A stretch of 64,000 nt of DNA, from positions 39,467 through 103,466 of the forward strand of contig CBDUVB010000002.1 of NCBI GenBank assembly GCA_965370555.1, given 5' to 3'. Each line of letters opens with the position of its first letter. Positions within the stretch are counted from its first letter, which is position 1. Under the pieces are notes generated by a model. It was not told where the DNA came from and did no database searches. It worked only from the letters and a program-made list of their open reading frames with translations. The position numbers and the translations under genes were made by a program. Source of the DNA: an uncultured bacterium. Lineage in GTDB: Bacteria > Bipolaricaulota > Bipolaricaulia > UBA7950 > UBA9294. Positions 1 to 64,000 of this stretch are shown piece after piece.

Positions 1-219
1 GCGGTCTTCTACTTCATGTTGATCCGCCCGCAGCGCAAGCGTCAGACAAAGCACAACGAGCTCGTGACAGGGATTAAGCGGGGAGACAACATAGTTACTG
101 CCGGCGGAATCTACGGAGAGATCGATTCGATTGGCGATACTTCCATCGTTATAAAGCTCGAAGATGGCGGGAAGATTCGTCTCGCCAAGAGCAGCATCGT
201 GAACAAGCAAGCTAAGTAA
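1..219 (+). CDS. yajC: Preprotein translocase subunit YajC (5-prime end cut by window edge)
   Basis: Translation ...FMLIRPQRKRQ...GDNIVTAGGIYGEI...VIKLEDGGKIRL matches the conserved YajC core; reading frame is open to position 1; immediately upstream of secD as in the canonical yajC-secDF operon. Confidence 0.8.
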   Translation, partial: AVFYFMLIRPQRKRQTKHNELVTGIKRGDNIVTAGGIYGEIDSIGDTSIVIKLEDGGKIRLAKSSIVNKQAK

Positions 220-242
220 TCGCGAAGGAGGGTTTTGAGAGA

Positions 243-1643
243 ATGGCACACAGTAACATGACAAGAAATGACTGGCTTCGGTTTGGAACAGTCCTCCTCG
301 TTGCCCTCGGCTCGCTCGCTCTTCTCTACCCGTTCTGGCCATTGAAGGACGTTGTGAACCTCGGTCTCGATCTGCAGGGTGGGGTTAGGATGGTCCTTGA
401 GGCACAGGATGTAGAAGGGATGGATGAGGGTCAGAAGAGAGATACGCTCGATCGGGTCATTGCCATTCTCAATAACCGCGTTGACCAGTACGGCCTTTCC
501 AACGCCGAGATCAAACGGATGGGAACGTCGAGGGTCTTAGTGAACCTCCCTGGAACTAAGGATCCCGAGGAGGCTCGCAACCTGATCGGTCAGACTGCGA
601 TGCTCGAGTTTCGTAAGGTGGTTGAAGCGGGGACGAGCCCCAACTCCGACCTCGTTCCCACCTCTGCCACACAGGAGGTCCTGTACAATCGGGAGGGGAT
701 TCCCTACATCGTGGAATCAACGCCCTTGCTGACCGGAGCGGCCCTTGCCGACGCGAATGTGCGCACCTCTCAATCGATGCAGACTGCTGGAAAGCTCTTT
801 ATCTCTCTCTCGTTCAACCAGGAGGGGGCGCAGCAGTTTGTGGAGGCGCTTCGCCACCTGAAAGGGGACAACCCGGATACGCCGCAGAACGAAGGGGACC
901 TCCTGGCGATCGTGCTCGACCACGTCATCTATAGCGCGCCGCGGATCACCGATTCGATCAAGACGGCCGCTGCGCAGGGTTGGCGGTCGGTACAGAATTC
1001 GACCACCATCAGCGGACAGTTCACCAAGGAGGAGGCGACTCGGATCGCGATCGTCCTGCGTGCCGGTGCCCTCCCGGTTGCGGTGAAGGTTGTCGAAGAG
1101 AACACGGTCGGCCCGACATTGGGGAACGATTCGATCCGGCGCGGGATGATCACCATCGTGGCCGGGTTCATCATCATCCTCTTCTACATGCCGGTATACT
1201 ACCGTGCTCTAGGAATCGTCGCTGATGTCGCGCTTGTTCTCAACATGTTGATCATCTTCGGGGCGCTGGTCGTTTTCAGTGCGACCCTCACCCTCCCGGG
1301 GATTGCTGGTATCATCCTGACGATCGGTATGACGGTCGACGCCAACGTGATCATCTTCGAGCGGATCAAGGAAGAACGGCGTACCGGGAAGTCTCCACTC
1401 GCCTCGGTGCGAGCTGGGTTTGAGAAGTCACTCTCCACCCTGCTCGACGCGAACATCACGACGCTCCTCACCGCGCTTATCCTCCTTCTGATCGGGACCG
1501 GTCCGATCAAGGGGTTTGCGATCACGCTGGGGATCGGTGTGGTTGGTAGCCTGTACTGTGCCTTGGTTGCTAGCCGACTCCTCCTGGAGAGGGCCGGCTT
1601 TGCCGAGCATATTCCGGCGAAGGTGGTGCAGAGCGAGTCGTAA
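243..1643 (+). CDS. secD: Protein translocase subunit SecD
   Basis: 466 aa; N-terminal TM, periplasmic domain with LDLQGG motif, C-terminal 6-TM bundle; RBS GGAGGG 8 nt upstream; follows yajC. Confidence 0.9.
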   Translation: MAHSNMTRNDWLRFGTVLLVALGSLALLYPFWPLKDVVNLGLDLQGGVRMVLEAQDVEGMDEGQKRDTLDRVIAILNNRVDQYGLSNAEIKRMGTSRVLVNLPGTKDPEEARNLIGQTAMLEFRKVVEAGTSPNSDLVPTSATQEVLYNREGIPYIVESTPLLTGAALADANVRTSQSMQTAGKLFISLSFNQEGAQQFVEALRHLKGDNPDTPQNEGDLLAIVLDHVIYSAPRITDSIKTAAAQGWRSVQNSTTISGQFTKEEATRIAIVLRAGALPVAVKVVEENTVGPTLGNDSIRRGMITIVAGFIIILFYMPVYYRALGIVADVALVLNMLIIFGALVVFSATLTLPGIAGIILTIGMTVDANVIIFERIKEERRTGKSPLASVRAGFEKSLSTLLDANITTLLTALILLLIGTGPIKGFAITLGIGVVGSLYCALVASRLLLERAGFAEHIPAKVVQSES

Positions 1644-2562
1644 CGCTAAGGATCAGTTTAAGAAGCGCATCGGAAGGACGAATGCCGCCGCGCTTGACTT
1701 CGAGATCAAGGTTGATCCCCAAGTCGAGTGCGGCGGTTAGCCTTTGCGCCGAGTACCCCTTTGCCTGTGTCGCGAGCCGGCGGACGAGCCAGGATGGCGT
1801 TCCGAGCAGCGTCGACATCTTCGCCTCTGCGATCTTGGAATCGAGGAGGACCCGTACCATCAGGAGTTTCGTCAGGTGGCGTACGACCCCAGAGAAGACC
1901 CGCCCAGGGTCCTCGTGCAGGCGAGAGAGTGTTGCGAGGCTCTCGGGAAGGTTGTGGTCTCCAATGCGGTCGAGGAGAGGGTAGATCGATCCCTCCCCCG
2001 TAGAGAACCCTACTTTCTCGATCGCGACGCGATCGATCGTCCCTCCGGAAGAGAAGGAGCGAAGCTTTCGCGCCTCCTGAGAAAGAACGAGAAGGTCGCC
2101 ATTGCACCGTGCGATCAAGACCTTCAGCGCCTGCGGATCGAGATGAACTCCCTGCGCGACCATCACCTCAGAGGCCGTGCGTTCCAAGGCCTTTCCCTTG
2201 ACAGGAGGGAGGGCCTGCACTATTCCGCGTTTTCTGGCTGCCTTGACGAGCGGGCTCGTCCCCTTCAACCCCGGCGCGAGGAACGTGAGGTGCGTCTCTG
2301 AAGGGAGATCCCGTTCGATGAGGGCGGAGAAGGGCTTCGCCTTGATCGTCTCTGCATGACGGACGACGAAGTGACGGCTCTCAGCAAAGAGAGAAGCGGA
2401 CTGAAGCTCCACCATAAGGGCGGAAAGATCAAGCTCGTCGCCGAACAAGGTGTGTCGTTCGGCCTTTGCGTCCCCTTCGAGAATCCTCGTGTGGCGAGCC
2501 TGCAGGGCCTGCTCGCAGCGGAACGGATCGCCGAAGATCAGGGCTAATTGTGGTTCAGACAT
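1570..2562 (-). CDS. holA: DNA polymerase III delta subunit (HolA)
   Basis: 330 aa; N-terminal LIFGDP...LFGDELDL...SASLFAESRHFVV motif and overall length/fold signature of HolA; low-complexity C-terminal tail overlaps secD 3-prime end by 74 bp (convergent). Confidence 0.7.
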   Translation of the reverse strand: MSEPQLALIFGDPFRCEQALQARHTRILEGDAKAERHTLFGDELDLSALMVELQSASLFAESRHFVVRHAETIKAKPFSALIERDLPSETHLTFLAPGLKGTSPLVKAARKRGIVQALPPVKGKALERTASEVMVAQGVHLDPQALKVLIARCNGDLLVLSQEARKLRSFSSGGTIDRVAIEKVGFSTGEGSIYPLLDRIGDHNLPESLATLSRLHEDPGRVFSGVVRHLTKLLMVRVLLDSKIAEAKMSTLLGTPSWLVRRLATQAKGYSAQRLTAALDLGINLDLEVKRGGIRPSDALLKLILSVTTRSAPPSPEYARQSRPSPGGVG

Positions 2563-2578
2563 AGATCCTCGCTATCAG
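2384..2578. repeat. Copy 1 (native, intact) of the holA 5-prime direct repeat (att-like)
   Basis: Sequence gcaaagagagaagcggactgaagctccaccataagggcgg...gcagcggaacggatcgccgaagatcag recurs imperfectly at 5910-6074 and 9636-9753 in the same orientation. Confidence 0.8.
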
Positions 2579-2897
2579 GTAAGATGGTTAGATCTTAGCC
2601 AGCTCTCGTGCGGGGGGCAATGGGGAGAGGAAGATATCAGCAGTCATCGGCAGCGCTGTTCGATCTTACGGATGGAAGTTGCTCACGGGACCGTGCTAAA
2701 AAGAATCCCAGCAGAAAAACATTAAGAAACAGGATCCGGACCGGTTCTCCACTCAAGGGCCTAATCATAAAATCAATCTAGCGAAGCTGCTGTTGATTTG
2801 CTAGACTTGAACATCAATGCTCAAACTACGACGTTCCTTCCGAACCGCTAACGTTTGACAGCTACATGCGCCTACTAGGCAACGGACAATGCGTAGT

Positions 2898-4328
2898 TCA
2901 TTCTGGCAGAAGCCTCTTCACGAGGTCTACGCCCAGGTAGCTGTATATGCTATCCGGAGTTGACGCTTGTGCTGACCTCCGGAGGCCAGCAATCACGCTG
3001 CCGACCAAGACCTCCCACGGCTTGTTTGAGCCCGCCAGGCCAACGAGCAGATTCCTCATTCCTTTCAGATCGGCGTAGCGCCGATCAAATCCAGAATCAC
3101 GAAACGCAATTACCTCATCACGATACTCATGCTCAGCGGTCGATGCAAGCCACGATTGGAGTTGCTTCTCCAAAGTGGCCCACTCGGTACCCATCGCAGC
3201 TAGTACTTCGTCCGATACTATGAGATTCTCCGCAGCCCTGCAATTCAAGCGCAACCGCACAAGTGGGGGTAAATCCTCAAGGGGTTGTCCAGGTACGTTA
3301 TCTCCATCCCGGAGTGAGTATCCACGCGGGTCGTCGTATACGGCGCGCAGCAAACCGGCAGCCACTTTTTCAAACTCATTCATGCCACCAACACCGTTGA
3401 CCGCACGCGGAAACAACCTAAGGCGTCCATTGGATGACCTGACTGCCTGTTGCCATATGCGCTCATCGTCCACGCCCTCAACCAGGAGGATTGGGGACTC
3501 GTTGAACACTTGCGAAAGCGGATGCGCACCGAATACCGGCAATACACGTCGATGTACCTCGTTCAGCGGCACGAAGGACAGATCAACGTCATCAGACTTC
3601 ATGAAGGCAATATGTACTGATGACACATCGGCAAGCGCCGCCATTAAGGATGTGCTATGAGTCGCCAACAGAACCCGTAGATGACTTCCCGAAAGGTGCT
3701 TGACAACGAACTGCGCAAACCTGTGCTGTAGGTCAGGATGGAGATGGAGATCTGGCTCATCGACCAACAGTATGTTCACTTGACCTTGCGCTGCTTCCTT
3801 CTGGAACACCAGCACCTCGATCGCCAGCGAGATCAGCTCCGCCTCCCCACTGCTAATGTTCCGAGGTTCGATTCGCTGCTCGTTGCCGAGCCGTATCTCA
3901 AACGCTGACCCGGTAGGAGTGATCTGAATGTTGTCTAACAAGCTGTTGATGGATTCGATGACTAAATCGAAATGGTACGTACTGGCACGGATCTCCGGAT
4001 CGTTTTGGATTTGCCGAAGCGTTGTTATTTCTAGATTACGAAACAGCGCTACGCTCTGCTCGCGAAACTGGCTGAACTGATTCGATCGCCTCGTTTCCCG
4101 GAGCCAGGTTTGATTGGTGATGATATTGTTGTCAACGTTGGGCAGGTACTGAAGCATGCCACCTCTCTCTGGAGTGAGGTAGCGAACTGTGGCAATGGTT
4201 TCATCGGCACCGAGAGCCTCTTCGAGCGTCTTGAGTAAACGGCTCTTGCCGCACCCGTTCTTGCCAACAACGACGTTGATGCGTCCAAGATTGCGGAGGC
4301 TATAACCACCTTTATCAAGAAGATCCAT
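2898..4328 (-). CDS. OLD-family-like ATP-dependent endonuclease (AAA_21-type ABC ATPase fused to Toprim-like domain)
   Basis: 476 aa; Walker A VVGKNGCGKS, signature/Walker B LLVDEPDLHLHPD, H-loop LLATHS, then ILLVEGVDDERIW resembling the Toprim LVEGxxE motif of OLD/Gabija GajA/PARIS-type nucleases. Confidence 0.6.
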   Translation of the reverse strand: MDLLDKGGYSLRNLGRINVVVGKNGCGKSRLLKTLEEALGADETIATVRYLTPERGGMLQYLPNVDNNIITNQTWLRETRRSNQFSQFREQSVALFRNLEITTLRQIQNDPEIRASTYHFDLVIESINSLLDNIQITPTGSAFEIRLGNEQRIEPRNISSGEAELISLAIEVLVFQKEAAQGQVNILLVDEPDLHLHPDLQHRFAQFVVKHLSGSHLRVLLATHSTSLMAALADVSSVHIAFMKSDDVDLSFVPLNEVHRRVLPVFGAHPLSQVFNESPILLVEGVDDERIWQQAVRSSNGRLRLFPRAVNGVGGMNEFEKVAAGLLRAVYDDPRGYSLRDGDNVPGQPLEDLPPLVRLRLNCRAAENLIVSDEVLAAMGTEWATLEKQLQSWLASTAEHEYRDEVIAFRDSGFDRRYADLKGMRNLLVGLAGSNKPWEVLVGSVIAGLRRSAQASTPDSIYSYLGVDLVKRLLPE

Positions 4329-4416
4329 AGGTCAACTGTCCTGTCCAGAAATGATCAGTTTGCGACGCTGCAACATAGTGTGCCGCGCATCGCTCCCTGT
4401 AGTTCACACGTATCAC

Positions 4417-4716
4417 TTATCCATCCCTCTCAACCCAGTCTTGCAGCTTCCTCTCGGCTTCCCTTTTAGTGCTAACGTGAAACTTGGCAACAACGATATC
4501 CAACGCGTAGCGCGCGATTTCTTCCTCGCCTCGCATCTTCACTATCCACTTAGCAGGGCCGCTTGGCTCAGTTCTGACGGCGATTACTTCATCGTGGTCC
4601 TTGTCTGCTGTCACGCGTTCGGGATGTCCTTCTGGACCTTTAACCCAAATCTCCTCAAGAGATTCTCCGAGTCCCATGCCTACCTCCTTTCCGGTTGCTG
4701 TGCGACGCACTGCCAA
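4417..4716 (-). CDS. Hypothetical small protein (99 aa; possible internal start giving about 86 aa)
   Basis: ORF with protein-like composition between OLD-like gene and AbiEi-like gene; no recognisable motif. Confidence 0.3.
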   Translation of the reverse strand: MAVRRTATGKEVGMGLGESLEEIWVKGPEGHPERVTADKDHDEVIAVRTEPSGPAKWIVKMRGEEEIARYALDIVVAKFHVSTKREAERKLQDWVERDG

Positions 4717-4912
4717 CTATATCGTGTTGCGCCCGGGGGCGCCATACATAGAACCTTCACACGGCACTGACTTGCCCCACTTCGGCGGTCCACTTCTAAG
4801 GCATTGGGGTCTTGCAAAGCAAGACGTGCGGCTACCCTTTCCCTTCTTGGTTCGCCGGCTGATCTCAGGAAGGCAACGAAAGAGCAGTCGGACCTGGGTA
4901 TCATAGCGGGAG

Positions 4913-5704
4913 TCAAACACCAGGCAACTCCTCTCGCTTTGGCACGGTGATCTGGTACTTCGAGTCGAGCTGGCCTCCCTTGTAGAGTTGGCGTTTCCCC
5001 TTACCAAGATCGACTCGTGAGGGATCCATACGGCCAAACCAGGCATGCCCAACCGTCTCCGCGCTCCAAAGAAACAGCCGTTTGACCTTCACTGATCGGC
5101 AGTTCACCAAAAGGTCCTGTACTACATTCGGCCGTAGTGTGCTGAGTCCTTCCATCAGCTGATACGCTTGTTCGACGTCGTCATTCGTTCTGGCGAGACG
5201 CATCTGCTCCATAATAGCCCGTTCTGCACTCGATATGACGACTTCGAATCCACCGCAGTCCAGTTTAGCGGTGGCCTTGTCCGGAACGTGCTCAAGCAGG
5301 GACAGGCAACGGTGTTCCAGGTTGGCCTCCCACCGGTAATTCCTGAACCATGCTGGTAGCTGTTCCGGCTGGTCGCTTACCAGGATGACCTTCTTTTGCC
5401 GCCCAAGAGGAACGAAGTGGGATAGCCCCTGCAATTCCAATGCGCTACGTCCCCCAACATGCACGGTCATGCCGAGCTGGGTCTGCAGGGCATAGAGGCC
5501 TCCCCGCCAGTCAACCTGATCGCCCGGCTGGGTGAACGCCCTTGCGCCGAAGCGCACTAGCCATCCAGATCCCACATGCCAGTTCGCCAGCTTGCTGGAT
5601 ACCCCAAGCCGGTTAAGCCATGCCTGGGTCGCGACCGTTCCCTTCGGCCACTTCCGAAACACCTGGTTCATTTTTGATGGCTTCTTACTAGTCATCCTAG
5701 TCAT
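4913..5704 (-). CDS. AbiEi-family (type IV TA antitoxin-like) winged-helix domain protein, orphan
   Basis: 263 aa; N-terminal segment RLGVSSKLANWHVGSGWLVRFGARAF fits the AbiEi_4 wHTH pattern (LGVSR..L..LV..G.L.R..RGVY); no AbiEii nucleotidyltransferase partner adjacent. Confidence 0.45.
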   Translation of the reverse strand: MTRMTSKKPSKMNQVFRKWPKGTVATQAWLNRLGVSSKLANWHVGSGWLVRFGARAFTQPGDQVDWRGGLYALQTQLGMTVHVGGRSALELQGLSHFVPLGRQKKVILVSDQPEQLPAWFRNYRWEANLEHRCLSLLEHVPDKATAKLDCGGFEVVISSAERAIMEQMRLARTNDDVEQAYQLMEGLSTLRPNVVQDLLVNCRSVKVKRLFLWSAETVGHAWFGRMDPSRVDLGKGKRQLYKGGQLDSKYQITVPKREELPGV

Positions 5705-5909
5705 CCTCGTGTAAGTCTAAACCAATAATCAGTTCAGTTCGCTTTTCCAACCAATTATCTAGCACACCTGGTTGTTTGTCAACTGAAATAAACCATCCAA
5801 GAGCCTCTCCAACACACAGCGCCACACTCCGTCAGCAGGAACAGCAGGATGACCGGCATAGGCACTCGGACTAATAGCAACAAAGGTATAATAGGGCTGA
5901 CGGGAAAAG

Positions 5910-6074
5910 TAGCGACTCTCTGCAAAGAGAGAAGCGGACTGAAGCTCCACCATAAGGGCGGGAAGATCAAGCTCGTCGCAGAACAAGGTGTGCCGTTCGG
6001 TCTTTGGATCCCCGGTGAGAATCGCCGAAGATCAGGATAAGTGGCTGTTCAGGCATGGGTCCTCGCTGAGCAGT
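5910..6074. repeat. Copy 2 (partial) of the holA 5-prime direct repeat; includes holA start-codon context and has an internal deletion of about 40 bp
   Basis: Aligns to 2384-2578: gcaaagagagaagcggactgaagctccaccataagggcgggaagatcaagctcgtcgcagaacaaggtgtgccgttcgg...gaatcgccgaagatcagg...gttcaggcat; minus-strand ORF 5759..5986 translates FCDELDLPALMVELQSASLFAESR, the same as HolA residues about 38-61. Confidence 0.8.
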
Positions 6075-6207
6075 AGGAATACCCGATCATAGCCTGAAGG
6101 ACGTAGGCAATGATGGAGCGAGGTCGTCAAGCGTTCAGCCGATGTCGCGACGGTTGGCTTCTTATGTTGCGTTACTTAGAGCGTTCCAAAAAGGCACCAG
6201 TAGTGCT

Positions 6208-6930
6208 TCACTCTTCTGCTCCTTTTTTGCTGGAACCTGATCTTCTGATCCGATATGCAAGATACAATAACTGGGATAGCATTGCGACGGAGTCAGCGAT
6301 TAGCCTTACGTGTGAGCCTTCTTTCTCTTCCCATTTCACTGGGATTTCAAGAATGCGGTAGCCTCTTTCCTTTGCGCGATAGAGGATCTCGACATCCCAT
6401 ACATAGCCTGTTGTCACGGTCTGCTGGAGGAGTTCTCTCAGAATGCTTCTCCGAAATGCTTTGAAACCACATTGGGTGTCAGCAAAGTCCGTGGTTATCA
6501 ACAGTTTCCTCAGCAGAGTGAACGCCTCTCCAAGTAACGCTCTCAAAGGTGCTCTTTGAGTTCCCTTACTCCTGACTCCAATCACTATATCGTAAGATCC
6601 CGCCAGATGCTCCAGAAACGGCATGGCTGATTCTATTGGTACTGCCAAGTCAGCGTCTGTAAGCAAAACATTAGGATATCTCGCAGCAACAACGCCTCTA
6701 CAAATTGATAAACCTTTTCCCATCCGCAAATCGTTGACTACGAGAGTGCATTCCGGAAACATACTACGTACTGCGACAGATGTCGAATCTTGGCTGTTAT
6801 CGTCCACGATGATTATTTCGTATGGAACCCCAAAAGTCTTGAAGCAGTTAGAGATGTGCCGAATTGTTGTAGGTATCCGGTTGACTTCATTGTACACAGG
6901 GATTATAACGCTCGTGCTTGCTTCATTCAT
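6208..6930 (-). CDS. Family 2 glycosyltransferase (dolichyl-phosphate mannose/glucose synthase-like)
   Basis: 240 aa; SVIIPVYNE...IIIVDDNSQD...TDADL DXD-type GT2 motifs; 8-bp overlap with upstream membrane-protein gene (operon). Confidence 0.8.
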   Translation of the reverse strand: MNEASTSVIIPVYNEVNRIPTTIRHISNCFKTFGVPYEIIIVDDNSQDSTSVAVRSMFPECTLVVNDLRMGKGLSICRGVVAARYPNVLLTDADLAVPIESAMPFLEHLAGSYDIVIGVRSKGTQRAPLRALLGEAFTLLRKLLITTDFADTQCGFKAFRRSILRELLQQTVTTGYVWDVEILYRAKERGYRILEIPVKWEEKEGSHVRLIADSVAMLSQLLYLAYRIRRSGSSKKGAEE

Positions 6931-7582
6931 TCTTCATGAGTCTCCCGATCGCTGCAGATCGAGCTCGGAGACTACAGACAATCCATATGGCAAGGGGAAC
7001 CGTAGCAGCTGTCGTGATTACCCACACTATACCTATCGGTTTTCCGAAAAGGGTTGTGTTCGCCCATAGATTCGAGAGGATAGCTACCCAAGACAAAATT
7101 GCAGGAATGGATAGAACCACGTATCTACTACCTGCTAAGAACGAATCTCCCGGCCTGCGCATATTATCAACAACAAACCTCTCCCAGGAAAACGCTTTCC
7201 TTGCAGGACGGTTGGCGCATCTTACTCGGGGCGCCAGCTTCTCTTCTATGCACTGAGCTAAGCCTAAGATGTAAGCATCTTGACGGAAATAAACTAAAAC
7301 AAGGAACCAATAGACAGGGATGATTGCTAGTAAAACCCAGAGGAACGTCTCCGAAAGAGCCAGCAGCTCCAGTGCCCCTGATTCTCCTGGTGTGGACGAA
7401 CGAGCAGCCAGCACGCCCAAGAACCCGAGGAAACCTCCGAATAGCAGAATCGCAATATGTACGAAATTATGCTCGATTTGCATCCGCGTTACAATTTCTT
7501 GTCTCAGCGTTCTGTATTCCTCCAGGATCACTTCGAGTTCTTCCTTGACTTCAACTTCGTCTTCCTTAGGTTGCTTTTCCAC
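6923..7582 (-). CDS. Membrane protein with acidic coiled N-terminus and about 4 TM helices (partner of GT2)
   Basis: 219 aa; hydrophobic stretches IAILLFGGFLGFLGVLAA, FLWVLLAIIPVYWFLVLVYF, VVLSIPAILSWVAILSNLW, IVWVITTAATVPLAIWIV; translationally coupled to the GT2 gene. Confidence 0.5.
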   Translation of the reverse strand: MEKQPKEDEVEVKEELEVILEEYRTLRQEIVTRMQIEHNFVHIAILLFGGFLGFLGVLAARSSTPGESGALELLALSETFLWVLLAIIPVYWFLVLVYFRQDAYILGLAQCIEEKLAPRVRCANRPARKAFSWERFVVDNMRRPGDSFLAGSRYVVLSIPAILSWVAILSNLWANTTLFGKPIGIVWVITTAATVPLAIWIVCSLRARSAAIGRLMKNE

Positions 7583-7988
7583 CGCGGTTCCTCCTTACTT
7601 GGCGTACTCACCCATAAGAGTAATAAGATTTGACCTTTTAGCCAATCGTCCTTGGCTCTCTCGAACAACGCTTTAACCTCCCCCGCCGACACAGGTTGTC
7701 CTACGCCCCTATTCGAACCAATCACCTACTGCATAGCCGCGCGCAGAACTACCCCGGACCGCGAGTTACCGCAGTTGCTGACCATTGTACTTAGCAATCC
7801 TAGTTACGCGACCGAAGCTTCCTTTTGTTGTAACATCAGACGGTGGCGAAACCAACATAAGCATCTGCGTAACGCAATCAACATTGGGATTCCGGGGACA
7901 CAAACCATAGTTCCGTGAAGCGCTATGTGAATCGGAGTATGTGTCCCCCGATTCCCAGTATCCTCGCTATGCCCTCTTCCCCCTTGCG

Positions 7989-9287
7989 TCAGCCTTTGCC
8001 ATCACCTGCTGCTAGCCAGACCTCGACTTCCTCTGCAGTCACTGTCTCGAATGCGATCTGCTCTCCCTCGCTCTTGATGGGGGTCAGTGGATTCAAGACA
8101 AGGGGATTGAGAGCAGTTACATCTCCATTGAGTGCTCTAAGAATAGAGGTCGACAATCTGACGATGTTCTCTTCCTCATCCGCAATTACTAAGGGGAATA
8201 TGAGGCTGTCATTGCCAACGTCAACTTCGCCATCGGTCTTTGCGCGGTCCACATGCTTGGATACGAAGTCAGAGACGTTCGTCTGGAGATCCAGGCATAG
8301 GGTACGAAGTCTTTCGATGTGCGCCCGGAGTTGGAAGAGTCTGTTCGTGAATGGCGTGAATTCATATGACGCTTTGGTTATGTCGTATTTGAGGAAGCGG
8401 CCCGACGCCAGTGCTTGATCCAAGAAGCGAGTTGAAAGTTTCCGACCCCTGCTGGTCGTAATGGAGTACGCGACAAGCCATCGCAGATACTTGCCGCGCA
8501 TTCGGCTCCGGTCGCCAAGGCTGCCATCAAAGCAGCGACGTGCGTATGAAGCCCAAACATAGGCGGGCCTTATGCCATGCTTCCCTTTCTCCATGAGGAG
8601 CGCGCTGTTCTCGAGGATCTCACGCCGGAGGTTGGCCTTGAGTGCGGAGTCTACTAGCGTATCTGAGATACCAAGATGTACTCGGAGAACGTCGACGATG
8701 TCACGAAACGTCGTGAAACTGTGAATCCAGTTGGCTCCTGGAAAAGGGGATTGCCCCTCGACTGCCGCTTTCATCTCACTTTGCCGAGAAACCTCATCAA
8801 TGAATGACGAGATGGCTTCCACGTCGGTCATGAGAGGACTAGGATGGCTCGTGATACTACGTCTCTTGTTACAACTTAGACCAAGGTACGAACTCTCCAA
8901 CTCGAGGAACAAAGCCAGCGCTTTCCGATCTTCTCTGATCTTCCACAGCTCATCACGCAGGAATGCCAGAATGCACAGCCTGCCATTGCAGGCCAACTTG
9001 TACGCCTTACGATACTCCATGCGAGTAATGCTGATCCTATTTGGGATATCATAGAACGATCCAACACGTGATCCGATGAGAAGGATGTAGTAGTCAGCGC
9101 GCTCAATTGTTCGGAGACATGCTTCGTAGGTGTTCTTGTCGAGGGCTTTCGGGAAGTCGTTCTGCTCGGAGAGGAATACCTCATAGCCGAGTTTTTCAAG
9201 GTAGTATTTGATTGCGCTGCGAAGGTCACGGAAATCCTGGATCGTAGAAGACACGAAGACTGCAGGCCTCTTTCCCATCATAAGCAT
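7989..9287 (-). CDS. DUF4062-like N-terminal domain protein with uncharacterised 340-aa C-terminal region
   Basis: 432 aa; N-terminus PAVFVSSTIQDFRDLRSAIKYYLEKLGYEVFLSEQ...ADYYILLIGSRVGSFYD matches the DUF4062 (TIR-like fold) pattern (VFISSTxxDL...R......G..V); remainder has no recognisable motif. Confidence 0.55.
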   Translation of the reverse strand: MLMMGKRPAVFVSSTIQDFRDLRSAIKYYLEKLGYEVFLSEQNDFPKALDKNTYEACLRTIERADYYILLIGSRVGSFYDIPNRISITRMEYRKAYKLACNGRLCILAFLRDELWKIREDRKALALFLELESSYLGLSCNKRRSITSHPSPLMTDVEAISSFIDEVSRQSEMKAAVEGQSPFPGANWIHSFTTFRDIVDVLRVHLGISDTLVDSALKANLRREILENSALLMEKGKHGIRPAYVWASYARRCFDGSLGDRSRMRGKYLRWLVAYSITTSRGRKLSTRFLDQALASGRFLKYDITKASYEFTPFTNRLFQLRAHIERLRTLCLDLQTNVSDFVSKHVDRAKTDGEVDVGNDSLIFPLVIADEEENIVRLSTSILRALNGDVTALNPLVLNPLTPIKSEGEQIAFETVTAEEVEVWLAAGDGKG

Positions 9288-9635
9288 TACCCCATCCTAC
9301 AAGACACTAGAGTCTAGATCCTATTACGTGATGCTTGGACATGTAGAAGAAGCGAACCACAAATGACCAAGACAGGCTTCGGGCAGATCTTGGTTTTCGA
9401 CCTCGTCATGCATGACGATACGCCTGATTGTAGAATAGAGCACCTCTACGCACTTTCGCTAATTGGGGTATCCCGATCACCGTCTCACAGACCTTTCGAA
9501 TATTCAACGTATCCCCCCATGAACAAGTACGCACGTTAATAGATGAAAGGAGTGTACAGGTTAAAAGAGGGAACTGTCAAATCTTGTGAAGGGCGGAAAA
9601 TCTAAAGAACGCATCCTTGGCAAAACTATCTGTTT

Positions 9636-9753
9636 GGGAAGATCAAGCTCGTCGCCGAACAAGGTGTGTCGTTCGGCCTTTGCGTCCCCTTCGAGAATCC
9701 TCGTGTGGCGAGCCTGCAGGGCCTGCTCGCAGCGGAAGGGGTCGCCAAAAGGC
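9636..9753. repeat. Copy 3 (partial) of the holA 5-prime direct repeat
   Basis: About 105 bp near-identical to 2414-2523 (ggaagatcaagctcgtcgccgaacaaggtgtgtcgttcggcctttgcgtccccttcgagaatcctcgtgtggcgagcctgcagggcctgctcgcagcggaa), then decays. Confidence 0.8.
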
Positions 9754-9843
9754 CTGCAACTGAACTGCTGTTCATGCTCATCTTGCATGCAACAACCCTC
9801 TTCCTTGTTCTGCTGGATATTCGCGGCTAATCTCAATGACGAC

Positions 9844-10419
9844 ATGCCAGCAATCTCGCGAGTGTGCGATGAGATCATCTCCGTCATCAGCGATAGCCTA
9901 CAAGGTGAGAACCACACGTGTATCATCATCCACGGGGAAATTGGGGTAGGGAAGACACGTCTCGCGGAACAGCTTGCCGCGGCACTTATCGAACGCAGGA
10001 TCAAGACCGGAGGAGTTCTCTCTCCCCGGATTCTCGATGGGAATGAAACCATTGGCTACACGATTCACGATCTCTCAACAGGTGAGGAAGAGCCGTTCAT
10101 CAGGCTGACCCCACCAGGGATCCCGATTGGCAAATTCTATCTGATGGAAGATGGATTAGCATTTGCTCGTGCAGCGATCGAACACGCTACAAGAGCCATG
10201 CAAGTCGTATTCGTCGATGAGGTCGGTCGTCTCGAGTGCGATGGTAAAGGACACGCCCCGGCTGTGCGAACGCTATTACGCTCGCAAGCACTTCCGGTGC
10301 TCCTCGTTCGCTCCTCTTTTGTCGAGCGAGTGGTTGAGACCTTCGGGATCGCGCGCTATGAGCTCCTTTCCGTCGAATCAGGCCTCTCGGATTTCCTTCC
10401 GGAAGAAGGACGCCCATGA
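9844..10419 (+). CDS. P-loop NTPase, THEP1-like (COG1618)
   Basis: Walker A GEIGVGKT, KTGGVLSPRI...GYTIHDLSTGEE and Walker B VVFVDEVGRLE match nucleoside-triphosphatase THEP1 layout; start placed at ATG 9844 after the repeat (longer ORF 9586.. runs through the repeat and is rejected). Confidence 0.6.
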   Translation: MPAISRVCDEIISVISDSLQGENHTCIIIHGEIGVGKTRLAEQLAAALIERRIKTGGVLSPRILDGNETIGYTIHDLSTGEEEPFIRLTPPGIPIGKFYLMEDGLAFARAAIEHATRAMQVVFVDEVGRLECDGKGHAPAVRTLLRSQALPVLLVRSSFVERVVETFGIARYELLSVESGLSDFLPEEGRP

Positions 10420-10832
10420 GCGATCGGTTCTGGGAGATCGTTGAAGGAGTTAGGTTTCCCATCTTTGTGACCAATGGAAAGGACGGGTTTCCACAGGCGC
10501 GGCCGATGACCATCCTTCTCCGTGCGGGGAGGGCCATCTGGTTTGCCACCTCCCGAAGATCGAATAAGGTGAGTGAGATCGCGGCCGACCCAAGAGTGAC
10601 GATCTTCTTTATCGATACGGTTCTATTCAACTACGCTTATCTGCACGGGCGGGCGCGCCTTATCACAGACTCGGAGGAGAAGCGAAAGCTCTGGCAGGAG
10701 GCCTGGACGGATGATTGGCCGGAAGGGCCGTCCGATCCGGACTACGTTCTCATCGAGGTAGTGGGGGAGTACGGCACGTACTACTACGGCGATAGCGATG
10801 AGTCCGGTGATGTGACGTTGTTTTTACATTAA
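10416..10832 (+). CDS. Pyridoxamine 5-prime-phosphate oxidase family protein (general stress protein 26-like)
   Basis: 138 aa; PMTILLRAG...IWFATSRRSNKVSEIAADPRVTIFF pattern typical of PPOX-class small FMN/F420-binding split-barrel proteins; 4-bp overlap with NTPase gene. Confidence 0.55.
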   Translation: MSDRFWEIVEGVRFPIFVTNGKDGFPQARPMTILLRAGRAIWFATSRRSNKVSEIAADPRVTIFFIDTVLFNYAYLHGRARLITDSEEKRKLWQEAWTDDWPEGPSDPDYVLIEVVGEYGTYYYGDSDESGDVTLFLH

Positions 10833-10865
10833 GGCGCAGCGTTTCATGGACTTCTGTAGAAGATC

Positions 10866-13586
10866 TTATTTTGAAGACACGTCAAGAGTTGTCACTGGAA
10901 CGCCGGTAATCTCCTGTATGCGTTTGACAATCCAGCCATGACATGTAAACAGAAACACTTGGCGCTTCTGCGCAATCTGGGAAAGGATCTGTACCCCTGT
11001 CTCGAAACGTTGATCATCCCAGTTAATCAGTACTTCATCTAATACAAGCGGTAGATGTTCATATGCTTCGTCTAGGTGGTCAATCACGGCCAGTCTAAAC
11101 GCAAGGAAGATCTGATCAAGTGTCCCGCCACTTAACGGAAAAGCAATTGGACGATCTTCTCCTGATTTGCTGATCACTGCCAACCGTTCTTCTTCATCTT
11201 CCAGTGTGATGATGCGAGTGTAGCGCCCACTGGTTATCGTGTTTAAATACTCACCGGCCCGCTTCAGTACATCAGGTTGGTGTTCTTCACGAAACTGCCG
11301 ATCAGCTTCCCTTAGTAAAGAAGCAAGCAGCATCAAGCGGTCATGCCGAGTACACACGTCCTCTATCTGTTCCTCGATGCTTTCTATCTTGCCGTCGAAC
11401 TCGCCCACTGAAACATCTCCACGAGCATTATCTATCTCGTTTTGCAATCTGGTTCCTTCTTCTCGCAGACGCTGCAGCTCTCCATCCTTGTCTTGGAGTT
11501 TGTCCCGCCTGATACGTGACTTCTCCACTTCCTCCTGATCTAGGACCCAGGCATCTACGTTGCCTTCTTCTAGATGGTGAATCTCTTCTTGCAATTCAGG
11601 CAGATCTGGATGATCCATCTCTAGTTGTTCTTCGATGTTCTGAATCTTTCTCAGGATCCCTTGCAGTTCAGCGGCTCTTTTCAAGGTCTCATTCGGTGGC
11701 AAATTTTCCACCACGACTTGAGTGACATGCTTCATGAACTCATCACGTGCTCCCGTAGCATCCTGTAGGGCTTTCTTTACCTCCTCTAGTTTTCCATTCA
11801 TATCCTTAATATGCCTAGCAGCCTGGTTGAAGTCTCGCTGGTGATCCTTAGCCGTATCAAGGCGGTCTTCCAGACGATTTACTGCCTCTAGGCTCGCTTT
11901 CTGCTCTCCAAATTCTCCCACCAATTCTTGCAATTCGTGTTGAGCGGCCTCCCAGTTTTCTTGTTGCTCTTGGAGGTGATAAGTCTTTTGCTTCCTTTCG
12001 CCGACATATAACCGCAGGCCCTCTACCGCCTGGTAGAGGAAGAGGTCGGGTTTCTCGATCAAGGCTGCGGCAAGAGGTAGGTCTTTCAGGATCTCTTTTA
12101 CCTCCTCGCGTGCCTCGTTCCGTGCACCATCTGCTTCCCGCTTCTGTTTTTGCAGTCGCTCAATCTCGTCCTGGCGCTGAGCTTCCAGGAGGCTGCGCTG
12201 ATGTCGGATGAAGAAGTTAAACACCAAAGCCGTAATGCCGATCAGTGTCAGGGTAGATCCAGGTGTGATAGCGGCGTGGGAGAACCAGATCCCGAGCAAG
12301 ACTGCCAGGAGACCTACTGTGATAGCTCCCACTGTAGCCCAGCCGGGCAGTTCGCCGATCATCCGTACGGGAGCAACACTTTCGATTGCAGTTTGCCGCT
12401 GTTCGACTGCCTTCTCCTTCTCCTGGAAGTTGTTGGTTCTTGTCTTTAACTCAGGGAGTACTATCCCTTCAACGGTTAGAGAAAAATCATCACGCCAGGG
12501 CTCGGCAAGGATACTCGCAGCAGTCGATTCCAGAGATCGCTGGAGCTCATCCACATCACGCTCGATCTTCTCTATGTTATGTTGTTCCTGCTCATGAGCG
12601 GTCACACGATGTGCCCAACTATCAATCTTTTCTGCACGTTCCAGAATAGAGCGATCTTCCTCGATGAATCGTTCCTGAACATCAAGTTGTGTCTTCCCTT
12701 CTTCTTTCAGTCGTTTGATAGCTTGCTCTGCGTCTTCGACATGGTCGCACAAGTGCCTGTATTCAGTCTCCAAGCCATCTGGTAGGCGTTGGGTTGCCTC
12801 AATATCAGGGATATTAGAGTGCCACTTTCCAATCTTATCCAGCCACTTTTTTAGTGGAAGCAGCAGATCGGCCTTGCGTAACTGCGCACTCAGTTTGGCT
12901 AGCTCTTCTTCAAGAGTACTTATCAGTTTTTCGACTTCGTGAGTCCTTTTCGCTTTATTGCGTATGGCCTGATCTCTTTCCACGGTCTGCTTACGGTCTT
13001 TCCTAGCGTCCTTCAATTTGCCTCTAAGATCTACGTACAGGGGCTTCCCCCTCTTATCGTTCCGCCAAAGTTTTTGGGCCTGCTTCTCAAGGTCAGCGAT
13101 GACCTGCCGTGTCGGGTTGAGTAGCTCGGCACCAAGCCCACTAAGCAATAGGTCGTCGATCTGCTTTCTCTGTGCTTTCTCAAGCGAGCGCATGTTCGCC
13201 TGGGTGAGCGCGTATAGCGCTTTGTAGAGAGTCATACTCACATGCTGCACGAAGGGGAGGTCGTGGTTGGCTAGCTCCTGGGCGCGGTCATCGCGGATGA
13301 GACGCCCCTGGGGAGTACTTGTCAGCTTCCTCCATACCTCTGCCCGAGTGCCATCCTGAAGAGTTAGCACTGCTCGTAGTTCGGGGTATCTATCCACATG
13401 CCATGGGTGGTAGGGAAAATCCGACACGGGATAAAAACCGTACAAAAGGGTGGTCAGAAGGTTGAATAGCGTGGACTTCCCGGCTTCATTCAAGCCGTGG
13501 ACAATCACCAAGTTTTCGGATACGTTCGGAATGCTGCGGTCGACAAAACAACCAAATGAGCCGATCTCTAGCTTCTCAACTCTCAT
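10866..13586 (-). CDS. YhaN/SbcE-like AAA ATPase (SbcC-related, long coiled coil, internal 2-TM hairpin)
   Basis: 906 aa; N-terminal Walker A GLNEAGKST, extensive heptad-rich middle, hydrophobic hairpin WATVGAITVGLLAVLLGIWF...LTLIGITALVFNFFI, C-terminal Walker B PLVLDEVLINWDD. Confidence 0.75.
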   Translation of the reverse strand: MRVEKLEIGSFGCFVDRSIPNVSENLVIVHGLNEAGKSTLFNLLTTLLYGFYPVSDFPYHPWHVDRYPELRAVLTLQDGTRAEVWRKLTSTPQGRLIRDDRAQELANHDLPFVQHVSMTLYKALYALTQANMRSLEKAQRKQIDDLLLSGLGAELLNPTRQVIADLEKQAQKLWRNDKRGKPLYVDLRGKLKDARKDRKQTVERDQAIRNKAKRTHEVEKLISTLEEELAKLSAQLRKADLLLPLKKWLDKIGKWHSNIPDIEATQRLPDGLETEYRHLCDHVEDAEQAIKRLKEEGKTQLDVQERFIEEDRSILERAEKIDSWAHRVTAHEQEQHNIEKIERDVDELQRSLESTAASILAEPWRDDFSLTVEGIVLPELKTRTNNFQEKEKAVEQRQTAIESVAPVRMIGELPGWATVGAITVGLLAVLLGIWFSHAAITPGSTLTLIGITALVFNFFIRHQRSLLEAQRQDEIERLQKQKREADGARNEAREEVKEILKDLPLAAALIEKPDLFLYQAVEGLRLYVGERKQKTYHLQEQQENWEAAQHELQELVGEFGEQKASLEAVNRLEDRLDTAKDHQRDFNQAARHIKDMNGKLEEVKKALQDATGARDEFMKHVTQVVVENLPPNETLKRAAELQGILRKIQNIEEQLEMDHPDLPELQEEIHHLEEGNVDAWVLDQEEVEKSRIRRDKLQDKDGELQRLREEGTRLQNEIDNARGDVSVGEFDGKIESIEEQIEDVCTRHDRLMLLASLLREADRQFREEHQPDVLKRAGEYLNTITSGRYTRIITLEDEEERLAVISKSGEDRPIAFPLSGGTLDQIFLAFRLAVIDHLDEAYEHLPLVLDEVLINWDDQRFETGVQILSQIAQKRQVFLFTCHGWIVKRIQEITGVPVTTLDVSSK

Positions 13587-14824
13587 CGCTTCTGCTCCGG
13601 TACCAACCGGGATGCAGCCTCGCGACCCATATTATTTGCTAACCCCCGTAAGTAATGCCGCACGTCTTCGGTGTTCGAACGGGCCAAGTCCTTGGGGGTA
13701 ATGCAATCTAATAATTCGTCGTCCGTGGATAACCTCTCAAGCAACTCCAGGGCTTCGCCTAACACCGTTGGACTACCTACATAACTTTCCACGTCCACCG
13801 GTCGCACAAGAGAACGGGGCCGTATCTCAAGCCAGGTAATATTCGTTTCGTTCTGAACGATCTCCTCTAAATCTTGCAAACTTTCCGGTTTGTTTATTTC
13901 ATCAGCCAGGGAAGATTCCCCCGTTAGGGTGACACGCACTAAGTGCTCTCGACCGTCATCTAGATCTATCTTTTGGCGAAGGCGTGCCGCCAACTCTGCT
14001 GTTAACTCGGCATCTGTGCATGCGTTCTCAGGGCATGCGAGTTCAACGTGATCCCATACGAGAGGTGAAAGGGGTATGAACTCTGGCTCAATCACGTCCC
14101 TCTTCGATACTTCCACGTAGAGCGCGCCTTTGACACCAGTCTCTCTAGGGTTTCGGCCCTGTATATTGCCGGGGTACCAAGCCGGTAGACTATCAGATAT
14201 CCGTTGGCGTACGTGAATATGCCCTAGCGCCCAGTAATCATAGCCTGGTAATTCAAGATCTTTTTCGGTACATGGAGCATAGCGCTCATGTTGATCTGCG
14301 CTCCTCGCATTGACAACTTGTGTGTGGAGCATTGCCACATGTGGTAAATCATCTTTGGCTTTTTTGTACCGAGTAGCCAAATTGCTACCTTCGCGCGTTG
14401 AGCTGTGTCCAGCAGCAGTTAACCACCCTATCTGCTGTCCTTTACGGTCAACGATTGGGACGGTTTCAGGAGTAGTACTGGTGAATAGATGCACATTACT
14501 CGGCCATTCGAGTTTCTGTGCACGGTAGTTCGCACGGCCGGGATCATGGTTCCCAGTTGCGTAGAAAACTGGGATTCGCGCATTCTGCAGTTTGCACATC
14601 TCAGTCAAGAGAAACCTCTCCGTCGTAAACGACAGTAACTCATTGTCAAACAAATCACCCGCTATGAGAAACGCATGAACATCTCGTTCGATAGCTGCAT
14701 CCACCGCTCCTTTGAACGCCTCTCGACAGGCATTCCGCAATTTTCGGCGCAATAATTCATCACGTCCGTAAAAAGGGGTATCTAGATGAACGTCAGCAAT
14801 ATGCAAAAGGCGTAACGCTTCCAC
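13583..14824 (-). CDS. YhaO/SbcF-like calcineurin-type metallophosphoesterase (SbcD-related nuclease)
   Basis: 413 aa; LHIADVHLD...FLIAGDLFD...ATGNHD...GHIH phosphoesterase motifs; 4-bp overlap with YhaN-like gene. Confidence 0.8.
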   Translation of the reverse strand: MEALRLLHIADVHLDTPFYGRDELLRRKLRNACREAFKGAVDAAIERDVHAFLIAGDLFDNELLSFTTERFLLTEMCKLQNARIPVFYATGNHDPGRANYRAQKLEWPSNVHLFTSTTPETVPIVDRKGQQIGWLTAAGHSSTREGSNLATRYKKAKDDLPHVAMLHTQVVNARSADQHERYAPCTEKDLELPGYDYWALGHIHVRQRISDSLPAWYPGNIQGRNPRETGVKGALYVEVSKRDVIEPEFIPLSPLVWDHVELACPENACTDAELTAELAARLRQKIDLDDGREHLVRVTLTGESSLADEINKPESLQDLEEIVQNETNITWLEIRPRSLVRPVDVESYVGSPTVLGEALELLERLSTDDELLDCITPKDLARSNTEDVRHYLRGLANNMGREAASRLVPEQKR

Positions 14825-14939
14825 GTTTTTCCTCCTCCCTTCACAGGAATTCTAACGCAAACAGGTTATAGGAGCCAGTCAAAAGATATGGAGATGCCAA
14901 GCGAAAGGCAATAAGCGTGTTCAAACTGCACACACCTAC

Positions 14940-15443
14940 ATGGAGCTTTCCCGCAAAGCTTACTGGGATCAGTTCCCACGAACCCCGGAGATGGTCATCA
15001 TGTTCGTTCCAAGTGAAGCCAGTCTCTCCGCCGCCTTTGAGCAGGATCCGGATCTATTGGAGTTCGGCGTGGGTAAACGTGTCCTGATTACTACACCCCT
15101 CATCCTGCTCGCCCTACTGCGCGCTGTGGCTTACGGTTGGCAGCAGCAGCAGATCGCGGAGAACGCCCGTGAGATCGCAGCGCAGGGTAAGGACTTATAC
15201 GATCGAGTGATCCGATTCCTCGAACTATTCCAGAGGACGGGCAAAGGCTTAGGCCAGGCGGTCGAGGCGTACGACAGCGCGATCGGATCACTAGAAAGGA
15301 GACTCCTTCCTTCAGCTAGGCGATTCAAAGAACTGAACGCATCAACCAAAGATCTCCCCGAGCTAACGCCAGTGAACCGTCAGCCCCGCCCACTCTCCTC
15401 CCCTGAGTCCTCCGAGACGGATGTCTCCGAGGCGGTGGAATAG
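14940..15443 (+). pseudogene. rmuC: DNA recombination protein RmuC, C-terminal fragment only (5-prime truncated)
   Basis: 167 aa matching the RmuC C-terminal domain (MVIMFVPSEASLSAAFEQDPDLLEFGVGKRVLITTPLILLALLRAVAYGWQQ); the N-terminal two-thirds of a normal 450-aa RmuC is absent, and the yhaO-like gene start lies 116 bp upstream on the other strand. Confidence 0.6.
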
Positions 15444-15639
15444 GTTTTCACCGAACGGAAAAGGAGGCCAAAAAGAGGCCCCCTTTTCGCTACTACCGGT
15501 AGTAGAAAGGCGGTCTACGCGATAGCGGAGATAACAATAAGCGTATGCCTACCTATCACGCGACCGTCGTTGTCCCTGAAGGAATGGACTTCAGTCACCC
15601 TCGGCGGTTAGAACCCGTACTGTTTGGCCTCTTGTCGCC

Positions 15640-15860
15640 TTTGGGAGAGGCACAGGCATTTCTCTCGCCCGTTCGTTGTACTCACTCAAGCCGCCAAGAT
15701 CGCCAAGAAGAGCCAGTTTTATGTCTACTGCCTGTAGTTCTTTCCTTTCTTCTTGCTGTTCTCTGCGCCTTTGCGTCTTTGCGAGAGGCACAGGCTTTTT
15801 CTCTCGCCCGTTCGTTGTGCTCACTCAAGCCACAAAGGTGTCGCGACACCAAGATCGCCA
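15640..15860 (-). repeat. Two tandem copies of an 85-bp hairpin-containing intergenic repeat (same family as 35150-35345, opposite orientation)
   Basis: ttgggagaggcacaggcatttctctcgcccgttcgttgtactcactcaagcc at 15646-15700 and ttgcgagaggcacaggctttttctctcgcccgttcgttgtgctcactcaagcc at 15784-15845; reverse complement matches ggcttgagtgagtgtaacgaacgggcgagagaaaaggc...ctctcgcaaagacgcagag at 35260-35330. Confidence 0.75.
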
Positions 15861-15872
15861 AGGAGGGCAGCG

Positions 15873-17222
15873 TTATTTTAGCTCTGTCACGAGGCGATCG
15901 AGGTTCATATCCCGCGATCCCTTGACGAGGATAATGTTGCGCTTCCCTTTCAAAGCTTTACGGACGGAATCGGCGAGGCCCTCTTGGCTGGAGAAGATGA
16001 AGGTTCCAGTGGGGGTATCCTTGACGGCTCCTCGAGCCGCCTCTGTGGCGAGATCACCTACCGGAAAGATCGGCCCGATTCCAAGGCGGAGGGCAAGATC
16101 GATCATCTCATGATGGAATCGCGGGGAATCCTCACCCAGGTCAAGCATATTCCCGAAGACGAACCCCCGCCGGTCCGTGGGTAGATCGAGCGAGGCAAGG
16201 GTGAAGAGGGCCGCCCGCGTGGAATCGGGGTTGGCGTTGTAGGTGTCATCGAGGAGGTGTCCAAATGGAGCGGGAAGGAGGTTCAAGCGGTGGAGAAACG
16301 GCTTGAATGTTCTCATTCGGTTCTCGATCGTCTCTTTTGCGAGGCCTAGTTCGAGAGCGCAGGCGACGGCGGATAAGATGTTAGTGGCGTTATGCCGCCC
16401 GAGGAGGTTCGTTTCCAGCCGAAGGGGTGGATTTTCCGTCTCGATGATGAGGCCGGGGCGCGCTCCGACGACCTTTCCATGTACCATCCCACCTTGAAGG
16501 CCAACTGAGATGATCTCTCCCGGCCACCCATCTGCGAACCGGGAGAGCTCCGGGCAGTCGAGGTTGATGATCGCGCTCCCCTGTGACGGGAGTGCACGAA
16601 CGAGTTCCCACTTCTCCTGTGCGATCGTCTCTATACTTCCAAACCCGGAGAGGTGGCCGTGTCCGACCATCGTAAGGATAGCGATCTGCGGGGCGAGGAG
16701 CGCTGCGAGGGGGGCGATCTCTCCTGGCGCGCTTGCCCCCAACTCGAAGATCCCGACCTGTGCGTTGGACGGCATCGCTAGTAACGCGAGGGGGAGACCG
16801 ATCTCGGTGTTGTAGTTGTGCGGGGCGGAGAAGACACGAAGGTCTCTCTCCAGTATATGGGCGAGGATGGCCTTAGTCGTCGTCTTTCCACAGGTGCCGG
16901 TAATCCCGACGAACGTCGCGGGCAACTCGCTCCGCCAAGCAGAGGCAAGGGAGGAGAGTGCGACTTGAGTGTCCTCGACCACGATCAGGTTGCGCCCGTT
17001 CTCGGGGATCGTTCCGGTCTCCGAGACGAGCGCTCCGCAGGCCCCACGCATGAACGCCTCTTCCAGGAAGGCGTGTCCGTCGGTACGTGCCCCTTTGAGC
17101 GCGACAAAGAGATCCCCTTTTTGAACGAGACGGGAATCGTGGATCGCCCGTAGGGGCGTCTCCTCTCTCCCCCTTAGGAGATGCCCGTTCAGCATTCTCG
17201 CGATCTCGCCGATGGAGAACAC
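15873..17222 (-). CDS. murF: UDP-N-acetylmuramoyl-tripeptide--D-alanyl-D-alanine ligase (MurF)
   Basis: 449 aa; Mur ligase P-loop GITGTCGKTTTK, N-terminal MurF-specific domain, C-terminal Mur ligase domain. Confidence 0.85.
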   Translation of the reverse strand: MFSIGEIARMLNGHLLRGREETPLRAIHDSRLVQKGDLFVALKGARTDGHAFLEEAFMRGACGALVSETGTIPENGRNLIVVEDTQVALSSLASAWRSELPATFVGITGTCGKTTTKAILAHILERDLRVFSAPHNYNTEIGLPLALLAMPSNAQVGIFELGASAPGEIAPLAALLAPQIAILTMVGHGHLSGFGSIETIAQEKWELVRALPSQGSAIINLDCPELSRFADGWPGEIISVGLQGGMVHGKVVGARPGLIIETENPPLRLETNLLGRHNATNILSAVACALELGLAKETIENRMRTFKPFLHRLNLLPAPFGHLLDDTYNANPDSTRAALFTLASLDLPTDRRGFVFGNMLDLGEDSPRFHHEMIDLALRLGIGPIFPVGDLATEAARGAVKDTPTGTFIFSSQEGLADSVRKALKGKRNIILVKGSRDMNLDRLVTELK

Positions 17223-17223
17223 T

Positions 17224-19011
17224 CTATTCCGGAAGGAAGAGCGGGACGCTCACTTCCCGTTCGTCATAAAGGAAGTAGCCGGTGATTTCCGTTCTGACCT
17301 TGTCGATCCCTTGCAGTCCGCTGGGAGACATGTAATCCCACGCGAAGAGCTCCACGGTGAGGGTATCGTAGCTTGGCAGTTCTTCGATCGCCTCGATGAG
17401 ATCCCCGAGTGACTCGAACTCTACGGGCGACTCCCCCTCTTCGAGGAAGCGCGGTCCGCTGTAGGCGCGCACCGTGATGTCGTCGGCCAGAAGGTCAATA
17501 GGGATCGTGATCTCTCCTTCTTGCGTCTGTTTCTCCCCGTGGTAGGTCTGCAGTTCGACGGTGTAGTAGATCGTGTCCCCTGGCTCGTAGGCGTATTGGT
17601 CGAGTTCGAGGTGGTTGATGTGCATGGCCCTTATCTCCTGCGTGATCTGCATCGAGGCGGCGATGCGCGTGATCTCGGGGGCCTGGAAGTCGTTGTACTG
17701 CAGGAAGTTGACGATCCCTGCTAACTGCCATGGCGGGTAGATCGCAATATCTTGCGTACTCAAGAAGAGATCATGCCGGTCGAGCGGAAATGGCATTCCG
17801 TCTCCCAGAATCTGATAGCTTACCTCAACTGTCCCCTGCCCGATTCGGTCGAGGGTGGCATCGATCGCTTCGAACCCGGTCGCGAGAAGGAGATTTGGCA
17901 TGATGCGCGGCTCGTCCACGAGATCTATCTGGAAGTTCTGCGAGCAATTGCGATCGAGATCGAGAACCCCTAGAGAGAGGTTGATCAGCTCTGGCTCCTC
18001 CCCGATCCGCCCCCCGATCCCTGGCATGCGATCCTCTAGGATCGTCCCGATCGACTCTCCGAGCGTCCCCAGCTTGAACGAGGCGTCGTAAGCCTTCATC
18101 GTGTCGTAGATATGGACGGTGGTAAGAGGGAAAGCAGCGGTTCCGTTTGACAGGAATGGATGGCCGAAGCCCACGATCGCATTCCCTTCTTCGTAGGTGA
18201 GGGTTCCGAGTGCCCCGATCGTGACATCGCCGCTCGCCAGTGCGACCCCGATTGCACTCCCTGGCTGGAGGGGGGCTCCCCCGTCTGTGTTGCCGGTCGC
18301 CCCACCCGCGATGGGGTTTAGACGGAGGCCGAAGGAGGAGAGTCCGGAGACGGTGGAGGGGAGTCCGGTGGGCAGAAACTTAGAGAGGAGGCCGTCCGGT
18401 GGTGTAGTGGTTCCGTCCATCAGCGTTTCGAGCGCCCGGCCGGAGAGACCGGTGACAAGGAGTGGTGAGGAGACCGGGTAGGCAAAGATCGTGTCCGGTG
18501 CTGCTTGAAGGGCGGTGATCGTGGGAGGGGCATCAACCTCAGCTAGGCTGACACCGGTGAGGAGCATCTCCTCGCTCGGACGGGAGGCGATCGACGTTCC
18601 GTTTATTACATCGATGATTTCGAGCATCTGCTCAATCGGGGTAACCAGGCCGATCGGGGTGATCTCCTTCGACCAGGAGGCGGCGCGACTCAGGGCACCG
18701 ATCATCTTCCCGTCAATGTAGATCGGGCTTCCGCTCATCCCTTGTGCGATTCCACCGGAGCGGCCGATCGCCTCCCCACTCACGCGCACGACGATGAAAT
18801 CCGTGCGTTCCCCAGGTTCGTCGATCACCCCGAGGATCTCCACGTTGAACTCGCTGATCACGTCACCAGCGACGATCGTCTTCCCGATGCCGTGCATCCC
18901 GATTTCGATCTCATCGAGGAAGAGAAAGTCCCCCCGATCATAAGCAAGCCCAGTGACGGCGATTCCAGCGATGAGCAGGGCAATAGCTACCATGCTTGTT
19001 ATTCGTTTCAT
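17224..19011 (-). CDS. S55 family peptidase (SpoIVB-like, PDZ + serine protease), signal-anchored
   Basis: 595 aa; N-terminal TM/signal MVAIALLIAGIAVTG; GMSGSPIYIDGK catalytic-serine motif characteristic of SpoIVB peptidases; adjacent to murF on the same strand. Confidence 0.7.
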   Translation of the reverse strand: MKRITSMVAIALLIAGIAVTGLAYDRGDFLFLDEIEIGMHGIGKTIVAGDVISEFNVEILGVIDEPGERTDFIVVRVSGEAIGRSGGIAQGMSGSPIYIDGKMIGALSRAASWSKEITPIGLVTPIEQMLEIIDVINGTSIASRPSEEMLLTGVSLAEVDAPPTITALQAAPDTIFAYPVSSPLLVTGLSGRALETLMDGTTTPPDGLLSKFLPTGLPSTVSGLSSFGLRLNPIAGGATGNTDGGAPLQPGSAIGVALASGDVTIGALGTLTYEEGNAIVGFGHPFLSNGTAAFPLTTVHIYDTMKAYDASFKLGTLGESIGTILEDRMPGIGGRIGEEPELINLSLGVLDLDRNCSQNFQIDLVDEPRIMPNLLLATGFEAIDATLDRIGQGTVEVSYQILGDGMPFPLDRHDLFLSTQDIAIYPPWQLAGIVNFLQYNDFQAPEITRIAASMQITQEIRAMHINHLELDQYAYEPGDTIYYTVELQTYHGEKQTQEGEITIPIDLLADDITVRAYSGPRFLEEGESPVEFESLGDLIEAIEELPSYDTLTVELFAWDYMSPSGLQGIDKVRTEITGYFLYDEREVSVPLFLPE

Positions 19012-19133
19012 GCTTCCTCCTTGCAGATCAGACGATCTCTCCAGTGTAGAATGAGTCCTTCACGGTTCTCAAGCATAAAGAAGAGGGGCACGAATCGCAA
19101 AAAGATTCCTTTGCCACGAAAAGCAGTCGGTTA

Positions 19134-20648
19134 CTAGATCCCGCGGATGAAGAAGCGGACGAGCATCAGCACGGGGATGATTTCGAGGCGGCCGATCCAC
19201 ATGTTGAAGCAGAGGGCGAGCTTGCTCACGGTTGACATAGTTGGACTGGTGATCCCGACCGACAGGCCGACATTTCCCTGCGCGCTTGCCACCTCGAATA
19301 CAACGTCGGAGAGGGTGAAATGCGGAGGTACGGTGTGCAGGAGGGTGATTATGCCTGCACCCAGGAAGATCACCCACAGGAAGGTGATCAGGGAAGCATC
19401 CTCCAATCGGTGGCCGATCTCGGACTCATCGATCGCGGTTGACCCGATGCGGAACGGAACGATCGCTCCGCGTGGAGAGATGATCTTGCGGAATCGCCAC
19501 CCGACCCCTTTTGATAGGATCAGCAGCCGCACGATCTTGATCCCCCCGGCGGTCGATCCGGCCGCACCGCCGCAGACCATTCCCCCCGCAAGAAGGAGTT
19601 TAGCCGTGGCGCTCCAAGAAGCGATATCTGCGCTCTGAAAACCCGTGCAGGTCAGCGCCGACACGAACTGAAACGCTGAGTCGCGTAGGGAGCGCAATGG
19701 TCCAAGGGCCCACCCATTCTCCAACGCGAGGAAGAGAACCCCGAAGCTCATGAGGATGAATAGCCAGCGGGTCTGCTCATCCTGCCACAGGACCTTCCCT
19801 TTTCCCTGCATCAGCCTGTAGTGCACAGCGAAACTGATCGCCCCGAAGAGCATGATTGGGATGAGCGCCAGCTCGATGGCGAGGCTATTGTAGGAAGCCA
19901 TGCTGTTATCGGTTACGGTGAACCCGCCGGTCGAGATCCCGGTCATCGCGTGATTGAGCGCTTCCCAGATCGGCATCCCCGCACCCCACAGGATGACGAT
20001 GCTGACAAAGGTATACAGAAGGAAGATCCACCACATAGTGCGCAGTGTAGAGACGATGCTCGGGTGGATCTTCTCTCCCCGCGCCTCGGCGTAGTATAGG
20101 CTGTAGTTCCCTGCCCCCGGCTGCGGGCCGGCGAGGATGGCGAGCATGAGAACGATCACACCCATCCCCCCAATCCACTCGATGAAGCTGCGCCACCACT
20201 GGAGGGTCTTCGGTAAGAGATCCGCGCGGGCGGCCATGGTCAGCCCGGTCCCGGTATAGCCGGAGACCGACTCGAAGAAGGCGCTCAACGGATCCTTGAA
20301 GTAGAGGAGAGTCGGTGAACCGAACCCATACCTCTGCGCGAAGAACGCGGTCAAGACGAACGGGAGCGATCCCAGCGCAGCGACGAGGAGCCAGCCGAAG
20401 GCAGCGATGATCATACCGTGTTTCAACTTGGTCTCTCCGGCATCGCGAAACGGGAAGTAGAGGCCTGCCCCTAGGGCGAACGAGGCAAGAGCGGTGATAA
20501 CAAGCGGGAGGAGCGCGTAGGGTTCGTGAAAGATGACCGGTACAACTAGGGAGAGAAGGGCCATCGCCCCGACTATGGGAACGAGGAGGCCAAGGTCACG
20601 CAGGATGATACGTAGGTCCGAGTTAGGGCGAAGGGTCTCTGCTATCAT
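19134..20648 (-). CDS. trkH: TrkH/KtrB family potassium uptake transporter
   Basis: 504 aa polytopic membrane protein with repeated M1-P-M2 selectivity-filter-like segments (GFTVTDNS, TCTGFQS, GNVGLSVG). Confidence 0.85.
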   Translation of the reverse strand: MIAETLRPNSDLRIILRDLGLLVPIVGAMALLSLVVPVIFHEPYALLPLVITALASFALGAGLYFPFRDAGETKLKHGMIIAAFGWLLVAALGSLPFVLTAFFAQRYGFGSPTLLYFKDPLSAFFESVSGYTGTGLTMAARADLLPKTLQWWRSFIEWIGGMGVIVLMLAILAGPQPGAGNYSLYYAEARGEKIHPSIVSTLRTMWWIFLLYTFVSIVILWGAGMPIWEALNHAMTGISTGGFTVTDNSMASYNSLAIELALIPIMLFGAISFAVHYRLMQGKGKVLWQDEQTRWLFILMSFGVLFLALENGWALGPLRSLRDSAFQFVSALTCTGFQSADIASWSATAKLLLAGGMVCGGAAGSTAGGIKIVRLLILSKGVGWRFRKIISPRGAIVPFRIGSTAIDESEIGHRLEDASLITFLWVIFLGAGIITLLHTVPPHFTLSDVVFEVASAQGNVGLSVGITSPTMSTVSKLALCFNMWIGRLEIIPVLMLVRFFIRGI

Positions 20649-21307
20649 CCGGTGAGTTTCTCGATTAGGTCATCGCTCGTTCGTTCGAGCGAGAAGAACG
20701 TGAGCACCTCATTTGTCGTGATGATCGTCTCCGGTGGGGGGATCTCCTTCTTCCCGTCATGTTCGATCGCGACCACCAGGAGTCCGGTGGGAATAGTACC
20801 ACGCTTGGCGCTATCCGCGAGTGATCGCCCAACGAGCGGCGACCCCTCGTTCACCACAAGGCGGAAGATCTGGTCCCCCTGTGAGAGGATAGTGAAGTCC
20901 TTGACCTTGAGGCGGCGTACCGCGGTGTAGAGGTGGTTAGCAACGACGTCCTCCGGGTTCTCCAACACGTTTATCCCGAGCCGGCGGAAGAACTCCGAGT
21001 GTTCCCGGTCGTTCACCACGGAGACGATGGAGGGGATCTTCAATATCTCGGCTATGGAGACAACCATCAGGTTGACCGCGTCGTCGCTGGTCGTGGCGAT
21101 GAGGGCGTCGGCTCGTTCTGAACCGGCCTCGCGCACGGTCTCCATCAGGGTACCGTTCCCGTTTAGGACTGTGATATCGTACTTATTGCTGATCTCCTTT
21201 GCTCGTGCTTCATTTGCCTCGATCACCACCACGTTGTTCTTCTCCTTGGTGGCGATATCGATCAGGCTCGACCCGATGCTCCCCGCTCCCACGATTATCA
21301 TAAACAT
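20645..21307 (-). CDS. trkA: TrkA/KtrA potassium uptake regulatory subunit (RCK N+C domains)
   Basis: 220 aa; Rossmann GxGxxG IIVGAGSIGSSL; 4-bp overlap with trkH. Confidence 0.85.
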   Translation of the reverse strand: MFMIIVGAGSIGSSLIDIATKEKNNVVVIEANEARAKEISNKYDITVLNGNGTLMETVREAGSERADALIATTSDDAVNLMVVSIAEILKIPSIVSVVNDREHSEFFRRLGINVLENPEDVVANHLYTAVRRLKVKDFTILSQGDQIFRLVVNEGSPLVGRSLADSAKRGTIPTGLLVVAIEHDGKKEIPPPETIITTNEVLTFFSLERTSDDLIEKLTG

Positions 21308-21446
21308 AGCAGATCCCTCCCAGACAAAAGGCTATAGTAGCACAGATATCATTCGTGGTCAACGAGCATGAATGATAAAATATCGATGGCAACGGCATTA
21401 ATACCCCATTGAACCTTCTCCCTCTCTCGTCTAGAATCTGGTCTTC

Positions 21447-22460
21447 ATGGCGAAAGGAACGCAGGGGAATAGGTCGGTACAGTTTCTACTGATTGTTGGG
21501 GTAATCCTCTTCTTAGGCGGCTGTCTGCAGCCGGAGACGAACATTCCGCCGACAGCAGGCTTCACAGCGCTCGCGTTGCATGACTACAGTTATGCTCCTC
21601 TCGAAATCCTGTTCGACGCGAGCAAGTCAACCGATCTGGACGGGCGGATCATCGATTACGAGTGGAATTTCGGCGATGGAACGACCGGATCGGGCGTCAC
21701 CATCTTGCACACCTACTCCTCTCCGGGGAGCCATCCGATCGAACTCATCGTCCACGATAACCGCGGGGAAAGCGGGAAGGCGAGTGGTACGGTGGCCGTG
21801 CTCGCCGTTCCCGATGGACAGATTCTCTGCCGCTACGAATGGGAATACGAGAGCGCTCCCCAATCCCTGGAGGTTCTTCTCCCGCAGCACCTCTACCAGG
21901 TCTATCACGATCAGCTGCGTCCCCCTCTCATTGGAACCTACGACTACGATGACTATGTATTGGAGTCGCGCGATGACCCGACCATCAAAGACGTGGCGCT
22001 CGCGTTGCGTAAGAGAGTCGCCGGAGATGATATTGCCTTTGCGCAGTATGCTCTCTCCTTTGTCCAAGGAGGAATCACCTACGCGCTCGACCGACCTGGA
22101 TTTGAGTATCCTCTCTACCCGTTGGAGACCCTGGTCGATCGAGTTGGCGATTGCGAGGATACGACGATTCTCTATGTAAGTCTTCTACGGGCGCTGCAGA
22201 TTCCCGTGTCGATAGCCTTTGTCGATAGCGATGGCGATGACCTTCCCGACCATGTACTAGCGCTCGTCCCGATCCCTTCTGTGACCAGTGTTGGTGGAGA
22301 CTGTCCGCCGGGGACGATCCCTGGAATCTACGAGATTTCGGGGGAGCTCTTCGCCATAGCGGAGACAGCAGCCGATCCGGTGCACAGCGGGTATCTTCCC
22401 CTGGGGTGCGACCCATGGGAAATCGGACCGGACGCGATCGAAGAGCAGTGGGACTTCTGA
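21447..22460 (+). CDS. Lipoprotein with PKD domain and transglutaminase-like cysteine-peptidase domain
   Basis: 337 aa; lipobox LFLGGC; PKD signature FDASKSTDLDGRIIDYEWNFGDGTTGSG; transglutaminase-like core DRVGDCEDTTILYVSLLRALQIPV. Confidence 0.7.
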   Translation: MAKGTQGNRSVQFLLIVGVILFLGGCLQPETNIPPTAGFTALALHDYSYAPLEILFDASKSTDLDGRIIDYEWNFGDGTTGSGVTILHTYSSPGSHPIELIVHDNRGESGKASGTVAVLAVPDGQILCRYEWEYESAPQSLEVLLPQHLYQVYHDQLRPPLIGTYDYDDYVLESRDDPTIKDVALALRKRVAGDDIAFAQYALSFVQGGITYALDRPGFEYPLYPLETLVDRVGDCEDTTILYVSLLRALQIPVSIAFVDSDGDDLPDHVLALVPIPSVTSVGGDCPPGTIPGIYEISGELFAIAETAADPVHSGYLPLGCDPWEIGPDAIEEQWDF

Positions 22461-22809
22461 AATCCTTCAATCCCTGATCCCCATTTCCTTTTAACTCCTC
22501 GCGGGTAAGTCAAGGTGGCTTAAGAGAAAGTCTGAAGAGATGGGCTTCTCGCAAAGGCACCAAGGACGCAAAGAACCTATGAGGAACCCAGGAATCCAGG
22601 AAGACTTACAAGCAGAAACTATAGAAAACTGGACTCTTTCCTGAATTCATGGCTTCCTTAGAGGGTTGCGGTTAGAGATGGTTACAGGTAACAGTAAGAG
22701 CGTGAGGAGCCTTTTTACATGACACCCATCACTGGTCGCTGGTCCACTACTTTGCCGTGCAGCCTTGAGGGAGATATGATCCCCGGTGTGAAGGAGGGAG
22801 CCATCTACG

Positions 22810-23940
22810 ATGAACTGTCTGATCGACCCACGTACACTGTTGCGGTTTGACTTTGGCCCGTTGCATCCGTTCAAAACCTACCGCCTCGGATTGACTTACG
22901 AACTGATGGAGGCCTACGGCCTCGTCGAAGAGGAAGCAGTTCGTATCTTGAAGCCGCGAATGGCTACCGATGAAGAGGTGTCACGTTTCCACACGGATGC
23001 GTATATCGAGGTCCTGCGCCTTGCCGACAGTGGCATGTGGGTCCCGAATCTGTTCTCACACGGCCTAGGGACCGGGGATAATCCGGTCTTCCCCGGCGTC
23101 TATGAGTGGGGAACCCTCGTCGCTGGGTCGTCGATCGACTGTGCGAAGGAGGTCCTCGCCGGCCGAGCCGAGATCGCGTTCAACATTGCCGGCGGGCTGC
23201 ATCATGCCATGCCCTCCCGCGCCTCGGGCTTTTGCCACATCAACGACGTCGTGCTGGCGATCGTCCCCTTGGTAGAGACGGGGAAGCGCGTAGCGTACGT
23301 GGATATCGATGCCCACCATGGCGATGGGGTGCAACACGCCTTCTACAGGACCGATCAGGTTCTCACCCTCTCAGTCCATCAGGACGGGCACACGATCTTC
23401 CCCGGGAGTGGATTTGTTAGTGAGATCGGACAGGGGGAAGGGCGCGGCTACGCGCTGAACGTTCCTCTATCCCCAGGAGCGCGGGATGACGCGTTCGAAC
23501 GTATCTTCGACGAGATCGTCTTCCCAGCCCTCGACTCCTATGCCCCGGATGTCCTGGTGACCCAACTGGGGGCCGATGCCCTGTTTGGCGATCGGGTTGC
23601 AAACTTAAGCATGAGCCTCTCTCTGTTTGAGCGATACATTGAGCGACTGCGCGCGTTGCACATCCCGTGGCTCGCCCTCGGTGGGGGAGGATATGCCGTG
23701 GAGAACGTGGCGCGTGCGTGGACCCTTGCCTGGGCGCGGATGAACGATCTGACCTTGCCGGATGGGATTCCCGTCGAATGGCAAGAGGAGGCAACCCGTT
23801 ACGGGATAAGAGTGAACAGCCTACGAGGGAAGGAGGTGGGCGATGGTCCCTCTCCTGGCTGCGTGCTGGACGAGCTCGACCGCACCGTTTGCTCGCTCAA
23901 GGAGACTGTCTTTCCGTTGATAGGGAATAACGAGTCGTGA
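22810..23940 (+). CDS. acuC: Acetoin utilisation protein AcuC / histone-deacetylase-family amidohydrolase
   Basis: 376 aa; HDAC motifs GGLHHAMPSRASGFCHIND and DIDAHHGDGVQ. Confidence 0.8.
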   Translation: MNCLIDPRTLLRFDFGPLHPFKTYRLGLTYELMEAYGLVEEEAVRILKPRMATDEEVSRFHTDAYIEVLRLADSGMWVPNLFSHGLGTGDNPVFPGVYEWGTLVAGSSIDCAKEVLAGRAEIAFNIAGGLHHAMPSRASGFCHINDVVLAIVPLVETGKRVAYVDIDAHHGDGVQHAFYRTDQVLTLSVHQDGHTIFPGSGFVSEIGQGEGRGYALNVPLSPGARDDAFERIFDEIVFPALDSYAPDVLVTQLGADALFGDRVANLSMSLSLFERYIERLRALHIPWLALGGGGYAVENVARAWTLAWARMNDLTLPDGIPVEWQEEATRYGIRVNSLRGKEVGDGPSPGCVLDELDRTVCSLKETVFPLIGNNES

Positions 23941-24391
23941 GAGGCTGTTGCATAAACCCCTTCTCCTTGCGAAACAGAAGCTTTCACCGCCGAGGACGCA
24001 GAGCACGCAGAGAGCAGAATGGGAACCTCAATGCTTTATCTCGGCGATCTTTGCGCCCTCTGCGGTAAAATGCTTGAAACTAGGATTCGAGCTTGAAGAT
24101 GAGCAGTAGAAAAGGTTTACGCAACAGGCTCATGAGCGATGAGTAACTCCCCGTTCCTTCTCTTTCCTCGTTACTCATTCTGTCTGCCGCGGGCCTTCGG
24201 CGGATCGTGGGGATAATGCCGTAGACAAGCTACAAGGGGAGAGCCCGACGAAAGATGGCTCTTTCTTAATCCCTGCCCCTTAATCCTTCAATCCTGTATC
24301 TCCCTCTCGTCACCCATCACTGCCCTCTCTTTCTTGACACCCCTAGCCTGAAAGGATAGAGTGATGACCCTTTGGAAAGAGAGGAATCACC

Positions 24392-26101
24392 ATGAGTGAA
24401 CGACATCCACAGATTAAGTCGGTGCGCGCCCGTGAGACCATTCAAGTGAGTCTATCCGATGGACGTGTCTTCGAAGGACAGCGGAACACCCCGCTTCGCG
24501 AGTTCTTTCGCCTTGCGTATGGCAATACGGAAAACCCTCCCGTTGCGGCGATCGTGCAGGAAGAACTGCGTGAGCTCGCCTGGCCGGTAGGGAATGATGT
24601 AACGGTGGAGCCTGTCTTCCTTGCCGATTCGGATGGAATGAGGATCTACTGCCGCAGCCTCTCTTTTTTGTTGATCGTGGCGACTCACGAGCTCTTCCCG
24701 GGCGTCCCTCTATTCATCGATTATTCCGTCCCTCACGGAGGTTACTTCTGCCATATAGAAGGGCGGCGCCCGTTCACCTCGGAGGAGTTGGCGAAGATCA
24801 AGGAGAGGATGCGGGCGATGGTTGCCAAGGACCTCCCGATCGAACGGCTCCGCCTCTCCGTTGAAGAGGCTGCGAAGAACTTCCTGGCGCGGAAAGAGAC
24901 GGGGAAGGTGAATCTACTGAGGAACTTAACCGAGGACCACATTCACCTCTATTCCCTGAATGGATTCCTTGACTACTTCTACGGGTATATGATTCCATCG
25001 ACCAGGTACCTAAAAACCTTTGCTCTAGAGCCCTTCTCCGATGGGTTCATCCTTCGGTTCCCACGGCGGGAGAACACAACGCGCCTTCTTCCCTCACAAC
25101 GGTTCACAGCGCTGCGCGAGGTGTTCAGCGAATACGGTAAATGGCTCAATGTGGTGAGAGTTCGCGATGTGAGCTCCCTCAACGAGGCCGTGCGCTCGCG
25201 ACGGATCGAAGAAGTTATCCTCGTTTCCGAGGCACTGCACGAACGACGAATCGCGGAGATTGCAACTGTTCTTGCCGATCGTCATGACGAGGATCACCGG
25301 ATCGTCTTCATTGCCGGCCCCTCCTCCTCGGGAAAGACGACCTTCTCCAAGCGCCTTGCGGTGCAACTTCTCGCAAACGGAATCCACCCCTATCCACTGG
25401 CAATGGACGAGTACTTCCTTCCACGGAACCAACTTATGCAAGAGGGAGAGGAGATCGACTTCGATTCCTTTGCTGCGCTCGATCTTCCGTTCTTCGAGGA
25501 GCAACTGCGCGACCTCCTGCATGGGAAGGAAGTGAAGCTTCCTCATTACGACTTTAAGAGTGGGAAGCGCGTAGCCGGCCCGACAATCAAACTAAGGCCG
25601 GATCAGATTCTAATCGTGGAGGGAATCCATGGCCTGAACCCACACCTTTTGGAAGGTTTTCCCAGGGAGATGATCTACCGTATCTTCGTCTCTGCGCTGA
25701 CGCAGCTCAATCTGGATCGCCATAACCGTATTCCGACCACAGATACGCGTCTCATCCGCCGCATCGTGCGCGACGCTGTCTACCGTGGCTACGACGCGGA
25801 GGGAACCCTGGCGATGTGGGAGAACGTGCGTTGCGGGGAGAAACAGAACATCTTTCCCTACCAAGAACAGGCCGATGTGATGTTCAACTCCGCGCTCGTC
25901 TACGAGTTGGCCATCTTGAAGCCACTCGTCGAACCGCTTCTTCTGCAGGTCAGACGAACACGATTGAGGATCGAGGCCGAGCGCTTGCTGGCCTTTCTCG
26001 GGTGGTTCGAAGCGTATCCCATCGGGAACATCCCGGGAAACTCGATCCTGCGCGAATTTGTCGGCGGTTCGACCTTGCGAAACTTCACACCGGAGATGTA
26101 G
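24392..26101 (+). CDS. Uridine kinase/phosphoribulokinase-family P-loop kinase fused to N-terminal ThrRS-like TGS + SAD-like domains
   Basis: 569 aa; N-terminal TGS-like IQVSLSDGRVFEGQRNTPLREF; C-terminal kinase P-loop FIAGPSSSGKTTFSKRL and LIVEGIHGLNP. Confidence 0.6.
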   Translation: MSERHPQIKSVRARETIQVSLSDGRVFEGQRNTPLREFFRLAYGNTENPPVAAIVQEELRELAWPVGNDVTVEPVFLADSDGMRIYCRSLSFLLIVATHELFPGVPLFIDYSVPHGGYFCHIEGRRPFTSEELAKIKERMRAMVAKDLPIERLRLSVEEAAKNFLARKETGKVNLLRNLTEDHIHLYSLNGFLDYFYGYMIPSTRYLKTFALEPFSDGFILRFPRRENTTRLLPSQRFTALREVFSEYGKWLNVVRVRDVSSLNEAVRSRRIEEVILVSEALHERRIAEIATVLADRHDEDHRIVFIAGPSSSGKTTFSKRLAVQLLANGIHPYPLAMDEYFLPRNQLMQEGEEIDFDSFAALDLPFFEEQLRDLLHGKEVKLPHYDFKSGKRVAGPTIKLRPDQILIVEGIHGLNPHLLEGFPREMIYRIFVSALTQLNLDRHNRIPTTDTRLIRRIVRDAVYRGYDAEGTLAMWENVRCGEKQNIFPYQEQADVMFNSALVYELAILKPLVEPLLLQVRRTRLRIEAERLLAFLGWFEAYPIGNIPGNSILREFVGGSTLRNFTPEM

Positions 26102-26222
26102 TGGGCGATCTGTTGGGATGATTTTCCGGCACTATTTGGCGGATGAGAGCACGGATATGCCGAGCGTCTTTACATTGCTTGCTTTATCGGATAGAATGAA
26201 AGCTGAAAAGGGGGTGAAAGAG

Positions 26223-26393
26223 ATGGCTGAGAAGAAGATGCTTGATAAAATCTCAATATACATTCCACAGAAGAAGATGGAAGAACGGCCCGTCGAGCGT
26301 TTGATCCGGCTCGGCGCTAAGAAGGATCGCTCGATCAACTATCTAGTCGTAGAGGCAATTTTAGAATATCTAGCCAGAGAAGAGAAGAGATGA
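26223..26393 (+). CDS. Ribbon-helix-helix (CopG/Arc-like) small DNA-binding protein
   Basis: 56 aa from ATG 26223 (RBS GGGGGTGAAAG); KISIYIPQKKMEE...SINYLVVEAILEYL fits the beta-strand + two-helix RHH pattern; longer ORF-track start 26058 has no RBS. Confidence 0.45.
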   Translation: MAEKKMLDKISIYIPQKKMEERPVERLIRLGAKKDRSINYLVVEAILEYLAREEKR

Positions 26394-26423
26394 CCCTCCT
26401 TACCTGCTAGGCCGAGTGGATGT

Positions 26424-26470
26424 CCGGCCTCTTCGCTTTCTATTAGCGGAGAGGCCGGATATTCTTTAAT
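26424..26470 (+). terminator. Rho-independent terminator-like hairpin downstream of the RHH gene
   Basis: 13-bp stem ccggcctcttcgc / gcggagaggccgg (1 mismatch) with 9-nt loop, followed by atattctttaat. Confidence 0.45.
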
Positions 26471-26668
26471 AGGGAGAGTTCCCGCCTTCTTATTGCGACG
26501 CCATATTGTGTTGATCGCGCACAAAAGGGAAAGATCTCAGGGTGTCGGCGTTCTTCCCCACCCGTTCTTCCGCTATGAGTATGACTGGTCATCTTATAGC
26601 CACAACAGCACGTAGAGAGAATGAGCCTCCTTCGCTTTTTCGGCAAGGGAAGCTAAACTCTACACGCG

Positions 26669-27895
26669 ATGAGCGAAGAACACATCTACACCATCTCGGA
26701 ATTGAACAAGAAGGCGAGAGGGCTCCTTGAACAGGAGATCGGCCCGATCTGGCTTCAAGGGGAGGTCTCGAACTTCACCCGTGCCCCCTCTGGACACCTC
26801 TACTTCACTCTGAAGGACTCAAAGGCGGAGATCTCCGCAGTCCGCTTCAAGGGACGCTCCGCCCTTCTTCCCACCCCGATCGTCGAGAACGGAATGGAGA
26901 TCATCGCCTACGGAAGGCTGACCCTCTACGAACCGCGCGGCCGCTACCAGTTCATCATCTCCCTTATCCAGCTGGCAGGCGTGGGGAGTCTGCAGCTCTC
27001 CTTCGAGCAGTTGAAGAAGAAACTGAAGGCGGAAGGACTGTTTGACGAGAGCCACAAGAAACCTCTCCCTCAACTTCCCAAACGGATCGGTGTTGTTACC
27101 TCCCCAACTGGGGCAGCAATCCGCGATATCCTGTCGGTTCTCAAGCGCCGTTGGCCGTTGGTAGAGGTCTACCTCTTCGGAAGCTCGGTGCAGGGCAAGG
27201 CGGCCGCCGAAGAGATCGTCGCGGCAATCGGGCAGGCAAAGACGTTCAGCAGCACTCATCTTTCCCTAGATCTATTGATAATCGGACGCGGGGGAGGATC
27301 TCTCGAAGACCTCGCCGTATTCAACGATGAGAGGGTAGCACGAGCGGTCTTTGCCTGCGAGATCCCTGTCGTCTCGGCGGTCGGGCACGAGATCGACTTT
27401 GTCATCTCCGACTTTGTTGCCGACCTGCGCGCTCCTACCCCCTCGGCTGCCGCGGAACTCATCATCCCCGATCGCTCGGAGATCCTTTCCTCTGTCACCT
27501 CCCTCTTCCGGCAGAGTCTGCGCCGTATGCGCACCCTCCTCGACCAGCGGGATAGAATTCTCACCACGAGCCTGAAGGGATATCTATTTCGCATCCCCGC
27601 CCGCAAGGTCGATACGCTAAATCAGCGCCTCGATATCTCCTTGGAGAGACTCCTCCGATCGACCAAGGGAGCATTGAAGGAGCGCGTGCAAAAGGAAGAG
27701 AAGCTTGAAGGGATCCTACAACTATGCGATCCTAACCTCCCTCTTCGCCGTGGCTATTCCCTTACTTTTATTCCAGGTGAGACAAGGCCTCTGCGGGATG
27801 GGGGGGCGCTCTCGCCCGGGGACGAGATCGAGACCAGATTGCTTCGAACGACCATCCTCTCCCGAGTCAAGGAGGTGAAGAAAATTGCCGATTGA
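26669..27895 (+). CDS. xseA: Exodeoxyribonuclease VII large subunit
   Basis: 408 aa; OB-fold N-terminus WLQGEVSNF...GHLYFTLKD and catalytic core typical of XseA. Confidence 0.9.
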   Translation: MSEEHIYTISELNKKARGLLEQEIGPIWLQGEVSNFTRAPSGHLYFTLKDSKAEISAVRFKGRSALLPTPIVENGMEIIAYGRLTLYEPRGRYQFIISLIQLAGVGSLQLSFEQLKKKLKAEGLFDESHKKPLPQLPKRIGVVTSPTGAAIRDILSVLKRRWPLVEVYLFGSSVQGKAAAEEIVAAIGQAKTFSSTHLSLDLLIIGRGGGSLEDLAVFNDERVARAVFACEIPVVSAVGHEIDFVISDFVADLRAPTPSAAAELIIPDRSEILSSVTSLFRQSLRRMRTLLDQRDRILTTSLKGYLFRIPARKVDTLNQRLDISLERLLRSTKGALKERVQKEEKLEGILQLCDPNLPLRRGYSLTFIPGETRPLRDGGALSPGDEIETRLLRTTILSRVKEVKKIAD

Positions 27896-28100
27896 TACCG
27901 ATCTAAAGAGGCTTGAGGAGATGACAAAACGCCTTGAAGCGAACGATCTCCCCCTAGAGGATGCACTATCGCTCTTCGAGGAGGCTCTCTCCCTCGCCAA
28001 GAAGATCAAGGACGAGCTCGACCGAGCAAGATTGAAGGTCACCCAGGTGATCGATGGGGCAAAGGAGGCCTTCTCGCTCCAGGATTTTGACCTCCAATAG
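27885..28100 (+). CDS. xseB: Exodeoxyribonuclease VII small subunit
   Basis: 71 aa; LEEALSLFEEALSLAKKIKDEL helical hairpin of XseB; overlaps xseA stop. Confidence 0.85.
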   Translation: MPIDTDLKRLEEMTKRLEANDLPLEDALSLFEEALSLAKKIKDELDRARLKVTQVIDGAKEAFSLQDFDLQ

Positions 28101-28112
28101 ATCTCATTTATA

Positions 28113-29066
28113 ATGGTACCCGTCATGAAAGAACCGATAGAATACGATATTGTGATCATCGGGGCTGGCCCTGCAGGGCTGACCGCCGCAATCTACGCCG
28201 GGCGCGCCCTCCTCAAAACACTCGTTATCGAGAAGGGTCTTCCCGGGGGCCAGTTGAACGAGACCGACTACATCGAGAACTTCCCCGGCTTCGAGGAGAA
28301 GATCGCCGGACAGGAACTGATGAGCCAGATGCGCGGTCAAGCCGAACGGTTCGGCGCTGAGATCGCCCTCGATGAGGTAAGTGGGATCGAGTCCGTGGAT
28401 GGCCGGTACCGAATCAAAGGGATGGGAAAGGAGTACGCGGCACGTGCGGTGATCATAGCGAGCGGATCACACCCGCGCGAGCTTCCGATCGACGGAGCGA
28501 AGCGCCTCAAGGGAAAGGGTGTCTCCTACTGCGCCACGTGCGACGGTTATTTCTTTCAAGGGAAGAAGATCCTCGAGATCGGAGCGGGTGACTCCGGCCT
28601 GACCGAGGCGATCTTCCTCACCAAGTTTGCAGAGTCAGTGGGGATCGTGATCCGCCATCCTCAGGATGATCCGCACGCCCTGCGCGCCTCGCCGATCATG
28701 CGCAAAGAGGCGCAGGAGAACCCGAAGATCCATTTCCTGTGGAACAAGGTGGTGGAGAAGATCGTGGGCGAGGATCGTATCACCGGCGTCACCTTGAAGG
28801 ACCTCGGAACCGGGAAGCTTGAAGAGGTCGAGACAGAGGGGCTGTTCGTCAACATCGGGCACATTCCCGACACCGGTTTCCTACGTGGAACGGTGGCGCT
28901 CGACGAACAGGGGTATGTCATCACCGACGATCATCTACAGACCAATCTATCCGGCGTCTTCGCCGCGGGAGACGTCCGCATCGGAACGAGCCGTTACGCC
29001 CAGGCTGTCATTGCTGCTGGTGACGGGGCGATCGCTGCCATCGAAGCCGAAAAATACCTGTCTTAG
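28113..29066 (+). CDS. trxB: Thioredoxin-disulfide reductase
   Basis: 317 aa; FAD GxGxxG IIGAGPAG, redox-active CATCDG, NADPH site. Confidence 0.9.
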   Translation: MVPVMKEPIEYDIVIIGAGPAGLTAAIYAGRALLKTLVIEKGLPGGQLNETDYIENFPGFEEKIAGQELMSQMRGQAERFGAEIALDEVSGIESVDGRYRIKGMGKEYAARAVIIASGSHPRELPIDGAKRLKGKGVSYCATCDGYFFQGKKILEIGAGDSGLTEAIFLTKFAESVGIVIRHPQDDPHALRASPIMRKEAQENPKIHFLWNKVVEKIVGEDRITGVTLKDLGTGKLEEVETEGLFVNIGHIPDTGFLRGTVALDEQGYVITDDHLQTNLSGVFAAGDVRIGTSRYAQAVIAAGDGAIAAIEAEKYLS

Positions 29067-29078
29067 GAGGAAGAAATT

Positions 29079-30716
29079 ATGTATCCGACGTTAAATGAGA
29101 TCTTTGATCGCTCCGTTGCCTCGCACAAGGAAGCGATCGCTCTGCGTATGTTGATTCCAAAAGAACGGAAGAAGGGGCGCGGAATCCAGTTGGTCCTAAA
29201 CGAGATTTCCTACAACCGCCTGGGCGAAATGGTCGCCCGCCTCGCTGGTGCCCTTGACAAGCTCGGGGTGAAGAAAGGGGACAAGGTTGCGCTTATCTCC
29301 AAGCCGCGCGTCGCGTGGGCAACCGCCTTCTTCGCGATCCTCCGCTGCGGGGCGGCTGTCGTTCCACTCAACCCCGAGCTACAGCAGAAGGAGATCGAAC
29401 GGATTCTCACCGAGGCTGAGGTAAAGAGCGTCATCATCTCCGGGCTGAAGAGCGACGATCTCCTGGCGATAAAGGAACAATCTCTCTCTCACCTCACCCT
29501 GATCTCGATGGACCATCCCGAGAAAGAGGGAGTCCTCTTCCTCGATGCTCTCCTCCTCGGACGCAAGCCGCTCCCCACGGTGGAGGTGAGTCCGGACGAC
29601 CTCGCCATCCTCATGTACACCTCGGGGACGACAGGAAACGCTAAAGGGGCGATGCTCCTCCACCGCAACATAAGTTCAAACGTCATTACCGCCGTTAAAA
29701 CCGTCGATTTAGTCTCGAGCGACACGTTCCTCACAATCGTCCCATGGCACCATATCTACGGACTGACAGTCACTCTCATTACGCCGATCCTCGCTGGAGC
29801 GACGACGTCCTATGCCCCAGTCGACCGCAATTTGGCCCAGGTGATGTTGAAGGCACGTCCGACGATCCTCCTCGGAGTTCCCAAGCTGTACAACGTCCTC
29901 TACGGAAAGGTGATGACCTCGATCGAGGGCAGCTTATTGAAGAAGTTAATCTACAAACTCTCCCCTACCCTGATGGGCAAACTAGTCACGAAGAAACTAT
30001 TTGGGAAGGACTTCCGTTTCTTCACCTCGGGCGGCGCACCGCTGAGCCCCGAAATCGAGACCGGTTTCCGGAAGATGGGGATTGGGATCATGGAGGGGTA
30101 CGGCCTTACCGAGACTTCTCCGGTCCTCACTATGAGCGAAGCATTCGCCAAGGAACCGGGGATGACCGCCTTCGATGAGGTCAGTATACGCATCGACCGC
30201 CCAGATGAGAAAGGGATCGGCGAGGTAGTTGTGAAAGGTCCAAATATCATGGCCGGATATTACAAGAACCCCGAAGCGACCAACGAGGTGATCGATACAG
30301 AGGGGTGGTTCCACACCGGCGACCTTGGCTCTTTCAAAGGAGATAGGCTCCTCCTCTCCGGACGCGCGAAGAACGTGATCGTCCTCGACACGGGAGAGAA
30401 CGTCTACCCCGAAGAGGTCGAGTTTGAGCTTGTGGCCATTCTCGCGATCGAGGAGATCATGGTCTACCAGGGGGAACGCCAGGGGAGCCCAGTTGTATCA
30501 GCGATGATCTACCCAAATTGGACGATCCTCAAGGGTCTGGAGATCACCACCCCCGAGGCTGCGATCGACCATATTTGGGAGGAAGTCAAGGAGAAGAACG
30601 AAAACATCGCTATGTTCAAACGGATCAAGAGCAAGGACCTCATCGCCCTCGTCGACGAGCCCTTCGAGAAGAGCGTCAAGCTCGATATCAAGCGGTATAA
30701 ATACAGCAAGGTATAA
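29079..30716 (+). CDS. AMP-dependent acyl-CoA synthetase/ligase (long-chain fatty acid--CoA ligase-like)
   Basis: 545 aa; AMP-binding motif MYTSGTTGNAKGAML, GYGLTE, and C-terminal lysine region. Confidence 0.85.
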   Translation: MYPTLNEIFDRSVASHKEAIALRMLIPKERKKGRGIQLVLNEISYNRLGEMVARLAGALDKLGVKKGDKVALISKPRVAWATAFFAILRCGAAVVPLNPELQQKEIERILTEAEVKSVIISGLKSDDLLAIKEQSLSHLTLISMDHPEKEGVLFLDALLLGRKPLPTVEVSPDDLAILMYTSGTTGNAKGAMLLHRNISSNVITAVKTVDLVSSDTFLTIVPWHHIYGLTVTLITPILAGATTSYAPVDRNLAQVMLKARPTILLGVPKLYNVLYGKVMTSIEGSLLKKLIYKLSPTLMGKLVTKKLFGKDFRFFTSGGAPLSPEIETGFRKMGIGIMEGYGLTETSPVLTMSEAFAKEPGMTAFDEVSIRIDRPDEKGIGEVVVKGPNIMAGYYKNPEATNEVIDTEGWFHTGDLGSFKGDRLLLSGRAKNVIVLDTGENVYPEEVEFELVAILAIEEIMVYQGERQGSPVVSAMIYPNWTILKGLEITTPEAAIDHIWEEVKEKNENIAMFKRIKSKDLIALVDEPFEKSVKLDIKRYKYSKV

Positions 30717-30721
30717 GATAC

Positions 30722-30991
30722 TCAACGGATGGAGAACCCATCTATAGGATCTGTTTCCTCCCAATTGATATCGACACTCGCCACCTCGGCTCGAACTGGG
30801 CCGAGGTGACTCCATTCAACGAGGGCACGGACCGCTTCTGCATCCCCCTGCGCCACGATCTCCACTCGCCCATCGGGAAGGTTTCTCACCCACCCGACAA
30901 GGCCCAGGGATCGCGCCTCCCGTTGCGTATCCACGCGGAAGAAGACCCCCTGGACACGGCCGGAAACGAACAGATGCACTCGCTCAGTCAT
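30722..30991 (-). CDS. acyP: Acylphosphatase
   Basis: 89 aa; [11 protein letters not shown] and [12 protein letters not shown] signatures. Confidence 0.85.
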
Positions 30992-31061
30992 TATTCACCG
31001 TGGAGAGGGGAAGATTAAGATTGAGTGATTTAACTTACCGATCATCCGATCTCCTGATCAT

Positions 31062-32372
31062 TCAATCTTCCGATCTCTCAATTTCCTTTGCCCTGTTGAT
31101 CCTTTCCAGCCTCTTGGCCAGATCTTTCTCCAGACCCCGACCGGTCGGTCGATAGTAGCGCCGTCCTTTTAGTGAAGGAGGGAGACACTTCATTGAGGCG
31201 ACACCCGTCTCGAAGTCATGCGCGTATTGGTAGCCCTTGCCATAGCCAAGGCCCTTCATCAACTTTGTCGGGGCGTTCCGCAGGTGAAGGGGAACAGGCT
31301 CGTTCGGCTGGCTTTGCACATCCTTGCGCGCCTCCCCGAATCCGACGTAGAGGGCGTTGCTCTTCGGCGCACAGGCAAGGTAGACCGCAGCCTGCGCTAA
31401 GGCGAGGTCGCACTCGGGTAAGCCGATTGCATCCACCGCCTCCCGCGCGGCAAGGGCCGTATTCAGCGCCTGTGGATCAGCAAGGCCGACATCCTCCGAA
31501 GCGATGCGGATCAACCGTCGTGCGAGAAAGCGCGGATCCTCCCCCGCCTCGATCATCCGCGCCAACCAATAGAGCGCGGCATCAGGGTCGGAGTTACGGA
31601 TTGACTTATGGAGTGCCGAGATCAGGTTGTAGTGCTCCTCCCCGGCCCGGTCGTAGTTGAGGCCCTTTCGTTGCACCGCCCGCTCGATAAGTGGAACGTC
31701 TATTGTTGTCCCCGTCGCGATCGCACTCGCAAGCTCAAGGGTGGTGAGCGCACGGCGGGCATCCCCATCGGAGAGAGCGACAAGGGCGCTTTCCGCCTCA
31801 TTCGTCAGCGTGTATCGTTCGCTTAGGCCCCGCTCCTCCTGAACGGCACGCTGCAGCACCGCGCGCATCGCTCCTGGAGGGAGAGGGGAGAAGCAGAAGA
31901 GCTGGCAGCGCGACAGAAGGGCCGCATTGAGCGCGAACGAGGGATTCTGCGTCGTCGCGCCGATGAAGATGACACTCCCTGCTTCGAGGTAGGAGAGGAG
32001 GACATCCTGCTGTGAGCGGGTGAAGCGATGGATCTCATCGAGGAAGAGGAGGTCGCGCTTCCCCTCAAGCTCGTGGCGCTCCCGCGAGCGTTCGAGAGCG
32101 GCTTTGACCTCCTTCACCCCGGAGAGGGCGGCCGAGAGGTGGACAAAATGGGCGTGTGATCGACGGGCAATGATCTTACCGACCGTGGTCTTCCCGGTTC
32201 CTGGCGGCCCCCAGAAGAGGAACGAGCGATAGGCCTCCCTCTCAATTAATGTGCGAAGGGATGCCCCCTTCCCCAGGATTGTTCCCTGACCCTCGATCTC
32301 ATCGAGGTCGGCCGGCCTCATCCTCTCCGCTAGGGGAGCCTCCCCCGGCTCACCAAACTGAAGGCGGTTCAT
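31062..32372 (-). CDS. rarA: Replication-associated recombination protein A (MgsA/RarA AAA ATPase)
   Basis: 436 aa; Walker A GPPGTGKTT, Walker B LFLDEIHRF, C-terminal MgsA helical domain. Confidence 0.9.
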   Translation of the reverse strand: MNRLQFGEPGEAPLAERMRPADLDEIEGQGTILGKGASLRTLIEREAYRSFLFWGPPGTGKTTVGKIIARRSHAHFVHLSAALSGVKEVKAALERSRERHELEGKRDLLFLDEIHRFTRSQQDVLLSYLEAGSVIFIGATTQNPSFALNAALLSRCQLFCFSPLPPGAMRAVLQRAVQEERGLSERYTLTNEAESALVALSDGDARRALTTLELASAIATGTTIDVPLIERAVQRKGLNYDRAGEEHYNLISALHKSIRNSDPDAALYWLARMIEAGEDPRFLARRLIRIASEDVGLADPQALNTALAAREAVDAIGLPECDLALAQAAVYLACAPKSNALYVGFGEARKDVQSQPNEPVPLHLRNAPTKLMKGLGYGKGYQYAHDFETGVASMKCLPPSLKGRRYYRPTGRGLEKDLAKRLERINRAKEIERSED

Positions 32373-32902
32373 GCTTCACCAGCGCGATTCGTAGCACGTT
32401 CAAGGAGATCGATGTAAGCTCCCTGAACCAGATAGGCTTCTTCAATACCTAACTTCGCCATGATCTCCCGTGCGACCTTCTCCCCGCGTTCCACGGACTC
32501 TCCCTGATCGAGCACAACCTCAAGCTCCAGGAATGATCCTAGCCCTTCGACCGCGTCCAGGTGTATTCTCGTCTTTCCCACTCGGTAGAGCAATCTGCTC
32601 TTCCGCACGATTCCGCGTAGCCCTAAAGCGTTTGCAAGGACAGCATGGAGCGCAGCTGGATTCGTCGTCTCGGCGACCAGGTAGTGCGATGGCTTCGGTT
32701 CGTAGGTATCCTCTCGATCGTAATAGATCAGTTCTCCTCGCTCGGGAGAGAGGGTACGCAGCTTCAGCCGCCCCTTCGGCACGGGAAAGAACGTATCTTC
32801 CTGATGAATCTCCTCGCAAGGGGCATCGCTGATCGCCTCGATACGGTCGCGCAAGGCATCGACGTCCTTGACCCGTGCCTTGATCTCGACATTCATCGCC
32901 AT
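32369..32902 (-). CDS. CYTH-domain protein (class IV adenylate cyclase / CyaB-like triphosphate tunnel enzyme)
   Basis: Start placed at ATG 32902 (MAMNVEIKARV, RBS AGGAG 6 nt upstream); EIK...E motif, then RLKLRTLSPERGELIYYDRED; the 100-aa N-terminal extension of the ORF-track call is low-complexity and unsupported. Confidence 0.65.
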   Translation of the reverse strand: MAMNVEIKARVKDVDALRDRIEAISDAPCEEIHQEDTFFPVPKGRLKLRTLSPERGELIYYDREDTYEPKPSHYLVAETTNPAALHAVLANALGLRGIVRKSRLLYRVGKTRIHLDAVEGLGSFLELEVVLDQGESVERGEKVAREIMAKLGIEEAYLVQGAYIDLLERATNRAGEA

Positions 32903-32925
32903 CGGCCACTCCTGTCCGCATCCAC

Positions 32926-34021
32926 TTAGCCCTTGCCTTTGCTGCCCTGCTCCAGGTACGCCTCGATGAACATGGTGATATCCCCATCGAGGACCGCGCT
33001 GACATTCCCTGTCTCCATCCCCGTTCGGTGATCCTTCACCATCTGGTAGGGATGAAGGACGTACGAGCGGATCTGGCTTCCCCACTCGATCTCTTTCAGG
33101 GTTCCTTGTATCTCCTCGATCTTCTTTGCTTCCTGCTCGCGTAAGAGCTCTCCCAGGCGGGCACGCAGGACCCGCATCGCTGTCTCCTTGTTCTGTCGTT
33201 GACTCCGTTCGTTCTGGCAAGAGACGACGACCTTCGTCGGAAGATGGGTGATCCGCACTGCCGAATCGGTGACGTTAACGTGCTGTCCTCCGGCACCGGA
33301 CGAACGGTAGGTATCGATACGGAGGTCTTTGGAATCGATCTCCAGCTCCTGTTCCTCGGTCACCGGAACGACGCTAACCGCAGTAAACGAGGTGTGTCGA
33401 CGGTGTGCCGAGTCAAACGGGGAAATTCGCACCAGGCGGTGCACCCCCTTTTCTCCCTTGAGCTTGCCGTAGGCGTAGTGCCCCTTGATCTCCAAGGTAG
33501 CGCTGCGAATCCCCGCCTCATCGCCCGAACTCACATCGAGGAGCGAAGTCTTATAGCCCGCTTGCTCGCAGTAGCGTCCGTACATGCGCAGGAGCATCTC
33601 AGCCCAGTCCTGGGAGTCGGTCCCCCCGGCACCGGCGTTAATCGAGAGGTAGCAATCCGCAAGGTCATAAGGGTCGGAGAAGGTGAGTTCGATCCTCAAG
33701 GCGCGCACCTTCTCCTCAAGGGAAGAGAGACGTGGTAAGAGGGCTTTTAACTCCTCCTCGTCAGTCATCTCCACGGCCATCTGATGGAGAACCTCCACCT
33801 CCTCGACACCCTCTGTCAGGGCACGGTAACGGGAGAGTATGGAGCGATTACGCTCCAGCTGGCGGCTCGCCTCGGTGGCACGCTCCCGATCCTCCCAGAA
33901 GCCCGGGGATGCCATCTCTTTCTCTAGGTCTGAAATCTCCGCTTCGATCCCAGCCGGGTCAAAGGTGATCACCGATCCTCGCGAGGACACTGCGCAGGTT
34001 TGAAAGTCTCTCTTCGTCCAT
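32926..34021 (-). CDS. prfB: Peptide chain release factor 2 with programmed +1 ribosomal frameshift
   Basis: Frame-0 ORF ATG(34021) MDEERLSNLRSVLARIGDHL stops at UGA 33959-33961 within CAC CTT TGA CCC; +1 frame continues DPAGIEAE... through SPF and GGQ motifs (RF2); SD-like AGGGGGAT precedes the ATG. Confidence 0.9.
33958..33964 (-). other. prfB: RF2 autoregulatory +1 frameshift site CUU UGA C
   Basis: Heptamer CTTTGAC at codon 21 of the frame-0 ORF; downstream frame encodes the rest of RF2. Confidence 0.85.
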
Positions 34022-34382
34022 TGATCCCCCTATTGGTTCGCGTTCTGATATCTTCTGCCACCGCTATTTGCACGAGTCAAGCATAACTGGATGCCCGATT
34101 GACACCAACTCCGCAATCAAACAGCCATCATCCCCTTTATAATCGGCCGCGCTCTCTACCTCAAGGAAAGAAGTCCTTCATGTTAATGCCCTGCCACCTC
34201 TCTGGAGTAGGGAAGTTCCACGGCGCAGCCAAACAGACTGAATGGGACGCAAGAATCACCACCCCGCTCTGGCGCGTCCGACTTGCACCGCACTAACTGC
34301 ACAGATACTATCAGAGTTGCAACGAGGATATGGTAGTGTATGGGGCGCCGGAGGGAGGTTGTCGCTACGTCATAATTGATGT

Positions 34383-34757
34383 ATGATGTATTCACGAAGC
34401 CATTGGAAGTTGGTCTACTACACCGATTCGGAAGGACGATGCCCTATTGAGGAGTTCATCGATGTGCTACCATCTGCAACCGAGAAGGGGCGGATGATGG
34501 CGCTGCTGCACTTACTTGAGGAAGAGGGGATTCACCTGCACCGGCCCTACGCAGATCTGCTGGAGGATGGGATCCATGAGTTACGAACGAAGGTTTCTAA
34601 GCTGCGGTATCGCGTTTTCTACTTCTTCTGGCAGGGCAATAGAATCGTCATCACGCACGGTATTACAAAGACCACCAAGCGCGTGCCACCCCGTGAGGTG
34701 AGACGGGCGAAGGCCTATCGAGACGACTGGCTGGCACGACACAGGAGTAAGATATGA
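34383..34757 (+). CDS. higB: Type II toxin, HigB/RelE-superfamily (Gp49-like, COG4679)
   Basis: 124 aa; WKLVYYTDSEGRCPIEEFIDVL...YRVFYFFWQGNRIVITHG pattern of Gp49/HigB toxins; precedes and overlaps the HTH antitoxin gene by 4 bp (toxin-first order typical of higBA). Confidence 0.6.
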   Translation: MMYSRSHWKLVYYTDSEGRCPIEEFIDVLPSATEKGRMMALLHLLEEEGIHLHRPYADLLEDGIHELRTKVSKLRYRVFYFFWQGNRIVITHGITKTTKRVPPREVRRAKAYRDDWLARHRSKI

Positions 34758-35107
34758 GGACGTTTAGAGACCATCTGGAGCGGGTGCTCAAAGACAAAGA
34801 GGTTGCGCGTAGCTACGAAGGGGAGTACAAGAAGCTGCGGATTGCCTACGAGGTTCACGCTGCCAGAATACACCTGGGCTGGACACAACAGCAGCTCGCC
34901 AAACGAGCAGGAGTGACTCAGCAGATGATCTCCCGCATCGAGAATGCAACCGTCCCCAACATCTCGCTGAAGACCCTCTCTTTTGTTGGGAAGGCTCTTG
35001 GCTTGGATGTGGGGTTTGTCCATCCAGCCGCACCATTCGGACCAACCACGGTCAAAAGGGGATTTGCCGAGAAGAAGATTGCAAAGAAGATCTCTGCGCA
35101 GCTGTAG
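34754..35107 (+). CDS. higA: HTH XRE-family antitoxin (HigA-like)
   Basis: 117 aa; helix-turn-helix LGWTQQQLAKRAGVTQQMISRIE. Confidence 0.65.
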   Translation: MRTFRDHLERVLKDKEVARSYEGEYKKLRIAYEVHAARIHLGWTQQQLAKRAGVTQQMISRIENATVPNISLKTLSFVGKALGLDVGFVHPAAPFGPTTVKRGFAEKKIAKKISAQL

Positions 35108-35149
35108 GCGTCCTGCTCATTTCTGCAACAGAGGGGCGCACATAGCAGC

Positions 35150-35345
35150 AATAGTTTGTGCCTCTCGCAAAGACGCAGAGAACGCCAAGAAAAACGTAAA
35201 TAGACAAAGAGAAAAAGATGTTTGGAACTCAAGAGTTATGGCCTTTCTTAGCAATCTTTGCGGCTTGAGTGAGTGTAACGAACGGGCGAGAGAAAAGGCT
35301 TATGACTCTCGCAAAGACGCAGAGAACGCAAAGGAAAAGCGGTAA
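35150..35345 (+). repeat. Intergenic repeat family: partial unit (35157-35196) plus full 85-bp unit (35260-35343) with GCGAGAG/CTCTCGC hairpin
   Basis: tgtgcctctcgcaaagacgcagagaacgccaag and ggcttgagtgagtgtaacgaacgggcgagagaaaaggcttatgactctcgcaaagacgcagagaacgcaaag; reverse-complement homologs at 15640-15860. Confidence 0.75.
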
Positions 35346-35496
35346 AATGTGGAAAGGAATAAGAACAAAAAGCATTTCTTGGCGACCCCGTACCTTACCT
35401 GGAGCGTGAGGAGCCAGAAGAACAGGAGAGTGTTAGCCCGACCAAGCCCCGACATCTGCCTGAGAGACGCCACCCGAAACTGAAGGAGGTACAGCC

Positions 35497-35769
35497 ATGA
35501 ACGAAGAGAAGATCCGAAGAGAGGAGTTTGTCATCAGCGGCGAGAAGCTTGTCTCGACGGTCAAGGAGCTGGTACGGCAAGGGAACATCCGCCGCGTCAC
35601 CATCAAGAATAAGGAAGGAAAGACCCTGATCGAAATCCCGCTGACATTCGGAGTGGTCGGAGCGCTCTTCTTGCCCACCCTGGCCGCCATCGGCGCAATC
35701 GCAGCACTTGTGACCGAGTGCACGATCGTCGTGGAGAAAGTTGAGGAGGATGAGAAGGACGAGGAGTGA
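35497..35769 (+). CDS. DUF4342-family small protein (paralog 1)
   Basis: 90 aa; EEKIRREEFVISGEKLVSTVKELVRQGNIRRVTIKNKEGKTLIEIPLTFGVVGALFLPTLAAIGAIAALVTECTIVVEK matches the conserved DUF4342 profile; RBS GGAGG upstream. Confidence 0.6.
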   Translation: MNEEKIRREEFVISGEKLVSTVKELVRQGNIRRVTIKNKEGKTLIEIPLTFGVVGALFLPTLAAIGAIAALVTECTIVVEKVEEDEKDEE

Positions 35770-35881
35770 AGCATAAGAAACACACTTGACAAAGTCGAGG
35801 CGAAATGCTTTCCTTAGAGAAGCTTAAGAAAGGGATCAAGTAGAATCTGGGAACCCTTTCATACAATACAGGAGGTGCACG

Positions 35882-36085
35882 ATGTGCAGTTATTTCGCGA
35901 TACTGGCGGCGATACCTGGTTTCTTTTTGAGCTCTTTCTTTCTCATGCTCTTCTCCAGGGTTATCGGCCCCCACTTCAATCAGCAACCGTTGGACTACAC
36001 GATGGCGATGTTGATCACCATCGCCCTGTGGGTGACCGTGGCGCCACTGGTGACAGCACGGCGTCGGAGAAGCTCTAAGGATTAG
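35882..36085 (+). CDS. Hypothetical small membrane protein (67 aa, 2 TM)
   Basis: RBS AGGAGG 6 nt upstream of ATG 35882; hydrophobic segments ILAAIPGFFLSSFFLMLF and MAMLITIALWVTVAPLV; lies between the two DUF4342 paralogs. Confidence 0.35.
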   Translation: MCSYFAILAAIPGFFLSSFFLMLFSRVIGPHFNQQPLDYTMAMLITIALWVTVAPLVTARRRRSSKD

Positions 36086-36536
36086 CCCGATTGGCTTAGT
36101 AAGAGCAGTCTATCACCGGGGAGCAGGATAGGAACAGAGACCTTGTGTCCCGCCCCCGGTGATGACGTCCGGCCGTAACCTCGTTTAGGTCTCTCGCAAC
36201 CGCCATTGAGGTGCACCGCTGGCTAGGACCAGGATTTGCCATTGTAAAGCCATATCTGAGAGCGATTGGGAAGGAGCACGGACTGCTTTCGAACTTCGCA
36301 AAGCCAACCCCAGAGGTAAAGCGGGTAATTCAGCGAGCCGTTTCTTCCCCGGTTTCCTAATGGCTCCGAGGGCTGTGGGTCAGCGGTTGAACCGAAGTCA
36401 GACTTGTCTGTACCCAGTCCTTCCAGGTTACCCACACCTGTTTACAGTAGGCAGGCCGAATAGCGAAGAAGCTTTTTGGGGAAATTGCTTCCGAACGAGC
36501 TGACTATGCCGTTCATCGACAGAAAGGAGACTCAAC

Positions 36537-36812
36537 ATGGATGAGGAGAAGATCCGAAGAGAGGAGTTCGTCATCAGCGGCGAGAAGCTGGTTTCCACGG
36601 TCAAGGAACTGGTGCGGCAAGGGAACATCCGCCGTGTCACTATCAAGAACAAAGAGGGGAAGACCCTGATCGAGATTCCACTAACATTCGGCGTGGTCGG
36701 AGCGCTCTTCTTGCCCACCCTGGCCGCTATCAGCGCCGTCGCAGCGCTTGTTACCGAGTGCATGATCGTTGTGGAGAAGGTTGAGGATGAGGATGAACCA
36801 TTTCAGGAATAG
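36537..36812 (+). CDS. DUF4342-family small protein (paralog 2, about 93% identical to paralog 1)
   Basis: 91 aa; identical to paralog 1 except a few substitutions and C-terminal acidic tail; RBS AAGGAG upstream. Confidence 0.6.
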   Translation: MDEEKIRREEFVISGEKLVSTVKELVRQGNIRRVTIKNKEGKTLIEIPLTFGVVGALFLPTLAAISAVAALVTECMIVVEKVEDEDEPFQE

Positions 36813-36956
36813 TTTGGCTGCTACCTGGGTAGCTATTGAGGAATCGCAAATATGGTCTCATACCGAGAAGATAAGGCTTGTGTCCCTAGAACGAACAGGA
36901 CTCTCAGCGCCGGAGTTGTCCCGGGTCGGGCATTACCTTGCCCAAGCTCCTCTGTG

Positions 36957-37754
36957 CTAAGTGACACGATACGGCATTGGGCTGCTATCTTTGTCGAATC
37001 TTTCTATTCGAATCTTTTCCGAGCCGAAGCCGCCATCCTGCATGCGACTTTCAACCTGGATTAAGGAGAAGTCACGGATATTGGAGTTCGCGGAACTCTT
37101 CAGCTCCGCCAGTCGCCACTCGATTTCCTTTGTCATGCCGCCAGAAGCATACGAGAACTTCACAATACAATACGATGGCCAGGTGTCCTGCCGAGCTACC
37201 TGCGACGATATAGGAAACTGCATTGGCTTGTTCTCGTAAGGCTGAATCGCCAAAGCTTGTCGTTTGTTGGGGGTACCCAACGTGTACGACTCTCCTGCCT
37301 CGGCAAGGAGTGCCCCGTCTTGAGTCACGAGCTTCACATCATAGCGGCGTGGCAGTATTTGCACCTCGCCTGGATTTCCAACAAGCGCGCGCACTTTAAA
37401 GCCCGGCATTGTGGGAGCTCGCTCCAGTGTAGCAGAATCAAGAACTGGAGTAGGTTCACGAGCTCTTGTCAGCAGCGTTTGGGTCGCTTCCTGCAACGAG
37501 GCAAGCTTCCTTTGGACCTCAAGGGAACCTTGGTGGATGACGTTGCTTCGCTCAAGCACTTCCGTTTGGCGTAGCTGAATATCGCGAAGCCGGATGTAGA
37601 CAGCTGTCAGGATAACTGTGAATCCCGCAGTTAGCCCCGAGAAGCCTTCGGTGCTTTCTCCGCGAATCACCTGTACCAAGCCAAAGATCGCAATTAGTGT
37701 CCCTATGACCCATAGAATCTGGCTCAACTTGCGTGTGTTCTCGCTACGTTCCAC
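36957..37754 (-). CDS. Hypothetical N-terminally membrane-anchored protein
   Basis: 265 aa; N-terminal TM ILWVIGTLIAIFGLV and second hydrophobic segment; remainder soluble with no recognisable motif. Confidence 0.4.
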   Translation of the reverse strand: MERSENTRKLSQILWVIGTLIAIFGLVQVIRGESTEGFSGLTAGFTVILTAVYIRLRDIQLRQTEVLERSNVIHQGSLEVQRKLASLQEATQTLLTRAREPTPVLDSATLERAPTMPGFKVRALVGNPGEVQILPRRYDVKLVTQDGALLAEAGESYTLGTPNKRQALAIQPYENKPMQFPISSQVARQDTWPSYCIVKFSYASGGMTKEIEWRLAELKSSANSNIRDFSLIQVESRMQDGGFGSEKIRIERFDKDSSPMPYRVT

Positions 37755-38035
37755 TTTTCTCGACGCCTCCTAAATAATCTCGGACTAGTTCCAGTCTCAG
37801 CTTAGTAAACGGTCTTTGATGTGTCAAGACGAATGAAAAGGCTTCTAGTGTGTTAGCCGCAACTGCTGAATCGAATGAGATCTATTCTGAGTGCGAGGGA
37901 CACATACCATACTCCCATTGGACGCGTGGTCTATCGAGGAAATAACAGAGCTGATAAACAGGTAGTTATTGAAGAATTGCAAACATACCCCGATACAGTT
38001 TATGACTCTGGAACCCCTAGCTATGTGATATACTC

Positions 38036-38629
38036 ATGTCAATGGATCAGATGTGGAGATTAGCAGCAATGGGATTAACGCTCCTTGGGTCAGTGCTTTC
38101 ACTTGCCGAGGCCATTCGCCTCCCGCGAGTAGGTGCCGCACTCAAGGTCCTCTTTCCGCTCATAGCTTTCTACACTTTACCTCTCATCATGCCGCCACAG
38201 GGAGTATCACCCGAGGATACCGTGATTTTCATGGCAGGTTGGGTGCAATGGGCTATTGTGCTAATGCAGGCAGCGATTTTGGTGACGGTGGGCGTTCTTC
38301 ACCTGGGAATTCTACAGTTTGCTGTCTCCAGAACAGCGTTCTACAAGCGCTGGAGGGCAGTCCGTGCGGCCTTTCGGGTATATCAGACTGTTGTGCTGCT
38401 AGGCGGGATTTTCCCCCTTGTACTAGTTGTGCGAATGGAGACCATCTTCTACACGGGGTTCCTTTGGAGGTTTAGCTTATATGGGTTCTTGGCTGCAGTC
38501 GTCATGGTCGTCATGTATTTCTTAGCCCTGTTCCTCAATAGGGTTTTTCAGGAAAAGCGTACAGCCTTGGTGCTCGCGGTTGTCTGCGTATGCTTATCTT
38601 CCGCTATTGAACTATTTCTCCTGCCCTAG
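38036..38629 (+). CDS. Hypothetical polytopic membrane protein (about 6 TM)
   Basis: 197 aa; multiple 20-residue hydrophobic segments. Confidence 0.45.
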   Translation: MSMDQMWRLAAMGLTLLGSVLSLAEAIRLPRVGAALKVLFPLIAFYTLPLIMPPQGVSPEDTVIFMAGWVQWAIVLMQAAILVTVGVLHLGILQFAVSRTAFYKRWRAVRAAFRVYQTVVLLGGIFPLVLVVRMETIFYTGFLWRFSLYGFLAAVVMVVMYFLALFLNRVFQEKRTALVLAVVCVCLSSAIELFLLP

Positions 38630-38717
38630 CTAATTGAGCTTCTCTTTGAACCCAGCACTATTGCGAAAATGGTCATGGGATATCGTCTTTTGACCTCTCG
38701 TGATGCATTTCAACGGT

Positions 38718-38840
38718 TCACCAGAGCGTACTCACCGGCAGGGCATACAGATTTGAGCCGAAAGGAACGGGTTGATCGCCGGTAGAGAGAACGATCCCTC
38801 GTAGGAAGCGGTCACCCAACGAGTCACGGGATCTAAGGGG
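38718..38840 (-). pseudogene. 3-prime fragment (about 40 codons) of a third DUF4143 AAA ATPase paralog
   Basis: Translates ...SLGDRFLRGIVLSTGDQPVPFGSNLYALPVSTLW*, near-identical to the C-terminus of the 40783..42093 gene; about 150 bp nucleotide homology 38685-38840 vs 40786-40945 including the downstream UTR. Confidence 0.55.
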
Positions 38841-38954
38841 GGCCTTCATTATTAGGATTTCAGCGCCTCACGTTCCACAAAAGCACTTCGCGATCATACT
38901 GGTGCTGGAGTAGAGCGGAGATTGGAGTATGCACCCTCGGGATTCTTCCGATGC

Positions 38955-40172
38955 CTACCCGCCCACCCAATGGAGCACGGGCTTCGCCAGGAACTCGCCG
39001 ACCGATATCCCCTCTCCACCGACAAGCAGCTTGCGCGTTGGCTTGAACGCGGTACTAAATGCGTCCATCCCCGTGAGTGTTCCCCTCACGCGCCCGCTCT
39101 TGACCTCGATTGCAGTAAGCGATCGACTTGCTTGCACGACGAAATCAACCTCGTGGTTGCCCTCTCGCCAGTAAAATACCTTGCATGTACCGGCGCTCTG
39201 TGCATTGGCTAGATGAGCTCCGACTGCGGACTCGACCAATCGTCCCCAGAAAGCGCGATCGCTCAGTGCTTCATCCATTGAGAGTCCCAGCGGCGCTGTC
39301 ATTAGCGCCGTATTCAGCACCTGCAATTTCGGGCTCGATCCACGTCGGCGCACCGTGCTTCCCGAGTACTTCTGGAGTCCCGTTACCATCCCTGCCCCTG
39401 TGAGAAGATCAAGGTAGTGGGCCAGGGTGGTGGTATTTCCTGCATCTTGGAGCTGGCCGAGCATCTTGGTGTATGAGAGTATCTGTCCGGAGTAGTTGCA
39501 TGCCAGCTCGAACAGCCTCCGCAGCAATGCAGGCTTGTCCACCCGCGTAAGGAGCAGCACATCCCGAGCAATCGTTGTCTCGATAAGGGCATCGAGGATG
39601 TAGCGAGACCAGCGCTCAGGATCAGTAATCAGTGGAGCAGCGCCGGGGTAGCTGCCGTGGAACAAGTACGTGTCGAGATCCCAGCCAAAGCAGGAACGCA
39701 TCTCCGAGAAGGTCCAGTGGGGAAGGTGGAGAATCTCGAATCGTCCGGCAAGGCTCTCCGTCAGACCTCGCTGGATGAGCAATGGAGCCGACCCAAGCAG
39801 GATCACCTTGAGATCGCAACCAGAGGCCGAGTCTTCGTCCCACAGACGTTTTACCGTCTCCGACCAGCCGCCAATCTTCTGAATCTCGTCAAGAGCGAGA
39901 ACAACCCCTTTCATGCCTCCCCTGCGTTGCATAAGGCGTGCCGCATCCCATTGTTCCTCGATCCACTGACGTCCGCGTAAGGTTGGTTCGTCAGCGCTCG
40001 CGTACTGGAAGGCCATATCAGAAGAGGCCAGCACTTGCCGCACAAGCGTTGTCTTGCCAACTTGACGTGGTCCGCTCACGACTTGGATGAAGCGACGTGG
40101 CTCCTTGAGTCGCTGTGCGAGAAGCTTAGCCCTCGGGCGTTTGTAGGACGGCAACGCGGCATTACTCAACAT
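38955..40172 (-). CDS. AAA family ATPase (AAA_14 + DUF4143 architecture)
   Basis: 405 aa; Walker A GPRQVGKTTL, Walker B VLALDEIQKI, C-terminal DUF4143-type region. Confidence 0.75.
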   Translation of the reverse strand: MLSNAALPSYKRPRAKLLAQRLKEPRRFIQVVSGPRQVGKTTLVRQVLASSDMAFQYASADEPTLRGRQWIEEQWDAARLMQRRGGMKGVVLALDEIQKIGGWSETVKRLWDEDSASGCDLKVILLGSAPLLIQRGLTESLAGRFEILHLPHWTFSEMRSCFGWDLDTYLFHGSYPGAAPLITDPERWSRYILDALIETTIARDVLLLTRVDKPALLRRLFELACNYSGQILSYTKMLGQLQDAGNTTTLAHYLDLLTGAGMVTGLQKYSGSTVRRRGSSPKLQVLNTALMTAPLGLSMDEALSDRAFWGRLVESAVGAHLANAQSAGTCKVFYWREGNHEVDFVVQASRSLTAIEVKSGRVRGTLTGMDAFSTAFKPTRKLLVGGEGISVGEFLAKPVLHWVGG

Positions 40173-40390
40173 AGTGAGTAATTTTACTCAAAGTCTTGAG
40201 TAAAATCAACTCGAACGATAGTTACCCCCATTGCTAGTCGCAACTATCTCCTGCAAATCAGGATTGCCACGCGCGCTTCCAGAGATACTCTCAAATTCCG
40301 AAAACGCCAAGAATGAAGATCTGACCACAGCTCCCCCTGGCCTTCTGTCGCACGTCGGGAGTGCTGATATTCGTTGCTGCGTGGGAAGAT

Positions 40391-40657
40391 TCAGCTCTCT
40401 TCGTCGTATGGTAGCTTGGGGAGTTGCCTGAGCGCTGCTACGAAGCGCTTGCGGTCGTAGTTTTCGTTTTGCTTGAGAACGTTGTAGAGTTCGTGGACAA
40501 CGACTGTGCCGATCAATTCCACGGCTTCCTCCCTTGAGAAGCCCTCTTTGATCAACCGTCTCAATGTCTGTCGCGTTTCTGGCGGATCGTTGTCGCGGAT
40601 CTGGTTCCCAACGACCTTCAGTATTATCTCCCGGCGCCTTTTCTGGTCTTCGTCCAT
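40391..40657 (-). CDS. Hypothetical small basic protein (about 88 aa)
   Basis: Start chosen at internal ATG (MDEDQKRRREIILK...); upstream part of the ORF-track call is Arg-rich low complexity. Confidence 0.35.
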   Translation of the reverse strand: MDEDQKRRREIILKVVGNQIRDNDPPETRQTLRRLIKEGFSREEAVELIGTVVVHELYNVLKQNENYDRKRFVAALRQLPKLPYDEES

Positions 40658-40782
40658 ACGCCCTCTTTCTTGCGCTCGCGTCTTTCGGTCTCTCCAGCGG
40701 TTCTGAGATCTTCTTCGCACTCCGACTGAACGGATGGTAGTGCAGACCAAGACCGTTTTGCAACTGATCTAATGCGTCGCTG

Positions 40783-42093
40783 TCAGGTCTTGTCTTTTGA
40801 CTTCTCGTGACTCATTTCACTGCTTCGCCAAAGCGTAGTCACCGGCAAGGCATACAGATTTGAGCCGAAAGGAACGGGTTGATCACCGGTATAGAGAACG
40901 ATGCCGCGCAGGAAGCGGTCACCCAACAAGTCACTGAGGTACTTCAACCCCTTAAAGTCGCCACTCTTGACCGTTGATGAGGCCTTGACCTCAATCCCCA
41001 CGACCTTACCGGCAGGGTTCTCCAGCACTATGTCCACTTCCTGTCCTTTTCGCGTGCGAAAGTGGAAGAACTCGGGCTGAATCCCGCTCCAGCTAGCTTG
41101 CTTTCTTAGCTCCATGATGACGAAGTTCTCCAGCAGGGGACCAAAGGTATTTGGATCGGATTTGATCCGCTCTTCGTTCAACCCTGTTAGGTGGGCCAGC
41201 AAGCCGGTGTCATTCAGAGCTACCTTTCGTGAACGGATGAGCCTCTTGCCAAGGTTGGACGACCAAGCAGGAAGTGGCTGAAATAAGAAAGTCATTTTGA
41301 ACAACGCTATGTAACGCTTCGCGGTACTCTGTGGTAGGCCAAGGCTGTTGGCAAGTTCTGAGTAGTTCATCAGCGAGCTAGCGCGCGCTGCCAACAAGGA
41401 AAGCAGGCGGGGCATCATAGTGAGGTGTTCTATGTTCGCCAGGTCTCGAATCTCGCGTTGGACAATGGTGGTAACATACGAGCGGAACCAGGCACTGCGC
41501 CTGCTCACAGATGATTTTCCTACCATTTCAGGGTAACCACCGGTTAGTACACGTTTGATAAGCTCGTCTCTACTGAGATTACTAGCGGCAAATTGCGACA
41601 GTTTGCTAGCGAATATTCGATTTACGAAATCTTCCCTTTGCTTCTCTAGCTCACCTTGCGAAAAGGGCGAAAGAGTCAGGATTTCCATTCTGCCAGCGAG
41701 CGATTCCGATAGCTTAGGCAGGAGCAAAGGATTCGCCGAGCCAGTGAGCAAGAAGCTGCCGGGTACGCGGTTGCGATCGACTGCAGCCTTGATGGCTAAG
41801 AACAGCTCGGGAGCTCGTTGCACCTCATCGAGGACCACAGGACCATCAAAACCAGTCAAGAAACCCGTGGGATCACTGCGTGCAGCGGAAAGCACTGCGG
41901 CATCATCGAGGGTGATGTAGCGTGCCGGATGCGCTTCTCTTGCCAACCATTGCATTAATGTGCTCTTGCCCGTCTGCCTGGCACCGTTAAGCAAGACAAC
42001 GGGAGTATCCGACAGTGCTTCCAGGATAGCTGGCGTGATACTCCGTGGGATCATGAGAAGATTATAGCAACCGACAGGGTGCATTTCAACCAC
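40783..42093 (-). CDS. AAA family ATPase (AAA_14 + DUF4143 architecture), paralog of 38955..40172
   Basis: 436 aa (GTG start; alternative ATG at about 42052 giving MIPRSITPA...); Walker A GARQTGKSTL, Walker B VVLDEVQRA. Confidence 0.75.
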   Translation of the reverse strand: MVEMHPVGCYNLLMIPRSITPAILEALSDTPVVLLNGARQTGKSTLMQWLAREAHPARYITLDDAAVLSAARSDPTGFLTGFDGPVVLDEVQRAPELFLAIKAAVDRNRVPGSFLLTGSANPLLLPKLSESLAGRMEILTLSPFSQGELEKQREDFVNRIFASKLSQFAASNLSRDELIKRVLTGGYPEMVGKSSVSRRSAWFRSYVTTIVQREIRDLANIEHLTMMPRLLSLLAARASSLMNYSELANSLGLPQSTAKRYIALFKMTFLFQPLPAWSSNLGKRLIRSRKVALNDTGLLAHLTGLNEERIKSDPNTFGPLLENFVIMELRKQASWSGIQPEFFHFRTRKGQEVDIVLENPAGKVVGIEVKASSTVKSGDFKGLKYLSDLLGDRFLRGIVLYTGDQPVPFGSNLYALPVTTLWRSSEMSHEKSKDKT

Positions 42094-42110
42094 TCAGTGG
42101 TGGATTAGCA
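42066..42110. promoter_or_regulatory. Two copies of a 15-bp near-palindrome AACCACTSAGTGGTT spaced 21 bp, at the 5-prime end of the AAA ATPase gene (operator-like)
   Basis: ttcaaccactcagtggtggattagcaaccactcagtggttaatt. Confidence 0.4.
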
Positions 42111-42365
42111 ACCACTCAGTGGTTAATTCGCCCGAAAGGAAGAAGAGCTCGACACACACTATCAATTAGCTGGGTGAGACTCGTATCAACAGTGCCTTGC
42201 GGCAGAAGATCACTGTTCCGTCTTGTTTGCTACAGGGCAAACATCTCCTGGAGGACCAGGAGTGAACCTCCCCGCCTACAAGGCGGGGAGGTTCACTCCT
42301 TCTTCGCGGTATGCTTCTCTTGCAAGAGTAATTGACCAGCTACCTGTTTCGCCTATAATACTTTC

Positions 42366-43610
42366 ATGGGAAGAGTGTACAAGAACCGGGACTCACAGAA
42401 GAGGCTCAGCCGAAAAGGTGCCGGTGAGCGGATGTCACTTGCTCCGGAGGAGCTTGTACATCATGGGTGGATGTGGGACAGGACGCCGGTGACCCTCCGC
42501 TCCGTTCAGCCCGAAGATGCACCGGCGTTATGCGCCATGTTTCGTGCTTGTAGCCCAAAGAGCCTTTATCTTCGTTTTGAGCGTCAGTTGAACGAGATCT
42601 CCCTCGATCAAGCTGTTCAACTATGCTCTGTTGATCACGAGAATGAAATAGGCATCGTGGCTGAGATCAAGGAGGCTGGATCTCATAAACTCATTGGGTT
42701 AGGACAGCTGTTCGCCGATCCGGACCACGGGACGGCCGAGTACGCGGTACTCGTGGCCGATCCTTGGCAAGGGAAGGGCCTGGGGAGCAAGTTTACTGAC
42801 TTTTGCTTTGAAATCGCGTGGCAATGGGGCGTCAAAAGGGTGGTGGGTGAGTTCTCTCCAAGTAACGTGCGAATAATCCGTATCCTCCAATCCCGGGGCT
42901 TTCGCTTGCAGCGTGACGGGCAGGAGCAAGTCGTGTTTGCGGAGAAGACCCTCGAGGACCTGGTCTGGATCGCTAAGAGAGGTGAGGCAATGTCAAACAT
43001 GAAGTGGCGCAAATCTCTGCGCCCCATGATCAACGAAGCCAGAGAGGAGCTGACGCTGGTTAGCCCCCAAGAACTAGCCCGTAGGGGAGGTCTGACTTTC
43101 CAGGCCGGCCGGTTGGAGCTTCCTCTACTGGGAAGAGTGTACTCGATCCGCTGGCCGGAGTTGGTGCTCACTGCGCCAGACGGCGAGGCCTGCCCGGAAG
43201 AACTACAGATCCTCCTGCTCGATTACCTGAAAAATGGAGACGGTACACCCCCCACAGGTCGGTGGATTGGCTTTCGCGAGTTGGCCGATGGAGGATTCTA
43301 CTGGCGGGCATTCCAAGGATATTCGGGTGATCAACTGGTCCGAGATCTGGCCGGTAACATCGAAGCCTTCCATCGAGCGACGAAAAGGCTAGGAGGAGAA
43401 CCACTGGACATGGGAGACGCTTCTTATACCTTCCGCACGCTGCCGCAGCTGCCGATGGCGGTGGTCTGGTGGGCAGGCGATGAGGAGTTTCCTGCAGAAG
43501 CGACCGTGTTGTTCGCTGAGACGGCCGGTCACTATCTCCCTACTGATGGTCTGGCAATTCTTGGTCGAATGCTATGTCGAAAACTGGCCAACTTAGCGAG
43601 GGAAGCATGA
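42366..43610 (+). CDS. GNAT N-acetyltransferase fused to DUF3786 domain (DUF3786 is typical of CODH/ACS clusters)
   Basis: 414 aa (likely start MSLAPEEL at about 42432); GNAT acetyl-CoA motif VLVADPWQGKGLGSKF; C-terminal 200 aa resembles DUF3786 proteins encoded in acs operons. Confidence 0.55.
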   Translation: MGRVYKNRDSQKRLSRKGAGERMSLAPEELVHHGWMWDRTPVTLRSVQPEDAPALCAMFRACSPKSLYLRFERQLNEISLDQAVQLCSVDHENEIGIVAEIKEAGSHKLIGLGQLFADPDHGTAEYAVLVADPWQGKGLGSKFTDFCFEIAWQWGVKRVVGEFSPSNVRIIRILQSRGFRLQRDGQEQVVFAEKTLEDLVWIAKRGEAMSNMKWRKSLRPMINEAREELTLVSPQELARRGGLTFQAGRLELPLLGRVYSIRWPELVLTAPDGEACPEELQILLLDYLKNGDGTPPTGRWIGFRELADGGFYWRAFQGYSGDQLVRDLAGNIEAFHRATKRLGGEPLDMGDASYTFRTLPQLPMAVVWWAGDEEFPAEATVLFAETAGHYLPTDGLAILGRMLCRKLANLAREA

Positions 43611-44410
43611 AGCTTGCCGTAGCTGGGAAGGGCGGGGTGGGCAAGACTACTCTAGTGGCACTGCTTGCTCGTGAGGCCGTAACCCGTGGCTATCGAGTGA
43701 TTGCGGTAGATGCCGATTCCGATGCCAATCTTGCCATGACCCTGGGATTCCCCGAACCGATCATTCCGTTAGCAAAAGAGTGGGATCTGATTGCCGACCG
43801 GGCCGGCACCGGTGGGCTGATCAAATTGAACCCCACTGTGGACGACATCCCAGACCGCTACTCGGTTGAGCAGGACGGAATCCGGCTGCTTGTTCTCGGA
43901 GGCGTCCGCCAAGGTGGTGGGGGCTGCGCGTGTCCGGCCAACGCTCTCCTGCACTCCCTCCTCCGCCACCTCTTCCTTCGCCAAGGGGAGGTCGTCTTAG
44001 TGGATATGGAGGCGGGCATCGAGCACCTTGGCCGTGGTACGGTGCAGGGGGTAGATGCTCTGATCGTTGTTGTAGAGGGCGATCGCCGCTCATTGGAGAC
44101 AGCAGCGAGGATCGTCCACTTAGCCCACGAGATTGGCCTTGATCGGATTCTCGCAGTAGGAAACAAGATCCGCCAACCCGAGGAAGAAGCGCTCATCCGC
44201 GAAGGGCTCCCGGATGGCATCCCTCTTCTGAGTGTACTTTCTTACCTGGAAGAAATCCGAGCGACTGGCCTTTCAGGTAATCCTCACGAAGGGTCTTCCC
44301 CGCCGGCCGTTCAAGACCTCTTTTCGCTTCTGGAAGGGCGGCTGGGCTCCGCCCCGTATCGTCAGAGCCCAGAGTATCCTTCTAGTTGTTGTTACGAACC
44401 ACGGCCCTAA
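43607..44410 (+). CDS. cooC: CO dehydrogenase/ACS nickel-insertion ATPase CooC (AcsF-type), copy 1
   Basis: Deviant Walker A AVAGKGGVGKTT (MinD/ParA class) and CxC metal motif GGCACP; ATGA overlap with upstream gene. Confidence 0.85.
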   Translation: MKLAVAGKGGVGKTTLVALLAREAVTRGYRVIAVDADSDANLAMTLGFPEPIIPLAKEWDLIADRAGTGGLIKLNPTVDDIPDRYSVEQDGIRLLVLGGVRQGGGGCACPANALLHSLLRHLFLRQGEVVLVDMEAGIEHLGRGTVQGVDALIVVVEGDRRSLETAARIVHLAHEIGLDRILAVGNKIRQPEEEALIREGLPDGIPLLSVLSYLEEIRATGLSGNPHEGSSPPAVQDLFSLLEGRLGSAPYRQSPEYPSSCCYEPRP

Positions 44411-44519
44411 TTTGGCAGGATCTTCTCAACGTGCTATATTGCTTTGGAATATGACTGCGTGCAGGCCTATGCTTGCGAGCCACCGCAGGGAAGGATGTTC
44501 TTTTAGGAGGTAATAGATT

Positions 44520-46739
44520 ATGTCGAGGATCATCGCGACGGCGGCCATCCGAGGCGCTCACAGCTACGTCGAGCAGGCAAAACAAGAGCTTGACAAGACA
44601 ATCGAGGCATTCGGACCGGAGAAGAATGTCGAGTTTCCTAACACTGCGTACTACCTCCCCATGATCTTAGCTCTCATGGGTCTTGAGGTGAAGACCATAG
44701 GAGACGCGCAAAAAGCTTTGGAGCATGCCGAACGGCTCCTTTCACCGGTACCGACCAGCCAGTTGTGGGTTCCCTATCTTGGCTCTACTCTGGATGCAGG
44801 AATTGCCACCCTGATTGCCGAGGAGATCATCGAGGCACTGAAATACGTCAACGGTCTTGAGCCAGAGGAGCCGTGGCTCGGTTTTACCGACGATGCGACC
44901 CTGAGGACCCAGGGGATCAAGCTCGTCGATGGGCGGATGCCTGGCTTTGCCGCCTGTGTGGGCGCGCTTCCAACTAATGAACAAGCAGTTGAACTTGCAA
45001 GGTCCCTCCAAGAACGAAACATCTTGGTCTTCATGGCTTCCAGCACCAATGGGCACTCGATGGCCGAGCAGTTGGCCGAAGAGGGAGTGGAGATGAACTG
45101 GGACACATTCCTCGTTCCCTACGGCAAGGATACGTCCGCTTCGGTGCACGCGCTGAATTTCGCCGTACGTGCGGCAATGACCTTTGGCGGGATCAAGCCC
45201 GGAGATCTCAATGCGGCTCGGAAGATCCTGCTCTATAACAAGGATCGCGTTTACGCCTTTGTCCTTGCCCTGGGAGCGGATCTTGATCCGCAGGAGAACG
45301 GTGGCCAGCTCCTCACCGACGAGAAATATGCCACCGCAGCGGGGGCGATCAACTTTGGCTTCCCCATCATCTCCGATGTCGAGATCCCCCAGATCCTGCC
45401 GCGGGGAATCTGCACTTACGAACATGTCGTCTCCGGCATTCCGCGAGATGCGATTGTGAACAGGGCCGTCGAGGTCCGCGGACTTAAACTCAAGATAAGT
45501 GAAATCCCTATCCCTGTTCCCTACGGTGCTGGCTTTGAGGGCGAGCGGGTGCGAAAGGAGCAGATGCACGTCCAGTTTGGCGGCAAGTATACGGATGCGT
45601 TTGAGCTAGTGCGCGGTAGGTCAATGGATGAGGTGGAAGATGGCAAGATTGAACTGATCGGTCCAGACATCGATGAGGTCGAAGAAGGGAGCGCACTTCC
45701 GTTAGGCGTCATCGTGGAGGTCGCTGGCCGGGACTTCAAGGAAGACTTCGAAACGGTCCTCGAACGGCGAATCCACGAGTTCACCTCCTGGGCCTACGGT
45801 GTCTTCCACATGGGCCAACGCGCGATCGTTTGGGCCCGGATCAGCAAGGAGGCCTTCGCTAAGGGCTTTCGTCTTACCCATTACGGTGAAATCCTCGTGG
45901 CTAAGATGCACGAGGAGTTCTCCGGGATCCTCGATAAGCTTCAGGTCACGATCATCACCGATGCGGAGAAGCTGAGAGAGCCTCTCGAGAAGGCAAGAGT
46001 GATCTACCACCAGCGGGACGAGCGGATTATGGGGATGCAGGATGAAGACATCGATACCTTCTACTCTTGTGTCCTTTGCCAGTCATATGCCCCGGATCAC
46101 GTCTGCATCGTCACCCCAGAGCGGCTCGGCCTCTGTGGGGCCTACACCTGGCTAGACTGTGCCGCAAGCTACGAGATGAAACCCCACGGGCCGAACCAGC
46201 CGGTGAAAAAAGACGAAGTGATCGATTCGGTGAAGGGCCAGTGGAAGGGAGTCAATGCGTACCTCGAAGTCGCCTCCAACGGGAACCTAAAGCGGTTCAA
46301 TGCCTACTCGATGATGGAGGATCCGATGACCAGTTGCGGCTGTTTTGAATGCATCACCGCCATCCTTCCCGAGACAAATGGAGTGATGATCGCCAACCGC
46401 GAGTACACGGAGATGACTCCAATTGGGATGAGCTTCTCCACCATGGCCGGCCAGATTGGTGGCGGGATCCAGACCCCTGGCTTCATCGGGATGGGGAAGC
46501 TCTACATCACAAGTAAGAAATTCATCTCCGCGGATGGGGGAATCGAACGGGTCGTGTGGATGCCCAAACAGCTCAAGGAGGAGATCTCCGAGCGGTTACT
46601 AAAGCGTCTCGAAGAGATTGGAAAGCCTGATCTGTTCGACAAAATCGCCACCGAGGAGAACGCCGCAACAAGTGAGAAACTCGTGGAGTTCCTGCAAAAG
46701 GTGAACCATCCGGCGCTTAAAATGGAACCAATGATGTAA
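44520..46739 (+). CDS. acsB: Acetyl-CoA synthase (CO-methylating), AcsB / ACDS beta subunit
   Basis: 739 aa; A-cluster ligand motif SCGCFECI and overall ACS length/order. Confidence 0.9.
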   Translation: MSRIIATAAIRGAHSYVEQAKQELDKTIEAFGPEKNVEFPNTAYYLPMILALMGLEVKTIGDAQKALEHAERLLSPVPTSQLWVPYLGSTLDAGIATLIAEEIIEALKYVNGLEPEEPWLGFTDDATLRTQGIKLVDGRMPGFAACVGALPTNEQAVELARSLQERNILVFMASSTNGHSMAEQLAEEGVEMNWDTFLVPYGKDTSASVHALNFAVRAAMTFGGIKPGDLNAARKILLYNKDRVYAFVLALGADLDPQENGGQLLTDEKYATAAGAINFGFPIISDVEIPQILPRGICTYEHVVSGIPRDAIVNRAVEVRGLKLKISEIPIPVPYGAGFEGERVRKEQMHVQFGGKYTDAFELVRGRSMDEVEDGKIELIGPDIDEVEEGSALPLGVIVEVAGRDFKEDFETVLERRIHEFTSWAYGVFHMGQRAIVWARISKEAFAKGFRLTHYGEILVAKMHEEFSGILDKLQVTIITDAEKLREPLEKARVIYHQRDERIMGMQDEDIDTFYSCVLCQSYAPDHVCIVTPERLGLCGAYTWLDCAASYEMKPHGPNQPVKKDEVIDSVKGQWKGVNAYLEVASNGNLKRFNAYSMMEDPMTSCGCFECITAILPETNGVMIANREYTEMTPIGMSFSTMAGQIGGGIQTPGFIGMGKLYITSKKFISADGGIERVVWMPKQLKEEISERLLKRLEEIGKPDLFDKIATEENAATSEKLVEFLQKVNHPALKMEPMM

Positions 46740-46757
46740 AGGAGGAAAAATAGCGTC

Positions 46758-48104
46758 ATGGCCAAACTGACTGGCATCGAGATTTATAAACTTCTGCCGA
46801 AGACTAACTGCGGCGATTGTAACTTTCCAACGTGTATGGCCTTCGCCATGCAGGTGGCAGCGAAAAAGGCCGCGCTTGATAAATGCCCCCACGTCTCCGA
46901 AGAGGCCCAAACTGCCTTGGGCGAGGCGCAAGCGCCTCCGATGTGGACCGTCAAGATCGGTACCGGTGAGCAAGAGTTCGTCACCGGCGGGGAGACGGTC
47001 CTTTTCCGTCACGAGGAGAAATTCTACAATCCCACAGGTATCGCGATCAAGGTAGCTGCCAGCCTCTCACCGGAGGAATTGGACAAACGCATTGAGAAGA
47101 TCAATCGACTCCACTTTGTTCGCGTGGGCGAGGAGATCGGGGTGAATCTCATCGCCCTCGATCACGATGGAAGCGATGGTACCCAATACGCGAAAGCTCT
47201 CGCGCGGGTTAGGGAAAAGTCGGACTTGCCACTGGTTCTCCTTTCCTCTGATCCGCAAGTTCTAGGTCTGGCACTCGAGGCCGCAGCGGGCGAACGGCCA
47301 CTCGTTTGGGCCGCTACGCAGGAGAACTGGGAGGCGATGGCCGATCTTGCCGGAAAGTTCAAGGTCCCTCTGGGAGTCCGTGCTGAGACCCTCGAGGGAT
47401 TAGCCGAGTTGACAGGAAAGATCAAGGAAAAAGGGGTGGAGGATCTGGTGATTGAACCCCCTGGGGTAGATCTCCTCGACAATCTTACCAAGCTTACCCA
47501 GCTTCGGCGGCTGGCCCTGGAGAAGGTCTTCCGGCCGCTTGGGTATCCGACGCTGGTATTAACGGATAGTACCTCGCCATCGGAGGAGGCGAGCGAAGCA
47601 ACGGCCTACATCTGTCGCTACGCAGGTATTGTGGTGATGAACGGGACGGAGAGTTGGGAGATACTCCCGCTTCTCACCACCCGCCAGAACATCTATACCG
47701 ACCCTCAGGTCCCCAACGCCATCGAGGCCAAGCTCTACGACATCGGCGAACCGGGGCCCGATGCGCCGGTCCTCTTTACGACCAACTTCGCCCTTACTTA
47801 CTTCACCGTTGCCGGGGAGGTGGAGAACAGCAAAGTCCCGACTTACATCTGTGTAGCCGATACGGAGGGGCTGGGAGTTTTAAACGCCTACGCAGACGAC
47901 AAGCTGACCGCAGAGAAGGTGATCAAGACGGTTCAAGAGCAAGGGGTGATGGAGAAGGTCAGTCACAACAGGCTGATTATCCCTGGGTTGGTCGCTGTGC
48001 TGCGAATGGAAATTCAGGAGGACTCCGGCTGGGAGGTGATCGTCGGTCCTGAGGACGCCGCCGGGATCCCTCACTTTTTGAAGACCGAATGGAGTCCTAA
48101 CTAG
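46758..48104 (+). CDS. acsC: Corrinoid iron-sulfur protein large subunit (AcsC)
   Basis: 448 aa; N-terminal 4Fe-4S motif CGDCNFPTCMAF...C, TIM-barrel corrinoid-binding remainder. Confidence 0.9.
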   Translation: MAKLTGIEIYKLLPKTNCGDCNFPTCMAFAMQVAAKKAALDKCPHVSEEAQTALGEAQAPPMWTVKIGTGEQEFVTGGETVLFRHEEKFYNPTGIAIKVAASLSPEELDKRIEKINRLHFVRVGEEIGVNLIALDHDGSDGTQYAKALARVREKSDLPLVLLSSDPQVLGLALEAAAGERPLVWAATQENWEAMADLAGKFKVPLGVRAETLEGLAELTGKIKEKGVEDLVIEPPGVDLLDNLTKLTQLRRLALEKVFRPLGYPTLVLTDSTSPSEEASEATAYICRYAGIVVMNGTESWEILPLLTTRQNIYTDPQVPNAIEAKLYDIGEPGPDAPVLFTTNFALTYFTVAGEVENSKVPTYICVADTEGLGVLNAYADDKLTAEKVIKTVQEQGVMEKVSHNRLIIPGLVAVLRMEIQEDSGWEVIVGPEDAAGIPHFLKTEWSPN

Positions 48105-48111
48105 GCAAAAG

Positions 48112-50061
48112 ATGGATGCAGTCAAGGTCACATTCTATCCTGATGGCAAGGTCGTCGAGGCAAAGCGGGGGACGACCTTGCTTGAGATCGCTAAGGATAC
48201 GGGGATTTTCATCGCCTCGATCTGCGGCGGGGACGGAATTTGCGGTAAGTGCCGCCTGATCATTAAGGATGGCGAGGTCAAGGCAAGTCCCACGACCCAT
48301 CTTAGTCGTGAGGAGATTCAAGCCGGCTACGTCCTCGCCTGCCAAACCAGGGTGTTTGGGGACGTTGAAGTACTCATCCCTCCCGAGTCGCGGGCTGAGG
48401 GGGCCCAAATTCTCGTCGATGCGGACGCCCAGCGCTTCCGTGCCCTCTACCCTGGCACGGCCGAGCCGGCCTTCTTTCGCCCCGATCCCCTCACTCAGAA
48501 GCTCTATCTCGAACTCCCTCCCCCAAGCCTGCAGGATAACCTCGGTTGCCAAGAGCGCCTGTTTCGGGAGATCCGCCGACATGTGGATGCGCCGGTCATG
48601 CAGATGGGGCTCAAGGTGCTTAGAACCCTCCCTGACCTTCACCGTGACAGGGCCTGGAAGGTCACCGTCACCCTGGGCCGGCGGGGCGGGACAGTCGAGG
48701 TGATCCAGGTAGAACCGGGGGACCACGCTTCCCAAAACTATGGTGTGGCAGTCGATGTAGGAACCTCGACCGTCGTGGTCCACCTCGTCAATCTTGTCAC
48801 GTCGGAGACGATCGATGCGGAGGCCTGCTACAACTCCCAGATCCCTTTCGGGGAGGAGGTAACGCGGCGGATCATCCACGCCGAGCGGGAGGGATCAAAA
48901 GTCCTCCGCGAAGCTGTTGTCAGTGACATTAACAACCTGATCTCCACGCTTATATCCAGAAATCCGGTCGAATTGAACGAGGTCACCACGCTGGTTGCCG
49001 CTGGTAACACGACGATGCTCCACTTTTTGCTGGGACTGGATCCGTCCCTGATCCGCAAGAGTCCCTACATCCCGGCTGCCACGGTTCCACCACCGGTCCG
49101 CGCTGCCGAGGTGGGAATCAAGATCAACCCCCGTGGGCTCCTCTACGCCATGCCCTCAATCGGCAGTTGGGTCGGGGGCGACATCACCGCCGGTATCCTG
49201 GCGAGTGGCCTCTATCAGACCGATCGGCTGACGATGCTGATCGACATCGGAACCAATGGAGAGATCGTCCTTGGAAACCGGGAGTGGATGCTCTCCTGTG
49301 CCACTTCGGCCGGCCCGGCGTTCGAGGGAAGTGGGGTACGGTGCGGGATGAAGGCAACAAGCGGGGCAATCGAGCGGGTGGAGACCTTAGCCGATGAAGA
49401 GATCTCGTACCGGACCATTGGGGATGTCAAGCCCAAGGGACTGTGCGGCTCGGGGCTGATCGATGGGATCGCCTCGCTCTTCCAAGCAGGGATTATCGAT
49501 CGATCGGGGAATCTACTCCCCTCCCGCTCGGCCTACGTGCGCGAGCGAGAGGGCCAACTGGAGTTCGTTCTCGTTCCAGGGGAGCGGACAGAGACTGGGA
49601 GGGACATTGTGGTCACCCAGCCCGATATCGAGAACGTCTTGCGTGCCAAGGCGGCGATCTATGCCGGAGCAAAGATCCTTCTGGAATCGACACACCACGG
49701 GTTTGAGGATATTGAACAACTCTTCATCGCTGGCGGGTTTGGCAACTACCTCGATCGAGGAAAGGCAATCCTCCTCGGGCTGGTCCCCGACATTCCCTTA
49801 GAGCGGATCCGATTTGTGGGGAACACCTCACTCATCGGGGCAAAGATGGCCCTACTTTCGAGCGAGGCGTACGAGCAGTGTTTCGAGATTGCCAAGAGCA
49901 CTACGTACTATGATCTCATCACCTACCCTAACTACTATGATGAGTTCATGTCGGCGAAATTCTTGCCACACACCGATCTTGACCTTTTCCCAACAGTTGC
50001 TCGCTGGCTAAACAAAGACCGGATCGTTACTGAAGAACTGCCGTTGAAGGAGAGGGACTAG
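48112..50061 (+). CDS. Corrinoid activation/regeneration protein RACo-like (N-terminal 2Fe-2S ferredoxin + ASKHA ATPase)
   Basis: 649 aa; plant-type ferredoxin CGGDGICGKC...C at N-terminus, large ASKHA-fold C-terminal part; position between acsC and acsD as in other acs operons. Confidence 0.7.
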   Translation: MDAVKVTFYPDGKVVEAKRGTTLLEIAKDTGIFIASICGGDGICGKCRLIIKDGEVKASPTTHLSREEIQAGYVLACQTRVFGDVEVLIPPESRAEGAQILVDADAQRFRALYPGTAEPAFFRPDPLTQKLYLELPPPSLQDNLGCQERLFREIRRHVDAPVMQMGLKVLRTLPDLHRDRAWKVTVTLGRRGGTVEVIQVEPGDHASQNYGVAVDVGTSTVVVHLVNLVTSETIDAEACYNSQIPFGEEVTRRIIHAEREGSKVLREAVVSDINNLISTLISRNPVELNEVTTLVAAGNTTMLHFLLGLDPSLIRKSPYIPAATVPPPVRAAEVGIKINPRGLLYAMPSIGSWVGGDITAGILASGLYQTDRLTMLIDIGTNGEIVLGNREWMLSCATSAGPAFEGSGVRCGMKATSGAIERVETLADEEISYRTIGDVKPKGLCGSGLIDGIASLFQAGIIDRSGNLLPSRSAYVREREGQLEFVLVPGERTETGRDIVVTQPDIENVLRAKAAIYAGAKILLESTHHGFEDIEQLFIAGGFGNYLDRGKAILLGLVPDIPLERIRFVGNTSLIGAKMALLSSEAYEQCFEIAKSTTYYDLITYPNYYDEFMSAKFLPHTDLDLFPTVARWLNKDRIVTEELPLKERD

Positions 50062-50832
50062 ATGCCGTTTACGATCGCAGTGGCAGGAAAAGGGGGAACG
50101 GGTAAGACAACCGTCTCCGGGCTCCTCATCCAATACCTGCTTCAGAAAGGTCAGAGGCCGATCCTCGCGGTCGACGCCGATCCCAACGCAAACCTTGGCA
50201 ACCTGCTGGGGCTAGAGGTTGAAATGACCGTGGGTGGCCTGCAAGCCGGGACGCTCAACCAGATCCACGATCTCCCCGCCGGGGTTCCCCTGAACCGCTA
50301 TATGGAATATGAGCTGCACCAAGCCCTGGTGGAGGGAGTGGGCGTCGATCTCTTGGTGATGGGCCGTGGGGAGGGGGACGGCTGCTACTGCGTGGTCAAC
50401 CATATCTTGCGGCATTACCTTGACAAGATCCAAGAAAACTATCGCTATGTGGTCCTGGACAACGAGGCGGGGATGGAGCACCTCTCTAGACACCTCACCC
50501 AGGGGGTCGATTTGCTTCTTATCGTAAGTGATGCAAACCCAGTGGCGGTCCGCTCTGCAGCCCGAATCAATGCCCTGGCAAGCGAGTTGAATTTGAGGAT
50601 AAAAGAACGCTACTTGGTGCTGAACAATCTACGCGGCGAGGTCCCCGAGCGGGTGCAAGAGGAGATCAACCACTCGGAGTTAGAGGTATTGGGGGAGATT
50701 CCCCATGATGAGGCTCTAGCGCGGCTCAATCTGGAAGCACGGCCTCTTTGTGACTTGCTGCCAGTGGCTAGGGCATTATCGGCAATGGAGTCGATGCTCG
50801 GAAAGGCGTTGCGGAAGGAGGAGAAAGTTTGA
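50062..50832 (+). CDS. cooC: CooC-type nickel-insertion ATPase, copy 2
   Basis: AVAGKGGTGKTT deviant Walker A; GDGCYC metal motif. Confidence 0.85.
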   Translation: MPFTIAVAGKGGTGKTTVSGLLIQYLLQKGQRPILAVDADPNANLGNLLGLEVEMTVGGLQAGTLNQIHDLPAGVPLNRYMEYELHQALVEGVGVDLLVMGRGEGDGCYCVVNHILRHYLDKIQENYRYVVLDNEAGMEHLSRHLTQGVDLLLIVSDANPVAVRSAARINALASELNLRIKERYLVLNNLRGEVPERVQEEINHSELEVLGEIPHDEALARLNLEARPLCDLLPVARALSAMESMLGKALRKEEKV

Positions 50833-51806
50833 CAATGGAAATCCCTGATGTGAAGAAAAGTTGGACGAATCCCATCCATGCAGTCACGATCGGAGCCACC
50901 GCTAAAGAGGGTGGCACACGGACTTCCACCGTTACGGTGGGAGGTGAAACCACACTCCCGTTCCACCACTTCGAAGGGGAGATGCCGAACGCTCCGGTTA
51001 TCGGCATGGAAGTGTGGGACATCCCTGCAGAGGGCTGGCCTGACCCGATTAAAGAACCATTTGCGGACGTAATGGCGGATCCCGGCGCGTGGGCAAAGAA
51101 ATGTGTGGATGAGTACGGCGCTCAACTCATCTGTCTGCGTCTTAAAGGATGCGACCCAAACGGAAAAAATAAGTCCCCCGCAGAGGCGACCGAGGCTGCC
51201 AAACGCGTTCTCGAATCGGTCGGGGTTCCCCTCATCCTCTGGGGCTGCGGCAATACAGATAAGGACGCCGAAGTCTTTCCAGCGGTGGCCGAGGTGGCCT
51301 CCCAAGAGAACTGCCTCCTTGGAACGATTACCGAGGGTAACTACAAGACCTTGACCGCCGTTAGCACGGCGTACAACCACAAGCTGATTGCCGAATCACC
51401 GGTGGACATAAATTTGGCCAAGCAGGTCAACATCCTCGCGATGGATGTCGGGTTCCCCCCGGAGAATATCCTGATCTATCCCAGCACTGGCGCACTCGGT
51501 TACGGGATCGAGTACGTCTACTCGATCATGGAGCGGCTCCGAATCGCGGGCCTTAAAGGGGACAAGGTCGTTGCCATGCCGATTCTGTGTGATATCGGGA
51601 TCGAGGTGTGGGGGGTGAAAGAGGCCAAGGCTCCTGAAACTGAAGTCCCTGAATGGGGGGAGGAAAAGCGTCGCGGCCCGCTGTGGGAGGCTGCCACGGC
51701 CTATGTCTATCTCCTTGCTGGAGCCGATATTTTGATCATGCGCCACCCGGAGGCAGTGCGAATGACGAAAGAAACAATCAAACGCTTGATGGGAGGTGGG
51801 GCATGA
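50829..51806 (+). CDS. acsD: Corrinoid iron-sulfur protein small subunit (AcsD)
   Basis: 325 aa; typical AcsD TIM-barrel sequence; 4-bp overlaps with flanking genes. Confidence 0.85.
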   Translation: MTMEIPDVKKSWTNPIHAVTIGATAKEGGTRTSTVTVGGETTLPFHHFEGEMPNAPVIGMEVWDIPAEGWPDPIKEPFADVMADPGAWAKKCVDEYGAQLICLRLKGCDPNGKNKSPAEATEAAKRVLESVGVPLILWGCGNTDKDAEVFPAVAEVASQENCLLGTITEGNYKTLTAVSTAYNHKLIAESPVDINLAKQVNILAMDVGFPPENILIYPSTGALGYGIEYVYSIMERLRIAGLKGDKVVAMPILCDIGIEVWGVKEAKAPETEVPEWGEEKRRGPLWEAATAYVYLLAGADILIMRHPEAVRMTKETIKRLMGGGA

Positions 51807-52600
51807 TCCTAATTGGGGAGCGGATCAACGCCGGGTTTAAGGATATCGCCCGCGCGATCCGAGAAAAGGACCCAGCCCCGGTGAGAAGCTGGGCCGAGAA
51901 GCAGGCGCAGCGCGGGGCCGACTACCTTGACGTCAATATCGGCGCCGCGTCCAGAGATCCCGAGGACATGGCCTGGCTGGTGAAGACGGTTCAAGAGACC
52001 GTGCCCACCAAGATCTCTGTGGATTCTACAAACCTTGAGATCGTCGAAGCCGGTCTGGAGGCAGTGGACGGCCGCGGAGCAATGATCAACTCCACCACTG
52101 CCGATCCCGGAAAGCTCGAACGACTGGTCCCATTAGCGGTGAAGTACAATGTGAGCCTGCTCGGAGTGGCGATGGACAAACGGGGGAGCCCACCGGACGT
52201 CGAGCGGAGGGTGGAGAACGGTGCGATGATCTTCGCGGCTGCCGTGGAAGGCGGCCTTGAGCCGGATCAGATTATCCTCGACCCCATTCTCATGCCGCTT
52301 AAGTTCATGCAGGAGCAGGCGAAGAACGTGCTGGAGGCGATCGGTCAATACACGATCCTCTCCGATCCGCCACCGCACATCTCGGTTGGGCTCTCTAATA
52401 TAGCCTCCAAGGCCGCCGAGCGGGGACTGATCCTTCGCACCTTTCTCGTGATGGCCATAGGACAAGGGCTCGATGCGGCGATCTGTAACGTCATGGATGA
52501 TGAGCTCATCGCGGCGATTGTAACGGCAGAGCTGATCCTAAACAAAGAGATCTATAGCGATTCCTACGTGCGAGCCTTTCAGGCACGGCGTGGGCTTTAG
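51803..52600 (+). CDS. acsE: Methyltetrahydrofolate:corrinoid iron-sulfur protein methyltransferase (AcsE)
   Basis: 265 aa from ATG 51803 (MILIGERINAG...pterin-binding barrel); ORF-track start 51653 lies inside acsD and is rejected. Confidence 0.85.
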   Translation: MILIGERINAGFKDIARAIREKDPAPVRSWAEKQAQRGADYLDVNIGAASRDPEDMAWLVKTVQETVPTKISVDSTNLEIVEAGLEAVDGRGAMINSTTADPGKLERLVPLAVKYNVSLLGVAMDKRGSPPDVERRVENGAMIFAAAVEGGLEPDQIILDPILMPLKFMQEQAKNVLEAIGQYTILSDPPPHISVGLSNIASKAAERGLILRTFLVMAIGQGLDAAICNVMDDELIAAIVTAELILNKEIYSDSYVRAFQARRGL

Positions 52601-52612
52601 AAGGAGGACAAG

Positions 52613-54511
52613 GTGACGCAGGAAAGGCCAAGAAGCATCGACAAAGCCTCTCAGCAGATGCTGAAAGTCGCTAAAGAAAACCAGTATACCACCGCCTGGG
52701 ATCGCTTTGAGGCAATGCAGCCCCAGTGCAAGTTCGGAAGCGAAGGGGTCTGTTGTCGGATCTGCAGCATGGGACCCTGCCGGATCATCCCGGGCAGAAC
52801 AGATCATGGGATCTGTGGAGCTAACGTGGACACGATCGCCGCACGGAACCTCATTCGGATGATCGCAGCCGGAGCTGCAGCTCACTCTGACCACGGACGA
52901 GATGTAGCTCATGCGCTCCTGTTGGCGGCCCAGGATGAGTCAAGCGATTACGAGATTAAGGATCCGGTTAAGCTCCGTGAGGTGGCGAACGTCTACGGGA
53001 TTGGTCTCGATGGTGCCAGCGATCGAGAGATTGCCGTAGCCCTGGCCGAGCGAGCCCTAGCCAACTTCGGCCAGCAGGAGGGGGAGCTGGAGCTGGCACA
53101 CCGCGCGCCCAAAAGAAGGGTCGAGCGCTGGCAGGAATTGGGGATTATGCCTCGTGGTATCGACCGCGAGATCGTCGAGATCATGCACCGCACTCACATG
53201 GGCGTCGATACCGATTATCGGAACATCATGCAGCAGGGGTTACGCTGTGCCCTCTCCGACGGCTGGGGTGGGTCGATGATCGCCACCGAGCTCCAAGATG
53301 TCCTCTTTGGGACTCCCGCGCCCATAAGGGCCACCTGTAACCTGGGTACCCTGGAGAAGGATCAGGTGAACATCGTTGTCCATGGCCATGAACCGGTTCT
53401 CTCTGAGATGATCGTGGTGGCGGCTCAGGACCCTGAACTCCTGCAGCTCGCCGACAAGGTAGGTGCCAAGGGGATCAACATTGCCGGGATGTGTTGCACG
53501 GCTAATGAGATCCTGATGCGCCATGGGATCCCTGTCGCCGGAAACTTCCTTCAGCAGGAGCTGGCGATGATGACAGGAGCGGTCGATCTGATGATGGTCG
53601 ATGTGCAATGCATTATGCCTGCGCTATCCGACCTCTCCCAGCGGTTCCATACCAAGCTCGTCAGCACCTCACCCAAGGCAAAGTTCCCCGGGGTGGAGCA
53701 CGTTGAGTTCTCCGAGGAACACGCTTTGGATATCGCTAAACAGCTCCTCCGCATGGGGGTAGAGAATTTTGCAAATCGCGACAAGGCACCGTTCATCCCC
53801 CAGGAGACGATGGATCTAATCGGTGGTTTTACTGCAGAGTCGGTGTTCAACTTTCTCGGCGGGACCTATCGGGCTACATATCGACCCTTAAACGATGCGA
53901 TCATCGATGGCCGACTACGCGGTGCCGCGGGGATTGTTGGCTGCAACAACCCCAAGATCACCCATGACTTCGGCCACGTGGAGATGGCAAAAGAATTGAT
54001 AAAAAACGATGTCCTGGTAGTGGCTGGCGGCTGCTCGGCGATCGCCGATGCCAAGGCTGGTTTGATGAAGCCGGAGGTGGCGTTTGAGCTTGCCGGTAAG
54101 GGCTTACAGGAGATCTGCGAGGCCGTGGGTATTCCGCCGGTCTTGCACCTAGGCTCCTGCGTCGATAACTCGAGAATCTTGATGACTCTTGCCCACGTGG
54201 TCAACGAGGGAGGTCTTGGCGAGGACATCTCCGATCTTCCGGTCGCCGGGGCAGCTCCGGAGTGGATGAGTGAAAAGGCCGTTTCGATTGGGTTCTACTT
54301 CGTCGCTTCAGGGGTGTTCACCACCCTCGGGATGCCACTCCCAGTTCTCGGGTCTGAAAATCTCACCAGACTTGTGACCGAAGAATTGGAGGGAACCGTC
54401 GGCGGAAAGTTCGCCTTCGAACCCGACCCGGTAAAGGCCGCCCATCTGATGATCGACCACATCGACAAGAAACGAGCCGCACTCAAACTTAAGGATGTGA
54501 TGTATGCGTGA
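52613..54511 (+). CDS. cooS: Ni-dependent carbon monoxide dehydrogenase catalytic subunit (CooS/AcsA)
   Basis: 632 aa; B/D-cluster motif CCRICSMGPCRI and C-cluster ligands. Confidence 0.9.
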   Translation: MTQERPRSIDKASQQMLKVAKENQYTTAWDRFEAMQPQCKFGSEGVCCRICSMGPCRIIPGRTDHGICGANVDTIAARNLIRMIAAGAAAHSDHGRDVAHALLLAAQDESSDYEIKDPVKLREVANVYGIGLDGASDREIAVALAERALANFGQQEGELELAHRAPKRRVERWQELGIMPRGIDREIVEIMHRTHMGVDTDYRNIMQQGLRCALSDGWGGSMIATELQDVLFGTPAPIRATCNLGTLEKDQVNIVVHGHEPVLSEMIVVAAQDPELLQLADKVGAKGINIAGMCCTANEILMRHGIPVAGNFLQQELAMMTGAVDLMMVDVQCIMPALSDLSQRFHTKLVSTSPKAKFPGVEHVEFSEEHALDIAKQLLRMGVENFANRDKAPFIPQETMDLIGGFTAESVFNFLGGTYRATYRPLNDAIIDGRLRGAAGIVGCNNPKITHDFGHVEMAKELIKNDVLVVAGGCSAIADAKAGLMKPEVAFELAGKGLQEICEAVGIPPVLHLGSCVDNSRILMTLAHVVNEGGLGEDISDLPVAGAAPEWMSEKAVSIGFYFVASGVFTTLGMPLPVLGSENLTRLVTEELEGTVGGKFAFEPDPVKAAHLMIDHIDKKRAALKLKDVMYA

Positions 54512-54514
54512 GCC

Positions 54515-54733
54515 ATGGCAAGTATGAGTGGGATGCCGACGAGGGAGGAGCTAGAGCAGGAGATCGTGGCCTTGGAGGAGGAGTTGCGAGAGCGGAAGGC
54601 GGCCCTTCCCATTCATTCCGTCCCCCCCCCGCACTTTGAGGCGATCGAGGAGTTGGAGGAGCGGATCGGGGCAAAAAGGGAGGTGTTGAAGAATCTGAAA
54701 GATCATGGGAACGACGATATTAAGTTTGGATGA
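54515..54733 (+). CDS. Hypothetical small acidic coiled-coil protein (72 aa) containing a C9 homopolymer
   Basis: ORF tightly following cooS; contains ccccccccc at 54620-54628 encoding VPPP. Confidence 0.3.
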   Translation: MASMSGMPTREELEQEIVALEEELRERKAALPIHSVPPPHFEAIEELEERIGAKREVLKNLKDHGNDDIKFG

Positions 54734-54899
54734 TAAGGAGAGAATGGACCTGGAGACTATCATTGTGGATAGGGATCGGGATGAGGCACTCAGGTTCATC
54801 CTGAAGGTGCTCGAGCCGAAGCTCCGGGCAAAGGGGAAGGGTGCCCCAGATACGAAAAAAGGGATGGGTATCTCCGGCTAAGAGGAGGCCTGGTTTATG

Positions 54900-55088
54900 A
54901 TGTGTCTGGCAAGCGTTCAGAAGGGGAAGGGGACTGAGAAGGAGAACCTCCTAGAGGAGGTAGCGCTTATAAGGTTCGAGGGGAAGAAGTTGCTTCTGAG
55001 AACCCTTTTCGGCGAGGAAAGGGCCATCAAGGCCAAGATCAAGGAGATCGACTTCATGAACTCCACGGTCCTCATCGAGGAGGATTAG
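54900..55088 (+). CDS. cooT: CooT-family small nickel-binding protein
   Basis: About 62 aa starting MCLASV...; N-terminal Met-Cys, size and beta-rich pattern (IRFEGKKLLLRTLFGEE) consistent with the CooT family found in CODH clusters. Confidence 0.5.
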   Translation: MCLASVQKGKGTEKENLLEEVALIRFEGKKLLLRTLFGEERAIKAKIKEIDFMNSTVLIEED

Positions 55089-55820
55089 ATGAAGGTCATC
55101 GTCGCGGGAAAGGGCGGCTGTGGGAAGAGCACTGTCTCTACCCTCCTGGCTAAGGCATTGGCTAAGAGAGGAAGCAGGGTACTGGTGATCGACACCGATG
55201 AGTCCAATTTCGGGCTTCATACGCATTTAGGGCTAAAGCGGCCCGAGGATTTCATGAACTACTTCGGTGGCAAGAAAGTCCTATTTGAGAAAGTCAAGTC
55301 CATTCAGAAAAGATGGGAAATAGATGAACTCCCCGCAGAGTATCTAACAGAGAAGGGAAACATAAAACTTCTCGCAATGGGAAAGATCTACGATTTCGGC
55401 GAAGGGTGCGCCTGCCCGATCAACGCCCTCTCCTCCAGGTTCCTGGAGATCCTGGAGCTAAAAGATGACGAGTTCCTAATTGCGGATACCGATGCGGGGA
55501 TCGAGCACCTCGGCCGAGGCGTGGAGAAGGGTTGCGATCTCATCTTGGTGGTTGTGGAGCCCTCACAGGAGTCGATCGGGCTCGCCAACAGGATCGCCGC
55601 GATGGCCAAGAGCATCGACAAACCGATCTACTACATCCTAAATAAAACCGATAGTAATACGGAAGCCCTCCTCCTTGAAGCCCTGGATGGGAGCAGAGTT
55701 ATCGCGGCTGTCCCCCAGGATGAGCGGATCTTCCGCTACGGCTTAGAGGGAAGAGAGCTTGACCTTAACGTTGAAGGGATCGAAGAGCTGGTGGACTTCC
55801 TCTGCGGGCTTAAAGATTAG
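55089..55820 (+). CDS. cooC: CooC-type nickel-insertion ATPase, copy 3 (more divergent)
   Basis: IVAGKGGCGKST deviant Walker A; GEGCACP metal motif. Confidence 0.8.
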   Translation: MKVIVAGKGGCGKSTVSTLLAKALAKRGSRVLVIDTDESNFGLHTHLGLKRPEDFMNYFGGKKVLFEKVKSIQKRWEIDELPAEYLTEKGNIKLLAMGKIYDFGEGCACPINALSSRFLEILELKDDEFLIADTDAGIEHLGRGVEKGCDLILVVVEPSQESIGLANRIAAMAKSIDKPIYYILNKTDSNTEALLLEALDGSRVIAAVPQDERIFRYGLEGRELDLNVEGIEELVDFLCGLKD

Positions 55821-56026
55821 GCCGAACCTCTTTTTGATTTGGAGTACAAGGTGGAGGGCTAAGCCTGTGTGTTTCAATGCCTGATCGCTTCACAGTGCTG
55901 CAAACAGAAGCAACCCGCAAACTTGTGAAGAATCGATTACCCTCGCCAGAAGTGTTCTGCTGGTGCTAGTGTATTGTTTCGAGTAAGGCTTGACAAATCA
56001 AGTAATAGGCGATAATATTTCACATT

Positions 56027-56170
56027 GTGAATCATCCAGCAAAAGCATTGCCTCTTACAGTTAAAGACCGTCGGGCATTGGAGACGTGGGTTCGAGCTCG
56101 TTCCACTCCGCAACAAGTGGTCAAACGGGCGCGAATCATCCTGCTTGCGGCAGAAGGGATACTTCACCAA
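56027..56170 (+). pseudogene. IS630/Tc1-mariner-family transposase N-terminal remnant
   Basis: LTVKDRRALETWVRARSTPQQVVKRARIILLAAEG matches the HTH N-terminus of IS630 transposases; reading frame degenerates immediately after; no DDE domain present. Confidence 0.45.
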
Positions 56171-56425
56171 CACCCATATCACCTAAGCTGTGGTGCTAGT
56201 TGCCCGACCGCAGGGCACAGGGTCAGATACTGTATCGGTTCTTAAGTCTCCTGATTCACAGGTGAGTGGCACGGTTCAAAACTCGTCAAACAGGTCGTCC
56301 TGAAGGGACTTGAACTGCCTCTCAAGCGCTCAGTAGTGTCACATAATGAGGCGGTCTTTCTTTAATAGTAGCATTATGCTAACTTTAGGTTACCCACTTA
56401 AAACAGCGGGGAGCCTAGAAAAAGG

Positions 56426-57850
56426 TCAGAAACCTCGCAACTTCTTTACCAAATTATCGGGAATCGTTGGCTTCGCATCGCCAGAGAGGATCTTTTCCAC
56501 TCGTTCTTCCAGCTTATCCAGCAGAGACGTAAAAGGTGCCTTCGGTTGAATCGTTCCTCGCTCGATGTACGAGGGAGGTAGGTACAGGGATTCCTTGAAC
56601 TTTTTCGCGGTGTGTGGGTGCTTTAAGTAAATCGTAGGGCCTTTCCCCTTAATACTCGCGCGGGCCACATCATCGATCACCGAGAGAGCAAGGTTCTCCT
56701 CGGTCAGTTGCAGCGGCCTCCACATGTAGCGAGCACGGGCGATCATCTCATCGTTTAGTACCAAGAAACGTGCGTCATACAGGGACCCGTAGGCGAGGAA
56801 GCCAACATCATGCACCACGGTCGCTCTTGACTGTAGTGTTAAGAGGATCGATTGAAATGCTTCCTCGCCAGCCTGAGCATCGACCTGCTGAGCATCGGTA
56901 CATCCTGCCCCTCCCCACGAAGGCAGATTATAGAATCGACCCATATCGGCATAGGCAGCGGTTGAGGTAGCACACTCCGGCGATCCGTAGCAGACGATGG
57001 ACGTGCGCATATCGGTCGCCCAGGAGTTCGATCCAAATATGAAGCCAGCCTTGGGGAATTTCAGTTGTAGTATGACCAGCGCAGCCAGTGACTCCGCCGC
57101 CCCTTGCACGAGAGCCCCCTCCATTGTCACCGGACCTCCACCGCCAAGGTTAGAGCTGGCTACCCCCATAGTAGGAATACCCTTCTCACCACAGAACCAC
57201 AGGCGCTCGACAACATGATCTTCGTATTTGAATGGAGACTCGGGCTGGACGTAAGTGATAAAGAATGGTCTTTCCCTGAACGCATCCGCGCTTCCCGCGA
57301 CCAGTTTCGCCATCTCGTAAGGGATCTCAAGATCGGCTAAACAGGTCGAGGTCGCGACGATCGGTTTCGTCGAGTGGATCAGCATCTCACGGAAGACCGC
57401 GGGGTATATCTTCGTTTCTTCGACATCCTCCGGCAACCCCATCGACATCACAAAATCGAATCCGGGTAGTGTTTCAAGTACCCGAACGTTGTCGATGACA
57501 TCCTGTAAACGGGCTCGCCGTACCTGTTCTGTCTCGCGATCCATAACGTAGAGTGAATCGGAACCAGCCCCAAAGTAGACTCGATTAATCCCTAAGGGGA
57601 ATTCCTTATCTTGTGTCTGGTTGTACCACGGCACGCTTGATGGGGCCCTAGCGATTGCGTCTTCTACCATTGCTTCTGGAAGGAGTATCCTTCCGTCTTT
57701 ATCCTCTTTCGCCCCGGCCGCTTTAATAAGCTTGCGTGCTTCGGCATGAGGAAGGTGAATCCCCGTCTCCGATAACACCCTGAGCACGGCCTTGTGCATC
57801 TGCTCTACCTGGTCTTTCACTAAAAAAGCAATAGGTGAGAATTCTTTCAT
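56426..57850 (-). CDS. MttB-superfamily (trimethylamine/glycine-betaine-type) corrinoid methyltransferase, non-pyrrolysine
   Basis: 474 aa; full-length uninterrupted ORF (no in-frame amber), TIM-barrel MttB-like sequence. Confidence 0.7.
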   Translation of the reverse strand: MKEFSPIAFLVKDQVEQMHKAVLRVLSETGIHLPHAEARKLIKAAGAKEDKDGRILLPEAMVEDAIARAPSSVPWYNQTQDKEFPLGINRVYFGAGSDSLYVMDRETEQVRRARLQDVIDNVRVLETLPGFDFVMSMGLPEDVEETKIYPAVFREMLIHSTKPIVATSTCLADLEIPYEMAKLVAGSADAFRERPFFITYVQPESPFKYEDHVVERLWFCGEKGIPTMGVASSNLGGGGPVTMEGALVQGAAESLAALVILQLKFPKAGFIFGSNSWATDMRTSIVCYGSPECATSTAAYADMGRFYNLPSWGGAGCTDAQQVDAQAGEEAFQSILLTLQSRATVVHDVGFLAYGSLYDARFLVLNDEMIARARYMWRPLQLTEENLALSVIDDVARASIKGKGPTIYLKHPHTAKKFKESLYLPPSYIERGTIQPKAPFTSLLDKLEERVEKILSGDAKPTIPDNLVKKLRGF

Positions 57851-57879
57851 CGATACTCCCTTTTCTGCTTACGGTGCCA

Positions 57880-58461
57880 TTAAATCATCGATAGAGCCTC
57901 ACTGCGCGTCGCTAGGTTGGTTTTAAACAACCCGCGAAGCGCTGTGGTCACCATCTTAGTCCCCGGTTTTTGTATCCCGCGAAGCGTCATACATAGATGC
58001 TCAGCTTCCAGGCGCACCAACACGCCATGAGGTCTAAGTCTTCTCATAAATACGTCGGCCAACTGTGAGGTCATGCGCTCCTGGAGCTGCGGACGGCTGG
58101 AGGCGATCTCCACCGCCCGGGCCAGTTTGCTGGCGCCAACGATCCTCTTGTCTTTCGGGATATATATCACAGCGGCCCTTCCAATGAACGGCAGGAGATG
58201 ATGTTCGCATACAGAGTGAAACTGGATATTTCGCACGGCAACCATCTCGTCGTAGTCGGCGCGGAAGAAGGTGGCGATCACATCTCCTGGGTCACGGTTT
58301 ATGTCCCGAAAGAAGTCATCGATAAACATCGAGCTGACACGCCGTGGGGTACCACGTAACCCCTCCTGAGTTAGGTCAAGATCCAGGCCTTCCATCAGCA
58401 GACGTACAGCCTGTTCCACCTTCTGCCTGTCCATTTCACCTTTTCGATGTATCCGCATCAA
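57880..58461 (-). CDS. folE: GTP cyclohydrolase I
   Basis: 193 aa; FHSVCEHHLLPF and zinc-ligand motifs. Confidence 0.9.
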   Translation of the reverse strand: MMRIHRKGEMDRQKVEQAVRLLMEGLDLDLTQEGLRGTPRRVSSMFIDDFFRDINRDPGDVIATFFRADYDEMVAVRNIQFHSVCEHHLLPFIGRAAVIYIPKDKRIVGASKLARAVEIASSRPQLQERMTSQLADVFMRRLRPHGVLVRLEAEHLCMTLRGIQKPGTKMVTTALRGLFKTNLATRSEALSMI

Positions 58462-58473
58462 AACCGATCTTTG

Positions 58474-60231
58474 TTAAAAGAGACCGACAACCTCTTCGTC
58501 ATCATCCACGTCGATATCCATAAAAGCCGGGTGGGTGGCTAGGCCAGGCATGGTGCTCATCTTCCCGATCAGCGGATAGATGAAGCCGGCACCTACGCTG
58601 GCACGCACCTCTCGCACCGGGACAGCAAACCCGGTCGGTGCCCCTTTTAGCGTCGGGTCGTGCGACAGCGAGAGGTGCGTCTTGGCCATGCATATCGGCA
58701 GGTTCCCGAAGCCCGCACGCTCGTAGTTCTCGATCTGCTTCTCGGCCAGTGGATCGTAGGTTACGCTGTCCGCACCGTAGATGTCCTTGGAAATCTTGTC
58801 GATCTTCTCCTTGATCGACCAGTCCAGTGGGTAGAGGAATTTGAAGTTCGAAGGTTTTTCGCAGGCAGAGACGACGGCCTTGGCCAGCTTCGCGGCGCCC
58901 TCGCCGCCGTTAGCCCAGTGCGTGGTAACGACTGAGTCCTTCGCGCCTTGGCCGACAGCGTATTCGCGGATCATCTCCAGTTCGGCCTCGGTGTCATCCC
59001 GAAAGGCATTCACAGCCACCACGACGGGGATACCGAACTTGAGCGCATTGCTGATGTGTACGCCGAGATTGCACAGGCCCTTCTCTAATAGTGGCAAATC
59101 CTCTTTGGTGTAGGCCGCATCCAGTGGCATTCCGGGCCTGACTGTGGGGCCGCCGCCGTGCATCTTGAGTGCCCGCACAGTTGCCACGAGCACGACCGCG
59201 TTCGGGATCAGGCCGGAGGTGCGGCATTTAATGTCGAAGAACTTCTCCATGCCGATGTCCGCGCCAAAGCCGCTTTCTGTAACCACGTAGTCGCCGAGCT
59301 TGATCGCTATCTTGTCCGCAATGATGGAACTGTTGCCGTGGGCGATGTTGGCAAACGGCCCTGCATGCACGAACGCCGGCTGCCCTTCCAGGGTCTGCAT
59401 GAGGTTGGGCATTAGCGCTTCTTTCATCAGGACCGTTACTGCACCGGCCACGCCCAGCTGCTCGACGTTGACAGGCTCGCCGTTTTTGTTGAGGCCTACC
59501 ATCATCTTGCCAAATCGTTCGCGCATGTCCTTAAACGAGGTAGTCAATGCAAGAATGGCCATGATTTCCGAGGCCACAGTGATATCAAAGCCAGTCGCCC
59601 GGGGGAATACCGGGCTTGGTGAGCCATCCTTCAGCTTGTCGTCATTGAAGCCGACCCGGATCTCGCGCAGGGTACGGTCGCACACGTCGACCACGCGCCG
59701 CCAAGAGATGGTGTCCGGATCGATGTCCAGGCGCTTCACACCGCGTTTGGCGAGCTGTTCGTCGGTCTGGCGGCTCTCGTGGTACAGACGCGTGTCGAGC
59801 GCGGCAGCGACCAGGTTGTGCGATACACTGATAGCATGGATGTCACCGGTGAGATGCAGGTTGAAATCCTCCATCGGGACGACCTGCGAGTAACCTCCGC
59901 CGGCTGCACCTCCCTTGATGTTGAAAGTGGGGCCCATGCTGGGCTGCCGAATGCAGCATATCACGTTCTTGCGCAGCTCTGAGCCCATAGCCTGGACTAG
60001 GCCGACCATGGTCGTGGACTTACCTTCTCCGAGGGGGGTCGGTGTGATGGCGGTGACGTCGATATACTTTCCGTCGGGCCGATCTTTGAGTCGCTTCAGG
60101 ATATCGAGCTTGACCTTGGCCTTCCACATCCCGAACGGTTCTAATTCCTCTTCGTTGATGCCCACTTCCCGGGCAATTTGGGTGATCGGCTTGAGTTTCG
60201 CCTCTTGCGCGATTTGAAGATCCGATTTCAT
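58474..60231 (-). CDS. fhs: Formate--tetrahydrofolate ligase
   Basis: 585 aa; [12 protein letters not shown]-loop and complete FTHFS signature. Confidence 0.95.
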
Positions 60232-60379
60232 TCACTAACCTCCTGGTAATTTGGGTGATTAACCTCTTTAGATACTTATTCCTGCTTCCTGCCTATTTAC
60301 GCTGTAGGCTTGAGTTTCACCTCTTGCATAATCTTTAAATTCGACGGCATCTTAGGCTTTTTCATAACCGTTTCCTCCT

Positions 60380-61324
60380 TCAGGTTAAATTTCTCTCTAG
60401 GTCAAGGCCTGCCCCCTCCACGATCTTCGGCACGGCCTCCTCCCACTCGATTGCCATAATGTGAACTCCGTTGATCCCGGGGATCTCACGCACCTGCTGA
60501 ATAATCTCCGTGCAAATTTTGATCCCTTCGTCTGCACGTTTCTCCTTCGGGGTTTTCTTCATCCGGTCCACGATCTTGTCAGGCACGTCCATACCTGGTA
60601 CATTGGCGGCCATATAGCGCGCTGTCCCTAACGATTTGATCGGTCCCACTCCCGCAAGGATGTAAACCTTTTCGTCCAGGCCCATACCAGAGACCTTGCT
60701 CATGTACTCGCGGAATTTAGGTACGTTGTAGACCATTTGAGTCTGGATGAAATCGGCTCCCGCCGCTACCTTCTCAGCCAGCCGGTAAGGGCGGTATTCG
60801 AAGGGCGCAGCGAAGGGATTGGCCGCAGCACCTATAAAAAGACGCGGTTCGACCTTCATCTCTTCACCACACTGAAACTTCTTCTCATCCCGCATGTCCT
60901 TCACTATCTTGACGAACTGAACGGAGTCAATGTCGTAGACCCCTTTGGCCTCGGGATGGTTGCCGAAGGACATGTGATCGCCGCTGAGGCAGAGGACATT
61001 ATTCATCCCGAGCGCCGCAGCGCCCAACACATCCATCTGGAGGGCGATCCGGTTCCGATCGCGGCAGGTCATCTGAATCACCGGCTCCAGCCCCTCCCCC
61101 TTCTGGATGAGGCAGGCTGCCCAACTGGCCATGCGGACCACCGCCGTCTGGCCATCGGTGACATTGAAGGCATCGGCATATCCCTTTATCAACCTTGCCT
61201 TTCTCTTGACCACTTCGGGATCGGCGCTCTTCGGCGGACCGAGTTCTGCCGTAACTGCAAAGTTCCCTGACTCCAGGACTCTCTCCAGATTGCTCTCTGT
61301 TTTCATAGGTTTTGTCCCTCCCAT
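60380..61324 (-). CDS. metF: Methylenetetrahydrofolate reductase (acetogen-type MetF), copy 1
   Basis: 314 aa (possible start at MKTESN, 61306); FAD-binding TIM barrel motifs TCRDRNRIALQ. Confidence 0.85.
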   Translation of the reverse strand: MGGTKPMKTESNLERVLESGNFAVTAELGPPKSADPEVVKRKARLIKGYADAFNVTDGQTAVVRMASWAACLIQKGEGLEPVIQMTCRDRNRIALQMDVLGAAALGMNNVLCLSGDHMSFGNHPEAKGVYDIDSVQFVKIVKDMRDEKKFQCGEEMKVEPRLFIGAAANPFAAPFEYRPYRLAEKVAAGADFIQTQMVYNVPKFREYMSKVSGMGLDEKVYILAGVGPIKSLGTARYMAANVPGMDVPDKIVDRMKKTPKEKRADEGIKICTEIIQQVREIPGINGVHIMAIEWEEAVPKIVEGAGLDLERNLT

Positions 61325-62013
61325 TATTCGAGGCTGAGTGGAGCAACCTCGATCTTGCGAGGTCTCTGCATCTTGCTCCAGTCCTTTGGCTCTCTCATTT
61401 CTCTTAGTCTGTCGAACTCACCAAACGCCTTCAGCCTCTCGTAGATCATCACCCAGGCGCAATCGCGCTCGGGGTCTACCTCGCACTTGCCATCTTTGGT
61501 AACTCCTCCACACGGGCCATTAAGAAACCCTTTGGGACACTGGGTAAATGGGCAGATACCAGCGAGCCTGCCCAGCTCGCATTCGCCGCACTGCTGGCAC
61601 TTCTCCTTAAAGAGAGAAGGCCCCCCTCCCATGTGACCTATGGGATTGGTTGCCGGGTAGATGGGCTTCTGGAGGCCGAATTCCTCCTCGATGATGAGCT
61701 CTCGCACGACTTGTAGTCCATCACCGCAGCTTAGCATCAGGATGGCATCGCATTCCTTGATCTCCTGGCGATACTTGCTCAGGCGCTCTTTGCTCCAGGG
61801 AGCGTAGCAGGTGAACTCCCCGAACGGTGGCGCAACAGTAGCAAGAATGTTCTTCCCGTGCTTCGAAAGGGTGTCTGCCATCTCTTTCACCTCCGGCTCG
61901 CCGCCGGTGTGGAAGACCGTGGCGCAACCGCCGCACCCAACCAAGACTACCTTCTCTTTGCCCTGGAGGTATCCGAGGATCTCCTCGAGGGGCTTCTGAG
62001 TCTGCCCGATCAT
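61324..62013 (-). CDS. metV: MetV (MTHFR-associated zinc-ribbon/Fe-S subunit), copy 1
   Basis: 229 aa; Cys clusters VGCGGCAT and CQQCGEC...CPF.QCPKGFLNGPCGG. Confidence 0.8.
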   Translation of the reverse strand: MIGQTQKPLEEILGYLQGKEKVVLVGCGGCATVFHTGGEPEVKEMADTLSKHGKNILATVAPPFGEFTCYAPWSKERLSKYRQEIKECDAILMLSCGDGLQVVRELIIEEEFGLQKPIYPATNPIGHMGGGPSLFKEKCQQCGECELGRLAGICPFTQCPKGFLNGPCGGVTKDGKCEVDPERDCAWVMIYERLKAFGEFDRLREMREPKDWSKMQRPRKIEVAPLSLE

Positions 62014-62112
62014 GTTCTTCCTCCTTCAATTACGGTCTTGTCTAACTCTAATTCATTTGTAAACCAGCATCGCAATTTCCAGGCATTCCTGTATTGTTCT
62101 TACTTTCAGTTG

Positions 62113-62985
62113 TCAGATCGATATGCCTACTTCCGTGAGGATAGCCGGCACATATCGTTCCCAGCCCATCGTCATCAGATGTATCCCTTGACACATCTCC
62201 CGCGTCTCTCGGATGATGCGGGCGGTGATCTTGATGCTGGTGGCGACCTTATCGCTGGTCTCCTCCATCTCGGTGATAATTGAGTCGGGGACCTTTACTC
62301 CGGCCACGTTCTTGTTCATGTAGCGAGCCATCCCAGCCGACTTTAGAAGCACTAGTCCAAGCATCACCGGAACACCCAGCTCCTTTGCCTCTTCCATGAA
62401 CCCCCTGAACAGTTCCGGGTCATAGACAGCCTGCGTCTGGAAGAACTGCGCCCCGGCGGTTACCTTTCGCTGCATCTTTAGCAGCTGAAGATCCATTGGC
62501 TCATATCCCGGCGTGACCACTGCCCCCAAGAGGAAAGAAGGTTTCCCCTGCAGCTTGTTTCCAACATGGTCATATCCTTCCTTAAGTCTGTTTGCGGTCA
62601 TAAGCAGGGAGACTGAGTCGAGGTCAAACACCGGTTTTGCCTGTGGGTGATCCCCCAGTGTAACGTAGTCACCGGTGAGGCAAAGGACGTTCTCAATGCC
62701 CAGCGCATAGGCGCTTAAGAGATCGGATTGTAGCGCTATGCGATTGCGGTCTCGCGTGGTGAGCTGGAATATCGGTTCGAACCCTGATTCTTTGAGGAGA
62801 CGGCAGGAAGCGAGCGATCCCAGCCGCATCACCGAGCTCTGTTGGTCGGTTACGTTGACGGCGTGTACTTTTCCGCGTAGGTACTCGGCGTTCTTCAGCA
62901 TCTCGGAGACGTCCACCCCCTTGGGGGGCGCAACCTCTGCGGTGACGACAAACTTACCCTCCTTGAATAACTCACTGAGCTTCAT
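62113..62985 (-). CDS. metF: Methylenetetrahydrofolate reductase (MetF), copy 2
   Basis: 290 aa; about 45% identical to copy 1 (TTRDRNRIALQSDLL). Confidence 0.85.
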   Translation of the reverse strand: MKLSELFKEGKFVVTAEVAPPKGVDVSEMLKNAEYLRGKVHAVNVTDQQSSVMRLGSLASCRLLKESGFEPIFQLTTRDRNRIALQSDLLSAYALGIENVLCLTGDYVTLGDHPQAKPVFDLDSVSLLMTANRLKEGYDHVGNKLQGKPSFLLGAVVTPGYEPMDLQLLKMQRKVTAGAQFFQTQAVYDPELFRGFMEEAKELGVPVMLGLVLLKSAGMARYMNKNVAGVKVPDSIITEMEETSDKVATSIKITARIIRETREMCQGIHLMTMGWERYVPAILTEVGISI

Positions 62986-63697
62986 ATCCTGGCAACCTCG
63001 CTTTCCGGGGAGAATTGAGCACCTGCTGAAGACCGGAATATAGCCCTCTTATCCAAGGAGAGGCTTCGCGGCTTGCCCCACTTGGAGTAGTCTTTGGGTT
63101 CATAGTACCTATGCATCAGGTCCAATCTGCCGATGGCCTTCAATCTTTCGTAAATCAATTGCCAGCCGCAATCACGTTCCCTATCCACCTCACACTTACC
63201 ATCGCTAGCGCCGCCGCAAGGTCCATTCAGAAGCCCCTTAGGGCATAAGGTTACCGGACAAAGACCCCCGGTGTACTCAACGATACACTCCCCACAGAGG
63301 GAACAATACTCTGTGATGAAATCCTCGCTCAGTGTCTCACCACCGAAGATCGTATCGCAGCCGGGATGGACTATTTTCCTGTCATCGGTAGCGTCCAAAA
63401 CCGTATGCACCCCTTGCCCACAAGCAAGGACCAACAGAGCGTCGGCCTCTAAAACGGCCTCCCCATGCTCTTCGGTAAGCGACGTCTTCACATCCGAAAG
63501 TTTGCAAGTGCCAGGAGGAACCACCCACCCTGCAATCACTTTGCCTTTGTTTTCCAAACGCGACTTCATCTCCTTAGCCTCAGTCTCTCCGCCTGACTTA
63601 CATTTTGTAGCACAGTTTCCACAGCCGACGACAAAAACCTTGTTCTCTCCGTCTGAATAACCGAGGATCTCCTCTAGAGATTTCTATATTGCGGCAT
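62982..63697 (-). CDS. metV: MetV copy 2, interrupted near 5-prime end by a -1 frameshift in an A-run (annotated ORF begins only at Met 63569)
   Basis: Strong RBS GGAGA + ATG at 63697 gives MPQYRNL then TAG; the -1 frame continues KSLEEILGYSDGENKVFVVGCGNCATKCKSGGETEAKEMKSRL..., homologous to the MetV1 N-terminus; restoring one A in AAA (63681-63683) would give an intact 238-aa MetV. Confidence 0.65.
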
Positions 63698-63734
63698 GTA
63701 TAAAATCTCCTCTCTTATAAGATTGGGTTAAGTG

Positions 63735-64000
63735 TTATTCTTTCTCCTCTTCTACGGCCCACATTCGCGTCGATCTTATCTTGTTAGGTGGTCGCATCCT
63801 GGCATAGTCTTTGAAATGGGTTTTGCTCTGACTAAGCAGATCAAGGCGGTCTTGCCTCTTTAGGCGCTCGTAGACAATCTGCCAGCCGCAGGGTTGCTCC
63901 GGCTCCACCTCGCACATGCCATCGTGGGAGCCCCCGCAGGGGCCGTTCAGGAGCCCCTTAGCGCAGGCGGTGAGGGGGCAGACCCCCCCAGTGTACTCCA
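63735..64000 (-). CDS. metV: MetV-like protein, copy 3 (5-prime end beyond window)
   Basis: Reading frame open to window edge; translates ...TGGVCPLTACAKGLLNGPCGGSHDGMCEVEPEQPCGWQIVYERLK, the conserved MetV C-terminal Cys motif. Confidence 0.6.
   Translation of the reverse strand, partial: EYTGGVCPLTACAKGLLNGPCGGSHDGMCEVEPEQPCGWQIVYERLKRQDRLDLLSQSKTHFKDYARMRPPNKIRSTRMWAVEEEKE

Follow-up and report, generated by a model that had tools for sequence, protein, structure and literature searches.

Stacked cassettes without a recombinase of their own at a strain-variable hotspot upstream of holA in an uncultivated Bipolaricaulota bacterium

How does accessory DNA that encodes no recombinase come to be stacked beside an essential gene, with broken copies of that gene's 5′ end between the blocks? 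This question is raised by a 64,000-nucleotide stretch of DNA (the whole stretch analysed, hereafter the window) from an uncultivated Bipolaricaulota bacterium, in which two small stacked cassettes without a recombinase of their own lie upstream of the essential replication gene holA. Approximately 7 kb of accessory DNA, delimited by holA 5′ copies, separates holA from a gene for a THEP1-like NTPase, in the order copy 3, segment 2, copy 2, segment 1 and intact holA. Within each cassette the genes point the same way, with a crippled holA 5′ copy at the distal head; all six cargo genes are oriented like holA, as are the cargo genes of four related loci (L009, L019, L020 and L034). The features of the locus are as follows.

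1570–2562, minus strand: intact native holA, DNA polymerase III delta subunit (TIGR01128, PF21694, synteny)
2563–2703, minus strand: holA upstream region (alignments to relatives)
2674–5919, minus strand: segment 1, a discrete mobile cassette of 3.2 kb (edges from comparison with L034–L036)
2898–4328, minus strand: 476-aa ABC-type ATPase of the OLD/AriA/GajA kind (Pfam, PADLOC and PDB matches)
4417–4716, minus strand: small conserved ORF of 99 aa (98% identical in L034)
4913–5704, minus strand: AbiEi_3-type wHTH regulator or antitoxin (PF11459, 155 bits; PF17194, 98 bits)
5897–6193, minus strand: copy 2, a crippled holA 5′ end plus upstream region (gapped alignment)
6194–9635, minus strand: segment 2 (Pfam, PHROGs, PDB, GC)
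6208–6930, minus strand: GtrB-like GT2 glycosyltransferase (Pfam; phrog_841, GtrB-like)
6923–7582, minus strand: 219-aa membrane protein of segment 2
7989–9287, minus strand: DUF4062/TIR-like protein of 432 aa (Pfam; PDB match to KpSwz TIR/DUF4062)
9636–9749, minus strand: copy 3, a remnant of holA +28 to +140 (repeat search, alignment, L019/L020 comparison)
9744–9843, plus strand: poly-A landmark GCCAAAAG (9744–9751), then ancestral NTPase-proximal intergenic sequence (junction comparison)
9844–10419, plus strand: THEP1-like NTPase, the right-hand core flank (PF03266, 76 bits)

The native gene is a genuine holA, scoring 150 bits against TIGR01128 (cutoff 80), and the yajC–secD–holA synteny is kept in all relatives. 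A repeat search of the window returned a three-copy family at 2422–2535, 5960–6073 and 9636–9749 and a second repeat block in which 2527–2573 matches 6021–6067 at 79% identity; the extra copies match the native gene with BLAST E-values of 1e-38 to 1e-49. The three direct holA 5′ copies of the original prediction were therefore recovered by repeat search and alignment, and independent assemblies reproduce them. They are unequal in extent and sequence, with only approximately 60 nt common to all three. The prediction had named an assembly artefact as one way in which it could fail. The source is a metagenome assembly, and in another assembly of the same population contigs stop close to the left edge of segment 1 (at 2721 and at 2750), as might be expected of a collapsed or chimeric holA locus. 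However, the independent contig L023 covers window positions 7311–2750 at 99.9% identity and joins both segments across copy 2, L001 continues past 2674 as far as 2721 in sequence specific to segment 1, copy 3 has the same junctions in L019 and L020, the edges of segment 1 are reproduced by L034–L036, and the copies differ among themselves. An artefact is effectively refuted for copies 2 and 3, and we regard its probability as negligible.

At the same site in relatives, holA directly adjoins the NTPase gene in L018 (approximately 96% nucleotide identity) and in L011–L014 (approximately 88%), and alternative cargo is present in others. These empty sites, which had been anticipated, establish the DNA between holA and the NTPase gene as accessory. 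One species-level population holds at least six allele types, empty ones included, with at least five alternative occupants, and occupancy varies among strains whose holA genes are 93–98% identical. Because relatives have either an empty site or different cargo there, the holA–NTPase divergent promoter region in this Bipolaricaulota population is a strain-variable insertion hotspot. It is also a core-gene-flanked defence hotspot, with polymorphic cargo between core genes and defence-type content, here an OLD/AriA-like ATPase, AbiEi and a DUF4062/TIR-like protein. NTPase homologues are 82–94% identical in relatives, where they adjoin holA or cargo; the start MPAISRV is conserved, and an ATG further upstream at 9787 would yield 210 aa. 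In many assemblies the contigs end 78–535 nt upstream of holA, and in one sample coverage was 6.3x on the holA contig versus 4.4x on the island contig, both of which would fit a heterogeneous population. Mosaic structure is seen in L019 and L020, with identity ranging from 86 to 99% along the same cargo. No extra holA copies were found in L002, L003, L004, L006 or L009. We rejected holA as a phylum-wide att site, as a lineage with 66% identity has a stable thyX–holA arrangement on ten contigs. A literature search returned no description of integration at holA; the matches to 'holA' concerned phage holins.

Segment 1 also lies directly upstream of a divergent holA in another lineage (L034–L036, three independent assemblies), where it is 96–99% identical to the window although that lineage's holA has only 59% protein and 63–69% nucleotide identity. 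Along L034, identity to the window steps from 63–69% to 96–99% at approximately 2670, and the high-identity stretch ends at approximately 5919. The surroundings of segment 1 differ in the second host, which has no NTPase gene there. The longest exact match between the holA regions of the two hosts is 14 nt, too short for efficient RecA recombination. In L034, the 26-nt distal end of segment 1 matches copy 2 and not L034's own holA, and only −110 to −141 and +187 to +212 of the holA region travel with the segment. By this comparison, segment 1 is a discrete horizontally mobile unit that has spread recently between lineages.

The largest gene of segment 1 encodes an ATPase with matches to Pfam AAA_21 (64 bits) and AAA_15 (56 bits), top PADLOC matches to AriAB, AriA, GajA and Old, and PDB matches to an OLD-family endonuclease (6p74) and AriA (8ux9); a homologue bears the NCBI name 'ATP-dependent nuclease'. 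OLD-family nucleases combine an N-terminal ABC ATPase with a C-terminal Toprim nuclease domain, and Pfam detected no Toprim domain in this protein. It is likely to be cargo with a defence or toxin role. The small ORF, called as 86 aa in L023 and L034, had no family match in Pfam, PADLOC, PHROGs or NCBIfam. The AbiEi-like protein (PADLOC AbiEi, E=3.5e-82) is encoded by a gene that is split in L034–L036. We did not retain an AbiE type IV toxin–antitoxin assignment, as AbiEi_3 is present without the AbiEii nucleotidyltransferase toxin, and the partner position in segment 1 is occupied by the small ORF and the AAA_21 ATPase. Segment 2 shares its right end (9418–9635) with the different cargo of L019 and L020 at 88–93% identity. 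Its GC content of 0.494 is the lowest of any 3.4-kb stretch of the window (mean 0.552, s.d. 0.024), and GC3 is 0.46–0.48 for two of its genes versus 0.65–0.77 for core genes; the cargo had been described as AT-rich, which holds for segment 2 and only mildly for segment 1 (GC 0.536). The window contains a second island, in which the 5′ 847 nt of rmuC was replaced by plain illegitimate insertion with no repeats.

The two extra copies differ in what they retain. Copy 2, for which homology is firm over 5906–6113 and probable over 5897–6193 by gapped alignment, is larger than predicted. It corresponds to holA from +212 back to approximately −137, with its ATG at 6054–6056 and the landmark TCCAAAAAG (6185–6193) at its end, and it lies directly upstream of the segment 1 genes in the same orientation. 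A 44-nt frameshifting internal deletion (holA +34 to +77) is located at approximately 6021. Outside a variable patch, for which copy 2 has its own allele (ILTGDPKTE), its coding part is approximately 94% identical to native holA, whereas its upstream part is only approximately 65–70% identical; it shares upstream features such as GATCATAGCC with the L004, L009 and L034 lineages. A mosaic origin with a special breakpoint is unnecessary, because upstream sequences in L009, L004 and others likewise diverge (63–73% identity to the window) while their flanking coding windows mostly match at 27–30 of 30 positions.

Copy 3 matches native holA at 110 of 114 positions (96.5% identity) and has no promoter, RBS or first nine codons, so that both extra copies are crippled. 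In L019 and L020, copy 3 has identical junctions and a shared derived base (CTCACAGCGG). The window and L020 each have form A of the variable patch in both copies, and L019 has form B in both; that is, the patch of copy 3 agrees with the native holA of the same genome in each case. These patterns show that copy 3 evolves in concert with native holA and suggest that gene conversion keeps the two similar, and describing the extra copies as decayed attR sites was too simple. A 150-nt stretch beside copy 3 that we considered as decayed holA showed no similarity in translation or alignment, and the 20 nt that separate copy 3 from the start of NTPase homology are not random filler, as they match the ancestral intergenic sequence AAGGCCT. 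An in-frame ATG precedes copy 3, and a hybrid delta protein is thus conceivable.

The original prediction placed an att site in the 5′ coding end of holA; the junctions point elsewhere. For at least four cargo types, cargo begins after the landmark GC[AT]AAAAAG, at 116, 127, 138, 142 or 167 nt upstream of the holA ATG. This 8–9-nt poly-A landmark recurs as GCTAAAAAG, TCCAAAAAG and GCCAAAAG, and as GCAAAAAAC at empty sites; it is low in complexity and differs between copies. Empty sites read GCAAAAAAC and then AAGGCCT. At its right edge the island regenerates this pattern as AAAAG followed by GCCTGC, with which the intergenic stretch after GCCAAAAG starts; homology to L009, L016 and L017 on the NTPase side begins at 9770. 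The NTPase-side junctions spread over approximately 25 nt, and some other alleles have left junctions at −66 or −68 (L021, L022, L004 and L005), giving allele breakpoints at −66, −68, −72/−82, −112 and −115. A short repeat, GGATCGCC[G/A]AAG, occurs at holA +20 to +31 and at −72 to −83 of the ancestral upstream sequence, and remnant breakpoints fall there. In the native upstream region, the proximal 72–82 nt are conserved with close relatives and the distal part (2635/2645–2703) is a cargo-linked haplotype ending in GCTAAAAAG (2695–2703); identity to L018 and L020 stops at 2631–2644. The native 5′ coding sequence together with the proximal upstream sequence (to −72/−82) is 96–98% identical to empty-site or other-cargo relatives, but only 63–69% identical to the other host of segment 1, and therefore follows the host lineage and not the cargo.

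That the segments are stacked serially and encode no recombinase was borne out: no integrase, recombinase or transposase was found among the segment proteins with Pfam, PADLOC, PHROGs or NCBIfam, nor any integrase, resolvase or transposase among the ORFs of 150 aa or longer across the 64-kb window. The alternative cargos likewise contained no recombinase except for an IstB fragment in L022. An autonomous integrase-bearing element at this site was found neither among approximately 30 loci around holA or the NTPase gene nor in IMG/VR, which also had no match for the holA 5′ pattern, the holA profile, the ATPase or the DUF4062 protein. A phage or satellite vehicle was rejected on these IMG/VR results and because PHROGs revealed no integrase or excisionase in the cargo. 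The left and right ends of the two segments aligned locally no better than chance. The segments share no termini apart from holA-derived DNA, have no terminal inverted or direct repeats, and show no demonstrable element arms conserved around a common core of the three holA copies. The 28-nt motif at the left end of segment 1 is found nowhere else in the window at 18 or more of 28 positions. The window contains no tRNA or tmRNA that could serve as a target, and Rfam gave no structured RNA, riboswitch or attC-like match at E≤1 in positions 1–16000 or at gathering score across the window. Several known classes agree poorly with these results. A site-specific integrative element fits the empty sites but has no integrase at the edge here; transposons, insertion sequences and Tn7-like elements do not agree with the absence of terminal inverted repeats and transposase, nor Tn7-like logic with an ATG distance that varies from 116 to 167 nt; and an integron does not agree with the absence of an integrase, of a structured repeat shared between cassettes and of an Rfam match.

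From the empty sites, the common landmark and the presence of segment 1 in two lineages, we infer that the most likely mechanism is serial accretion of recombinase-less cassettes inserted in trans, a best reading that we hold tentatively. Each cassette would arrive as a discrete piece of DNA and be inserted immediately beyond the poly-A landmark, at or close to a fixed position in the distal part of the holA upstream region, by a host recombinase or by the enzyme of a helper element elsewhere. The newest cassette would land beside holA and displace older ones outward. The extra holA 5′ pieces may be host DNA joined to cassettes by imprecise excision or illegitimate joining, much as specialised transducing phages form, and would then travel with the cassette, as the 26 nt of copy-2-type holA kept by segment 1 in its other host suggests; they may act as a promoter or leader for the cassette. 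Gene conversion of the RecA type could keep the remnants close to the real gene. A crossover between a remnant and native holA that deleted the island is predicted to destroy holA, because both remnants are without a usable start, which would explain why only crippled copies persist. Against serial accretion in trans, no integrase or helper element was seen in any searched locus, and the candidate core is a low-complexity 8–9-mer that differs between copies. The lack of shared segment termini and of a second 28-nt motif, the scatter of junctions on both sides and the variable distance to the ATG also count against it.

Another possible, if doubtful, explanation is sequential displacement without a site-specific enzyme, in which RecA exchanges cargo blocks between related strains through conserved flanks and new blocks are occasionally gained, either when circularised chromosomal fragments integrate by a Campbell-type single crossover or through homology-facilitated illegitimate recombination. 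Here holA-derived DNA would be the anchor, a partial copy of which is left behind, as proposed for Rhs/CDI and T6SS modules (PMC5361080). The varying allele breakpoints, the mosaic L019 and L020 cargos, the recombination between remnants and native holA, the remnant breakpoints at the short repeat, the repeat-free rmuC island, the lack of a recombinase in everything searched and the published analogue all favour it, as do the partial holA copies between modules with the intact gene at one end. However, segment 1 lies beside holA genes so divergent that homology sufficient for RecA anchoring was not found, at least four cargo types have a common insertion landmark, and cargo genes are consistently co-oriented.

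An att core inside the holA coding sequence, with each element bringing its own 5′ end and promoter and the displaced ends decaying as attR, is quite unlikely. Its topology fits partial copies that are direct and co-oriented and an intact gene that stands at one end; copy 3 keeps the ancestral orientation and NTPase-side position and could be derived by a deletion of approximately 150 nt; and both cargo–copy junctions fall within the first 212 nt of the 993-nt gene. Yet the native 5′ end is host-like and not cassette-linked, only the two short stretches noted above move with segment 1, no core was identified within the approximately 60 nt common to the copies, and an integrase was detected neither in the segments nor elsewhere in the window nor in the alternative cargos. 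It is very unlikely that the locus is a non-mobile fossil, in which local holA 5′ duplications and old insertions became fixed and inert. The segments do lack mobility genes, both extra copies are crippled and AbiEi is split in the second host; however, occupancy is polymorphic among close strains, segment 1 has spread recently between lineages, contigs end at the junction and one sample shows unequal coverage. A further reading, unlikely when taken in full with its decoy, is that the cassettes represent a hitherto undescribed type of targeted mobile element that, in distant Bipolaricaulota lineages, homes to the region upstream of holA without a known recombinase. Its mobility would come from an unrecognised host activity or from its own AbiEi-like wHTH protein and OLD-type ATPase/nuclease, and the crippled holA decoy would act as cargo promoter or leader and make loss by repeat recombination lethal, holding an essential gene 'hostage'.

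Serial accretion in trans, our preferred reading, can be set beside several known systems. Tandem islands at ssrA in Dehalococcoides reportedly bring a module for a site-specific integrase, and their direct repeat, at the 3′ end of the gene, is short and constant. The holA cassettes resemble them in standing in tandem at a single-copy essential gene, with direct repeats of a gene end and strain-variable content, but have no integrase, and their repeats are 114 to approximately 350 nt long and lie at the 5′ side. CIMEs are integrase-less, att-flanked, cis-mobilisable elements that accrete site-specifically, using att sites of a known ICE/IME family with the same target. The holA cassettes are likewise integrase-less, tandem at one site and presumed to rely on another element's recombinase; unlike for CIMEs, no ICE/IME family, att core or helper was found among approximately 30 loci and IMG/VR. 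Islands specific for dusA, and SXT in prfC, encode a tyrosine integrase and supply a new 5′ end to the gene. Here too the target is at the 5′ end of a housekeeping gene, with a displaced fragment at the far end, but the gene-adjoining 5′ end is host-type, and the insertion point lies farther upstream than the promoter-proximal region. Integrase-free defence-island hotspots are polymorphic between core genes, with defence and toxin–antitoxin content, deviating GC and many occupants without an integrase, all of which the holA locus shares. To our knowledge, such hotspots normally contain neither recurring fragments of an essential gene at their flank nor the same cassette beside the same gene in distant lineages, and the holA locus differs in having both.

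Integrase-less islands have mostly been dismissed as fossils or as products of flanking homologous recombination. Segment 1 is a defence/toxin–antitoxin cassette with sharp ends at the same holA-relative place in lineages whose holA genes are too divergent for ordinary homologous recombination. Its presence in two divergent lineages, together with at least six alleles, makes the locus a tractable natural system for recombinase-less cassette insertion and gives an early view of island dynamics in an uncultivated phylum. It also offers a candidate case of disabled partial copies of an essential gene maintained by gene conversion, and the structure of the remnants suggests that only copies unable to support viable island loss survive.

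The closest published parallel is provided by T6SS effector–immunity arrays of Vibrio cholerae and Rhs/CDI orphan modules, in which modules are added beside a conserved gene and older ones are pushed distally, with conserved-gene fragments between modules and no dedicated recombinase (PMC5361080, which also cites Rhs C-terminal displacement). The mechanism proposed there is homologous and homology-facilitated illegitimate recombination, after which arrays are exchanged homologously between strains; what recurs in these arrays is a portion of a polymorphic toxin gene, whose variable tip, together with an immunity gene, makes up the cargo (PMC5361080). The holA cassettes share the modules beside a conserved gene, the gene fragments between them and the lack of a dedicated recombinase. 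They differ in that an essential replication gene supplies the recurring piece, namely its promoter and 5′ end, that the cargo consists of unrelated toxin–antitoxin or defence and surface modification genes, and that segment 1 has crossed between hosts whose anchors are only 63–69% identical.

Our analysis shows that the DNA between holA and the gene for a THEP1-like NTPase is a polymorphic hotspot, occupied in the window by two stacked, recombinase-less cassettes with a common insertion landmark. Three copies of the holA 5′ end had been predicted; a repeat search of the window found all three (2422-2535, 5960-6073 and 9636-9749), together with a second repeat block (2527-2573 versus 6021-6067, 79% identical). 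The partial copies matched the native gene with BLAST E-values of 1e-38 to 1e-49, and gapped alignments revealed that copy 2 is larger than predicted.

holA, its partial copies and the cassettes
1570-2562, minus strand: native holA (TIGR01128, 150 bits against a cutoff of 80; PF21694)
2674-5919: segment 1
5897-6193: copy 2, from holA +212 back past the ATG (6054-6056), plus ~137 nt of upstream sequence
6194-9635: segment 2
9636-9749: copy 3, holA +28 to +140, with 110 of 114 positions as in the native gene (96%)

Copy 2 carries a frameshifting deletion of +34 to +77 (44 nt); its coding part is ~94% identical to the native gene with the variable patch set aside, and its upstream part ~65-70%. 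Copy 3 has no promoter, RBS or first nine codons. Both copies are disabled. A palindrome beside copy 3, GCATGC at 9785-9790, provides an ATG on each strand. The plus-strand ATG is a possible NTPase start that would give 210 aa; the other, in frame and 13 codons before copy 3, opens an ORF of 163 aa (9561-10052) running through the holA remnant.

All six cargo genes point in the same direction as holA. Segment 1 encodes a 476-aa ABC-type ATPase (Pfam AAA_21 and AAA_15; PADLOC models AriAB, AriA, GajA and Old; PDB matches 6p74 (OLD) and 8ux9 (AriA)), a conserved small ORF with no function assigned, and an AbiEi_3 regulator (PADLOC E=3.5e-82) whose AbiEii partner is absent from the segment. Segment 2 encodes a GtrB-like GT2 glycosyltransferase (phrog_841), a 219-aa membrane protein and a DUF4062/TIR-like protein whose sole PDB match is KpSwz, a DUF4062/TIR protein. 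As predicted, the segments lack mobility genes: searches with Pfam, PADLOC, PHROGs and NCBIfam found no integrase, resolvase or transposase domain in the segment proteins, and none in the other window ORFs that are 150 aa or longer. Outside the segments the window carries housekeeping genes and genes of the Wood-Ljungdahl pathway, as is typical of Bipolaricaulota; it contains neither tRNA genes nor Rfam matches. The cargo had also been expected to be AT-richer than its surroundings. This held for segment 2, whose GC of 0.494 is below that of every other 3.4-kb stretch in the window (mean 0.552, s.d. 0.024), and less clearly for segment 1 (0.536); the left flank has a GC of 0.583. GC3 is 0.46-0.48 in the segment 2 GT2 and membrane genes, against 0.65-0.77 in core genes.

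A second, AT-richer cassette lies elsewhere in the window, where it took the place of an intergenic region together with the 5′-terminal 847 nt of rmuC, a gene intact at this position in two related loci (L011 and L015). No flanking repeats were seen around it.

Second cassette and its edge
10809-14940: cassette of 4.1 kb, GC 0.503
10866-13586, minus strand: Rad50/SbcC-like AAA_27 ATPase
13583-14824, minus strand: Mre11/SbcD-like phosphoesterase
14940-15443: rmuC remnant, the C-terminal 167 codons alone

A 3-kb stretch without large ORFs (33990-36957) holds a small putative gene pair resembling a RelE/HigB-type toxin and an HTH antitoxin (34383-35107), and a 258-nt direct repeat, 88% identical (35496-35753 and 36536-36793), in which a 90-91-aa gene (MNEEKIRREEFVISGEKLV...) occurs twice. 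A short repeated element with the core CTCTCGCAAAGACGCAGAGAACGC occurs at 35147-35194 and 35291-35338, as two exact copies 144 nt apart (chance expectation 0), and also at 15774-15988 versus 35247-35319; near 15774 there is also a match to a related stretch of 76 nt that lies downstream of rmuC in L015. Neighbouring AAA_14/DUF4143 ATPase genes (38955-40172 and 40783-42093), with a 185-aa ORF between them, may mark another accessory patch.

The nearest genomes are those of Candidatus Bipolaricaulota. These relatives have conserved flanks, yajC-secD-holA on one side and NTPase-PNPOx on the other, around DNA that varies; in many assemblies contigs end 78-535 nt upstream of holA. The original prediction had proposed looking for an empty site, and such sites exist.

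Occupancy of homologous loci in other assemblies
L018: holA side 95.7% identical in nucleotides (BLAST); empty, 186 nt between start codons versus 7281 nt in the window
L011-L014: holA side ~88%; empty
L009, L016, L017: holA side ~86% (L009); one DUF7309/DUF6930 gene, without holA remnant
L019, L020: holA side 93-98%; other 5.8-kb cargo (1357-aa, 188-aa and 184-aa proteins)
L021, L022: holA side 97.1% (L022); ParA-like gene and IstB fragment
L004, L005, L015: holA side ~83% (L004, L005); still other sequence

The copy-3 remnant of the window recurs in L019 and L020 with identical junctions, and the ~150-220 nt preceding it are common to all three. In a more distant lineage (holA 66% identical), a thyX-holA arrangement is stable across 10 contigs. 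Together, the varied occupancy and this stable lineage indicate that the hotspot is real, polymorphic at about the species level and restricted to the clade in which holA and the NTPase gene lie side by side in divergent orientation. The ParA-like ATPase and truncated IstB (IS21 helper) genes upstream of the 97%-identical holA of L022 (3533-6636 of that locus) point away from holA, and their junction is at about -66, not at the poly-A landmark.

Alignment of all junctions showed that cargo starts directly past this landmark, which lies in the distal upstream region of holA.

Landmark sequences
Window, native holA to segment 1 (2695-2703): GCTAAAAAG
Window, copy 2 to segment 2 (6185-6193): TCCAAAAAG
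L009: GCAAAAAAAG
L019 and L020: CTACAAAAG and CTGCAAAAG, respectively
L034, an other-lineage host of segment 1: GCTAAAAAG
Empty sites: GCAAAAAAC then AAGGCCT...

A precise empty junction would read GC(A/T)AAAAA joined to AGGCCTGC. On its right, the island ends where copy 3 adjoins GCCAAAAG joined to GCCTGC, that is, the landmark plus ancestral NTPase-proximal sequence.

A 97%-identical homologue of the segment 1 ATPase (P0149) was found on three contigs from three samples (L034-L036). There, the entire segment 1 lies directly upstream of a holA whose protein is only 59% identical. The neighbourhood differs too, with genes that encode a porin-like protein and a secreted protein of 486 aa, and an NTPase gene is absent. 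Identity to L034 changes stepwise, from 63-69% across holA and its upstream region to 96-99% between ~2670 and ~5660 and 85-89% at the right end of segment 1, with none past ~5919. A 28-nt motif, GGAAGTTGCTCACGGGACCGTGCTAAAA, forms the start of the left edge; the window and L034 agree at 26 of its positions. The right edge in L034 carries 26 nt of holA (+187 to +212) in the copy-2 version, not that of L034's own holA, and the junction of segment 1 with copy 2 is thus older than the spread. Because the longest exact match between the holA regions of both hosts is 14 nt, RecA-anchored exchange between them is unlikely. Segment 1 is a discrete mobile unit with sharp ends, common to distant hosts. 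Its left-end motif, without a second copy in the window, includes a small palindrome, CACGG-GA-CCGTG (2682-2694), that could be a protein-binding site. In L034-L036 the AbiEi-like gene (L034 3838-4621) is split in the gene calls into ORFs of 61 aa and 185 aa and may be frameshifted; the ATPase and small ORF there are intact and 97-98% identical.

The remnants recombine with native holA. Codons 27-35 form a variable patch with two forms, A (ILEGDAKAE) and B (IIEEHPEAE); form A occurs in the native gene and remnant of both the window and L020, and form B in both copies of L019. The remnants of these three loci have a single origin, since they share junctions and one derived base. In the window, the four mismatches between native gene and copy 3 are confined to the two repeat edges, the pattern expected of gene conversion; the repeats evolve in concert. 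A crossover of the native gene with either remnant would delete the island and, as predicted from the sequence, leave holA defective, which would explain why crippled copies alone are seen, with the caveat that the in-frame ATG before copy 3 may allow a hybrid holA protein. A short repeat, GGATCGCC[G/A]AAG, is present at holA +20 to +31 and at -72 to -83 of the ancestral upstream region. Remnant breakpoints fall on it, which points to short-homology deletions in the shaping of the remnants.

How the cassettes arrived can be read in several ways. We tentatively favour, at slightly below even chances, a trans-supplied activity that would insert cassettes next to holA. The holA 5′ pieces would then be host DNA picked up by imprecise excision or joining, now moving at the head of each cassette, possibly as a promoter or leader because the co-oriented AbiEi-ATPase genes follow directly downstream of copy 2. 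The main rival, which we consider rather unlikely, is sequential displacement, a scheme put forward for T6SS effector-immunity arrays and Rhs loci (PMC5361080) in which homologous recombination acts together with homology-facilitated illegitimate recombination. Breakpoints that vary among close strains, the identity mosaic of L019 versus L020, the lack of a detectable recombinase in the proteins searched and the repeat-free Rad50/Mre11-like island in the same window all fit displacement, whereas the presence of segment 1 in L034, the landmark common to the insertions and the uniform direction of the cargo genes argue against it.

The original prediction placed the att site in the 5′ coding part of holA, a model in which the element would bring its own substitute for the 5′ end. 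The native 5′ coding and proximal upstream sequence (to -72/-82) is, however, 96-98% identical to that of empty L018 and other-cargo L020, and therefore belongs to the host lineage and not to the cargo, which starts at the upstream landmark; we regard this exact model as improbable. A non-mobile fossil seems slightly less probable still. An assembly artefact, the alternative attached to the original prediction, is very improbable, as a contig of another assembly (L023, ERZ25073599) runs through copy 2, reaching into both segments, and is 99.9% identical to window 7311-2750. A second contig of that assembly (L001) matches 1553-2721 at 100%. The two leave 2722-2749 uncovered and differ in coverage (6.3x in L001, 4.4x in L023), which is compatible with a mixed population at this junction.

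A literature search turned up nothing that describes holA as a target of insertion. The value of the locus lies in its natural set of empty, singly and doubly occupied alleles, which could reveal how recombinase-less cassettes move. It works most like systems of serial accretion or displacement, namely Rhs/T6SS arrays, the tandem ssrA islands of Dehalococcoides and CIME accretion, but belongs to none of them. No integrase and no constant att core could be identified, which sets the locus apart from ssrA islands and CIMEs; transposons differ from it in having terminal inverted repeats and a transposase, both absent here; and in contrast to Rhs/T6SS displacement, its spread exceeds the reach of anchor homology.

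Follow-up and report, generated by a model that had tools for sequence, protein, structure and literature searches.

Genes and repeats at the holA locus

The window, that is, the whole stretch of DNA that was analysed, consists of 64,000 nucleotides of contig CBDUVB010000002.1 from an uncultured bacterium of the Bipolaricaulota. The gene holA, which was identified by its DNA_pol3_delta_C domain, lies at positions 1570-2562 on the minus strand. The 5' end of holA is repeated, with two copies listed in Table 1 and a third at ~9636-9749, so that two adjacent inserts are delimited; the island with repeat boundaries described in the original prediction is thus real. The first insert (~3.3 kb) contains an AbiEi_3 gene, an orphan ORF and a gene encoding a protein with an ABC-type ATPase head and a predicted Toprim half (the ATPase-Toprim protein), all on the minus strand. 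No integrase gene was found in the 3.3-kb segment or within 22 kb. The island contains no helicase, HNH nuclease or reverse transcriptase genes, in agreement with the earlier statement that no UvrD helicase or HNH partner accompanies the ATPase-Toprim gene.

Table 1. Positions of the genes, protein regions and other features of the holA island in the window.
Feature	Positions	Strand	Basis or remarks
holA 5' end and start region, repeat copy 1 bounding the island	2370..2573		
ATPase-Toprim gene, complete, 476 aa	2898..4328	minus	ORF listing; ATG start
C-terminal helical bundle (predicted), residues 373-476	2901..3212	minus	Invariant R416, K422, R425, W438, E439
Toprim core (predicted), residues 279-372	3213..3494	minus	Strand-helix-strand-helix-strand-strand; candidate metal-binding E284, D288, D341, D343, E367
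Linker, residues 256-278, with FGAHPLS motif	3495..3563	minus	Conservation in homologues
ABC-type ATPase head, residues 1-255	3564..4328	minus	Pfam, PDB profile search, Foldseek and motif conservation
Orphan small ORF, 99 aa from TTG or 86 aa from ATG at 4677	4417..4716	minus	
abiEii toxin gene remnant, ~first 40 codons	4810..4920	minus	tblastn
AbiEi_3 antitoxin/regulator gene, 260-263 aa, without toxin	4913..5704	minus	Pfam and PADLOC
Promoter-like site, TTGACA, 17 nt, GATAAT; 11/12 matches	5754..5782	minus	Consensus scan, upstream of abiEi
Displaced holA 5' fragment, repeat copy 2, far boundary of the 3.3-kb island	5905..6067		

Two features of the island had been overlooked. The upstream gene encodes an AbiEi_3 antitoxin (Pfam AbiEi_3, 1.6e-45, and AbiEi_3_N; PADLOC AbiEi, 3.5e-82), and a truncated abiEii lies between this gene and the orphan ORF. 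In relatives of AbiEi_3 with 91% and 70% identity, the gene that comes next, with an 8-nt overlap, encodes AbiEii (PF08843), which is intact (303 aa) in the 91% relative and split into two ORFs in the 70% relative; across the relatives, the AbiEii gene is intact in loci L043 and L044 and split in two in L045-L049. A tblastn search with the 303-aa AbiEii of L043 matched only residues 1-39 in the window, and DNA homology to the intact abiE cassette ends at ~4854. Since abiEii is cut and the homology stops at this point, the orphan ORF and the ATPase-Toprim gene have taken the position of the lost toxin. In unrelated contigs, 53-nt direct repeats that are also derived from holA flank the intact abiE cassette, so the 5' end of holA looks, from these repeats, like a recurrent insertion site.

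A sister island with ~92% DNA identity was found in three independent metagenome contigs. Its abiEi gene is split by a 1-nt insertion into pieces of 61 aa and 185 aa, whereas its ATPase-Toprim gene is intact and encodes a protein with 97% identity to that of the window.

The orphan ORF more likely encodes 86 aa from the ATG. It has no match in Pfam, PADLOC or NCBIfam, and its PHROG matches are marginal only. Only one relative was found in 5.8 billion sequences, an 86-aa protein with 99% identity that is encoded by copies of the same island, and a tblastn search of 14 diverse loci of the ATPase-Toprim family found relatives of neither this ORF nor AbiEi_3. The new pairing that had been suggested between the nuclease-like gene and the 99-aa ORF is therefore rejected. 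The promoter-like site upstream of abiEi could drive the entire string of genes, and read-through from it into the ATPase-Toprim gene is possible; such sites were no more numerous in the consensus scan than in shuffled sequence, and this one is a lead only.

The ATPase half

The original prediction described a 476-aa ORF with ABC-type ATPase motifs and an LVEGxDDE motif, all of which are present. The ATPase-Toprim protein contains a Walker A motif, GKNGCGKS (residues 22-29, with K28), an ABC signature, SSGE (residues 159-162), a Walker B motif and D-loop, LLVDEPDLHLHP (residues 187-198, with D190 and E191 in Walker B), an H-loop, LLATHS (residues 220-225, with H224), and the sequence LLVEGVDDE (residues 281-289). 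These motifs are kept in an alignment of 37 full-length homologues, in which those of the ATPase are invariant or nearly so. Because the homologues are just 46-62% identical to the query, the quoted motifs are far beyond chance, and every catalytic motif of the ATPase head is intact.

Pfam AAA_21 (2.5e-17) and AAA_15 (5.7e-15) match the protein over residues ~16-237. A helical insert of ~95 residues separates Walker A from the signature motif, and the full-length structure model has short helices only at residues 63-128. In a PDB profile search, the ATPase head matched the retron IA ATPase, AriA, PtuA, OLD and GajA, and the C-terminal half of the ATPase aligned to AriA residues 313-449. Foldseek with the full-length model matched the same set of proteins, over the ATPase part only. 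The linker that follows the head was modelled with low confidence in both structure models; its residues F266, A268, H269, P270, L271 and S272 are invariant in the 37 homologues.

The Toprim half

The C-terminal half is nearly invisible to domain profiles. Of the profiles named in the original prediction, AAA_21 and AAA_15 matched the protein, but DUF4435 and OLD-like_TOPRIM did not. No relevant Pfam match to the C-terminal half was obtained at E values up to 10, and neither DUF4435 (PF14491) nor OLD-like_TOPRIM (PF20469) appears in the precomputed Pfam lists for any of the best 120 homologues listed, whereas genuine GajA-type proteins do match OLD-like_TOPRIM. The C-terminal half had no match in PHROGs, and phmmer against PDB sequences returned noise only. 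Only one PADLOC model, AriB, had any match to the isolated half (E 0.049, 44 residues). A profile of the ATPase-Toprim family aligned with a GajA-like protein at 96.6% probability, with LLVEG at the position of the first strand of OLD-like_TOPRIM; against the PDB, the alignment of this profile with GajA stops at residue 291.

A phmmer search of 1.84 billion representative sequences with the C-terminal half found 297 proteins at E values up to 0.001, including 114 at E values up to 1e-30. Among the best 150 of these 297, most have the same architecture and a length of ~480 aa. The family is thus discrete, without a simple sequence bridge to DUF4435.

Structure prediction was more informative. 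The first full-length AlphaFold model was unconfident at residues 268-307 and mis-built the first Toprim helix. The second model, which covers residues 252-476 and was built from 120 sequences, is confident (pLDDT 92.7, pTM 0.89) and contains a strand-helix-strand-helix-strand-strand core followed by a helical bundle. Foldseek against the PDB matched this model to the C-terminal region of a Xanthomonas OLD protein (E 5.6e-4) and to AriB of PARIS (E 2e-3), with low TM-scores of 0.28-0.38 and no other significant match. In a structural comparison, the alignment with AriB was longer than that with any OLD protein and had a higher Z. The model therefore supports the view that the C-terminal half is a Toprim domain with a helical bundle and that AriB is its closest solved relative.

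Residues D287, D288, R340, D341, D343, E367 and N368 are invariant in the 37 homologues, and the position of E284 is occupied by glutamate in 35 and by aspartate in two. The metal-binding residues of AriB are E26, D30, D88, E90 and E122 (PMC11464382). The conserved acidic pentad E284, D288, D341, D343 and E367 is spaced nearly as in AriB, the residue correspondence being read from this spacing and not from a superposition. The joining of an ABC ATPase to a Toprim-like domain, on which the original prediction was based, is thereby confirmed by the profiles, the conserved motifs and the confident model, in which a Toprim fold with conserved acidic residues is predicted. The Toprim domain of the family is divergent.

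Distribution and genomic contexts of the family

More than 1,200 homologues of the ATPase-Toprim protein were found in the databases, and the best 120 are nearly all full-length (~446-540 aa, mostly ~470-500 aa). Their sources include Desulfomonilaceae, Actinomycetota, Gemmatimonadota, Halomonas, Microbulbifer, Flavobacteriaceae and others, and they are named just "AAA family ATPase" or "ATP-dependent nuclease" in the source databases. The family is discrete, with ~300 clusters at 50% identity in many phyla.

Several homologues are located near defence genes or on mobile elements. The neighbourhood of the Halomonas homologue includes a Gabija pair as well as genes for an ApeA HEPN protein and a TIR protein; this Gabija pair is a separate system ~4 kb from the ATPase-Toprim homologue. 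The Microbulbifer homologue lies inside a P2-like prophage, where it adjoins ogr/delta and portal genes and where SIR2 and PIN genes are also present. One homologue is part of a conjugative element that also encodes a coupling protein and a relaxase, and further homologues adjoin IS110 or IS240-type transposases. Several others sit among ordinary metabolic genes. Among the 73 neighbours in 14 diverse loci, which were annotated with Pfam and PADLOC, housekeeping genes are interspersed with genes for, among others, two integrases, two T5orf172 proteins, DpdE/DpdJ, a ZorD-like helicase, Abi_alpha and three PADLOC candidate families.

No common neighbour was detected by all-against-all BLASTP of the flanking ORFs from the 14 diverse loci, and no conserved partner gene was apparent in seven further family contexts. 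A spacing of 149 nt to an upstream gene of ~298 aa was noticed in two loci, but the two upstream proteins are unrelated and this candidate partner was rejected. The alternative raised in the original prediction, a single-gene variant, is supported by the lack of a conserved neighbour.

The E. coli homologue WP_000868467.1, annotated "AAA family ATPase", is 36% identical and was present in 28 of the 5,426 complete genomes. Its gene is inserted singly between yfgI and guaA, next to the remnant of a transposase, and a literature search for its accession found no paper. The phage collection contained no family member and gave two weak partial ATPase matches only. In the plasmid collection, the sole full-length match was to an entry that is in fact an E. 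coli chromosome.

The family is patchy, mobile and partner-less, a pattern that fits a single-gene defence element and disfavours a housekeeping role. The earlier suggestion of anti-phage defence gains support from the neighbouring Gabija, ApeA and TIR genes, from the prophage and the conjugative element, and from the patchy occurrence in E. coli. This widespread family of ATPase-Toprim proteins is probably an anti-phage system.

Proposed mechanism

The ATPase-Toprim protein is likely to be a single-chain ABC-ATPase and Toprim immune nuclease of the OLD/PARIS group and the mobile cargo of a small island at the 5' end of holA. If PARIS and P2 OLD are taken as models, the ABC heads would dimerise around ATP, forming an ATP-sandwich dimer or a higher oligomer, and the Toprim site would be kept closed in this auto-inhibited oligomer. 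The ATPase module may then sense a cue that stems from the phage and could be a protein or an aberrant nucleic acid, upon which an ATP-dependent rearrangement would expose and pair the Toprim domains. The resulting two-metal nuclease would cut host tRNA, which is the substrate of AriB and P2 OLD, or, with lower probability, nick DNA in the manner of GajA and class 1 OLD; either way, phage production would be aborted. On the example of these relatives, tRNA is suggested tentatively as the substrate, whereas DNA is the more doubtful candidate.

In PARIS, the ATPase keeps AriB inactive until a phage protein binds, and dimers of AriB then cut tRNA (PMC11464382, PMC12409363). P2 OLD is reported to form a closed tetramer that opens into tRNA-cutting dimers (preprint 10.64898/2026.07.10.737580). 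The modules of the ATPase-Toprim protein are fused and its ATPase is without long arms, so its activation must occur within the chain or the oligomer. In two-gene PARIS the nuclease is released, a mode of activation that the fusion rules out here. Trigger-binding pores of the AriA-hexamer type could not be formed in the same way by a small ATPase module with an insert of ~95 residues.

A bolder reading, which seems rather unlikely, is that the family constitutes a distinct minimal lineage of the OLD/PARIS group, i.e., an autonomous sensor-effector of ~476 aa with an armless ATPase, a Toprim domain outside current Pfam and unlocking within one chain or oligomer. If this were true, its gating would be unlike both the release of AriB in two-gene PARIS and the tetramer-to-dimer switch of P2 OLD, and one small gene would be enough for defence.

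Alternative explanations

Given the AbiEi_3 gene, a type IV toxin-antitoxin or abortive-infection module might have been rebuilt with the ATPase-Toprim protein as its toxin; AbiEi_3 would then be the antitoxin or repressor, and AbiEii would have been swapped out. Such a module would account for the layout of the island, where the AbiEi_3 gene, the small ORF and the ATPase-Toprim gene are arranged head to tail on one strand, the sole strong promoter-like site is upstream of abiEi, and abiEii is cut after ~40 codons exactly where the new DNA starts. The arrangement is also kept in relatives that differ by ~8% in DNA, and the Pfam description of AAA_21 is a putative AbiEii toxin. It is nevertheless improbable: an AbiEi_3 relative is present in none of the 14 diverse family loci, no AbiEi family occurs in the seven other Pfam-annotated contexts, and close relatives of AbiEi_3 pair with the AbiEii nucleotidyltransferase. 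The sister island, with its broken abiEi and its intact nuclease gene, argues against AbiEi_3 as a needed antitoxin. With absence from the 14 loci, a frameshift in the sister island and AbiEii as the usual partner, pairing with AbiEi_3 seems unlikely.

A classical class 1 OLD enzyme of the P2 Old/Thermus OLD type, acting as a DNA nicking enzyme or exonuclease and not in a PARIS-like way, is also unlikely, if a little less so. The protein lacks an OLD-like_TOPRIM match and the large dimerisation insert, and its 476 aa compare with 528 aa for Thermus OLD; in addition, the better structural alignment is that with AriB, and AriAB ranks above Old among the PADLOC models. The contrast between PARIS and class 1 OLD may be partly moot, as P2 OLD itself is reported to be a tRNase (10.64898/2026.07.10.737580). 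A non-defence role, either in chromosome or cell-cycle maintenance, like archaeal Cran1, or in repair of the RecF/SbcC type, is very improbable. An archaeal OLD-family ATPase with a cell-cycle role exists (PMC12796447), and some homologues are flanked by metabolic genes only, but the gene is confined in E. coli to the few genomes noted above, is found on islands, in a prophage, in a conjugative element and in segments flanked by IS elements, shows no conserved synteny, and is located in the window inside a repeat-bounded insertion. The weak SMC_N match of the protein (30.4) is below the Pfam cut-off of 40. The original prediction was to be abandoned if profile searches placed the protein in a housekeeping ABC family with no Toprim domain and no association with defence islands; what was found is a Toprim fold in the structure model and homologues beside defence genes. 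The single-chain immune nuclease thus remains the preferred explanation.

Significance

The ATPase-Toprim protein is a well-founded, testable instance of a known theme, and its novelty is modest. If active alone, it would be among the smallest immune proteins that combine an ABC ATPase with a Toprim domain, and it would offer a simple model of how a sensor gates a nuclease when the two are fused and the sensor is armless. A review of the OLD family named as an open question whether a stand-alone OLD-type protein gives broad defence (PMC10568477), and a class 1 OLD example from Vibrio has been reported since (PMC12392090). Because the nuclease half is invisible to Pfam, domain-based censuses may miss the family or label it just as an AAA family ATPase. 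The island itself shows an abiE abortive-infection cassette overwritten by another putative effector at what looks like a recurrent insertion site in holA. The natural E. coli homologue makes direct testing straightforward.

Comparison with known systems

Stand-alone OLD proteins are known (PMC10568477, PMC12392090). The ATPase-Toprim protein resembles the OLD family in the broad sense in its N-terminal ABC ATPase and its C-terminal Toprim fold with a conserved glutamate and DxD; that family is further characterised by ATPase activity and by nuclease activity that depends on metal. As with class 1 OLD proteins (phage P2 Old; Thermus scotoductus OLD, PDB 6P74), its gene stands alone and has no helicase, retron or additional nuclease as partner. 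Class 1 OLD proteins are ~50-110 residues longer, in line with the shorter length noted in the original prediction; Pfam OLD-like_TOPRIM does not match the ATPase-Toprim protein, and its helical bundle after the Toprim core is closer to AriB than to OLD. GajA of Gabija (class 2 OLD) aligns over the ATPase and the first Toprim strand, and BLAST-level similarity to plasmid-borne GajA proteins extends to residue 372; unlike in Gabija, no UvrD/PcrA-type helicase is adjacent in the island or beside the gene in any family locus. Septu and retron effectors differ in their partners, as no HNH PtuB or reverse transcriptase is nearby here, and PtuA resembles the protein in the ATPase module only. As in AbiE type IV toxin-antitoxin systems, a genuine AbiEi_3 gene is present next door, but AbiEii is down to ~40 codons and the ATPase-Toprim protein is unrelated to the AbiEii nucleotidyltransferase.

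The PARIS AriAB fusion (DefenseFinder "PARIS merge"; PADLOC AriAB) is likewise a single polypeptide with an AAA_21/AAA_15 ATPase followed by a Toprim domain, and single-gene PARIS fusions have already been described (PMC9122126, PMC11464382). AriAB (PDLC02981) is the best PADLOC model for the window protein, at a low 78.3 bits, and for four of five other homologues. Four homologues score 78-87 bits and the one from E. coli 51 bits, the profile being covered in part only; in these five proteins, one continuous alignment with AriAB spans the ATPase and the Toprim core as far as residues 373-382, and the best stretch in the window protein covers only profile positions 294-449 of 694. The AriA models of PADLOC match the window protein as well (E 2.5e-19 and 8.3e-18). 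AriB of PARIS is also the best structural match for the C-terminal half, with a nearly identical spacing of the acidic residues, and members of the ATPase-Toprim family are, like PARIS, found on mobile elements, including a P2-like prophage.

In contrast to PARIS, the protein has 476 aa against the 694 positions of the AriAB profile, and its ATPase module has ~255 residues, with an insert of ~95, whereas AriA has 464. The protein lacks the long helical arms from which the hexamer of AriA, with its pores for trigger binding, is built. PARIS is also characterised by anti-restriction proteins as triggers and by tRNA cleavage. Pfam DUF4435, the Toprim domain used as a detection criterion for PARIS by Rousset et al. 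2022, is unmatched; fused profiles have published cut-offs of 20 bits (AAA_21+DUF4435) and 80 bits (AAA_15+DUF4435) (PMC9122126). At the permissive 20-bit cut-off, "PARIS merge" of DefenseFinder may already include this family.

By its context, the ATPase-Toprim gene is a class 1 OLD gene, as it stands alone; by fold and profile, its product is closest to fused PARIS. With no match to DUF4435 or OLD-like_TOPRIM, no long AriA arms and no GajB helicase, the protein is best described as a compact variant that, by analogy, would work like a fused PARIS/OLD protein, and not as a proven member of PARIS.

Insertion at the holA 5' end

Three copies of the holA 5' end delimit two neighbouring inserts in the window (see the table below), and no integrase was found in either of these holA-bounded inserts. 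In an unrelated genome (locus L043), an intact abiE cassette lies between 53-nt repeats (4728-4780 and 6956-7008) of the same holA-derived sequence as those of the window. These arrangements suggest that the holA 5' end is a recurrent insertion site, or that a small mobile cassette is involved.

The abiE toxin-antitoxin cassette of the window is in decay. The abiEii gene breaks off after approximately 40 codons, where it meets the DNA bearing the orphan ORF together with the ATPase-Toprim gene, and in the sister contigs L025-L027 the abiEi gene is frameshifted by a 1-nt insertion. The second insert contains three genes, encoding a glycosyltransferase, a 219-aa product and a DUF4062 protein, none of which was matched by PADLOC. 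The DUF4062 protein could be a further defence candidate.

Features of the window and of the Escherichia coli homologue locus
Feature	Location	Positions	Strand	Remarks
holA 5' end, three copies	Window	2370-2573, 5905-6067, 9636-9749
abiE cassette, decaying	Window	4810-5704	minus	AbiEi_3 intact, abiEii cut short
Second insert	Window	6208-9287	minus	Three genes
Glycosyltransferase	Window	6208-6930	minus	Family 2
219-aa ORF	Window	6923-7582	minus	No family match
432-aa protein	Window	7989-9287	minus	N-terminal DUF4062 domain, weak TIR_2 match
NTPase_1 ORF	Window	9586-10419	plus
906-aa AAA_27/SMC-like ATPase and 413-aa metallophosphoesterase	Window	10866-14824	minus
167-aa ORF, then direct repeats	Window	14940-15837		RmuC, C-terminal half
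WP_000868467.1 gene	L037	11965-13434		E. coli UPEC132

Genes beyond the inserts

Over its first 100 predicted residues, the NTPase_1 ORF overlaps the third copy of the holA 5' end, which is on the other strand, and the real start of the ORF is probably further downstream. The gene encoding the AAA_27/SMC-like ATPase, which shows a weak match to LmuB, is located directly downstream of the metallophosphoesterase gene with an overlap of 4 nt, and the two together resemble a pair of the SbcCD or YhaN/YhaO-like type. The RmuC-matching gene looks truncated, since the match is confined to the C-terminal half, at positions 156-289 of the 291-position RmuC profile. Two direct-repeat pairs (15631-15698 and 15769-15837), spaced approximately 139 nt apart, are present shortly downstream of it.

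Variation within the ATPase-Toprim family

WP_000868467.1, the 489-aa homologue from E. coli (36% identity), is found in 28 of 5,426 complete genomes. Its gene is located between yfgI and guaA, where the remnant of a transposase and a gene for a response regulator lie next to it, and provides a handy natural test case for the family. Among the 37 full-length homologues aligned, only two proteins (P0087 and P0109) are changed at E191 or E284 (window protein numbering); both carry S in place of the Walker B glutamate E191 and also D in place of the first Toprim glutamate E284.

The C-terminal domain of the family also occurs in three proteins of 877-1,153 aa (P0274, P0341 and P0355), two of which have a much longer ATPase insert and one of which weakly matches RickCE/Ulp1-type cysteine proteases at its N-terminus. 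The family gene of a Solirubrobacterales genome (L013, 4757-7101) is interrupted; it carries an insertion or is a pseudogene, because residues 4-101 and 112-475 are encoded approximately 1 kb apart. On one contig (L053, 173-1640), two ORFs with a 23-nt overlap encode the protein in separate parts, an ATPase half of 240 aa and a Toprim half of 255 aa. Either the copy is frameshifted or this is a genuine two-gene form, which would mirror the ATPase and nuclease (AriA/AriB) of two-gene PARIS.

Follow-up and report, generated by a model that had tools for sequence, protein, structure and literature searches.

The locus described here raises the question of whether three adjacent genes in a strain-variable segment work as one system or merely share a site. 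The segment lies in a window of 64,000 nucleotides (the whole stretch of DNA that was analyzed) from a genome of Candidatus Bipolaricaulota, and contains gene A (7989-9287), which encodes a DUF4062 protein of 432 aa, gene B (6923-7582), which encodes a membrane protein of 219 aa with four transmembrane (TM) segments, and gene C (6208-6930), which encodes a GT2 glycosyltransferase of 240 aa. The three ORFs exist as they had been described, on the minus strand, and all repeats, domains, and signals given below lie on the same strand. The original prediction, made from the sequence alone, considered the genes to be a single phage-exclusion or conflict module. Our best explanation, in which we have moderate confidence, is that they represent two independent cargo modules, gene A being an anti-phage DUF4062-AUX protein and B-C a split polyprenyl-phosphate glycosyltransferase.

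The segment occupies a site at the 5′ end of holA (encoding DNA polymerase III delta), a hotspot whose content varies between strains. Three direct copies of this 5′ end bound the islet, the end of the target gene having been duplicated, so that the proposed att-bounded islet was borne out. The reference copy (2422-2573) belongs to the intact gene (1570-2562). Copy 2 (5907-6073) is decayed: codons 1-12 and 31-66 remain, interrupted by a deletion and a frameshift; it forms the left att-like repeat and divides the islet of genes A, B, and C from an AbiEi/ATPase islet. Copy 3 (9636-9749) comprises codons ~10-47, is 96% identical to 2422-2535, and forms the right att-like direct repeat. Four relatives with 95-97% nucleotide identity across SecD-holA lose all similarity to the window at approximately 2625-2631, and this divergence point (~2630) coincides with the repeat-proximal boundary. 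GC content is 0.49 in the islet versus 0.57-0.58 in the core. The segment with the three genes is not core, as had been predicted. No integrase or recombinase family was detected among the ORFs between 2.6 and 15.9 kb, including those in or adjoining the islet, tblastn with three tyrosine recombinases gave chance-level matches only, and no tRNA or other structured RNA was found that might serve as the att site. Several genes near the islet are decayed, including the holA fragments, an AbiEi gene without AbiEii, and a truncated RmuC gene; two short ORFs beside AbiEi, considered as a possible AbiEii remnant, had no family match. A promoter-like site (9551-9580; TTGACA, 18 nt, TACACT, 10/12) is present upstream of gene A, and a terminator-like hairpin followed by a T-run (6194-6206) stands directly after the stop codon of gene C, both being consensus matches only.

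Gene C encodes a soluble catalytic domain of the GT2 family, of the kind found in polyprenyl-phosphate glycosyltransferases (ArnC, DPMS, and GtrB-like), with amphipathic helices at its C-terminus. It matches Glycos_transf_2 in Pfam (E 1.4e-19), contains the DDN and DAD motifs, and aligns over residues 5-205 to ArnC, DPMS, and GtrB structures with E values from 2e-12 to 6e-7 (6e-7 for 5ekp); its scores fall far below the cut-offs of all NCBIfam equivalogs. Its start overlaps the end of gene B by 8 bp (ATGAATGA), and this overlap, which had been noted before, is kept in all five relatives (5/5). The catalytic domain also resembles GtrB-type enzymes, with a match to PHROG 841 ('GtrB-like O-antigen conversion', E 5e-24). 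Gene B has a GTG start behind AAGGAGG, an acidic N-terminal helix, and hydrophobic segments at residues 40-58, 79-97, 155-173, and 185-203. Only five homologs (73-96% identity), all in one narrow lineage, were found among 5.8 billion proteins, and neither a Pfam match at E ≤ 10 nor a sequence relative in the PDB could be detected. Identity with GtrA (PF04138) was considered and rejected, as gene B carries no GtrA signature.

Comparison with known enzymes of this type suggests how the two proteins may be related. ArnC (9hwj, 9bhc, and 8vxh), Pyrococcus furiosus DPMS (5mlz), and GtrB (5ekp) each have two to four TM helices of their own, whereas gene C ends at residue 240 without any; in particular, the two C-terminal TM helices of GtrB are missing from gene C, and a separate 4-TM protein, gene B, is coupled upstream. 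B-C is probably a split polyprenyl-phosphate glycosyltransferase made of two translationally coupled subunits. Gene B would supply four TM helices in trans, either anchoring the enzyme and holding the lipid phosphate or possibly acting as a flippase, and the pair may charge a lipid carrier with a sugar that is destined to decorate an envelope glycan. No GT-C type transferase was identified downstream of B-C, and a conserved upstream membrane partner of more distant GT2 homologs was not seen in two loci. The earlier proposal of a Gtr-type serotype-conversion cassette is not upheld: such cassettes have GtrA, GtrC, and a prophage context, whereas this islet is devoid of GtrA (PF04138), of GtrC or any third membrane glycosyltransferase, and of phage genes.

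Since the pair stands among defense genes in every strain in which it was seen, envelope remodeling by B-C that alters phage adsorption is possible. B-C forms a 1.5-kb block that is restricted to close Bipolaricaulota relatives and occurs there in different islands. Its direct neighbors in four contexts are defense or defense-candidate genes: the DUF4062-AUX gene in the window, a Sa_NUDIX effector (E 8e-33) in L090-L092, together with PDC-S11 (E 1e-137) in L092, and HEC-03A/B (E 3.5e-36 and 8e-148) in L095. The block shifts between island sites, the L095 flank being equal to positions 40337-40776 of the window, and its GC content (0.46-0.48) is lower than that of the core (0.57). Together with the match of the catalytic domain to a phage O-antigen conversion family, these observations might indicate that B-C is itself an anti-phage module, which masks receptors or blocks adsorption and moves in defense islands independently of gene A. 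We consider this possible but rather doubtful. The four contexts all come from closely related genomes, and because there are just five homologs in a single narrow lineage, the association with defense genes could reflect one ancestral island. Moreover, no equivalent of GtrA or GtrC and no prophage accompany the pair, and accessory genes for envelope glycosylation are common island cargo without a role in defense. In L090, the genes downstream of B-C are a 47-aa ORF, a gene for a 205-aa protein without assigned function, and then an ordinary ABC transporter. An anti-phage role of B-C is only suggested by its neighbors, and the reading of B-C as an independent split glycosyltransferase is preferred.

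The other module, gene A, is preceded by a Shine-Dalgarno-like site (GGATGG) located 4-10 nt before the ATG, and its ORF and Pfam match define a single-chain DUF4062(NIR)-AUX protein. PF13271 (DUF4062) matches residues 10-95 with E 9.3e-19 (67.9 bits, cut-off 24.7) and spans positions 2-82 of the 82 in the profile, so that the proposed DUF4062-type, TIR-like N-terminus is well supported; a weak match to TIR_2 (0.006) was also observed in Pfam. Three parts can be distinguished in the protein. Residues 1-112 (8952-9287) form the DUF4062 domain, which has a TIR-like, flavodoxin-type fold. Among 57 sequences of the gene A family, S14, T15, D18, S86, T88, E91 (codon 9015-9017), and W187 are invariant and F11 and Y92 nearly so (at least 90%), which gives an active-site motif S-x-T-x-x-E-Y with a catalytic-type E91-Y92 pair. 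Residues 113-205 (8673-8951) make up the helical stalk (extended core), in which F162, P183, N186, W187, and F194 are invariant; this part is still homologous to a DUF4062 protein from an Enterococcus plasmid. Residues 206-432 (7992-8672) form the family-specific AUX, a helical bundle with small beta elements that is presumed to be the sensor. An uncharacterized C-terminal region of 340 aa had originally been described; the region is indeed unclassified, but since the extended core reaches approximately residue 205, its family-specific part is about 225 aa. No Pfam or PDB relative of the AUX was found, and its structural matches among solved structures are generic four-helix bundles only. The AF2 model of gene A is confident, and no P-loop or repeat family was matched in Pfam by the 432-aa protein.

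DUF4062 (NIR) was recognized in 2026 as a TIR-like NADase involved in phage defense and present in the human vault protein TEP1, and single-gene DUF4062-AUX proteins have been reported as phage-triggered, NAD+-depleting abortive-infection systems (bioRxiv 10.64898/2026.05.01.722283; 2026.06.25.731849; 2026.09.04.749371). The tested systems are few and come from Enterobacteria, Pseudomonas, and Staphylococcus, and the eukaryotic DUF4062 proteins NWD1, NWD2, and NPHP3 showed no NADase activity (Swarozyc paper, bioRxiv 10.64898/2026.05.01.722283). In the characterized relatives, DUF4062 is the effector (NADase) and the C-terminal region is the sensor, which inverts the roles first assigned to gene A, whose unclassified region had been taken for the effector.

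Several of these systems resemble gene A to different degrees. Evangelion comprises Eva01 and related plasmid-borne DUF4062-AUX systems. Eva01, like gene A, is a single gene with an N-terminal DUF4062 core containing F11 and an E-Y pair, and a Trp is conserved where core and AUX meet (W162 in Eva01 versus W187 in gene A); E87-Y88, F11, and W162 are required for defense by Eva01, and Enterococcus has been counted as an Evangelion-positive genus (bioRxiv 10.64898/2026.06.25.731849). Carriage on mobile elements is also shared, the comparison of Eva01-04 with gene A being based on published descriptions only. The Enterococcus plasmid protein is 44% identical to gene A over the first 95 residues, and hhalign (probability 99.2, 193 columns) extends the homology to approximately residue 236, past which there is no similarity, i.e., the AUX differs. 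The register of the E-Y pair in gene A is that of the Enterococcus and Salmonella DUF4062 proteins and agrees with the residues on which defense by Eva01 depends.

Swarozyc KpSwz (PDB 10wc, 11cq, and 11cv; bioRxiv 10.64898/2026.05.01.722283) is likewise a single gene, in which a TIR-like DUF4062 domain leads into a helical stalk and then into a sensor at the C-terminus. The gene A family profile matches it with E 2.7e-7 over the DUF4062 domain (profile positions 4-128), whereas the KpSwz chain is shorter (326 residues) and binds the phage portal through a winged-helix AUX, to which gene A shows no similarity past residue 128 (second stretch, -3.4 bits). In addition, the catalytic Glu of KpSwz (E97) is located at T+1 of S-x-T, two residues before the position of E91, whereas the gene A family has Arg or Gln at T+1 and an invariant Glu at T+3, and at the place of the Q/W/E motif of other DUF4062 proteins, EQW[ED] in KpSwz and the Salmonella protein, the family reads N-[ST]-Y-E, with Tyr in place of Trp. 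Membership of gene A in Swarozyc was rejected, as KpSwz chains match the DUF4062 part only. In Vulcan, Vesta, and NIR-Avs2 (bioRxiv 10.64898/2026.09.04.749371), phage-triggered NAD+ depletion likewise relies on the NIR/DUF4062 effector domain. Vulcan resembles gene A in being a single protein, but its sensor consists of HEAT repeats, none of which was found in gene A, whose AUX matches four-helix bundles. Vesta requires no such AUX and has an alkaline phosphatase (vstB) as its operon partner; no such partner occurs in the islet of the window or among the recurrent neighbors of the gene A family. The STAND NTPase and the TPR repeats that characterize Avs2 are both absent from gene A, and an Avs or NLR-like identity was rejected because neither a STAND domain nor C-terminal repeats could be found.

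A profile search with the AUX in 1.84 billion proteins yielded 616 clusters at 50% identity. In the best 150 proteins, barring apparently truncated entries, the AUX is always located at approximately residue 112 of a protein of about 430 aa; fusions of the AUX to other effectors were looked for among these 150 matches, which comprised the DUF4062 architecture or fragments only. The family shows a patchy distribution across at least 11 phyla, is mainly chromosomal and found in environmental phyla, and includes three plasmids. Culturable hosts with a member include Morganella morganii H1r, Ralstonia sp. 24A2, and Thermomonas haemolytica DSM 13605. No model for it exists in PADLOC 2.0 or NCBIfam, and a search of phages for a counterpart returned one weak N-terminal match only. 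An E. coli counterpart (Eva03, EcDUF4062) was also considered and rejected, the Morganella member of the family being unmatched at the DNA level in 5,426 E. coli genomes. Clustering of neighbors revealed no gene family common across lineages. The majority of immediate neighbors are housekeeping genes, with type I and type III restriction-modification genes and integrases also occurring, in a survey of a reduced set that gives family counts rather than a rate; in some loci the neighbors are defense genes, such as Nmad2/3, GIY-YIG, GmrSD, and FokI at L003.

A further reading can be formulated, in which B-C is uncatalogued Bipolaricaulota defense-island cargo, a split lipid-phosphate glycosyltransferase that protects by redecorating the envelope so as to mask receptors and is shuffled among DUF4062-AUX, Sa_NUDIX, HEC-03, and PDC-S11 islets; separately, the AUX would be a new phage-sensing domain, conserved in at least 11 phyla. 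We put this forward tentatively, as rather unlikely. Under the preferred reading of gene A as an independent anti-phage protein, homology makes phage-triggered NAD+ depletion leading to abortive infection its most likely function. By analogy with Swarozyc, Evangelion Eva01, Vulcan, and NIR-Avs2, the protein may be held in an auto-inhibited, probably oligomeric state, its C-terminal domain would bind a phage protein or a replication intermediate, and the infected cell would stop growing ahead of phage release. It is also conceivable that gene A is a defense or conflict protein which, rather than simply depleting NAD+, cleaves another N-glycosidic substrate (a nucleotide or nucleoside, as do the CMP hydrolase MilB, DNPH1, and NDT) or makes a signaling nucleotide. 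This appears improbable, considering that all active DUF4062 proteins assayed to date yielded ADP-ribose and nicotinamide from NAD(P)+ and that no partner effector which could read a signal is conserved beside members of the gene A family.

Whether the proposed NAD+ depletion by gene A and the proposed glycan modification by B-C might still belong together can be judged from their distribution. Adjacency of the three genes on the same strand, in one repeat-bounded islet, would agree with a single phage-exclusion module in which the DUF4062 protein controls the glycan-modifying pair or acts jointly with it, as would the retention of the order A-B-C in a second strain (L103) at 95% identity. Nevertheless, such a module is very improbable. 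None of 80 genomic loci with a gene A homolog carries a homolog of B or C within 10 kb, nor was any generic GT2 related to gene C detected in these loci at E ≤ 1e-3, and when every ORF in 87 loci was searched by phmmer with B and C, no match appeared beyond the window's own strain. Conversely, B-C occurs without gene A in the more distant relatives L090-L095, in other islands. Their B-C blocks match the window only up to a point 66-127 bp upstream of gene B, the similarity beginning at 7709 or 7648, which implies that gene A and B-C are separate modules. A spacer of 406 bp (7583-7988) further separates gene A from gene B, the gene A family is without any conserved neighbor, and the characterized DUF4062-AUX proteins act as single genes. 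Judging from these sequence comparisons, the DUF4062 protein and the B-C pair are unrelated cargo and do not work together. Accordingly, of the phage-exclusion or conflict module originally envisaged, the conflict role of the DUF4062 protein agrees with the 2026 preprints, but the three-gene unit and its expected co-occurrence elsewhere do not hold. A decayed or domesticated, functionless gene A lying in junk between repeats would fit islets without an integrase and the decayed genes nearby, but is scarcely credible for a full-length, intact frame that keeps all family-invariant residues, gives a confident model, and recurs as identical or 95% identical copies in independent samples.

Neither gene A nor B-C is a novel type of system, and the findings at this locus do not overturn current understanding. 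The locus illustrates how defense islets of a candidate phylum (Bipolaricaulota) are built without integrases, modules being stacked at the 5′ end of holA, and it draws attention to a small glycosyltransferase cassette accompanying defense genes. The gene A family constitutes a large and sharply delimited branch of DUF4062 proteins, extending from Chloroflexota to Bacillota, with a presumed sensor domain of its own and missing from PADLOC 2.0, and the trigger of this AUX, once found, would provide the DUF4062 effector class with a new recognition module.

Three minus-strand ORFs are present: gene A (7989-9287, 432 aa), gene B (6923-7582, 219 aa), whose GTG start lies 7 nt behind AAGGAGG, and gene C (6208-6930, 240 aa). 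Residues 10-95 of the A product match the Pfam family DUF4062 (E 9.3e-19), with TIR_2 as a weak second match, while C matches Glycos_transf_2 (E 1.4e-19) and B contains four hydrophobic segments and no Pfam family. The last 8 bp of B are also the first 8 bp of C (ATGAATGA). Coordinates and Pfam matches therefore agree with the original prediction of a DUF4062-type protein and a GT2 glycosyltransferase overlapping a four-TM protein. PADLOC 2.0 and NCBIfam provided no match for A or B. The finding is real and mostly explained, as a new candidate anti-phage lineage of the DUF4062 (NIR)-AUX type, in which AUX is the C-terminal, presumed sensor region, adjoined by an unrelated glycosyltransferase cassette.

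The further proposal that the three genes form a joint phage-exclusion or conflict module was not borne out. No B or C homologue (E <= 1e-3) was detected within 10 kb in any of the 80 loci encoding an A relative that were found by searching species-representative genomes, and clustering of neighbours within 4 kb revealed no family common to more than groups of closely related genomes. The 119 genes directly adjoining A homologues are mixed: a few encode type I or III RM components, helicases or integrases, and many are housekeeping genes. Only five homologues of B were identified among 5.8 billion proteins (73-96% identity), and in every case a C homologue comes next, with the overlap retained. 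The DNA block common to these loci spans 1.4-1.5 kb (window 6225-7709, 80-87% identity); similarity is lost 66-127 bp upstream of B, and the loci lack A. A is kept beside B-C only in near-identical strains (L001 and L002) and one 95% strain (L103). A single module of A, B and C was thus rejected, and B-C is best described as a putative lineage-specific, two-gene lipid-sugar glycosyltransferase cassette unrelated to A.

Homologues of A constitute a tight, full-length family of approximately 430 aa (35-61% identity) distributed in Chloroflexota, Acidobacteriota, Planctomycetota, Verrucomicrobiota, Myxococcota, Gemmatimonadota, Latescibacterota, Bdellovibrionota, Pseudomonadota, Bacteroidota and Bacillota, as well as on three plasmids. 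Residues invariant in 57 family sequences include S14, T15, D18, S86, T88, E91, R111, F162, P183, N186, W187 and F194, and F11 and Y92 are nearly invariant. One homologue (50% identity) resides in a dense conflict island with Nmad2, Nmad3, GIY-YIG, GmrSD and a FokI-type nuclease (contig L003, 2765-10648), and three independent contigs (L003-L005) have the Nmad2-Nmad3 pair next after the DUF4062 gene.

According to three 2026 preprints (bioRxiv 10.64898/2026.05.01.722283, 2026.06.25.731849, 2026.09.04.749371), DUF4062 is a TIR-like NADase producing ADP-ribose and nicotinamide, and single-gene DUF4062-AUX defence involves phage-triggered NAD+ depletion and abortive infection. Swarozyc (KpSwz) is activated by the phage portal (bioRxiv 10.64898/2026.05.01.722283); F11, E87 and W162 are essential in Evangelion Eva01, whose escapers map to recombination genes (bioRxiv 10.64898/2026.06.25.731849); and the HEAT sensor of Vulcan responds to a small lambda protein, DUF4062 also being an effector in Avs2 and Vesta (bioRxiv 10.64898/2026.09.04.749371). 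F11, E91-Y92 and W187 of A are the counterparts of these Eva01 positions. In KpSwz, the catalytic Glu is at T+1 of the S-x-T motif, whereas the A family has Arg or Gln there. Its invariant Glu lies at T+3, a position at which Glu also stands in an Enterococcus plasmid DUF4062 protein that aligned to the A-family profile through residue 236 (hhalign probability 99.2). A 447-aa Salmonella protein, encoded between virion morphogenesis and baseplate V genes of a P2-like prophage (L089:3004-4347, Salmonella Newport record CP051374), has Glu at both positions, bridging the KpSwz and Eva01-type registers.

The A-family profile matched KpSwz PDB chains in the DUF4062 part only. When a profile of A residues 116-432 was compared with 1.84 billion representative proteins (E <= 1e-3), 616 were matched; in the best 150 of these, the match always starts near residue 112 of a protein of approximately 430 aa, evident fragments apart, with no sign of AUX fusion to another effector. 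The restriction of the profile to this architecture among these best 150, together with the limited KpSwz match, marks A as a lineage of its own in the DUF4062-AUX anti-phage class. By homology, A would be an auto-inhibited oligomer at rest; AUX would bind a phage component, the TIR-like domains would then rearrange, and NAD+ hydrolysis would lead to growth arrest.

Residues 5-205 of C align with ArnC, P. furiosus DPM synthase and GtrB (E 2e-12 to 6e-7), and C also has DDN and DAD motifs and matches a phage PHROG for GtrB-like O-antigen conversion (E 5e-24). Homologues at approximately 40% identity are numerous, mostly labelled dolichyl-phosphate beta-glucosyltransferase; the partner was absent from two loci of more distant GT2 homologues. 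C lacks a TM helix, which sets it apart from all its solved relatives. Its conserved translational coupling to the 4-TM B points to a split enzyme, with B as the membrane component; alternatively, B might be a flippase. For B, neither a GtrA signature nor a PDB relative was found.

Names attached to the SecD protein cluster assign the window to Candidatus Bipolaricaulota. The claim of an att-bounded islet was right. The holA 5′ end occurs three times in direct orientation, at 2422-2573 within the intact gene (1570-2562), at 5907-6073 (codons 1-12 and 31-66, decayed) and at 9636-9749 (codons 10-47, 96% identical), which delimits two tandem islets, one from ~2631 to 5906 with an AriA/PtuA-like AAA_21 ATPase and an orphan AbiEi, and one from 6074 to 9635 with C, B and A. 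These are not core genes of all relatives: similarity to four relatives (95-97% identity over YajC-SecD-holA) vanishes at 2625-2631, beyond which they have other genes or a contig end, and the second islet has a GC of 0.49, versus 0.57-0.58 in the core. Neither an integrase or recombinase remnant (2.6-15.9 kb) nor a tRNA or Rfam RNA match was found. A and B-C are both carried as cargo by an islet without an integrase at a holA 5′ hotspot.

In the first islet, the ATPase (2898-4328, minus, 476 aa, AAA_21/AAA_15) resembles AriAB in PADLOC (E 1e-22) and is also PtuA-, GajA- and NsnB-like, and the AbiEi_3 antitoxin-type regulator (4913-5704, minus, PADLOC AbiEi E 3.5e-82) lacks a companion AbiEii toxin. 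No ORF is recognisable in the 585 bp that separate the two genes, and the AbiE system thus looks either decayed or re-partnered. Between 9.75 and 15.5 kb lies a further low-GC stretch that may likewise be accessory; it has NTPase_1, PNPOx-like and YhaN/SbcC-like AAA_27 genes, the last accompanied by a metallophosphoesterase. The NTPase_1 ORF (9586-10419, listed as 277 aa) has its GTG start inside the third holA copy, and its Pfam match begins only at residue 113, so its true start is probably downstream of 9750. An RmuC ORF (14940-15443) is truncated, since its match to the family profile is confined to the C-terminal half (positions 156-289 of 291). Two adjoining short direct repeats (15631-15698 and 15769-15837, spacing ~139 bp, 84-93% identity) occupy the gap before the Mur ligase gene, where core genes resume at 15873.

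In relatives, B-C has other neighbours. In L090-L092, contigs of or related to the OP1/Acetothermia single-cell genome GCA_000404965.1, a SMODS-associated NUDIX effector (PF18167, Pfam E 6e-33, PADLOC E 8e-33; L090:2-508, L092:3-278) lies directly upstream, filling the slot that the DUF4062 gene holds in the window; no cyclase is visible beside it, and the contig ends within its sequence. Directly downstream of B-C in contig L095 is a complete-looking HEC-03 candidate system (L095:2355-4261) comprising HEC-03B (460 aa, AAA_15/AAA_21 plus DUF3696, E 8e-148) and HEC-03A (175 aa, E 3.5e-36), and PDC-S11 (DUF4268, E 1e-137) occupies the same place in L092. The far flank of L095 corresponds to window 40337-40776, inside a second repeat-rich variable zone (35400-42100), parts of which flank the pair in L093-L095. 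This zone has several ORFs without a family, direct repeats (35496-35753/36536-36793, 88% identity; 38685-38827/40792-40934, 89% identity) and two paralogous AAA_14+DUF4143 ATPases matching PADLOC candidate PDC-S01 (38955-40172 and 40783-42093, minus; E 6e-178 and 1.5e-173). These neighbours indicate that B-C is a mobile block living in mosaic defence islets. Guilt-by-association hints weakly at a surface-remodelling, phage-related role, because the sample is phylogenetically narrow. Worth pursuing are the presumed sensor domain of A and the tendency of the glycosyltransferase pair to sit in defence islands.

Follow-up and report, generated by a model that had tools for sequence, protein, structure and literature searches.

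The intergenic repeats at two sites of the window, by which we mean the whole 64,000-nucleotide stretch of DNA that was analyzed, belong to a previously undescribed, large family of short, non-coding, palindromic sequences. The family is modular, with two imperfect inverted arms of 9-mers and a set of optional modules; Bipolaricaulota genomes hold tens of its copies each, and copies also occur in other phyla. The element behaves as a miniature mobile element that is gained and lost between strains, and we consider it fairly probable that each unit is a copy of a miniature inverted-repeat element of ∼65 to 125 nt that is dispersed, non-coding, and non-autonomous. The most likely origin, which we put forward tentatively from the resemblance of the ends, would be an ISL3-derived MITE; the description as a non-autonomous dispersed palindromic repeat is better supported than this origin.

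Direct reading and repeat detection placed the same repeat at 15.6-15.9 kb on the minus strand (site A) and at 35.15-35.42 kb on the plus strand (site B). The opposite orientation of the two loci, which the sequence-only reading had reported, was confirmed by the inverted pairs I1 (15769-15837/35256-35324, 69 nt, 87%), I2 (62 nt, 85%), and I3 (34 nt, 85%). Direct pairs were also detected within site A (D8 and D12, spacings of 139 and 138) and within site B (D6, spacing of 144). The copies and their parts, with the basis of each placement, are as follows.

15626-15868, minus strand: site A, two full units.
15744-15868, minus strand: full unit A1 (exact string placement, inverted and direct repeat pairs).
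15837-15850: 14-nt mini-palindrome GGTGTCGCGACACC, held in the left arm of A1.
15801-15828: core block of A1, TTGAGTGAGCACAACGAACGG-GCGAGAG.
15781-15807: hairpin of A1, GCGAGAG-13 nt-CTCTCGC; the A1 right arm consists of CGCAAAG-type 9-mers.
15626-15714, minus strand: A2, an 89-nt solo-type element (exact string placement, pair I2).
35155-35415, plus strand: site B, one full unit, a right-arm fragment, and a coreless copy.
35155-35194, plus strand: B1, a right-arm-only fragment with the 3' half of the loop and CTCTCGCAAAGACGCAGAGAACGCC (E = 8.5e-6).
35240-35340, plus strand: full unit B2, GGCCTTTCTTAGCAATCTTTGCGGC-core-hairpin-right arm (pairs I1 and I2).
35265-35292 and 35286-35312: core and hairpin of B2, respectively.
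35375-35415, plus strand: B3, a coreless derivative (type-2 tail consensus).

A2 is laid out as GGCTCTTCTTGGCGATCTTGGCGGC-TTGAGTGAGTACAACGAACGG-GCGAGAG-loop-CTCTCCC-AAAGGCGACAAGAGGCC, and its left end opens with the ISL3-like GGCTCTTC. B3 joins a left-arm remnant, TTTCTTGGCGAC, to CCCGTAC and a type-2 right end, CTTACCTGGAGCGTGAGGAGCC. The units span 89 to 125 nt in the window and not the 85 nt first assigned to them. The GCGAGAG/CTCTCGC stem of 7 bp that had been described is intact in A1 and B2, but carries one mismatch in A2 (CTCTCCC); at site B, the right-arm fragment B1 and the coreless B3 had been missed. A profile search of the window returned no copy beyond those at sites A and B.

Alignment of the copies revealed a common architecture. 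In the left arm, 9-mers follow one another as (GGCTCTTC)TTGGCG-ATCTTGGCG-KC, and the right arm, AAAGACGC-AAAGAACGC...AAGAGGCC, mirrors this arm, the 9-mers being of the CTTGGCG.. type on the left and the ..CGCAAAG type on the right. An optional 18-20-nt block, AGTGAGTGAAACGAACGG (aligned form TTGAGTGAGTGMAACGAACGG), lies 3' of the left arm, and 3' of this block stand GCGAGAG, the A-rich loop AAAAAGCTTGTGC, and then CTCTCGC. A short subfamily without the block forms a plain imperfect palindrome of ∼65 nt (for example, L056 5031-5096; L numbers denote the collected loci). The 14-nt mini-palindrome GGTRTCGCGAYACC is an optional left-arm insert that A1 shares with copies from other MAGs. The units hold no conserved ORF; their lengths across the family range from ∼65 to 125 nt, many copies sit within mosaics that include other short repeats, and truncated and mosaic copies are frequent. 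At least four right-end types were distinguished, each with a sharp end followed by unique sequence.

Right end type 1: as in the window.
Right end type 2: ...CTTGCCTGGAGTGTGAGGAGCC, which is also the end of B3.
Right end type 3: a 59-nt tail ending ...CCCACTCGAAACGACGAAGAGCC.
Right end type 4: ∼138 nt or more.

Contrary to the earlier statement that MITE terminal inverted repeats are lacking, the arms are imperfect inverted repeats: 81.5% of the arm and stem positions pair (74% of the arm cells and 95% of the inner-stem cells), versus 32-50% when the partner is slid, which indicates that the palindrome is real.

The size and host range of the family were assessed by scanning one genome per species (185,579 species, 596 Gb) with the pattern TTGAGTGAG-NNN-AACGAACGGGCGAGAG, which contains 25 fixed bases. 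This core pattern gave 91 exact matches in 82 stretches from 21 assemblies, far beyond the ∼0.001 matches that we calculate to be expected by chance, so that the window copies are by no means a local pair. Allowing up to five mismatches raised the number of copies to 114, and 126 profile matches were obtained. The hosts are mostly Ca. Bipolaricaulota/Acetothermia MAGs, with at least 24 stretches in a single MAG. Others are the isolate Pelovirga terrestris M08fum (four copies within 1.2 kb), one Desulfuromonadales MAG, one Trichlorobacter MAG, a closed 8.6-Mb Victivallales chromosome, and the unclassified 3.7-Mb chromosome OW818642, where five of the seven copies form a near-perfect tandem array with a period of 154-155 nt. 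Single matches on short contigs binned as Lentisphaerales, Anaerolineales, Ignavibacteria, and Thermotogae may reflect mis-binning. A contig end lay within 500 nt of 36 of the 91 exact cores (40%; 10.8 expected); this excess argues that the repeats break short-read assemblies and that true copy numbers are higher. No match to the core was found in IMG/VR, a blastn search of the unit against the PLSDB plasmids returned none, and full-text literature searches with the core, its reverse complement, the arm 9-mers, and the type-3 end yielded no relevant paper.

The gene surroundings of the two window sites were examined by domain matching, with the following flanking features.

14940-15443, plus strand: RmuC fragment at site A, covering profile positions 156-289 of 291 only.
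15873-17222, minus strand: Mur ligase at site A.
34383-35107, plus strand: Gp49/HigB-like gene and HTH gene at site B.
Other flank of site B: two DUF4342 paralogues.

These matches bear out the flanks that had been named without database searches (truncated rmuC/murF and higBA/DUF4342), and both sites are indeed intergenic and lie at core/accessory boundaries, with GC contents of 0.56-0.59 in the core and 0.50-0.54 in the accessory DNA. Each site stands just 3' of a stop codon and is co-oriented with its upstream gene (murF and higA). The window has the appearance of Bipolaricaulota DNA: it carries Wood-Ljungdahl genes and, over 1.3 kb, shares 85-88% of its nucleotides with Bipolaricaulota MAG269; a tRNA/tmRNA scan of it found none, and exact-protein look-ups showed that MurF, the RmuC fragment, the S55 peptidase, and TrkA are not on record.

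Several other repeats and structured sequences were encountered in the window. The tandem DUF4342 paralogues (35496-35753 and 36536-36793) are 88% identical over 258 nt, and two DUF4143 AAA-ATPase paralogues have in common a 143-nt stretch of 89% identity (38685-38827 and 40792-40934); this accessory region is partly a product of local duplication. A perfect 20 + 20-nt palindrome with a 3-nt loop, AGGAGTGAACCTCCCCGCCT/AGGCGGGGAGGTTCACTCCT, lies at 42258-42300 between the start of the acetyl-CoA synthase cluster and a DUF4143 gene. A 114-nt stretch from the 5' end of a DNA polymerase III delta (holA-like) gene (2422-2573) recurs at 9636-9749 with 96% identity and, more weakly, at 5960-6073 (62%, with an adjoining 47 nt matching at 79%). 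Enclosed by the holA-like repeats are ∼7 kb of accessory DNA that encodes an AbiEi antitoxin, an AAA_21/AbiEii-like ATPase, a glycosyltransferase, and DUF4062; the arrangement suggests that one or two islands were inserted here and duplicated their target, and no integrase was seen. Between the site A repeat and the rmuC fragment, an intergenic block of ∼110 nt (15490-15600) includes a hairpin, CTGAAGGAATGGACTTCAG, and a palindrome, CTACTACCGGTAGTAG. Rfam returned no match to the block, which is kept in all of the close relatives L086-L089, with or without the repeat; it may encode a small RNA or serve as a binding site for a protein.

Comparison with close relatives showed that whole units come and go at both sites. 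At site B, the JGI contig L083 (98.5% identity over 5.8 kb, same gene order, colinear over 29358-36200) is without exactly 144 nt (∼35162-35305), corresponding to one unit and bounded by the 24-nt direct repeat CTCTCGCAAAGACGCAGAGAACGC; B1 forms this direct repeat, across which the 144-nt unit is present or absent. The ENA contig L084, which is 99.6% identical to the window, has the unit. At site A, L086, L087, and L089 (94-97% nucleotide identity) possess no copy, the murF stop being followed by the conserved block GGGTGACTGAAGTCC... with nothing of the repeat between, and L088 (88%) possesses one copy, orthologous to A2, where the window has two; A1 is missing at the orthologous site in all four relatives. 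Among the collected loci, a search for further filled and empty site pairs recovered only the two window sites and an insertion in L100. Some copies at orthologous sites are conserved across species in L008, L029, and L035, which argues that mobility is not high. In L088 (3880-3950), the murF frame runs into the element and ends at a TGA inside GAGTGAG, giving MurF an altered C-terminus (...IELSASRPLRLE*), so the element can rewrite gene ends. The insertion in L100 (330-478; LZCG01000139) is 149 nt long, is unrelated to the family, and stands between the trkH and S55-peptidase orthologues.

These relatives also bear on the suggestion, raised in the sequence-only reading, that the two sites are inverted recombination sites bounding a 19.5-kb invertible or recently rearranged segment. 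It is true that the sites are inverted and 19.4 kb apart, that both lie at shifts of GC and gene content, and that the site A area is rearranged, with a truncated rmuC and, in L088, an inversion of 13437-15385. However, relatives that have fewer copies or none retain the murF/rmuC' and higA/DUF4342 junctions unaltered (L086, L087, and L089 for the former; L083, in which the colinear region includes the same junction, for the latter), so the junctions were not made by the repeats. The interval consists of housekeeping genes (TrkAH, XseA, thioredoxin reductase, RF1, MgsA, and others) and holds no recombinase or invertase gene, the L088 breakpoint is not in the repeat, and, since each genome holds tens of family copies, any two sites have an even chance of lying in opposite orientation; GC skew gave no information on inversion. 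We conclude that this reading, which we rate as extremely improbable, has already been largely refuted. As for the rearrangement in L088, it inverts the sbcC'-sbcD-rmuC' segment (L088 4112-6060 versus window 13437-15385) with a breakpoint near the palindrome CTACTACCGGTAGTAG (∼15490), outside the repeat, and the rmuC fragment in L087 and L089 diverges after ∼130 nt; the rmuC/sbcCD neighborhood is a rearrangement hot spot independent of the repeat.

Whether the units act as RNA, as regulatory hairpins, or as DNA is addressed by folding, motif scans, and gene context. A small structured RNA family, comprising sRNA paralogues or a cis-regulatory leader, had been among the initial suggestions and is very unlikely in our judgment. 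It could appeal to the 25-28-nt block that is identical across phyla, to a hairpin that is kept with one compensatory case (GCGCGAG/CTCGCGC in L036 and L052), and to the position of some copies just 5' of start codons (L036, L032, L056, and L058), but the block owes its conservation partly to ascertainment by the search pattern, the core being variable in unselected copies. Two of the checks that had been proposed, an Rfam search and folding with covariation, failed to favor it. For the whole window, Rfam gave no match at gathering score, and at E ≤ 10 there was none at site A and only a chance lncRNA match at site B. RNAalifold, applied to 30 type-1 copies, kept only the inner 6-bp stem with nearly invariant pairs (covariation term of +0.04), and pairs with changes on both sides numbered 7 in the full palindrome versus 6.5 in shuffles. 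Scans of the units detected no sigma-70-like promoter and, on either strand, no intrinsic terminator (a GC-rich hairpin with a T-run 3' of it), and we therefore rejected this identity for the units. Orientation to genes was random: on the basis of crude ORF calls, the upstream gene was on the same strand in 48 cases and on the opposite strand in 35, the downstream gene in 43 and 50, respectively, and all four gene arrangements occur. Together with the frequency of truncated and mosaic copies, these results favor a DNA-level repeat. The sole hint of a strand-specific constraint is that, on the forward strand, G.T mismatches modestly outnumber A.C mismatches (50 versus 27, counted over cells that are not independent).

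REP/BIME and ERIC elements are thought to act through effects on mRNA 3' ends, read-through, or nucleoid proteins, and the copies studied here might similarly have been exapted, persisting because, as part of the transcript of the upstream gene, they stabilize mRNA 3' ends or attenuate read-through, or because they bind a nucleoid protein. This explanation, which is compatible with a mobile origin, would suit the position of the window sites immediately after murF and higA, the many copies that end 10-40 nt from a stop codon, the retained hairpin potential, and the insertions that are conserved between species; we nonetheless regard it as unlikely, given that there is no overall orientation bias and no T-run terminator, that single-strand fold z-scores are just -1.4 to -2.6 versus shuffles, and that close strains lack the copies. 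Somewhat less likely still is a REP/BIME-type element in the strict sense, whose hairpin and conserved 5' single-stranded block would be the substrate of a Y1 (HUH) REP-associated tyrosine transposase (RAYT) acting on ssDNA. The conserved block beside the hairpin is asymmetric, the clusters run in the same orientation with no target duplication seen, the G.T excess noted above points the same way, albeit from non-independent cells, and ORF 290-943 of L040, from a host MAG, is distantly RAYT-like (NF047646, E = 2e-12, under the curated cut-off). That gene, however, is flanked by a different repeat, GCTATCAGCAAACARCGCTCAGC..., the units measure 65-125 nt and not 20-40 nt, their clusters are direct and not inverted doublets, and the window has no RAYT. 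The family therefore does not fit the definition of REP/BIME with RAYT, which calls for a RAYT gene between its cognate REPs, palindromes of 20-40 nt, and inverted doublets. The low-complexity repeat GCTATCAGCAAACARCGCTCAGCRATCAGCTAT was noted on both sides of the RAYT-like gene (L040 215-257 and 1085-1125), and this motif often occurs just 5' of the left arm of the studied element at other loci. A further reading concerns the block GAGTGAG-N3-AACGAACGG beside the hairpin, which is letter-identical in Bipolaricaulota, Desulfuromonadales, Victivallales, and the unclassified chromosome. The cross-phylum identity of this 25-nt block could reflect selection on a function, and there is a slight chance that it is a functional single-stranded module, either the handle or guide of a mobile RNA or an ssDNA element served by a conserved protein; were that so, the arrays around small nuclease and toxin genes (GxxExxY, HigBA, and HEPN/MNT) would be parts of one system. 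In two unrelated genomes, a GxxExxY gene (PD-(D/E)XK_3, TIGR04256) was observed inside a unit cluster and co-oriented with it (L058 6100-7700 and L056 5031-5924); HigBA of the window is a further small toxin/defense gene pair near copies.

In kind, the family matches bacterial MITEs, ERIC elements, and REP/BIME mosaics, and the description "REP-like element" in the sequence-only reading came close to what we now consider the best one. Like ERIC/IRU of enterobacteria, the studied element is an imperfect palindrome of ∼100 nt in intergenic, probably transcribed DNA, with size variants arising from discrete internal insertions or deletions, presence or absence at orthologous sites, a sequence unusually conserved between distant hosts, and no known transposase. 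In contrast to ERIC/IRU, it has an unrelated sequence, resides in Bipolaricaulota, Desulfuromonadales, and Victivallales, and forms direct tandem clusters with several alternative right ends. REP/BIME (REPIN) sequences resemble it as palindromic intergenic units in mosaics with other short motifs, without target duplication, and in the presence of a RAYT-like gene in one host MAG, but the studied units are two to three times longer, their clusters are direct, and the RAYT-like gene is flanked by another repeat. CRISPR arrays combine 23-50-nt repeats with unique spacers of similar length and cas genes. The exclusion of a CRISPR repeat in the sequence-only reading is upheld by the period of 139-155 nt, the repeated inter-unit spacers, and the lack of cas domains in the window. 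Integron attC sites have R''/R' core sites (RYYYAAC...GTTRRRY), an integron integrase, and ORF-sized cassettes. An attC origin was rejected: inspection by eye showed no such core sites at the unit ends, the arrays lack ORFs, and the window contains no integrase. Observations of the same kind have been made for Geobacter/Pelobacter, in which palindromic and direct-repeat families of multicopy sequences occupy many intergenic regions, often several per region (PMC2996986, PMC3543383). One of the hosts here, Pelovirga, is a relative; neither the core nor its reverse complement is in the supplementary alignments of those two papers.

MITEs are recognized by a length below ∼300 bp, non-coding sequence, many dispersed copies, terminal inverted repeats, and target-site duplication. 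The studied family agrees in size, copy number, and inverted repeats. ISL3-family inverted repeats begin with GGCTCTTCG and the elements make 8-bp duplications (PMC6305408, PMC11448079); ISArsp7, for example, has GGCTCTTCGCGGTTGGTGGTGAAT as IRL and GGCTCTTCGCGTTTCGTGGTGAAT as IRR (PMC6305408), and a Microcystis ISL3 element and its derived MITE begin likewise with GGCTCTTCG (PMC11448079). This hallmark was found at two ends of the studied family, which were compared with only two published examples of ISL3 inverted repeats. Type-3 copies end, in reverse complement, with GGCTCTTCGTCGTTTCGAGTGGGTAAGG, and the alignment of the type-3 right end GGCTCTTCGTCGTTTCGAGTGG with the ISArsp7 IRR was equaled by none of 2000 shuffles; that of the A2 left end, GGCTCTTCTTGGCG..., was equaled by 7 of 2000. 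The core also aligns with the inner inverted repeat (TTG-GTG-GTGAAT versus TTGAGTGAGTGAAAC), and the other window ends, GGCCTTTC and GGCCTCTT, are more diverged. The family thus resembles ISL3-derived MITEs in its many short, non-coding, dispersed intergenic copies with imperfect terminal inverted repeats, in ends that begin with GGCTCTTC(G), and in its variable presence between strains. It differs from them in its arms expanded by reiterated 9-mers, its frequent tandem and mosaic arrangement, its occurrence in several phyla, and the lack of an observed 8-bp duplication or parent ISL3 copy. Only three copies allowed placement of both ends, and no target duplication flanks any of them; this is a weak test because most flanks are other repeats. 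No transposase ORF lay 3' of any of the 114 cores, no recurrent transposase was found near the copies or any among the main ORFs of the window, and an IMG/VR scan with an ISL3-IR-like pattern gave one chance match in coding DNA. The recurrent neighbors of the copies are small toxin and defense genes (GxxExxY, HepT/MNT, DUF4143, MazE, and DUF4160/DUF2442). If the ISL3 origin is correct, a full-length IS with the ends GGCTCTTC...GAGTGAGTGAAAC is expected.

Returning to the miniature mobile element as our preferred interpretation, we propose that a transposase acting in trans would have spread its copies; the ISL3 family is the most likely source of this enzyme, as suggested by ends that carry the GGCTCTTCG.. 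hallmark and align with published ISL3 inverted repeats. The conserved core may correspond to the inner segment of the left inverted repeat, at which the transposase would bind; as part of the repeat of a horizontally spreading IS family, it would be conserved and common across phyla. Once two copies are neighbors, homologous recombination or replication slippage between arms could add or remove whole units, which would account for the 144-nt indel at site B and for the tandem arrays elsewhere. The tandem arrays in L058, in which the 60-nt spacers are identical too, need duplication rather than transposition. Sites A and B would be independent insertions at core/accessory boundaries, and the elements would need no cellular function.

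For the Bipolaricaulota (Acetothermia), the family represents an undescribed, abundant repeat that breaks MAG assemblies, creates spurious ORFs, and can alter gene ends, as with murF in L088. Because copy number differs between near-identical strains, the repeat offers a ready strain-level marker, and its occurrence in unrelated anaerobes points to horizontal spread of the element or of its transposase between co-living phyla. The identical core in different phyla leaves a slight probability of a more functional role; the findings themselves need no new biology and are useful for the assembly and annotation of the host genomes.
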